Below the pieces are notes generated by a model. It saw nothing but the letters and a program-made list of their open reading frames with translations. It made no database searches and was not told the origin of the DNA. Of a DNA stretch of 25,906 bases, positions 1 to 25,906 are shown piece after piece. The DNA is from Myxococcota bacterium (GTDB lineage Bacteria; Myxococcota_A; UBA796; UBA2385), in NCBI GenBank assembly GCA_044344255.1, contig JBIJDH010000048.1:1-25906 (forward strand), read 5' to 3'. The translations under genes and the position numbers were made by a program. Each line of letters starts with the position of its first letter. Within the stretch, counting starts at the first letter, position 1.

Positions 1-124
1 CCTCAAGCAGGAGACCTCGCGGAAGGTCGGCGTGAAGACGAAGCGCATGAGGGCGGGCTGGGACAACGAATACCTGCTCAAAGTAATTGGCGGATAAATG
101 GGACGTTTAGATGCGATCGCCCTG
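1..124 (+). mobile_element. Right end of ISAs1-family insertion sequence; terminal inverted repeat about 108-124
   Basis: Transposase tail followed by TAGATGCGATCGCCCTG; ISAs1 ends read CAGGGC... inward. CobW homology on the minus strand stops exactly at nt 125. Confidence 0.8.
2..97 (+). CDS. ISAs1-family transposase, C-terminal end (5' part outside window)
   Basis: Frame from nt 2 reads [31 protein letters not shown], matching the characteristic ISAs1 C-terminus (KRxRAGWDxxYLxKV). Confidence 0.85.
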
Positions 125-285
125 GCCTCCCCCTTCACAAGCGCGGCGTCGATGTTGACCTCGCTCATGTCGTTGACGATGACGGCCACACGCCGCCCCT
201 CCCGGTTGGCCAGGACGTGGTTGAGGAGGGTGGTCTTTCCGGCGCCGAGGAAGCCCGAGAGGACGGTGACGGGGAGGCGGGTCAT
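125..285 (-). pseudogene. COG0523/CobW-family (YciC/ZigA-like) metallochaperone GTPase, 5' part, interrupted by IS
   Basis: ATG at 285 gives [53 protein letters not shown], then runs into IS sequence before the expected GCxCC motif. Not in the supplied ORF track. Confidence 0.9.
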
Positions 286-320
286 GTTCAATCCATGTCG
301 GTGACGGGAATGGTGACGCG

Positions 321-926
321 TCACTGGACGGTGAGATCGAAGTCCACAGACGCGTCCGTCGCACCCGGGAGGTCGGTGAAGCCACCGGCCGCTACATCGT
401 CGGCGAGGGCGCCGGTCTTGACGGCGGCGTCGTTCTCCGGCGGCAGGTGGCGCAGCGTGACGGTGAGGACCCCGCTGCCCGCCTGGAGGGTGCCGATGCT
501 GTTCTCGAGCCCCACAGGGAAGCCGTTGACATCGGCGTCATCATAGGCCTGAGAGACGACCGCGGCGGCGCTCTCGCCCGTGGCCGGCCCCTGCACGGCC
601 GAGCCCGTGAAGAACAACTGGTGGACGTCGCTCTCCTCCTGCACCTCGAGCGTGATGTCCTCGGCCGGGTCCTCGAGCTCATTCAGGAAGGACACGGCCA
701 ACGTGTAGTCATCAACTTCAGACAGGGTGATGGGATCGATCACCGGGCTGCCATCATTCTCGGGATCGGCCCAAGACGCGGAGACGGTCGCGCCGCCCGA
801 GGCGGGGACGAAGTCGAGGGTGACGGTGGTGATCACCTCTTCGGGGTTGACCTCATCGGGGTTCTTGACGTCCCCGCAGGCGGCGAAGGCCGAGAAGACG
901 AGCAGGGTCGCGACGGAGCGGTGCAT
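321..926 (-). CDS. Acidic lipoprotein of the type found beside TonB-dependent receptors
   Basis: Signal peptide with lipobox (AFAA-C); [20 protein letters not shown] and LTVTLRH motifs; lies between the TonB receptor and CobW. Confidence 0.75.
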
Positions 927-1031
927 GGATATCTCCAGGATTTCGGACAGGTCCGGTGACCGGACAGGGATGGACAGACAGGACTCAGCCCACGGGGAGC
1001 GGCGGTCCAGCGGCGGACATGGGTTCTCTCA

Positions 1032-3335
1032 TCAGAAGTCGAGGCCCAGCCGGAGCCGCAGCTCCCGGCCGGGCTCGTCGGCGTAGTATCGAAGCAGGCT
1101 CGTGTACTCGCGATAGCGAGCATTCAGGATGTTTCGACCTTCCAGGCCGACCTTGTAGGTCCGCGCGCCGCGCAGGAGCTCGGCGCCGAGGCCCGCGTCG
1201 AAGAGGAGATAGCCTGCGGGGCTGGGGGCGATCTCCGCGCGGGGATCGGTGTGGGTCTGGCGCGCGACGGCGGCGCCCCCGAGCTCCGCGAAGGCCGCGC
1301 GCAGGGGGCCGAGGGCCGGCGGCGCCACCCGAAGATTGACAGAGGCCCGATCGGGAGGGACCATCACGAGGGGCCGCGCGGTCTCTGTGTCGATGCCACG
1401 CACGACCGCCCCCTGCAGGCGTAGCTGCAGCAGGCGCTCTGGGCCGAGGGTGAGCCCGCCGTCTGCGCCGTAGAAGAGGGCGTCGATGGGCCGGAACGAG
1501 AAGCGCGGGAAGGAGCCTTGGATGGTGACGTCGACCCGGGGAGCCCCATCCGCGCCGAGCTCTGGCGCAAAATACACGTAATCATCGATGTAGTTGGCGT
1601 AGGTCGAGGCCTCGGCCTCCAGCCAGGCGGCGCGGAGGCCCAGGGTGGGGCTGGCCCCCCAGGTGGTCTCCGGGCCGAGGCCGGGGGAGCCGAGGGCATA
1701 CACCGGGGAGGTCGGCGCGCTCCCGTTCATGTAGAGCTCGTCGGCGTTTGGGAAGCGGGTCGCCGAGGACAGGTCGAGGCGGGCCTCGAGCGTGTCGGGG
1801 GCGATGTGCCACAGGGCGCCGAGGGACAGGCTGCCCGCGTCGTCCGAGCTGGGACAGGCCGCCGCCGCCGCGGTGAGCGTGCAGTCATCGGGGGAGAGCG
1901 TCTCCCGGGAGACGCTGCGGGAAAAGGCGGAGGGCGTGAGGTAGGCGGTCCGCGAGAGGTGGTCATAGCGGGCCCCCGCCTCCACCGCGAGCGCACCCGC
2001 CGTCCATCGCTCCACACCGAAGACCCCTCCCTGGAGGGCGCTGAAGTTCGGGATCAGGGGAAGCCCGGCGTAGACGTTTTGTTGCGCGACCAGCGAGAGG
2101 CCGAGCCCTCCGTCCACCAGCCCCGCGGCGCCGACGGAGTGGGGGCGGTGATTGAAGGCGGAGTCGACGGAGTGGCTGCGGAGCGTGAAGTCATACTGGG
2201 GCCCGGTGATGGAGGCCCGCGTCTGGTCGTACTCCTGGCGGAGGTTGAGCTGGAAGGCGTAGGTGAGGCGCAGGTCGCCGCCGCCGTCCAGCGCGTGATC
2301 CAGGCGGACCATCGCGAGGTCGTGGGTCACCGCCTGATAGGGCCGGTCAATCTCCGCGGTAGGGGTCCAGCGGTCGGCGCCGATCGGGGTCGTCCGGTCG
2401 AGGCCGGCGGTGAATTCTTCGGGGGTGACGCTGCGGAGGCAATAGCAGACGCCGGCCTGGAGGTCGAAGTGATGCATTGCGACGACGAGGCGGCTGTCTC
2501 CGCGCGTATAGCCGAGGCTGATCCCCGCGTTCCACTCCCGGCTCCCGGTGTTGCCGAGCATGTAGTCGGGGGTGTGGACCGCGGCGCCCACCGCATAATT
2601 ACCCTCCAGGCGCAGAGAGAGTCCGGGCACGGACTCACTCGCGGCATCGACACGAGCCGCCGCCACACCACGTGGTCCGTTCGAGACCCCGACCCCCTGC
2701 GCCCGGCCGCCTGCGCCCGGCTCCGACCGCATCGGCGGGGGATCGACGAGGATCACACCGCCGATGGCGTCCGGGCCATATCGCACCCCCGCCGCCCCCT
2801 TGATGACATGGAGCTCACCCGCCGCGAAGGGGTCAATCTCGGTGGTGTGATCGAGGCCCCACTTCTGGCTCTCGTGCCGTACGCCGTCGAAGAGCACGAG
2901 CAAGCGCCGTTCGAGCTGCCCACGGATGATGGGCTTCGTCGAATCGGAATTCCCGCGGGCAGAGGTCACACCGGGGACCGCCGAGAGGGTCTCACCGAGA
3001 TCGTCCCCGCCCGCCTCCTCGAGCTCGGAGGCGGAGATGGTCTGCACCGCGTGGGTCTCGGTCTCCTTCAGGCTCTGCTCGCCGTAGACCACGATCTCGC
3101 CGACCGGCTCCTCGGCCGCAGGCAGCGCCGGAGCGGGTGGGGGCGAGGTCGCGGCGTCCTCCGCCCGGGCGCACAAGGAAGCCGCCCCCAGCGAGGAGAG
3201 AAGCGCGAGCCCAAGGCCCACCCCACCCGAGCGGCGAGGCCAGGAAAGGGCAGGCCGGCGAGCGTCGCGGACGTGGGCGGGGTTCGGAGTCACACCTCCA
3301 CCGTAGGGCGCGGCGCGCGGCGCGGGGAGTGACAT
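1032..3335 (-). CDS. TonB-dependent outer-membrane receptor (metal uptake inferred from context); start codon uncertain
   Basis: TonB-box-like EIVVYG, plug motifs (KPIIRG, VIKGAAGVRYGPDAIGGVI), C-terminal NILNARY..EPGRELRLRLGLDF ending in Phe. Confidence 0.92.
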   Translation of the reverse strand: MSLPAPRAAPYGGGVTPNPAHVRDARRPALSWPRRSGGVGLGLALLSSLGAASLCARAEDAATSPPPAPALPAAEEPVGEIVVYGEQSLKETETHAVQTISASELEEAGGDDLGETLSAVPGVTSARGNSDSTKPIIRGQLERRLLVLFDGVRHESQKWGLDHTTEIDPFAAGELHVIKGAAGVRYGPDAIGGVILVDPPPMRSEPGAGGRAQGVGVSNGPRGVAAARVDAASESVPGLSLRLEGNYAVGAAVHTPDYMLGNTGSREWNAGISLGYTRGDSRLVVAMHHFDLQAGVCYCLRSVTPEEFTAGLDRTTPIGADRWTPTAEIDRPYQAVTHDLAMVRLDHALDGGGDLRLTYAFQLNLRQEYDQTRASITGPQYDFTLRSHSVDSAFNHRPHSVGAAGLVDGGLGLSLVAQQNVYAGLPLIPNFSALQGGVFGVERWTAGALAVEAGARYDHLSRTAYLTPSAFSRSVSRETLSPDDCTLTAAAAACPSSDDAGSLSLGALWHIAPDTLEARLDLSSATRFPNADELYMNGSAPTSPVYALGSPGLGPETTWGASPTLGLRAAWLEAEASTYANYIDDYVYFAPELGADGAPRVDVTIQGSFPRFSFRPIDALFYGADGGLTLGPERLLQLRLQGAVVRGIDTETARPLVMVPPDRASVNLRVAPPALGPLRAAFAELGGAAVARQTHTDPRAEIAPSPAGYLLFDAGLGAELLRGARTYKVGLEGRNILNARYREYTSLLRYYADEPGRELRLRLGLDF

Positions 3336-3343
3336 GATGTCGC
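3329..3343. promoter_or_regulatory. Imperfect RegA/PrrA-like box GTGAC-N5-GTCGC
   Basis: GTGAC ATGAT GTCGC, one mismatch to the boxes at 3363 and 5179; overlaps the ORF-track ATG of the receptor. Confidence 0.45.
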
Positions 3344-3362
3344 GCGTGGCGAGGTGACGCGG

Positions 3363-3383
3363 GGTGCGACCGTCTGTCGCACC
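3363..3383. promoter_or_regulatory. RegA/PrrA/RegR-like binding box upstream of the TonB receptor
   Basis: Perfect 8-bp inverted repeat GGTGCGAC-CGTCT-GTCGCACC matching the GCGNC-Nx-GNCGC RegA-family consensus. Confidence 0.65.
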
Positions 3384-3405
3384 TCGGCCGCCGCGGACGG
3401 CGGGG

Positions 3406-3915
3406 TCAGCGCGCGGGCGGCAACTTCTGGAGCTTGCGCTGCAAGGTACGGCGGTAGAGCCCCAGCCGACGGGCGGCCTCCGTGATGTTCCCCCCCGATG
3501 CGTGGAGCACCGAGAGGATGTGCGCCCGCTCCACTTGGTCGAGGGAGGCGCTCGGAAGGGGCTCGACCGCGTCCTCGAGGGCGGCGATGAGCTCGGCCCC
3601 CTCGATAGGCTTGGTCAGCACGTCGACTGCGCCAGCCCGCATCGCCTCGACGGCGGTGGGCACTGTGGCGTGGCCGGAGAGCACGATGCAGCGACAGGCC
3701 GGCTGGGCCTCGGCGAGGTGGCGCACCACGTCCACGCCGGAGCCGTCCGGCAGTCGGAGGTCAACCAGGGCGAGGTCGGGCTCCGCTCCCCGGCACACGA
3801 GCAGGGCCTCCCGGAGCCCGCCGGCCGGTAGGACCCGGTAGCCGGCGGCGGTCAGGGCCTCGACGAGGGCCTCCCGGTAGACGGGATCATCTTCGACGAC
3901 GAGCACGGTGGTCAT
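3406..3915 (-). CDS. regA: RegA/PrrA/ActR-family response regulator
   Basis: Receiver domain (VVEDD, VDLRLPDGSG, LTKP) plus short Fis-type HTH NITEAARRLGLYRRTLQRKLQK typical of RegA. Confidence 0.85.
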   Translation of the reverse strand: MTTVLVVEDDPVYREALVEALTAAGYRVLPAGGLREALLVCRGAEPDLALVDLRLPDGSGVDVVRHLAEAQPACRCIVLSGHATVPTAVEAMRAGAVDVLTKPIEGAELIAALEDAVEPLPSASLDQVERAHILSVLHASGGNITEAARRLGLYRRTLQRKLQKLPPAR

Positions 3916-5123
3916 GGCTGGACTTCCGGGATGAGGATGCGCGTCCGTGCGCCTCCGCCCTCCGCCGCTTCGAGGACCACGTCCCCGCCCACCGACTGGG
4001 CGAAGCTGCGGGAGACGAAGAGGCCGAGGCCGGTGCCATCGGTGCCGCTCCAGAAGGGCTCGCCGGCGTGGCGGGCGGCCCCGGCGTCGAGGCCGCGCCC
4101 ATCATCGTCGATGTGCAGCTCCACCGCCCCGGGCCGCACGTGCAGCGAGAGGGTGATGGAGCGGGCGCCGGCCCGCCGCGCGTTGTCGAGGGCCACCCAG
4201 ACCGCTCCCCGCCAGCTCTCTTCGGCGCCTTGGGCCAGGAAGGGGGAGAGCGTCGCCGGGAGACGGACGGCCACCTCCGGCGCGGCCCTCCGCCACTCGA
4301 GGACCCAGGCCGCCAGATCCACCCGGCATGTGGCCGCGCCGGGGGTGTCCCGACCGCGCAGGCGATGAAGGATGGAGCGGCAGCGGGCCACCTGCTCGAG
4401 GAGCCCGTTGAGGGGCGCGTCGAAGTCGTGGCCGCCGCCGCGCCGCCGCGCCTGCTCGGCGAGGAGCTGGATGGCGCCGAGGGGGGTGCCGAGCTCGTGG
4501 GCGACCCCGGCGGCGAGGGTGCCGAGGGCGGCGAGGCGGTCCCTCACGTCATCCTGGTGCTGCGCCGCCTTCTCCGCTGCGCTCTTCGCTCGGAGGGCCG
4601 CGGACAGCCGCGTGACCACCCACGTGATGGCGGCGGCGGAGAGGTCGAAGGTGACCACATGCCCGATCAAGTGGGCGGCGTTGTCCTCGTCGGGGAGCAG
4701 GCCCGACACACTGGCCGGGTGGAAGACGACGAAGGCCTGCAACACCATCGCGGCCGCCGCGGCGGCCCAGGCCTGGGGGGCGGAGAGGAGCATGCCGAGC
4801 AGCGCGAGGTAACCGAGGTAGCCGAAGAGCAGCGGGTTGTGCTGCCCGCCCGACAGCACGAGGATTACCGTCAGGGCTGCGAGATCGACCGCCGCCACGA
4901 GGCCGACCCGCCCAACCGCAGCCGGCCGCTCCCGCAGCCAGAGCGCCTGGAGGAGGTCGAAGCCGCCCCAGGCTGCGAGCAGCGCGAAGAGCGCCGGGCT
5001 GTGGAGGTGCAGCTCGGTGCCCGTCTCCGCGAAGACCATGAGCGCCACCTGCGCCGCCAGGGTCGCCCGTCGGGCGCTGGCCAACCAGCGCAGTCCGAGG
5101 GCGCGGTCGACGAGGTGGGTCAT
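3912..5123 (-). CDS. regB: RegB/PrrB-family membrane sensor histidine kinase
   Basis: About 6 TM segments, GGQHNPL (GGxxNPF-like), H-box AHELGTPL, conserved Cys in ARCRSIL, HATPase DDGRG/GTGLGL; 4-bp overlap with regA. Start placed at ATG 5123 (MTHLVDR). Confidence 0.85.
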   Translation of the reverse strand: MTHLVDRALGLRWLASARRATLAAQVALMVFAETGTELHLHSPALFALLAAWGGFDLLQALWLRERPAAVGRVGLVAAVDLAALTVILVLSGGQHNPLLFGYLGYLALLGMLLSAPQAWAAAAAAMVLQAFVVFHPASVSGLLPDEDNAAHLIGHVVTFDLSAAAITWVVTRLSAALRAKSAAEKAAQHQDDVRDRLAALGTLAAGVAHELGTPLGAIQLLAEQARRRGGGHDFDAPLNGLLEQVARCRSILHRLRGRDTPGAATCRVDLAAWVLEWRRAAPEVAVRLPATLSPFLAQGAEESWRGAVWVALDNARRAGARSITLSLHVRPGAVELHIDDDGRGLDAGAARHAGEPFWSGTDGTGLGLFVSRSFAQSVGGDVVLEAAEGGGARTRILIPEVQP

Positions 5124-5178
5124 CGGCAAGGCACGCTCTCCCTGCAGTGCCGTATTCCGCTCCCCGGCCTCACCCCCT

Positions 5179-5193
5179 GCGACCATTTGTCGC
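5179..5193. promoter_or_regulatory. RegA-like box upstream of regB (putative autoregulation)
   Basis: GCGAC-CATTT-GTCGC, same arms and 5-nt spacer as the box at 3363, about 55 bp upstream of the regB ATG. Confidence 0.6.
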
Positions 5194-5210
5194 GCCACTC
5201 CCAGATCCCC

Positions 5211-5357
5211 GTGCGAGGCGGCCTCCTCAGCGCGCCGCGCGTCGTGGTCGTGTACCCCCACCCGCTCACGCCGGCTCAATTGGCCACCCTGCGCGACCTG
5301 GAGCGGGGGATCCACGCTCAGGGTTGGCGATTGAGCCTCGCCGCCGATGTCGCATAG
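5211..5357 (+). CDS. Possible 48-aa small protein
   Basis: GTG-start ORF (MRGGLLSAPRVVVVYPHPLTPAQLATLRDLERGIHAQGWRLSLAADVA) with globular-looking composition fills the gap between the two two-component systems. Confidence 0.3.
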   Translation: MRGGLLSAPRVVVVYPHPLTPAQLATLRDLERGIHAQGWRLSLAADVA

Positions 5358-5396
5358 GGCCGCGCTCGGACGGTCTATCGAATCCCCGACCGCCGC

Positions 5397-6029
5397 TCAG
5401 CCGATCAGCCCGACCTGGTGCGCGTAAGAGACGACACCGGCCAGCGACGACACCCCGAGCTTGGCCCGCACCCGGCCGAGGTGGGTGCTCACGGTGCTCA
5501 ACGTGAGGTCGAGCTCCACCGCGATGTCGGTCACGCTCTGCCCGGAGACGATCATCAGGAAGACCTGCATCTCCCGCGCGGTCAGGCTGTCGTGCAGGGC
5601 GGCGGGGGCGGCCACCGCGCCGTCGAGCCGCTGCGCGACCTGCGCAGAGACGAAGCGCCCGCCCGACGCGATCTTGCGCACCGCGTCCACCACGTCGTGC
5701 TCCGAGCGGTCCTTCGCGAGGTAGCCGCAGGCGCCAGCGGCGAGCAGCCGGCGGGCGTACTGCTCTTCGGGGTGCATCGACAGGATGAGCACGCCCAGGC
5801 TCGGCCGCGCCGCGAGGGCCTGGGAGAGCACCTCCATCCCGCTCAGGCGGGGGAGGGAGAGGTCGAGCACGAGCACGTCGATCACCAGCGCGGGGTCGAG
5901 GATGAGCTGCATCGCGCGGCGACCGTCGGCGGCCTCGCCGATGACCTGGATGTCCCCTCCGGCCTCGAGGAGGCCGCGGATGCCGATCCGCACGACTGGG
6001 TGGTCGTCGGCGAGCACGACGCGGATCAC
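5397..6029 (-). CDS. NarL/FixJ-family (LuxR HTH) response regulator
   Basis: IRVVLADDHPVVRIG receiver; LTAREMQVF..IAVELDLTLSTVSTH LuxR HTH; GTGA overlap with the upstream kinase stop. Confidence 0.92.
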   Translation of the reverse strand: MIRVVLADDHPVVRIGIRGLLEAGGDIQVIGEAADGRRAMQLILDPALVIDVLVLDLSLPRLSGMEVLSQALAARPSLGVLILSMHPEEQYARRLLAAGACGYLAKDRSEHDVVDAVRKIASGGRFVSAQVAQRLDGAVAAPAALHDSLTAREMQVFLMIVSGQSVTDIAVELDLTLSTVSTHLGRVRAKLGVSSLAGVVSYAHQVGLIG

Positions 6030-7381
6030 GCCGCCCCCAGGGGCACGCGCAGCCGCACGCGCGCCCCGCCGCCCGCGGCTGGGAAGAAGCGGACCTCGCC
6101 GCCCACCGCGCCCGCGCGCTCCCGCATCCCGATGAGGCCGATGCCGCCGCCCGGCGCCTCGGGCATGCCCACGCCGTCGTCGCCGACCTCCACGACGAGG
6201 GCCTCGGCCTCGCGCACCACCGTGACCGTGGACCGGGAGGCCCGCGCGTGCCGCGCCACGTTGGTGAGGGCCTCCTGCACGAAACGAAAGGCGGTGAGGG
6301 CGACCGCGTCGGGCAGGGCCAGGGCCTCGGGCACGGTGACGGCGCAGGGCGGGCCGCCGTGGCGCGTCGTGTGGCCCGCCAGCCACTCCACGGCGGCGGC
6401 GAGCCCGAGATCGTCCAGCACGGGCGGGCGGAGGTCGCGCACCAGGGTGCGGGTCTGCTCGGTGAGCCGCTCGAGCAGCAGGGCGAGCTGGGTGAGGTTG
6501 GCGCCGATCGCCGCGGGCTGCTGCGCGTAGCGCCCGGTGGCGAGGCGCAGGGACAGGCGCGCCGCCGTGAGCGTCTGTCCGAGCTCGTCGTGCAGCTCCC
6601 GGGCGACGTGGGCGCGCTCCGCGTCTTGCGCTTCGTCGAGGCGCAGCGCGAAGCGTCGCAAGGAGGCTGTCTGCTCCGCCACGCGCTCGGCCAGCGCGGC
6701 GCGCTCCTGGGCGAGGTCGGACTGTGCACAGTACAGTCGAATCCGACCGCGGTCCAAGCCCAGCCCGATGCCGAGGCTGACCGACAGGACGAAGAACAGG
6801 AAGCCGAGCGTGGCGCCGGCCATCGGGTCGGCGAGGTGCGCCGGCCGCGCGCCGAAGGTGCCGAGCGCCACCGCGGCGCCCACGCCGAGGGTCACCCAGA
6901 TCCGCCGCTTCGGGGGCATGTACCAGGCCACAGAGCTGAGCACGAAGGGGTAGATGAAGTGCGGCCAGGGGCTGCTCGGGCCGCCGAGCAGGGACAGCGT
7001 GGTTGCCAACGTGAGGCAGGTCGCCCAGGTGCCGATCGTGCAGATCGCGGTCAGCGCGGCCGGGAACCGCCAGAGCGCGAGGCTGGCGGTCACGGCGAGG
7101 CCGGTGAGCACCGCCCGGCTCACCCCCACGACCTCCGCCACCCCGGGGTAGGCCGCGAAGGCCCAGCGGTCCGATAGCCAGAACAGCCCGTTCGACAGGC
7201 CGACCGCCGGCACGAACAGCCGTAGATCGGGGAGGAGCTCGCGCGCGAAGCTCTGCTCGAAGGCCGACAGACGCGCCGCCGGGAGGTCGAGGTCGGGCGG
7301 GATGCCCGTCCAGAGCGACCGCGCCGCGCGCACGAGCGCGTCGAGCGAGGGGGCGAGGCGCGGGGCGGGAGCGGAGGGCAA
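6026..7381 (-). CDS. Membrane sensor histidine kinase (HisKA_3, NarX/UhpB type)
   Basis: Multiple TM helices; ERAHVARELHDELGQTL, QEALTNVARHA, DDGVG, GIGLIGMRERA; GGAGGAGG SD before TTG start. Confidence 0.92.
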   Translation of the reverse strand: MPSAPAPRLAPSLDALVRAARSLWTGIPPDLDLPAARLSAFEQSFARELLPDLRLFVPAVGLSNGLFWLSDRWAFAAYPGVAEVVGVSRAVLTGLAVTASLALWRFPAALTAICTIGTWATCLTLATTLSLLGGPSSPWPHFIYPFVLSSVAWYMPPKRRIWVTLGVGAAVALGTFGARPAHLADPMAGATLGFLFFVLSVSLGIGLGLDRGRIRLYCAQSDLAQERAALAERVAEQTASLRRFALRLDEAQDAERAHVARELHDELGQTLTAARLSLRLATGRYAQQPAAIGANLTQLALLLERLTEQTRTLVRDLRPPVLDDLGLAAAVEWLAGHTTRHGGPPCAVTVPEALALPDAVALTAFRFVQEALTNVARHARASRSTVTVVREAEALVVEVGDDGVGMPEAPGGGIGLIGMRERAGAVGGEVRFFPAAGGGARVRLRVPLGAA

Positions 7382-7482
7382 GGCCTCCTCCTACTCCCCG
7401 CGGCCGGCGGGCGTCCAGCGAGGCGGCGACGCTCCACCACTCCCGTGGGCGGTCGCGCCCTCTCCCGCAGCTCGCTCCGCCC

Positions 7483-8634
7483 TCAGGGCGCGTGGGCCCG
7501 CTCCCAGGCCTCCACGCGCTCCGCGGCGTTGGCGCGGATGTTCGACCAGAACAGCTCGACCTCGATGGGGTGGTAGTTGCCCTCCCCCATCACGCGGTCG
7601 AGGACGCGGCTCGGGAGGTCACGCGGGGGGCGCCCGTTCAGCCGCACCCGCAGCGTGCCGTCCTCACAGGACGCGTCCGCCAGCCCCGGTTTCGGCGACG
7701 GGTCAGCGTATTGGAGGAAGACCGCGCCGAGGTTGGCTGACGCGGGCATCGGGCCCCCTCTGTCCACGCCCGACAGGGGGTTGGTGCAGACACGACGCTC
7801 GCCCGCGACAGCGCGCACCTCGACCTTGGGCACGCTGTCCCAGGCCCGGGCGTTCCAGGCCACCACACAGCCGACGTCACGCGGGCCCGCGCAGGGCGGG
7901 ACGTCGGGGGCGTCGCGCGCGAGGCCCTCCTCGGTGAGGCCGCTGCCGATGATCCAGGCGGCGACAAGCTGCTCCCGGAGCGGCGTGCCGGCGACCCGTC
8001 GCGCGAGGAGCCGCGCGGTGAGGACCGCCCCTTGGCTGTGGCCGGCGATCAGGAAGGGGCGGCCGGCGACGCGGCGGGCGAGGAAGGCCGAAAACGCGCG
8101 GTCCACGTCGGAGTAAGCCAGCTCGATCGCGGCCTCCCCGTCGGGGGTCGGGGTGTAATACGCGGTCCCCGTCGCCTGGCGGTACCGCGGCGCGTAGATC
8201 GCGCCGATCCCGTTGAAGGCGGAGGCCTGAATGAGCACGCCGCCGCGGTCGGTGGCGACCGCGAGCTTGGGGTCCACCGCGGGGGCGTTCCAGACGGCGG
8301 CCACCGAGGAGGTCGGGTGGAGGTAGAACACGTCGACCCGCGCCTCGGCGGGAGGCACTGCGGACTGCCCCGGGGGGACGCGGTCGCCGAGGTCGTCCAG
8401 CTCGGGCAGCGCGCTCCAGGCCGCCGGGAGGGCGTAGTCCGGCGCCGGGGGCGGCACGGCCTGGGCGAAGGGGCCCCTGGGCGTGATCGCGCCCAAAACC
8501 CAGTCGCCGAGCCCCCCCGCCCGCGCGATCGGCAGGGCGACGGCCAACATCAAGGCCGCGGCGAGCACCCCTGTCGGGGCGAGCACCCCTGTCGGGGCGA
8601 GCACCCCAGACGCCCGTGAGGGGCCCTGCATCAC
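7483..8634 (-). CDS. Secreted DUF3089-like alpha/beta hydrolase (esterase/lipase-like)
   Basis: PAPDY...WSALP, DVFYLHPT, QASAFN, YAPRYRQ, nucleophile elbow GHSQG, CTNPL, NYH; N-terminal signal peptide. Confidence 0.85.
   Translation of the reverse strand: MMQGPSRASGVLAPTGVLAPTGVLAAALMLAVALPIARAGGLGDWVLGAITPRGPFAQAVPPPAPDYALPAAWSALPELDDLGDRVPPGQSAVPPAEARVDVFYLHPTSSVAAVWNAPAVDPKLAVATDRGGVLIQASAFNGIGAIYAPRYRQATGTAYYTPTPDGEAAIELAYSDVDRAFSAFLARRVAGRPFLIAGHSQGAVLTARLLARRVAGTPLREQLVAAWIIGSGLTEEGLARDAPDVPPCAGPRDVGCVVAWNARAWDSVPKVEVRAVAGERRVCTNPLSGVDRGGPMPASANLGAVFLQYADPSPKPGLADASCEDGTLRVRLNGRPPRDLPSRVLDRVMGEGNYHPIEVELFWSNIRANAAERVEAWERAHAP
8560..8607. repeat. 18-bp tandem repeat, about 2.7 copies (GVLAPT), in the hydrolase signal region
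   Basis: GGCGAGCACCCCTGTCGG x2 followed by GGCGAGCACCCC. Confidence 0.85.
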
Positions 8635-9230
8635 GACACCCCCGGTCGGGGCACGAAGCCGAAGGCCAACACCTCTCGAAGGTCAGCCAGCAGCGTGTCG
8701 AACCCGCCAGCGTCCACTTTGCCCGCCCGGTGGAGCGAGATGAGGCCGTGTGTCGCTGCCCAGAGCACCGCGCCCAGGCGGTCGGGCGGGAGGGTGGTGA
8801 GCCCGGCGCCCTGGGCCTCCGAGAGGGGGCCTGCGGCGAGCGCCGCGTATCGTGCCGCTGCGGCCCGCTGCTCCTCGCCCCCGGCGCGCGCCTCGAAGAT
8901 GAGGTCATACAGAGATGGGTGCGCGAAGGCGAAGTCCAGATAGGCCTGTCCGAGCGCCCGAACGCGCCCCGCGAGGTCACCCGCCGCGGCGACGGCCGCC
9001 TCGCAGCGGTCCGAGAGGAGGTGCAGGGCGGACGCCCGCACGGCGTCGATCAGCGCCTCCTTGTCAGCAAAGTAGGTGTAGGGCGTGCTTCGGCTCATGC
9101 CCGCCTCTGCGGCGACACGGCGAAGGGAGCAGGCATCACGCCCCTCGGCCTGCACGATGGCCCGCGCCACCTCGACGAGCCGCCGACGCGTGGCGTCCAC
9201 CTCCGGTTGAGTCAACGTCCGGCCTTGCAT
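8631..9230 (-). CDS. TetR/AcrR-family transcriptional regulator (WHG-like C-terminal domain)
   Basis: SLRRVAAEAGMSRSTPYTYFADKEAL HTH; AYLDFAFAHPSLYDLIF; WAATHG; 4-bp overlap with the hydrolase. Confidence 0.92.
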   Translation of the reverse strand: MQGRTLTQPEVDATRRRLVEVARAIVQAEGRDACSLRRVAAEAGMSRSTPYTYFADKEALIDAVRASALHLLSDRCEAAVAAAGDLAGRVRALGQAYLDFAFAHPSLYDLIFEARAGGEEQRAAAARYAALAAGPLSEAQGAGLTTLPPDRLGAVLWAATHGLISLHRAGKVDAGGFDTLLADLREVLAFGFVPRPGVS

Positions 9231-9259
9231 GGTGCCTCCCTCCAGAGGCTAACCGATCT

Positions 9260-9274
9260 TTTGACATCGTCAAA
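9260..9274. promoter_or_regulatory. Putative TetR operator
   Basis: AT-rich palindrome TTTGAC-ATC-GTCAAA about 30 bp upstream of the tetR ATG; contains TTGACA. Confidence 0.55.
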
Positions 9275-9382
9275 TAGTGGGGCGCCTCGGTGAATCGGTG
9301 CCTGGGTGCCGCTCCCAGCGCCGAGCCGATAGGATGGGGGCCCACCGGTCCACCCTCGGCGCTGCGCCCCCGCGAGGTCCCC

Positions 9383-10474
9383 ATGTTCGACGTCCACGAT
9401 CCCCTGGCTTGGCTCTGGCGAGCCCGGGAGGCCGGCGGCTTGGCGAGGCCCGACGCGCGGGGTCTCCGCGCCAAGGGCTTGACGAGCCTGGAAGGGCTGA
9501 TCAAGGGCAAGGGGGATGGCCGCGAGGTCATGCAGCTCTCGATCTTCGGGCTCGAGGCGGGCCTACGCCCGGAGGACCGAGCGCGGGCTCGGGCGCTGTA
9601 CACCACGCTCATGGCCGCGAGCGGGGTGCCGGGCACCACGCGCCATCAGGCGTCGCTCTTGCTGCAGCTCGCCGCGAGTCCGGAGGCGGCCTCCATGCCG
9701 TTCTGGGCCGCGCTCCTATCGGTGTCCCCCAACCGCGGAAAGGGCAAGGGCGCCTCCAAGGCCCGCCGGTCGGCCGTGGCGGGCCTCCTGCTGCTCGCGG
9801 CCGAGGGCGATCCCGAGGCCGCCCGTCTGCTGCGCACCGCGGCCGTCGAGCATCCAGACCCGGACACCCGTGGGCAGGCCATCCGCGCCCTCGCTCGGCT
9901 CTTCAGGCGGTCGAATCGTCGGATCGAAGCGCCCGACCTGGAGTGGTTAAGGGGCATCGCCCTCCATGAACCCTCCTTCTCCCCCCGATATCAGGCGCGG
10001 CGGGCGCTGCGGGAGGCGTCCAGCCCCGCGCCGGTCGACCCCGGGGCCTTCACGCTGCGCGTGACGAAGTCAGGTGCCGCGAAGTGGGCGCTCACGACCG
10101 AGGTGCCGACGACGCTGCGCCTCGCCAAGCTCACCTCCCACATCCTCCGCTGCATGGGCTGGGATGAGGATCACCTCTCGATCTACTCCTTGACCGGAGA
10201 CGAGAAGGACGCGGCGACCCAGGCGCTCTGCGACATGGTGAAGGGAAGCTCACGAAGCGCCAACACGGACGACGAGGAGGCCGGCGCGATTGACCTCTGC
10301 CTCGGCTCGCTCGGGCTCGTGCCCGACCATCGCCTCGAGCTGCTCTACGACTTCGGCGACCGGCACCGCTTCACCATCACCGTCCTCTCGGCCACGGCCA
10401 CGCCGGCCGCGGGCCCCCTGCCGAGGGTCATTCGCGCGGAGGGCGCGTGCCCGGAGCAATATCCGGAGGGATAG
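9383..10474 (+). CDS. Helical (HEAT-like) N-terminus plus pRiA4b ORF-3-like C-terminal domain
   Basis: C-terminal LAKLTSHILRCMGWDEDHLSIY..LLYDFGDRHRFTITV..PRVIRAEGACPEQYP; start chosen at ATG 9383 after GAGG. Confidence 0.75.
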   Translation: MFDVHDPLAWLWRAREAGGLARPDARGLRAKGLTSLEGLIKGKGDGREVMQLSIFGLEAGLRPEDRARARALYTTLMAASGVPGTTRHQASLLLQLAASPEAASMPFWAALLSVSPNRGKGKGASKARRSAVAGLLLLAAEGDPEAARLLRTAAVEHPDPDTRGQAIRALARLFRRSNRRIEAPDLEWLRGIALHEPSFSPRYQARRALREASSPAPVDPGAFTLRVTKSGAAKWALTTEVPTTLRLAKLTSHILRCMGWDEDHLSIYSLTGDEKDAATQALCDMVKGSSRSANTDDEEAGAIDLCLGSLGLVPDHRLELLYDFGDRHRFTITVLSATATPAAGPLPRVIRAEGACPEQYPEG

Positions 10475-11447
10475 GCCGCCAACCGGGCCGCGGCCCAGAC
10501 CGCGACCCGATGGCCCATTCTCGCGGGGAGCTGCACATCCGCCCGACCACGGCCAGCCGATCGAAGGGCCCTTCGGCGCGCGACGCCGCCCGCCATCGTC
10601 GGCGCAGGCTGAGAGCCCCCGCGGCGAAGAGCAGGCCCAGGCCCCCCGCAGGGGAGCCGCCCGTCACGCAGCCGCAGCCCTCCTTCTCGCCCACGTCGAG
10701 CGCGCAAGCGCCGGAGCCGCCGTCCACCTCGAGGCAGGCGAAGCCCTCGCCGCACTCGCTGTCCTCCGCGCAGTCCATCGAGCAGTAGCGGGCGCCGCCG
10801 TCGGCGAGGCAGAAGAGGCCCTCGGCGCAGTCGGTGCTCTCGAGGCAGCCCTCGCCGAGCTGCCCGTCGCCATCCGCGATCAAAGGGTAGAGCGCGCAGA
10901 GGCCGTCGATGTCATCCTGCTCGAGGGAGCGCGCCTCCGGGTTGCCGTCGTAGGAGGGGTCGAGCGTGGCGCCGCTCACGCTCGTGTGCCAGAGGCCGAG
11001 CAGGTGGCCGACCTCGTGGGCCGTGGCCGCCTCGACGTCGAAGAGGCTGGTGCCGTTCGCCTCCGTGGTCGACCAGGAAAAATACTGCGCGTTGAGCGCG
11101 AGATCGGCCTCCTCCATCCGCCCGGAGCCTGCCTGCAGGAAGGGGGTGGTGAGCAGCCCGGCCTCCTCGGGCCAGCCGGAGTCGAGGAGGAAGACGACGT
11201 TCTTGCCATCGAGGGCCCCGAAGGTCGCCCCCTCGGCCCGCCCCATGTAGGTGAAGGTCACCCCTGCGCAATCCACGGCCGACCAGGTGTCGAAGGCGGC
11301 CTGCATGGCCGCGACGGTCTCGGCCTCGTCGAGGCCCCCACCGAGCTCACCGGAGATCCAGTAGGGGATCGGCATGTCTTCGGCGGCCCAGGTCGAGCCG
11401 GTGACGTCGTAAGCGAGGGCGGTCGAGGCGAGGGCGATGAACCACAC
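10428..11447 (-). CDS. Matrixin (M10-like) zinc metalloprotease with Cys-rich repeat and MYXO-CTERM-like anchor
   Basis: Signal peptide; AAFDTW; HEVGHLLGLWH zinc motif; LEQDDIDGLCALY; Cys-rich segment; GCGC..GLLFAAGALSLRRR. Confidence 0.88.
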   Translation of the reverse strand: MWFIALASTALAYDVTGSTWAAEDMPIPYWISGELGGGLDEAETVAAMQAAFDTWSAVDCAGVTFTYMGRAEGATFGALDGKNVVFLLDSGWPEEAGLLTTPFLQAGSGRMEEADLALNAQYFSWSTTEANGTSLFDVEAATAHEVGHLLGLWHTSVSGATLDPSYDGNPEARSLEQDDIDGLCALYPLIADGDGQLGEGCLESTDCAEGLFCLADGGARYCSMDCAEDSECGEGFACLEVDGGSGACALDVGEKEGCGCVTGGSPAGGLGLLFAAGALSLRRRWRAASRAEGPFDRLAVVGRMCSSPREWAIGSRSGPRPGWRPIPPDIAPGTRPPRE

Positions 11448-11474
11448 GGGGGCTCCAGCGACGGCCAGCGGCCA

Positions 11475-12509
11475 TCAAAAGCGGTAGCGGGCGCCGAGGC
11501 TGAGGCGGTCGTTCACCCGCTCGAGCCCGCGGGACAAGGCGACGACGTCCTCCCCCGCGGCAACGCCGGTGCCGGCCTCCCGGCTGAGCGCGGCCTCGAC
11601 GAAGGGCACGAAGCGGGCGTCGGCGCTGCGAAAGGCGAGGCGCGCGGACAGGAGCCAGCGGGCGTCCTCGCCCTCGACCACCCCGGTGACCCGCTCGCCG
11701 CGGAGCGCGAGGTGGAGGTCGCTGCCCTTGGGCAGGGGACAGAGGAGGGACTGGGCGCGCAGGATCCACTCCTGGCGAGGGGGAGCGCTGGAGGCCTTGA
11801 CCCAGACGCCCTCACCGCCCAGGGCGACGAAGCGCCAGCGGAGATCGAGGTCAGCGTCGAGGAGGCGGAGCTCGCCCTGCGCCTCGGAGTCGAGGCCGAG
11901 CCAGCCCGCCGAGGCGGTGAGCGCGAGGCCGTCGACCGCCGCGTCCTCCCGCTCCGGGGGCGGGCCGAGCGGGTGGACCCGGAGGCGCGCCCAGCGGAAG
12001 GGCGCGTCGGCCGTGGCGGTCAGGTAGGAGAGCCCGGCGCGGAGGGAGGCCCGGTCGGGGTAAGCGACGGTGGCGCCGACCCCGGCGGCGTGGTTCGGCA
12101 AGAGGACCCGGCTGAGCAGCGGTCGCACAGCGAAGATCTGCGCCTCCGGCTCCCAGTCCCGGTCGGCGGTGCCCGGGATGTCCGCCCGCCCGACGGAGGC
12201 CTCTCCGAAGCCGCCCGGCGCCAACCAGCCCACCTGCGCCTCGGCGGCCTCGAGGGCCCCGGCGTGGAAGATGCCCTCCTCCACCCGAAGCAGGGCGTGG
12301 CTGCCCACCGGGCCATGCGCCTCGACGGCGAGCGCGCTCTGGACGACCCGCACCCCCTCCGTCGCCACCGGATCGAGGGCCGTCAGGGCCGCCTCCTCGC
12401 CGACCCAGGGGTCCCAGACGGCGCCGAGGGCGGCGCTCACCTCGACCCCCTCCCCCGCCGGCGCCCCGTAGGACACGCCGCCCGCGGTGAGGAGGAGCAT
12501 CAGCAGCAC
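11475..12509 (-). CDS. Putative outer-membrane beta-barrel (porin-like) protein
   Basis: Signal peptide, amphipathic beta strands, C-terminal beta-signal LSLGARYRF. Confidence 0.65.
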   Translation of the reverse strand: MLLMLLLTAGGVSYGAPAGEGVEVSAALGAVWDPWVGEEAALTALDPVATEGVRVVQSALAVEAHGPVGSHALLRVEEGIFHAGALEAAEAQVGWLAPGGFGEASVGRADIPGTADRDWEPEAQIFAVRPLLSRVLLPNHAAGVGATVAYPDRASLRAGLSYLTATADAPFRWARLRVHPLGPPPEREDAAVDGLALTASAGWLGLDSEAQGELRLLDADLDLRWRFVALGGEGVWVKASSAPPRQEWILRAQSLLCPLPKGSDLHLALRGERVTGVVEGEDARWLLSARLAFRSADARFVPFVEAALSREAGTGVAAGEDVVALSRGLERVNDRLSLGARYRF

Positions 12510-12512
12510 GGC

Positions 12513-13907
12513 TCAGCCCTCCGGCAGCAGCGCCCGGCTGCTCTCGAGGTAATAAAAGGTGTAGATGTGCCCTTGTGCCACCTGGATGGAGTCGGTGGCG
12601 AGGGTGAGGAAGCCAGCCACCCCGCCCTCGACCTTGAAGCGGAGGTTGGCGATCTTACCCGGCATCGCGGCGATGGCCGGGTGGAGGAAGCTGCGCTCCG
12701 AGGCCCCCGGCGCCGACCAGCGCTGGAGGGCGCCCGTGCCGTCGATCGACCACCACTGCGCGCCGTCATAGGCCGCCTGGGGAAAGCGGGAGCCCTCGCC
12801 GAGGGCGGCGGTCACCACGGTGTCCGAAGCCGAATCGACCCAGGCGAGCGAACCCTCCGTGGCGTCGTCCCAGCCGACCACCAGCGCGACCCCGTCGCTC
12901 GCGACGCTGGGGCGGGTGTCAAACGTGCACGCGGCCCCCTCCACCGAGAGGGACCGGGTGACCACCCCCGCCGAATCGACGACGAAGACCTGGAGCGAGG
13001 TGTCGAGCATACAGACGGCCACGGCCAGGCCGTCGCCGTGTCCGGTGACCGCGTACATTCGGATCGCCGAGGCGATCTGCACAGGCTCGCCCGTCACATT
13101 GCCGTCGGCGGCGACCGGCACCGCCCAGAGCAGGTTGTCGTGGTCCTCCACGATCAGGAGCGGGCTCGCCTCAGCGGCGGCCTCCACCCGCACCGGCCAG
13201 CCCGGGAAGTAGAGGCGCTCCGGCGGGCCGAGGAGGGCGCCCGTGTCGTCGAGGTTGGCCACGAAGATGCCGGGCTCGACGTCTCCCCCCTCAGTGGCGT
13301 CGGGGGCGATCCACCAGGCGAGCAGGGCGTCGGCGCCGCGGCTGAGGGTGCCGGCGTCTGCTTCGGCGAGGCATTGCTCGCTCTGCAGCATCACGCTCTG
13401 CACGGCCCCCGTCGCAGCGTCGTAGCGGGCCGAGCGCACCCCGCCCTCGATGTCGGCGTCGCAGTAGAGGACGACAGGTTCAGCCGCGGCCGACATCTGC
13501 ACGGCGCCGACGAGGTTGAAGTACCCGCAGGGCGGCGGCGCCTCCCCCGAAGGCGGCGGCGCGGCGCAGGCGGGCGGGGGCCCGGCGGGAGGCGTGTCCG
13601 AGCCGCCCTGGGGCACAGGATCAGACTCCTCTGGCGTGAGGCGGGCGCACCCGTCGAGGGTGAGCCCACCCTCGGGCCACACCGGCGCCGCATCGCCGCC
13701 CCCGCAGTAGGCCGAGGGGTAAGCGGGCGAGGGGCCAGCGGTGTCATCGCCCCCGCCATCGGCGCCGTCCGCCCCGCCATCCGCCCCACCGTTCGGATCG
13801 GCGCTGTCGACGATCGAGAGGGCGCGCTCCGGCGCCTCGCCCTCTCCGCATGCCCCGCCGAGGAGCGCCACCGGCAGCAGGATCCCGGACCATGCGCAAC
13901 GAGCCAT
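12513..13907 (-). CDS. Hypothetical lipoprotein, beta-rich (possibly propeller-like)
   Basis: ATG 13907 after GGAGGT; lipobox LLGGA-C; acidic Gly/Asp and Pro-rich linkers, then beta-rich domain; tightly linked to the barrel and protease genes. Confidence 0.7.
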   Translation of the reverse strand: MARCAWSGILLPVALLGGACGEGEAPERALSIVDSADPNGGADGGADGADGGGDDTAGPSPAYPSAYCGGGDAAPVWPEGGLTLDGCARLTPEESDPVPQGGSDTPPAGPPPACAAPPPSGEAPPPCGYFNLVGAVQMSAAAEPVVLYCDADIEGGVRSARYDAATGAVQSVMLQSEQCLAEADAGTLSRGADALLAWWIAPDATEGGDVEPGIFVANLDDTGALLGPPERLYFPGWPVRVEAAAEASPLLIVEDHDNLLWAVPVAADGNVTGEPVQIASAIRMYAVTGHGDGLAVAVCMLDTSLQVFVVDSAGVVTRSLSVEGAACTFDTRPSVASDGVALVVGWDDATEGSLAWVDSASDTVVTAALGEGSRFPQAAYDGAQWWSIDGTGALQRWSAPGASERSFLHPAIAAMPGKIANLRFKVEGGVAGFLTLATDSIQVAQGHIYTFYYLESSRALLPEG

Positions 13908-13963
13908 CCGCACCTCCGCCGGAGACAGCGTAATCACCGACCTTGACACCCGCCCGCAGTCGC

Positions 13964-14279
13964 TCAGGCCCCGCGGAGGTGCAGCGTGCGGCCGCCGACG
14001 AGGCGCTCCTCGCTCCACAAGCGCTCCTCCCAAGTGCGGCCGGGGCGCTGGTCGAAGATCAGCAGCCAGCCCTCCGCCTGCCCCACCGCGTCGAGGTTGC
14101 GACTGAGCTGCTCCATGCCCGCCTGCACCACCCGCTGAAGAAGGCCGATGAAGGCGAGGTGGGCGACGGCCTCGGGGGAACCGTCGGAGGGCCGGCTCCG
14201 GATCACCGCCTCGTCACGCGCCCACAAACCCGGAGGGCGTCGATCAGCGCCGCCCTGTCCAGCCCGTCGTCGGCGCGCC
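13964..14279 (-). pseudogene. Degenerate 3' remnant of the AAA-ATPase/nuclease gene
   Basis: Aligns to the 3' end of the 16949 and 18528 copies (..AVAHLAFIGLLQRVV|QAGMEQL..RTLHLRGA*), with a 138-bp deletion, a 1-bp frameshift near 14230 and many substitutions. Confidence 0.9.
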
Positions 14280-14411
14280 TCGAGCCTGTCCTGCTCCTGC
14301 TCCGGAACGGCCCATGCGGCACGCTCTTGGGCCTGCATTATCCGTTTGGCCTCCATCCGCCCCGGAGACGCGGCTGAGTCAGAATGGGTCAGCGTACCCG
14401 GGCCCCCCTCC

Positions 14412-16355
14412 TCAGCGCGGCGGGGTGCGGAGCTGACCACGGGCCTGGAAGGCACCATCGACGTGGAGCTCCCAGTACCAGGTGCCCCCCGGCGCGAGGC
14501 GATCGAGGGGGAGCTCCAGCGAACCATCGATCTCGAAGCTGTGCTGGCGGGGAAAGAGATCATGGCTGGGGCTGGCCGACCAGCGGAGCAGTCCGTGGGC
14601 CGGGCGGCGGCTCCTGAGGCGTATCCGCGCCGTATCGGGCCCCAAGCCCACGACCTCCGGGGGCCCGACCAGGGCGGCTGGGGACCCGCCGACATCCAGG
14701 AGGAAGCTGACGGAGTGGGTCTGAGGCGCGCCCGTCCAGGGGGAAGCCGAGCTGTCGGTCACGCGGGCGGCCACCCAATAGGAACCCTCGGAGGTGGGCG
14801 TCCCGCTGATCCGCCCGTCCACATCCATGGTCAGGCCGGGTGGCAGCCTCCCCGCCTCCTCCGTGAAGATCAAGGGAGGCGTACCGCCCCAGGTCTCCAC
14901 CGTGCTGTCATATGGCTCCCCGACCGTGCCGGAGGGCAGCGCGGGGCTGAGGATGGCGAGGCCCCGCTCGGCGACCACCTGATCACGAATGGCCTCGATG
15001 CCTGCCTCTTCGGGGGGGAAGGCGGCGAGGTTGCTGAGCTCCGAGGGGTCGCTCTGCAGGTCGTAGAGCTCCTCTTCGCCCGTCGCATAGATCGCGTAAC
15101 GCCATTGCTCCTTCACGAGGCCCGACCAGAGTGGGTTTCCTTCGGCATAACACTCGATGATGAACGGAGGGCGCCGGCTCGCCTCCAGACCCCGAAGCAG
15201 CGGGAGGAAGCTCAGGCCGTCCGTGGGGCGGTCGAGGTCGAAGAGGTCGAGCAGGGTGGCGGGGAGGTCAAGGTTGACCGCGACGGGCGAGAATGAGCTC
15301 CGGCGGGAGATCCCCGGGCCGCGGATGACGAAGGGGACACGGATGGACTCCTCATAGGGCAGGCCCTTGTCGGTCAGGCGGTGTTCACCCCAGAGGTAGC
15401 CATTGTCCGAGGTGAAGACGAAGAGCGTGTGATCAAGCTCCCCCTGCTCCTCCAGGCTGTCGAGCAGGCGGCCGACCATACGGTCCACCGAGGCGAGGGT
15501 GCGAAGCTGCTCGCGCGCCTGCTCGTCGAGGGCAGCGATCTCTGTCGGTTCGAGGAGCGGGCGGCTGGAGACATGGATTGGCTTGTCGGAGACATCGGCC
15601 TCGTTCCAGGCGCCGCCCCGCCACACCCGGTCGGCGTACAGCGCGGCATCCTCGTCGGCGGGCTCGGCCGGCAAGTGGGGGGCGGTCGTGGCGAGATAGA
15701 GGAAGAAGGGTTCGTGGGCATGCTCCCCGATGAACTCTACAGCCTCCGCGCCGAGGACATCGGTGATGTACTCGCTGTGGTGGACCAGCTCACCGGTGCT
15801 CGACGCGACACCGCTCGATCCTTCGATGAGGGTGAAGTCCGTCCAGGTGGTCACGTCTGCGAGGGCACTATACTGTGTCCACCCCGGTGGAATATAGACG
15901 GCATCCGCCCCTTCTGCCGTGTTAAGGTATTTTCCGAAAAGCCCGGTCGCGAAGCCCTGCTCCTGAAGGGCCGTTGCGAGCGTGTCCTCGTCTGGGAAGA
16001 GCGCGCTGCTCCCATTGGGCATCTCATTCGTCAGCACGCCGGTGTGAACCGGTCTGAACCCACCTGACAGGAAGCTCGCGCGCTCGGGGCAGCAGAGGGG
16101 GGAGGTCACATAGGCGGCCGAGAAGCTCATGCCCTCACCCAAGAGGCGATCCGAAACAGTGGGCATCGCCCAGAGCGTGTCGGCCCGCTGATCATCGGTG
16201 ACGACAATGACCACGTGCGAGATGCTCTCCGCGGGGGTAGGCGCGGAGTCCTGGCTTGGGCTGGGACTGTCGGGGCCCGAGGAGCCTCCCCGCTTCTGTT
16301 CAGTGGACCCGCGGCAGGCGAGGGCCAGCAGGAGGGGAAAAGCAGGAGCTGCCAT
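14412..16355 (-). CDS. Formylglycine-dependent sulfatase lipoprotein with C-terminal putative Ig (He_PIG-like) domain
   Basis: TDDQR, PLCCPERASFLSG (CxPxR), GKYLN, APH, TSDNG, KGLPYEESIRVP, ELYDLQSDPSELSNL; LPPGLTM..ISGTPT Ig repeat; lipobox LALA-C. Alternative start at 16373. Confidence 0.92.
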   Translation of the reverse strand: MAAPAFPLLLALACRGSTEQKRGGSSGPDSPSPSQDSAPTPAESISHVVIVVTDDQRADTLWAMPTVSDRLLGEGMSFSAAYVTSPLCCPERASFLSGGFRPVHTGVLTNEMPNGSSALFPDEDTLATALQEQGFATGLFGKYLNTAEGADAVYIPPGWTQYSALADVTTWTDFTLIEGSSGVASSTGELVHHSEYITDVLGAEAVEFIGEHAHEPFFLYLATTAPHLPAEPADEDAALYADRVWRGGAWNEADVSDKPIHVSSRPLLEPTEIAALDEQAREQLRTLASVDRMVGRLLDSLEEQGELDHTLFVFTSDNGYLWGEHRLTDKGLPYEESIRVPFVIRGPGISRRSSFSPVAVNLDLPATLLDLFDLDRPTDGLSFLPLLRGLEASRRPPFIIECYAEGNPLWSGLVKEQWRYAIYATGEEELYDLQSDPSELSNLAAFPPEEAGIEAIRDQVVAERGLAILSPALPSGTVGEPYDSTVETWGGTPPLIFTEEAGRLPPGLTMDVDGRISGTPTSEGSYWVAARVTDSSASPWTGAPQTHSVSFLLDVGGSPAALVGPPEVVGLGPDTARIRLRSRRPAHGLLRWSASPSHDLFPRQHSFEIDGSLELPLDRLAPGGTWYWELHVDGAFQARGQLRTPPR

Positions 16356-16374
16356 TCTCCAGGCGCGGCTCACG

Positions 16375-16700
16375 CTATTCTTCCCGGATGTCAGGCGTGA
16401 TCACCAGGGCGGAGGCCTCCTCCCAGGTGCCGCCGGTTCTGTTGGCCGGCCAGGTGGCGCCCGGGACGAGGCCTGTCGCCTCCTCCCCGCCGATGTCCGC
16501 CGCGTCGATGGCGGCCACGCGATCTCGATCTTCCAGACGCCCTGTCCACGAGAGCGTGCCCACCGCAGGGATCCACGGAAGAGGGAACAAGGAGGCCGAA
16601 TGCTGTCGGTTGGAGTCCACGTCGGCAAGCTACACCGCGGCCGCCGACGTGTGCAAGGGGCTTCCAGCCGGACCGGGAAATGCGAAGCCCAAGGACGGAG
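16375..16700 (-). pseudogene. Possible truncated gene fragment upstream of the sulfatase
   Basis: Protein-like frame GFAFPGPAGSPLHTSAAAV*LADVDSNRQ..ALVITPDIREE* ends right at the sulfatase start and contains an internal TAG. Confidence 0.3.
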
Positions 16701-16948
16701 ACCTTCGCCGTCGGCGCGGCACCCACCGTGCCTCGCAGAATCGGGCGCTCATCGATCCCGTAGACGAGGCCGGGTGACGAAGGTCGGGGACTCGCTCTTG
16801 GGCCTCCGGAACCTCCGGAGCCTGCGCCCAACCCCCGAGCCGCCCACCACGCCGTCGTCGTTGTTCGCATCGAATCCGTGCTCGGCGCGCCTCCTCACCC
16901 GTCGTTGATCGCCGGAGGAAGGAGCCCTGACGGGTCTATGTCCGCCTC

Positions 16949-18499
16949 TCAGGCCCCGCGGAGGTGGAGCGTGCGGCCCTCGACCACGCGCTCCTCTCGC
17001 CAGAGGCGCTCCGCCCAGGTGCGGCCGGGGCGCTGGTCGAAGATCAGCAGCCAGCCCTCCGCCTGCCCCACCGTGTCGAGGTACCGGCCGAGCTGCTCCG
17101 TGCCCGCCTCCACTGCCCACTCGAGCGCGTCGTGGGCCGGCCGCACCCGCTTGAGCTCGATCACGTGCGACGCCCCCCCGTACTCCACGAGCAGGTCGAT
17201 GGCGCCGCGCCCGGCGGCGAACTCGCGGGTCACCCGGCCCCCGCCGTTCACCACCCGCTGAAGGAAGCCCATGAAGGCGAGGTGGGCCACCGCCTCGGGG
17301 TAGCCGTCGGAGGGCTGGCTGCGGATCATCGCCTCGTTACGCGCCCACCAGACGAGGAAGGCGTCGATCAGCGCCGCCATGTCCAGCCCGCCGTCCTCAC
17401 GCCGCCAGGGCCACCAGGGGGCCGGCAGGTTCGCCTGCCCGTCGGCCGAGAGCTCGCGGGCCAGGACCTCTCGGTACAGGGGGTTCGCGATGGCAGGGGG
17501 TTGAACCTCGTCGGAGATCAAGCCCAGATCGACCGTGTAGCGGAAGTCGTCCGAGGAGATGGAGACGGTGGTGTCTCCGAGCAGCACCGACTGGACGACC
17601 CGCGCCACCCGCGGCTCCCGCAGCCGCTGGCCGAGCGAGTCGAGGTGGGTCGTGCGGGCGCGGATCAGCCGCTCGCGGGCCTCCTCGACGTGGGAGACCT
17701 CGATCGCCACGCCGGGGTGGCGTTCCACGCAGTCGAGGCTGAGCGCGTTGACCAGGAAGGGCTGCCCGCCCGTCTGTTCATGGATCAGCGCCAGCGCCGC
17801 CGCCGAGAAGGCCTGCCCCGTCTCGGCCGTATGCTGCCCCACCAGCTCCACCACCTCCCCCGCATTGAAGTTGCGCAGCGTGAACGAGCCCACCTTGATG
17901 TTGAAGGGCGAGCCCGGGTTGACCGCCACACCGTCCTTCGACTCGGTGAGGTAGTCCCGCAGGTCCCGCATGCCGATGAGGCCCACGCTCACCGGGAAGG
18001 CCCCCACGCCCCGCCCGACGAAGCCCTCGCGGAGCTGCCGGAGGAGGCTCACCGCCGCCGGGCCCGAGAGCACGTCGGCCTCGTCGAGCAGCAGCACCAC
18101 GGGCAGCGGGAGCGCGGCGCACCAGGCCTGGAGGTAGCAGCCGAGCCGGACGCCAGGCTCTTGGAGGATCCAGGGCGTCGGCTCGGGCGGCCGCTGCGCC
18201 GGGGGGAGGTCTCCCGCCCGCTTGAAGATCGACCGCAGCCAGATCGGCTCGGCCTCCGCCACCCCCTCCACGCCCTGGCTCGCCTCGAGGCTCACCCACA
18301 GCGCCACGAGGCCCCGCTCCCGAAGCCGCACCGCCAGGGCGCGCATCGCCGTCGTCTTGCCCACCTGCCGGGGCGCGTGCACCACGAAATACTGCTTGCG
18401 GTCGATGTACGGCACCAGATCGGGCAGCCGCCGCTCGGGCGAGAGCATGTAGTGGTCGGCCGGATCGCAGGGCCCGGTGGTATTGAAGAAGCGCGCCAT
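16949..18499 (-). CDS. AAA-family ATPase fused to C-terminal PD-(D/E)XK nuclease-like domain, copy B
   Basis: MARFFNTTGPC; Walker A APRQVGKTT; Walker B VLLLDEAD; SPFNIK; TGGQPFLVN; C-terminal RE..G.IDLLV..VIELK. Confidence 0.9.
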   Translation of the reverse strand: MARFFNTTGPCDPADHYMLSPERRLPDLVPYIDRKQYFVVHAPRQVGKTTAMRALAVRLRERGLVALWVSLEASQGVEGVAEAEPIWLRSIFKRAGDLPPAQRPPEPTPWILQEPGVRLGCYLQAWCAALPLPVVLLLDEADVLSGPAAVSLLRQLREGFVGRGVGAFPVSVGLIGMRDLRDYLTESKDGVAVNPGSPFNIKVGSFTLRNFNAGEVVELVGQHTAETGQAFSAAALALIHEQTGGQPFLVNALSLDCVERHPGVAIEVSHVEEARERLIRARTTHLDSLGQRLREPRVARVVQSVLLGDTTVSISSDDFRYTVDLGLISDEVQPPAIANPLYREVLARELSADGQANLPAPWWPWRREDGGLDMAALIDAFLVWWARNEAMIRSQPSDGYPEAVAHLAFMGFLQRVVNGGGRVTREFAAGRGAIDLLVEYGGASHVIELKRVRPAHDALEWAVEAGTEQLGRYLDTVGQAEGWLLIFDQRPGRTWAERLWREERVVEGRTLHLRGA

Positions 18500-18527
18500 C
18501 GTTCGCCCGTAACGCGCTCCCCCTCCC

Positions 18528-20078
18528 TCAGGCCCCGCGGAGGTGGAGCGTGCGCCCCTCGACCACGCGCTCCTCTCGCCAGAGGCGCTCCGCCCAGGTG
18601 CGGCCGGGGCGCTGGTCGAAGATTAGCAGCCAGCCCTCCGCCTGCCCCACCGTGTCGAGGTACCGGCCGAGCTGCTCCGTGCCCGCCTCCACTGCCCACT
18701 CGAGCGCGTCGTGGGCCGGCCGCACCCGCTTGAGCTCGATCACGTGCGACGCCCCCCCGTACTCCACGAGCAGGTCGATGGCGCCGCGCCCGGCGGCGAA
18801 CTCGCGGGTCACCCGGCCCCCGCCGTTCACCACCCGCTGAAGGAAGCCCATGAAGGCGAGGTGGGCCACCGCCTCGGGGTAGCCGTCGGAGGGCTGGCTG
18901 CGGATCATCGCCTCGTTACGCGCCCACCAGACGAGGAAGGCGTCGATCAGCGCCGCCATGTCCAGCCCGCCGTCCTCACGCCGCCAGGGCCACCAGGGGG
19001 CCGGCAGGTTCGCCTGCCCGTCGGCCGAGAGCTCGCGGGCCAGGACCTCTCGGTACAGGGGGTTCGCGATGGCAGGGGGTTGAACCTCGTCGGAGATCAA
19101 GCCCAGATCGACCGTGTAGCGGAAGTCGTCCGAGGAGATGGAGACGGTGGTGTCTCCGAGCAGCACCGACTGGACGACCCGCGCCACCCGCGGCTCCCGC
19201 AGCCGCTGGCCGAGCGAGTCGAGGTGGGTCGTGCGGGCGCGGATCAGCCGCTCGCGGGCCTCCTCGACGTGGGAGACCTCGATCGCCACGCCGGGGTGGC
19301 GTTCCACGCAGTCGAGGCTGAGCGCGTTGACCAGGAAGGGCTGCCCGCCCGTCTGTTCATGGATCAGCGCCAGCGCCGCCGCCGAGAAGGCCTGCCCCGT
19401 CTCGGCCGTATGCTGCCCCACCAGCTCCACCACCTCCCCCGCATTGAAGTTGCGCAGCGTGAACGAGCCCACCTTGATGTTGAAAGGCGAGCCCGGGTTG
19501 ATCGGCGCGCCGTCCTTCGACTCGGTCAGGTAGTCCCGCAGGTCCCGCATGCCGATGAGGCCCACGCTCACCGGGAAGACGCCCAGGCCGCGGGTGGAGA
19601 AGCCCGCCCGGAGCTGGCGCAGCAGGCTGATGAGCGGCGCGCCGCGCACCACGTCGGCCTCGTCGAGCAGCAGCACCACCGGCCTCGCGCAGCGCGCGCT
19701 CCAGGCGGCGAGCCAGGCGTGGAGGCGCGTGTGCACCGGGAACGACAGCGCCCCGGCCCAGTCGAGCGGGCGCTCCGAAGGCGGGAGCACCATCGCGGCC
19801 TGGTGGATGAATTGGATCCACACGAGCTCCGCGGCCTCGACGGTCTCCACGCCTTGGCTCGCCTCAAGGCTCGCGCAGACCGCCACGTCGCCCCGCTGAC
19901 GCAGGCGCGCGGCGAGCGCGAGCATCGCCGTCGTCTTGCCCACCTGCCGGGGCGCGTGCACCACGAAGTACTGCTTGCGGTCGATGTACGGCACCAGATC
20001 GGGCAGCCGCCGCTCGGGCGAGAGCATGTAGTGGTCGGCCGGGTCGCAGGGGCCGGTGGTGTTGAAGAAGCGCGCCAT
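18528..20078 (-). CDS. AAA-family ATPase fused to C-terminal PD-(D/E)XK nuclease-like domain, copy A
   Basis: Same motifs and same length (516 aa) as copy B; differs essentially only within about aa 54-195. Confidence 0.9.
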   Translation of the reverse strand: MARFFNTTGPCDPADHYMLSPERRLPDLVPYIDRKQYFVVHAPRQVGKTTAMLALAARLRQRGDVAVCASLEASQGVETVEAAELVWIQFIHQAAMVLPPSERPLDWAGALSFPVHTRLHAWLAAWSARCARPVVLLLDEADVVRGAPLISLLRQLRAGFSTRGLGVFPVSVGLIGMRDLRDYLTESKDGAPINPGSPFNIKVGSFTLRNFNAGEVVELVGQHTAETGQAFSAAALALIHEQTGGQPFLVNALSLDCVERHPGVAIEVSHVEEARERLIRARTTHLDSLGQRLREPRVARVVQSVLLGDTTVSISSDDFRYTVDLGLISDEVQPPAIANPLYREVLARELSADGQANLPAPWWPWRREDGGLDMAALIDAFLVWWARNEAMIRSQPSDGYPEAVAHLAFMGFLQRVVNGGGRVTREFAAGRGAIDLLVEYGGASHVIELKRVRPAHDALEWAVEAGTEQLGRYLDTVGQAEGWLLIFDQRPGRTWAERLWREERVVEGRTLHLRGA

Positions 20079-20126
20079 CGTTCGCCCGTAACGCGCTCCC
20101 CCTCTCTCAGGCCCCGCGCCCGGCCC

Positions 20127-20495
20127 TCAGTCCGCCGCCGGGCCGTAGCGCTCGGCGTAGGGCGCGCTCACCACCGTCGCGCGCTGGCCCTCGAGGGTGA
20201 CCACCACCACGGTGGCCGCGCCCTCGCGGCGGATGGAGACCGTCGCCGGGCCCTGGGGCGTCTCCACCCTCCGCTCGCCGCCGAGGCCCGCGGTGAGGGC
20301 GCTCCGGGCCAGCCAGAGGGCCTGCAGACGCACGGCGTCGGCCTCCCGCTGGTGGAGCTCCACCGAGGCGCGGGAGGCCATCACGGCCCCGCTGATGACC
20401 ATCGCCGACAGGACGCTGACCACGAGCAGGAGGGCGTATCCCCGCCGCGCCCGCGGCCCGGCCCCGCGGCGGACCAAGCGACGAAGGGCGCTCAT
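20127..20495 (-). CDS. Minor pilin lacking E5 (GspK/PilX/ComGG-like)
   Basis: Basic leader, RRG|YALLLVVSVLSAMV hydrophobic helix without Glu5, LQALWLARSAL; ATGA overlap with the upstream gene. Confidence 0.75.
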   Translation of the reverse strand: MSALRRLVRRGAGPRARRGYALLLVVSVLSAMVISGAVMASRASVELHQREADAVRLQALWLARSALTAGLGGERRVETPQGPATVSIRREGAATVVVVTLEGQRATVVSAPYAERYGPAAD

Positions 20496-20986
20496 CGGGG
20501 CTCCACGGGGATGAAGACCGAGGTGGTCGTGACCTTCTCCGGCCGCAGCGCCCGGGTGAAGACGACGGTGACCCCGCCGGGCTCGCGGGCGATCGACCGG
20601 ACCCCGCGGGCGAGGGCGCGCGGGCCGCCACAGGCGGCGCTGCGATCGCCGAGGAGCACCCCCTCCGGGGTCACCCGATAGGCCGTGGCGCAGGCCCCGG
20701 GCGCGTCTCCGGCGTCGGCGCGGGTGAGCGTCACCCCGTCGGGCCCCCAGCGCCCGCCGCGGGCCTCGAGCTGCAGCTCTTCGCGGATCGTGCGCAGCTC
20801 GGTCGCCACCTCGAGGTCCCAGAGGGCCAGCGCGTTCACCTCCTCCTGGCCCACCGTGAAGTGGTAGAAGATCGGCAGGAAGAGCGCGAGCAGCGACAGG
20901 GTGCTGAGCAGCTCCACGGCGGTGAAGCCGCGCTGTCCCGCCCCACCGACGCGCCGACGGCGCCCGCTCATCGGGCTCTCCTTCAT
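20492..20986 (-). CDS. Minor pilin/pseudopilin (GspJ/PilW-like position)
   Basis: QRG|FTAVELLSTLSLLALF class III signal; Cys pair; ATGA overlap. Confidence 0.82.
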   Translation of the reverse strand: MKESPMSGRRRRVGGAGQRGFTAVELLSTLSLLALFLPIFYHFTVGQEEVNALALWDLEVATELRTIREELQLEARGGRWGPDGVTLTRADAGDAPGACATAYRVTPEGVLLGDRSAACGGPRALARGVRSIAREPGGVTVVFTRALRPEKVTTTSVFIPVEPR

Positions 20987-21345
20987 CGAGCACCCGGCGT
21001 GAAGACGAGGAGGGAGAGCGACTCTGTGTGGTCGCTCACGACCTGCCCGCGCGGTCCGGCCCAGCGGACGGTGACCAGGGTGCCCTCGGCGCTCGGCCGG
21101 GCCTCGACCGCCGCGCCCCGCAGGGGCTCCTTCAGCCTCGCCTCCACGAGCGGATCGGCGGCGCGGCCCGCGGCGAGGCAGTCCGCCTCGTACTCGAGCA
21201 GCAGGACCGCCCGCTCCCGGGTGAGCGTCGCCTGGGCCCGACGGCGCCACTCGCGCGACGAGAGGCCGGTCAGGGCCAACAGGATGCCGAGACAGGCGAC
21301 CGCGATCATCATCTCGACCAGGGTGTAGCCAGGGCGGGGCCTCAT
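20983..21345 (-). CDS. Minor pilin/pseudopilin (GspI/PilV-like position)
   Basis: MRPRPG|YTLVEMMIAVACLGIL class III signal; VTVRW near the C-terminus. Confidence 0.85.
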   Translation of the reverse strand: MRPRPGYTLVEMMIAVACLGILLALTGLSSREWRRRAQATLTRERAVLLLEYEADCLAAGRAADPLVEARLKEPLRGAAVEARPSAEGTLVTVRWAGPRGQVVSDHTESLSLLVFTPGAR

Positions 21346-22523
21346 GCGGGTCCTTCGGGGGAGCGGAGCTCGGCCTGGGTGAGGAGCTCGGCCACCGGCG
21401 CCCGAACCCGCCCGAGGCCGTGGCAGGCCGCGCAGCCCGCCCCGGCGCAGGCGGCGCAGGGCCGAGGCTCCAGGCGCTGGTGCAGGACGGCCTGGAGGGT
21501 GGAGCGGAGCACGGCGGGGTCGACGCCGAGGTCGAGCAGGCGCTGGGGGGCCTCGCGGGCCGAGCCGGCGTGGAGCCCCGCGAGCACGAGGCGCCCGGTG
21601 TGCGCCGCCTCCAGGGCGAGCGCGGCCTCCCCGGCGGTCCTCACCTCGCCGACGCTGATGACATCGACGTCTTGGCGCAGCGCGCCCACCAGCACGGCCT
21701 GAGCGGTGAGGCCCCGCTCCGGGCAGAGCTCGACCTGATCGACGTCGACGCCCGCGAGCCTCAGCCGCTGCTCGACGGGGTCCTCGATGGACAGGTGCGC
21801 GCCGCCGCCCCGCCCGGCGAGCATCGCCAGCGCCGCGTAGAGCGTCGTCGTCTTGCCGCCGCCGGAGGGGCCCGCCACCAGCACGAGGCCGGAGCGCCGC
21901 GAGAGGGCCCCCTCGAAGCGGGCCCGCACCGCGGGGTCGAGCCCGAGGCGGCCGAGGTCGAGGAGCTGCCCGAAGAGGCGCAGCGCGGCGCGCTCCCCGA
22001 GCGCGGTGGGGAGGAAGCTGGCCCGCAGGTCCGCCGCGACGCCCTGCCGCGCGATCCGCCCCTCCTGGACGATGTCCGCGCGGTACGGCAAGCAGCCTGC
22101 GACGTGCTTGAGCGCGCAGATGAGGCGGGCGCCCGTCGCGGTCGAGAGGGCCACGAAGTCGACGAGCTCTCCCCCGACGCGGAGGCGGCTCCGATATCCG
22201 CCCTGCTGCGGCTCGAGGTGCACGTCCGAGGCGCCAGCGAGGGTCGCCATGTCGATCAAGAGCCGCGCCGCGCGCACGGGCGACCAGCTCTCACCGACGT
22301 AGCGGGCGAAGGCGGCGGCGTCCTCGGCCCGCCGGCCGGTGGGGGCGGGCGGGGTGAGGGCCCGCGCGGCCTCGGGGAGCAGCGCCGCCGGGACCCGCCG
22401 CGGCCCCCCGGCCCGCAGGGTGACGACGGCCCCGTCGAGCGAGGCCATCTCGTCGAAGGAGACAAAGCGGGTGCGGAACCAGCCGACCGGCAGGTCCAGC
22501 CCCTCTTCGCGCCCGGCCCTCAC
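21342..22523 (-). CDS. GspE/PilB/ComGA-family assembly ATPase, short form (393 aa)
   Basis: GASDVHLEP, QEGRI, GERAALRL, Walker A GPSGGGKTTT, SIEDPVE, LRQDVDVISVGEVR, tetra-Cys CAAC..CAAC; GTG start overlapping the upstream stop. Confidence 0.92.
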   Translation of the reverse strand: MRAGREEGLDLPVGWFRTRFVSFDEMASLDGAVVTLRAGGPRRVPAALLPEAARALTPPAPTGRRAEDAAAFARYVGESWSPVRAARLLIDMATLAGASDVHLEPQQGGYRSRLRVGGELVDFVALSTATGARLICALKHVAGCLPYRADIVQEGRIARQGVAADLRASFLPTALGERAALRLFGQLLDLGRLGLDPAVRARFEGALSRRSGLVLVAGPSGGGKTTTLYAALAMLAGRGGGAHLSIEDPVEQRLRLAGVDVDQVELCPERGLTAQAVLVGALRQDVDVISVGEVRTAGEAALALEAAHTGRLVLAGLHAGSAREAPQRLLDLGVDPAVLRSTLQAVLHQRLEPRPCAACAGAGCAACHGLGRVRAPVAELLTQAELRSPEGPA

Positions 22524-23440
22524 TCGAGCATCCCCGGGGTGTAGAGCGAGAAGAAGGCCGCGCCGACGCCCAGCAGGCCGCTCCCCGCCACGAGGAGGGA
22601 GAGGAGCTCGATCCGCGCCGCCGCCTCGGGCAGGGCCCGCTCGAGGGCCAGCCGCCGGTGCTCCAGCAGGGCGCGGAGGGTGGGGAGCGCCGCGCCGGCC
22701 CGCGCGGCGGCGACGAGCTGCGCCACCTCGTAGGGGTGGAGCAGGCCGCTGCCCTCGCGCGGCGCGGCCCCATCGCCCGCCCCCGCCTCCAGCCAGGCCG
22801 CCAGGGCCCGCCCCTCCTCGGCGGCGCCGCGGGAGAGGCCCCCCGCCGCGGCCCGCACCGCGCCCGGGAGCGTCGCCCCGGCCTCGAGGAAGGCCAGGGT
22901 CCCGCCGAGGAGGGCCTGGGCCTCGATGCGCGCCCAGACCGGGCCGAGCAGCGGCAGGGGGAGCCGCGTGAAGACCGCCAGGGCCAGCAGGACCAACACG
23001 CTCACCGCGAGGCCGAGGGCGACCAGCGGCCCGAGGCCGCCCGCGGCCCCCATCGGCAGCGCCTCCACCTGCGGCAACAGCAGCCCCGCGACGACCGCGC
23101 CGGAGAGGGCCACCGAGGCCGCGAGCACCAGCGGGTAGGTGCCTGCGCTGCGCAGCGCCTGCGCGCCCGCAGCGGCCTCCCCGGCGACGAGGAGGGCGCC
23201 CTGGAGCGCGACCACGCCGTCCTTCGCCCCCGCGGCCTGCACCCGCTCCGCCAAGGCCCGGTCGAGCCCGAAGCGGGCCGCCACCTCGCCGAGCGGCGCC
23301 CCGGCCTCGAGCGCCACCGCGAGCCCCCGGGCCTCCGCCGGCCCGAGCCCCGCAGGGTGGCCATTGGCGTGCAGCCGCTCCAGGCGGCGCTGGAGCTCGC
23401 CCACCGAGGCGGCCTGCGCGGCAGACCGCGGGGCGGTCAC
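22520..23440 (-). CDS. GspF/PilC-like inner-membrane platform protein 3
   Basis: LAVALEAGAPLGE..ALRSAGTYPLVLA..LLPQV, second TM, LAFLEAGATLPGAV, C-terminal TM ..SLYTP; GTGA overlap. Confidence 0.72.
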   Translation of the reverse strand: MTAPRSAAQAASVGELQRRLERLHANGHPAGLGPAEARGLAVALEAGAPLGEVAARFGLDRALAERVQAAGAKDGVVALQGALLVAGEAAAGAQALRSAGTYPLVLAASVALSGAVVAGLLLPQVEALPMGAAGGLGPLVALGLAVSVLVLLALAVFTRLPLPLLGPVWARIEAQALLGGTLAFLEAGATLPGAVRAAAGGLSRGAAEEGRALAAWLEAGAGDGAAPREGSGLLHPYEVAQLVAAARAGAALPTLRALLEHRRLALERALPEAAARIELLSLLVAGSGLLGVGAAFFSLYTPGMLE

Positions 23441-24216
23441 GGCGCCTCCAGCAGCAGCGGGAAGGAGAGGTAGACCGAGGCGGTGGCGCCCAAGGCGAGC
23501 ACGAAGAGGACCCCAAAGCCGACGAGGCGGGTCACCGCCACGAAGCGCCGGTGCGCCGTGGTGGCGGCCCCGAGCGCGTGGGCGACCACCGCCTCGAGCT
23601 CCGCGCTGTCGGCCCCCTCCCCCCGCAGCGCCGTGCAGGTGCGCGCGTAGGCCGCCCGCGTGTCGGCCGGCGCCCCGGCGTCGAGCAGGGCCAGCGCGAA
23701 GCTCGCCTCCTTCGCCCGCAAGAGCGAGCGGTTCCACGTGGCCCCGAGGCCCCGCTGCCGCGTCCCGAGCGCCGCCGCGAGGCCGAAGCCCAGGCTCAGG
23801 AGGAGGAAGAGCACCTCTGCGAAGCCGAGGAGGAGGGTGGACTGCGCCTCGACGGCGGGCCCCATCGCCCACAGCCCCGGCAGCACCTTCGCGTTCAGGA
23901 CCACCAGCACGAGGCACTGGGCCGCGACGATGAAGCTGAAGTACGCGAGCGTCTGCAGCAGCGGCGCTTGGAAGACCAGGGCCGAGGGCAGGGCCCGCAG
24001 CCGCACGAGCGCCGGGCGGAGCGCGGCGGGCCAGCAGAGGCCGAGCGCCACGAGGTCGGCCGAGAAGCCCGAGCGACGGAGCCCCTCCTCCAAGGAGCCG
24101 GCCTCAAAGGCCGCCCGCGCGCCAGGCGGCAGCAGCCCCTCCACCTGGGCCCCGGCCGGCGCCCCCTCCGCGAGGGCCGCCGCCACGAGGAGCGCGCCGG
24201 CGCGCCGCTCCCTCAT
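23437..24216 (-). CDS. GspF/PilC-like inner-membrane platform protein 2
   Basis: GSLEEGL, LAYF..KVLPGL TM, second TM, FALALLDAGAP, C-terminal TM ..SVYLSFP; ATGA overlap. Confidence 0.62.
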   Translation of the reverse strand: MRERRAGALLVAAALAEGAPAGAQVEGLLPPGARAAFEAGSLEEGLRRSGFSADLVALGLCWPAALRPALVRLRALPSALVFQAPLLQTLAYFSFIVAAQCLVLVVLNAKVLPGLWAMGPAVEAQSTLLLGFAEVLFLLLSLGFGLAAALGTRQRGLGATWNRSLLRAKEASFALALLDAGAPADTRAAYARTCTALRGEGADSAELEAVVAHALGAATTAHRRFVAVTRLVGFGVLFVLALGATASVYLSFPLLLEAP

Positions 24217-25013
24217 CCTGCGTCGTCCAGGAGGGCGAGGCTCCAGAAGAGCGGCTGGGCGACGAGCGCCAACACCCCCGTCACGACCAAAAAGCTGAGG
24301 ATCGCCCACCCCACCGGGGCCAGCGCCCGCGCGAGGTCGAGCGAGCGGCGCCCCTCGGCGAGGAGCTCAGCCGCCAGCTCCTGCGCGGCCTGGCCCTCGC
24401 CCACGACGGCGCGGCGCTGCAAGAAGTAGCGGCGCTCGACGGGCGGGAGCCGCGCCTCCTCGACCGCGCCGCCGCCGGCCGCCGCGTCCAGCAGCGCCGC
24501 CGCCCGTTGGCCCTCGGCCGCTCCCGGCGCGAAGGTGAGCTCTGCCCGTCCGAGGCCAACGATCGCCGCCAGCGCGAGCGGCAGGCCGACGAAGCGGGCC
24601 GCCGCGCACACCGCCAGCAGCAGGCCCGCCACCGGGGAGGGCGACTCCGCGAGGGAGGGGAATTCCGGCAGGATCCAGCCCCACAGCGCGGCGACGACCA
24701 GCGGGAGCGCCACCGAGACCTGGAGTAGCCCCCGCGTGGCGCCGAGCGCGCTGTCGGCGCCGAGGCGCGCTTCCACGGCGGACGCCGCCCGCTCGAGCTG
24801 CTCCACCGACCCGGTGAGGCCGCCGAGGCCCGCCCCGCGCCCCTGCGCCCGCCCCGCCCGGAGCGCCGCCAGGGCCTCGTTCGCCTCCTCCCGCAGCGCG
24901 CCCGCGGGCAAGGCCGTGCAGGCCAGCTCAATGGCCTGCGCCTGCCCGAGCCCGCTCTGGACCAGCCCCGCCACCTGACGGTAGAGCAAGCCGCGCTGCT
25001 CGAGGGGGCTCAC
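24213..25013 (-). CDS. GspF/PilC-like inner-membrane platform protein 1
   Basis: LYRQVAGLVQSGLGQAQAI (T2SSF-like start), TM ending ILPEF, second TM, C-terminal TM ..AQPLF; GTGA overlap with the pilin stop. Confidence 0.72.
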   Translation of the reverse strand: MSPLEQRGLLYRQVAGLVQSGLGQAQAIELACTALPAGALREEANEALAALRAGRAQGRGAGLGGLTGSVEQLERAASAVEARLGADSALGATRGLLQVSVALPLVVAALWGWILPEFPSLAESPSPVAGLLLAVCAAARFVGLPLALAAIVGLGRAELTFAPGAAEGQRAAALLDAAAGGGAVEEARLPPVERRYFLQRRAVVGEGQAAQELAAELLAEGRRSLDLARALAPVGWAILSFLVVTGVLALVAQPLFWSLALLDDAG

Positions 25014-25441
25014 TCGAGCTCGTCCTGGACCACGAGGTTGAGGTCGCGCCCGCTCAGGGTGTAGCGCGAGGGCAGGCCGTCGCGGTCGAGGTCACCCTCC
25101 GCCAGCACCATGAAGGAGTCCCCCTCGAGCGCCACCCCGTAGCGGTAGGCCACCGGCCCGTCGATCGAGATGCCGAGGCTCTTCCAGCAGGCGGCGTCCC
25201 CCGGGAATGCCGCCGGGCGGCTCGGCACCGGCCCGCTCGGCGCACAGGCGAGGAAGGCCCCCTGGTCCCGATAGTGGCGCAGCTCCGCGTGCGCGATCGC
25301 CACCACCACCGTCCGCGCCTCGCTGGCCCGGGCCCGCCGCACCAGCACCTGGTACCCCGGGATGGCGAGGGAGGTGATGATCGCCATCACCGCGAGCACC
25401 GCGCTCAGCTCGAGGATGGTGAAGCCGCGTCGTTCGCCCAA
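25010..25441 (-). CDS. Type IV pilin (probable major pilin)
   Basis: ERRG|FTILELSAVLAVMAIITSLAIPGY..RARASEA, Cys pair, FMVLAEGDLDRDG; TTG start at 25441 after GGAGG. The frame stays open upstream to 25726 through the repeat array. Confidence 0.9.
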   Translation of the reverse strand: MGERRGFTILELSAVLAVMAIITSLAIPGYQVLVRRARASEARTVVVAIAHAELRHYRDQGAFLACAPSGPVPSRPAAFPGDAACWKSLGISIDGPVAYRYGVALEGDSFMVLAEGDLDRDGLPSRYTLSGRDLNLVVQDELE

Positions 25442-25522
25442 CTTGCCCTCCGTCTGCCTGCCGTGTGCCGGGTCCGTGACCGTACCACAGGGCGCAGGTC
25501 CACTGGCCGAAGCTGCACGCTC

Positions 25523-25740
25523 GCCCTTCGGGGCCATCGTTTCGCCCTTCGGGGCCATCGCACTGCCCTTCGGGGCCATCGCACTGCCCTTCGGGGCCAT
25601 CGCATCGCCCTTCGGGGCCATCGCACTGCCCTTCGGGGCCATCGCACTGCCCTTCGGGGCCATCGCACTGCCCTTCGGGGCCATCGCAGCGCCCTTCGGG
25701 GCCATCGCACTGCCCTTCGGGGCCATCGTTTCGCCCTTCG
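25523..25740. repeat. 21-bp tandem array: 10 full units plus one partial
   Basis: Invariant 17-mer GCCCTTCGGGGCCATCG starting at 25523+21n; 4-nt linkers TTTC, CACT, CACT, CATC, CACT, CACT, CACT, CAGC, CACT, TTTC. Confidence 0.97.
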
Positions 25741-25906
25741 CGGCCGAAGGACTCCGTGCGTCCCGCCTCCGCGGCGGACTGAGCTTGCCCCGAAATGACA
25801 GACATGTACTTATCCTGTCGCCGTCAATCCCGCATCGGACTGCCTCACCGAGGAGGTGTGGGCCGAGGGGGGTCCAGGGGGGAGACTCACAAGTTGTGGA
25901 TGAAGG

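Follow-up and report, generated by a model that had tools for sequence, protein, structure and literature searches.

A type IV filament cassette of uncultured Myxococcota with three diverged platform genes and a candidate heterotrimeric platform

How GspF/PilC platform proteins oligomerise and move is the least understood part of how type IV filaments are assembled. Family members have been proposed or shown to be trimers, and the evidence for a trimer comes from modelling, from a single cross-linking study and from fits at low resolution. The locus described here, from an uncultured member of the Myxococcota (GenBank assembly GCA_044344255.1, contig JBIJDH010000048.1), raises the question of whether three different platform genes in one operon encode a single ring of three different proteins, as a sequence-only reading of the DNA had suggested. 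The window analysed was the whole stretch of 25,906 nucleotides, which is the entire contig. Eight open reading frames lie on its minus strand, from 25441 to 20127, in the order pilin-F1-F2-F3-ATPase-I-J-K, and their positions, lengths, strand and overlaps were reproduced as first read. The features are as follows.

25523..25728, no strand: tandem repeat of a 21-bp unit (9.8 copies), lying upstream of the pilin gene and outside the conserved cassette
25010..25441, minus: PilA-like (type IVa) major pilin of 143 aa, TTG start preceded by GGAGG, TIGR02532 above cut-off
24213..25013, minus: F1, platform paralogue, 266 aa, canonical-like Cyto1, shrunken Cyto2, TM3 Pro retained
23437..24216, minus: F2, platform paralogue, 259 aa, the one that has diverged most, with Arg/Lys at the channel position of TM3
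22520..23440, minus: F3, platform paralogue, 306 aa, nearest to PilC, full-size Cyto2, TM1 Tyr-Pro retained
21342..22523, minus: PilB/GspE-type extension ATPase, 393 aa, PF00437 E 4.8e-57
20983..21345, minus: I/PilV-like minor pilin, 120 aa, PF07963 above cut-off, label from order and size
20492..20986, minus: J/PilW-like minor pilin, 159-164 aa, PF07963 weak, putative label
20127..20495, minus: small K/PilX-like minor pilin, 122 aa, no Glu5, from the family alignment

Composition of the cassette and its genes

All seven junctions in the cassette are 4-bp ATGA/GTGA overlaps, far above chance expectation against the genome background, in which 23 of 99 same-strand neighbour pairs of called genes overlap by 4 bp, an upper figure since the gene caller prefers overlapping starts. 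GC3 of the cassette genes was 0.92-0.98. For the J-like minor pilin gene (20986-20492), 20971 is an alternative start, with a 4-bp overlap there in nearly all relatives. Lake-water DNA from three runs of other studies covered 30/30 bins with zero insertions or deletions, and one lake-water contig covered 22663-25520 with no differences; because these independent reads and contig agree, the three F genes are not a frameshift artefact. The contig stops 465 bp upstream of the unit, and in relatives whose sequence reaches 2-6 kb upstream the unit begins at the pilin gene. A promoter scan found none, and none was expected by chance at the GC of the DNA. RNA data sets holding the locus numbered zero, and one metatranscriptome gave no contig over it; neither outcome bears on expression. 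Each cassette has one ATPase and one major pilin, and, in line with the sequence-only reading, no secretin, prepilin peptidase, alignment or retraction ATPase gene is encoded within the eight-gene unit.

The major pilin family has a GFxxxE cleavage site, a conserved Cys pair and a D-L-D-x-D-G loop (alignment of 16), and homologous pilins start at an M-R-R-G-F leader. The protein is 33% identical to the type IVa pilus (T4aP) PilA of the host over 130 aa (E 1e-12) and gave no match to host GspG; in the PDB, the family profile matches a 208-aa PilA (8tj2) best. Minor pilin I also scores above the TIGR02532 cut-off, the J family conserves the class III prepilin motif with F-T-x-x-E-L and two Cys residues, and K matches the GspK model over residues 18-68 (E 6.8e-4). 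Against solved structures, K gave no match and I and J matched in their N-terminal parts only.

The ATPase lacks an MshEN/N1 domain and has a family-specific N-terminus of ~75 aa, a compact Cys motif and a shortened C-terminus. Its Walker A and B motifs, Asp box and Arg fingers are intact in 120/120 homologues, in all of which K224, E247, E251, D285, E293, R159/R167/R182 and H318 are invariant. Bit scores fall below all NCBIfam cut-offs (PilB 188/676, GspE 194/630, ComGA 152.8/300) and are nearest to the GspE/PilB models. The ATPase phylogeny that had been suggested earlier was run and gave the family its own clade (support 100), in a tree of 58 of 85 distinct rows; its outside rows had been retrieved with motifs of this family, so that the neighbourhood is biased. 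A PH-like domain, considered for the ATPase N-terminus on the strength of a motif, gave no Pfam match, and matches of this N-terminus to GspE N1E clusters in the Atlas stayed below 0.9.

Identity and conservation of the three platform proteins

F1, F2 and F3 are all identified, by sequence comparison, as two-domain GspF/PilC homologues without the N-domain. Against the PilC/GspF set, hhalign gave 82.8% for F1, 85.8% for F2 and 98.8% for F3, the last over 282 columns (PilC residues 69-397). PF00482 was found in F3 (E 9.4e-5), in 21 of 23 F3 homologues and in 11 of 16 F1 homologues at E<=0.05; the Pfam search of F2 itself gave no match, and 4 of 39 divergent F2-family members matched. As single sequences the three proteins lie at or below the Pfam cut-off, with F1 and F2 below it, so that earlier surveys of such machines probably missed the family. 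The first PDB profile searches, with shallow F alignments, returned nothing significant. A profile of the 39 divergent F2-family members matched the PilC of the same genome at 4.4e-16 and PilC 3jc8 at 2e-13, a link seen with this divergent subset only. Searched against 1.84 billion representatives, the F2 profile retrieved 147 proteins, nearly all of 240-290 aa or fragments, and zero canonical PilC.

Structural comparison gave a mixed outcome. Residues 2-92 of the F1 model superposed on OutF Cyto1 (Z 6.4, rmsd 2.4, 88 aligned) and on the PilC N-terminal domain (Z 6.2, rmsd 2.7, 84 aligned), and the whole F1 model on PilC 3jc8 (Z 7.6, rmsd 8.6, 163 aligned). The best structural neighbour of F2 is a T2SSF-family cluster (a predicted protein; TM 0.58, residues 1-259). 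Fold searches with the whole F1 and F2 models gave nothing significant: the Foldseek comparison proposed earlier had no match at E<=0.001 for either model, and a wide structural search of the F2 model against the PDB returned generic helical bundles only, with no clear platform match.

Each chain has the layout Cyto1-TM1-TM2-Cyto2-TM3 (hydropathy, models with pLDDT 88.5 and 90.5, profile alignments), which bears out the 2+1 hydrophobic pattern first proposed. Cyto2 measures ~69 residues in F1 and F2, 105 in F3 and ~116 in PilC. The three proteins are as short and mutually divergent as had been claimed: hhalign among them gave 4% (F1/F2), 26% (F1/F3) and 74% (F2/F3), and most of the raw pairwise identity (30-36%) reflects composition, with z 1.2-3.6 relative to shuffled sequences. 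Separate orthologous lineages were recovered in a platform tree (F1 97, F2 86, F3 99) that was built by a quick method and has long branches, compositional bias and comparison rows with trimmed N-termini; this tree resolves no placement of F1 against F2+F3 or other families. Fragments or frameshifted pieces of fewer genes were ruled out by the full layout in each chain and the agreement of the lake-water reads, and TadB/TadC-like halves by the two domains and three TM segments of each protein. None of the four outcomes set beforehand as refuting (no T2SSF fold, fragments of fewer genes, a triplet not conserved in relatives, a layout already described) was obtained.

The canonical channel motifs are unequally distributed over the three proteins, none of which has the full set. 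The TM1 Pro is present in F3 alone (22/23) and the TM3 Pro in F1 alone (16/16), where the residue before it is mostly Ala. At the site of the PilC Glu, F2 has Arg/Lys in 113/126 and F3 has Gln/His/Glu in 22/23. Tyr-Pro in TM1 and Glu-Pro in TM3 occur together in none of the three chains.

Among 182 genomes of the class, 18 contain F2 as a single copy, and F1, F2 and F3 occur once each per genome. The synteny survey bore out the conserved triplet: of 19 cassette genomes, 17 have the three F genes side by side and two are cut by contig ends. Uncultured Myxococcota share the order pilin-F1-F2-F3-ATPase-I-J-K, with the 4-bp translational coupling retained in most relatives. Flanking genes were assessed by their translated N-termini; in genome G035, I-J-K lie on another contig. 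Metagenome loci were taken from the 80 matches listed of 173 confirmed, with at least 29 in the cassette clade, reduced from 29 to 26 by leaving out three duplicates of genomes (L025, L026, L030). Among these listed matches the F genes are adjacent in 11 of 26 loci and the remainder are cut by contig ends; wherever a contig spans them, in genomes and listed loci, their number is always exactly three. All named homologues come from metagenome-assembled genomes, and none among them has a cultured host. F3 can have half its Cyto1 missing in some relatives, and residues 19-30 are absent from the F3 of L016, L018 and L032/L145 (240-246 aa).

The predicted platform and competing explanations

The predicted F1+F2+F3 complex scored 0.76 in three runs against 0.54 for the best of three controls, which retains F1 and F2 together, and 0.00 for the two with F2 replaced; the score covers the F1-F2 and F2-F3 joints in this one set. 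Of 157 solved complexes 116 come up to its mark, as do 2 of 215 mismatched pairs; these rates transfer only roughly to F1-F3. In this scoring, close cousins of true partners also pass, and likeness to known PilC models can give a pass. Contacts agreed at >=87% between runs with partner pLDDT >=77, and both joints were modelled with errors of 1.6-2.0 A. The predicted contacts run head-to-tail F1-F2-F3, following gene order, and pair F1 P233 with F2 Y92/F95 and F2 R230/L231 with F3 104-105. These positions are the equivalents of PulF V171 and P371, which cross-link neighbouring protomers according to PMC10790770, and the predicted geometry matches the cross-linked PulF trimer. The predicted F2 interface positions showed no conservation enrichment (1.58 vs 1.67 bits elsewhere; 126 rows), and F3 residues 19-30, missing in three lineages, supply some of the best-scored F2-F3 contacts.

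The reading preferred here, at a probability of roughly three in four, is that the cassette is a self-contained type IV filament assembly unit with an obligate 1:1:1 F1-F2-F3 platform. The earlier proposal of an asymmetric 1:1:1 platform gains two joints from the model, the closing one being inferred. F1, F2 and F3 would form one inner-membrane ring in place of the PilC/GspF homotrimer, with Cyto2/TM3 of F1 on Cyto1/TM1 of F2, Cyto2/TM3 of F2 on Cyto1/TM1 of F3, and F3 closing onto F1. The host PilD-type peptidase would act in trans to cleave the major pilin, which is PilA-like, and the I-J-K-like priming pilins. By analogy with Com and T2SS models, the dedicated hexameric extension ATPase would dock directly on the ring; it lacks an N1 domain and therefore would have no need for PilM/GspL. 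Only F3-Cyto2 and F1-Cyto1, which would be ring neighbours, are Pfam-recognisable, and Cyto2 has lost ~40 residues in both F1 and F2; the ring would therefore be asymmetric, probably with one side favoured for motor coupling and pilin loading. The product would be a thin filament of PilA type, built with no dedicated retraction ATPase by an accessory machine next to the T4aP, T2SS and Tad systems of the host. Exit through a borrowed secretin such as PilQ has about an even chance, and retention in the periplasm as an endopilus is somewhat less favoured.

The host is a diderm, as its TonB receptors and secretins indicate, and carries T4aP, T2SS and Tad systems. A PilD-type peptidase with both domains lies on contig C52 and a second, Tad-linked one on C83. 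Since a peptidase and three secretins sit elsewhere in the genome, the cassette, minimal as a unit, probably borrows parts from the host. In a phylum sample, 8/8 genomes with a full-length F2 match also have a canonical PilC-like match. A further 5/5 cassette genomes have 3-4 secretins each, and family f4 gave neither PilC-like matches (0/21) nor F2 (0/49). These co-occurrences, with the homology of the pilin to host PilA, would suit a cassette that is an add-on to the host T4aP, its pilins and F proteins taking their place in the PilMNOPQ cage whether PilC is there or not. This is very improbable: the cassette has its own priming pilins and its own ATPase minus N1, the domain that binds PilM/GspL, and it is unlinked to T4aP genes at every locus inspected. 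On secretin use, the add-on explanation overlaps with the preferred one.

Two further explanations concern the ring itself. F3, or F3 with F1, might alone form a motor-coupled homotrimer or 2:1 trimer, with F2 and perhaps F1 degenerate and reused around it as a stator or pilin chaperone in lieu of the missing PilMNO/GspLM. The short Cyto2 of F1 and F2, the near-absence of PF00482 matches and the basic residue at the channel Glu in the F2 family, and the lack of alignment proteins in the cassette all fit this arrangement; however, F2 was modelled with two ordered head-to-tail joints through TM1 and TM3, the faces by which the PulF ring forms, the TM3 Pro is absent from F3 and kept in F1 alone, so that no one paralogue holds the full canonical motif set, and F3 can itself lose half of Cyto1, all of which makes it unlikely. 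Paralogues of an oligomer often keep self-binding, and the three could instead be interchangeable or separate platforms (homotrimers or a mixture), for example one per pilin type or step. A single ATPase and a single major pilin per cassette, exactly three F genes in fixed order with coupled translation, complementary motif loss and the two modelled joints make that quite unlikely.

A stronger version of the 1:1:1 platform is put forward tentatively: a filament subtype without a name as yet, with an obligate, fully asymmetric heterotrimer that has one fixed side for motor coupling and pilin loading and a plugged or rebuilt central channel (F2 Arg/Lys at the Glu site), working by a mechanism other than the symmetric three-jaw one and without alignment proteins, and the most reduced member of a wider, overlooked multi-platform N1-less group in Myxococcota and other phyla. 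That one lineage has retained exactly three diverged and coupled platform genes supports a trimer independently, on genetic grounds. If the ring consists of three different proteins, each position can be mutated, tagged and cross-linked individually, and cryo-EM or single-molecule tests of rotary versus gyratory models and of the proposed ion channel are freed from the blurring effect of symmetry. At eight small genes and a peptidase, the unit is also compact for heterologous reconstitution.

Relation to described type IV filament systems

The cassette encodes the parts of a generic type IV filament system, namely a PF00437 ATPase, a GspF/PilC platform and class III prepilins (with a GspK-like K lacking Glu5); the prepilin peptidases lie outside the locus (C52, C83), and the PilD-type one would act on these pilins in trans. 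By the TFFscan definition, as given in PMC6668835, the cassette would at best be classed as 'generic', and only if F3 passes the platform profile.

With the T4aP core of deltaproteobacteria and Myxococcota the cassette shares a major pilin homologous to host PilA over its length, a PilB-type ATPase, a PilC-homologous platform and an I-J-K-like set. The T4aP has one PilC, whereas the cassette has three short platform genes, an ATPase without MshEN/N1 that scores far under the PilB cut-off, and no PilT, PilMNOP, PilQ, PilY1, FimU/H or peptidase in the unit, and it is accordingly not classed as a type IVa pilus by its gene content. The Com pilus of monoderms, according to PMC10191384 and PMC10790770, likewise consists of pilins, an extension ATPase and a platform without N-domain, with no alignment complex; it has one ComGB and 1+4 pilins, whereas the cassette has three paralogues, 1+3 pilins, a major pilin of PilA rather than ComGC type and a diderm host. 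The earlier label 'ComG-like' therefore survives for the gene count only, given the ATPase score and the pilin, and the cassette is placed outside the Com pili.

The T2SS (GspE, GspF/PulF, GspG-K) has in common with it the platform fold, a predicted TM1/TM3 ring geometry like that of the cross-linked PulF trimer and a small K-like pilin. GspC, D, L, M and H are absent from the cassette, its pilin is unlike host GspG and the Tyr-Pro/Glu-Pro channel motifs conserved in GspF/PilC are split and altered; with its ATPase score it classifies outside the T2SS. More than one platform gene per system is known from Tad (TadB/TadC) and the archaeal Epd pilus, where a hetero-oligomeric platform is modelled as three TadB-TadC pairs and TadB and TadC are single-domain halves from gene fission (PMC6668835). 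The Tad ring stays three-fold symmetric, whereas a ring of F1-F3 would have no symmetry because each is a different two-domain, three-TM protein. Tad also uses a TadA ATPase and a Flp pilin, unlike the GspE/PilB-nearest ATPase and PilA-like pilin here, and the cassette is assigned outside the Tad pili.

No three-platform system was found in the literature covered, mainly openly readable main texts; within it the layout, as first suspected, matches no described subtype, and the cassette is judged a new type IV filament variant. No printed description was found there for multi-platform cassettes of other phyla either, which resemble it in having tandem platform paralogues and short N1-less ATPases and differ in having two platforms of ~340-400 aa per locus among the loci examined. 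Their gene order is ATPase-F-F-minor pilins in L053, L059, L060, L065 and L072 and F-F-ATPase in L051 and L103, and a tentative kinship to the cassette family received values of 85-86 in a quick tree and no resolution in the platform tree.

The cassette and its distribution

Re-reading of the window sequence confirmed the eight minus-strand genes reported from the sequence alone between 25441 and 20127, with their lengths (a pilin, the GspF/PilC platform paralogues F1, F2 and F3 of 266, 259 and 306 aa, an ATPase, and the minor pilins I, J and K), as well as the seven 4-bp overlaps between them and the 2+1 membrane pattern of each of F1-F3. Among other same-strand neighbours in this genome (8.2 Mb, 71.6% GC), at most 23 of 99 overlap by 4 bp, so seven in a row are not chance. 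The window makes up all of contig C6 (25,906 bp). Between its end and the start of the cassette lie 465 bp, which include a repeat:

25523-25728: tandem repeat, 21-bp unit, 9.8 copies, in frame with the pilin ORF, where it would give a 7-residue repeat

Because homologous pilins lack this repeat in an alignment of the family, it is probably a non-coding variable repeat of the promoter region. No indel was found within the cassette in DNA runs from three other lake-water studies.

Of 60 relatives, 9 have an ATPase orthologue (59-66% identity), and a search at E≤1e-90 gave at least 157 proteins. In a 401-genome phylum sample, with four candidates scored per genome, all nine ATPase matches (the window's own included) fell within the window's class. 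Within the class, 18 of 182 genomes carry F2, always as a single copy; among the good genomes the count is 12 of 82. The carriers span five families and two orders, a patchy distribution that covers about a tenth of genomes. Nineteen genomes carried some part of the cassette: all eight genes were contiguous and in the same order in 12, contig ends truncated the cassette in six, and G035 had I-J-K on a separate contig. F1-F2-F3 were adjacent in 17/19, and none of 26 distinct metagenome loci (11 with all three F genes, 15 cut) deviated in order, synteny that bears out conservation of the three-platform layout in relatives. Flanking genes vary from locus to locus. The named ATPase and F2 homologues belong to metagenome-assembled genomes whose labels read Myxococcota, Myxococcales, Archangium sp. 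or Deltaproteobacteria; a Myxococcales genome carries F2 (P0093) and the ATPase (P0263) on one 36-kb contig, with accession numbers that differ by two. Two genomes of a single genus (loci L113/L022 and L115) have the cassette near an F-type ATP synthase operon, which was not seen elsewhere.

Platform paralogues and their predicted complex

Tested against single sequences, the T2SSF model PF00482 gave borderline results, with E 9.4e-5 for F3, 0.005 for F1 and no match for F2; at E≤0.05 it matched 21/23 F3 and 11/16 F1 homologues. An hhalign comparison with 16 aligned PilC/GspF-type proteins gave 98.8% for F3 (282 columns, spanning PilC 69-397), 85.8% for F2 (TM1 to C-terminus) and 82.8% for F1 (Cyto1 and TM1 of the Cyto1-TM1-TM2-Cyto2-TM3 chain). 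The F2 family comprises 147 clusters at 50% identity, and a profile from 39 divergent members matched its own genome's PilC (4.4e-16), the PilC of 3jc8 (2e-13) and PilC-sized frames in 349 of the 401 phylum-sample genomes. AlphaFold2 confidence was 88.5 for F2 and 90.5 for F1. Structural searches with the complete F1 and F2 models produced no significant match. Residues 1-92 of the F1 model, however, superpose on the Cyto1 crystal structures of OutF and PilC at 2.4-2.7 Å, and the nearest structure to F2 in Atlas is a T2SSF-family protein (TM 0.58 along the F2 length). With single sequences borderline, the family-level matches (PF00482, hhalign and the divergent-F2 profile) settle, as far as homology goes, the proposed assignment of F1-F3 to the platform proteins. 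A platform tree resolved F1, F2 and F3 as three separate groups, with F2 and F3 sisters at 94. All three lack the N-domain, without which the PulF trimer forms according to section 10 of PMC10790770. Cyto1 has almost its full length (medians of 93-99 residues ahead of the TM1 Tyr); Cyto2 has 105 residues in F3 versus 69 in F1 and F2.

F1, F3 and F2 were co-folded with F2 as the scored partner, in three runs and three controls. The score was 0.76 in three runs (agreement ≥87%, partner pLDDT ≥77) versus 0.54 for the best control, which keeps F1 and F2 and so reflects one of the two joints; the controls with F2 replaced gave 0.00 twice. The score mark was reached by 116/157 solved and 2/215 mismatched pairs, a calibration only roughly applicable here; the score expresses model confidence rather than binding, known PilC models may contribute to it, and cousins can pass. 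Both modelled joints run head to tail, F1 190-245 (Cyto2, TM3) on F2 1-99 (Cyto1, TM1) and F2 197-242 on F3 18-120, in the order of the genes. In PulF, V171 (TM1, Tyr+3) cross-links to P371 (TM3) of the neighbouring protomer (PMC10790770, section 10); the equivalents (F1 233, F2 95, F2 231, F3 105) all fall within the predicted interfaces, and the predicted joints share the TM1-TM3 arrangement of this T2SS trimer. Two observations count against the model: the predicted F2 interface shows no excess conservation, and F3 of three lineages lacks the first ~50 residues, which include some of the best-scored contacts.

Short F3 variants (240-246 aa, about half of Cyto1 lost; three different families)
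L016:8086-8820
L018:6579-7319
L032:5268-5990
L145:8133-8852

According to PMC10790770, a proposed ion channel in GspF/PilC proteins is lined by two conserved motifs, Tyr-Pro in TM1 and Glu-Pro in TM3. With the register taken from profile alignments of F2 and F3 to PilC, the TM1 Pro was confined to F3 (22/23) and the TM3 Pro to F1 (16/16); the TM1 Tyr was present in 19/23 F3, 88/126 F2 and 8/16 F1 sequences. The TM3 Glu site is mostly Ala in F1, Arg or Lys in F2 (113/126) and Gln, His or Glu in F3 (22/23). None of the paralogues alone carries every motif; together they come close to a complete set, as expected if they had subfunctionalised within one ring. An F1-F2-F3 heterotrimer is the reading we favour, at roughly three chances in four; its ring would close with 1:1:1 stoichiometry. 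F3-Cyto2 and F1-Cyto1, the domains still visible to Pfam, would adjoin at the closing joint, from which we infer one favoured working side.

Motor, pilins and other filament systems

The cassette ATPase kept all catalytic residues checked in 120/120 sequences, with Arg replacing the first His-box His. It lacks MshEN/N1, scores under every NCBIfam cut-off, and belongs to a long, fully supported clade separate from PilB, GspE and PilT; from residue 83 onward it can be aligned with the host PilB, at 31% identity. Residues 143-155 form an invariant family-specific loop; the matching region of PilB-type motors is thought to face the platform in the accounts consulted (PMC12019362, PMC11300603), and by analogy this loop would too, with the ATPase docking directly on the ring. 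The major pilin is homologous to PilA and not to GspG; the minor pilins I, J and K are all small, the last without Glu5, and no H/FimU or PilY1 lies inside the cassette. The product would be a PilA-type filament primed by I-J-K, its pilins processed in trans by PilD, and destined to become either a surface pilus via a borrowed secretin or a periplasmic endopilus.

The host also encodes a type IVa pilus (PilB over cut-off and pilC on contig C23, pilMNOPQ-like genes on C20, a PilT-like gene on C4), a T2SS (C59), two Tad clusters (C83, C65) and a two-domain prepilin peptidase (C52); each of its three secretins lies inside one of the type IVa, T2SS or Tad clusters. Its PilB is closest to PilB structures of deltaproteobacterial type; together with the labels of the named homologues, this points to an uncultured Myxococcota lineage as the host. 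Three orphan PilB/GspE-like ATPases have no adjoining pilus genes (C74:93006, C49:35515, C7:240450), the one on C49 bearing an N-terminal cyclic-nucleotide-binding domain. Since all 8 phylum-sample genomes with full-length F2 also have a canonical PilC-like gene, and 5/5 cassette genomes checked have 3-4 secretins, the cassette is an accessory machine. In family f4 of the window's order, the divergent F2 profile gave no PilC-like match in 21/21 genomes and F2 was absent from 49/49, which suggests that this family has lost type IVa pili altogether.

Relation to described systems and neighbouring genes

By membership tests the cassette is neither T2SS nor Tad. In operation it resembles a type IVa or Com pilus core yet belongs to neither; the label ComG-like fits its gene count only. 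Reviews and a superfamily phylogeny, where they treat the platform, give one platform gene per system, and two single-domain halves in Tad and Epd (PMC10191384, PMC6668835); the 'heterotrimer' of the Tad work is described there as three TadB-TadC pairs (PMC12019362, PMC11300603), and a PilC trimer model is reported to fit in-situ density (PMC11525922). No three-platform system was found in the literature searched. Within that scope the cassette is a real, conserved and previously undescribed form of type IV filament machine.

Loci L051, L053, L059, L060, L065, L072, L075, L077 and L103 carry compact filament cassettes of the type IV class in which a tandem pair of GspF/PilC paralogues (340-400 aa) accompanies a short N1-less ATPase; the ATPase tree gives weak support for their kinship to the eight-gene cassette. 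The ATPase precedes the two platform genes at L053, L059, L060, L065, L072 and L075, in most with minor pilins behind, and follows them at L051 and L103. Several have no adjoining major pilin.

Other genes in the window include:

16949-18499 and 18528-20078 (-): tandem genes, 516 aa each, 1412/1551 bases identical
near 13964-14206: short remnant of the same family, downstream of the pair
1-5315 (-): two-component pair, TonB-dependent receptor, lipoprotein, and start of a P-loop GTPase gene at the contig edge

The 516-aa pair, AAA-type ATPases whose C-termini weakly match a NucS-like nuclease, follows the cassette here and in none of the relatives inspected. The genes at 1-5315 look like a metal-uptake unit, with the GTPase family presumed from its N-terminus.
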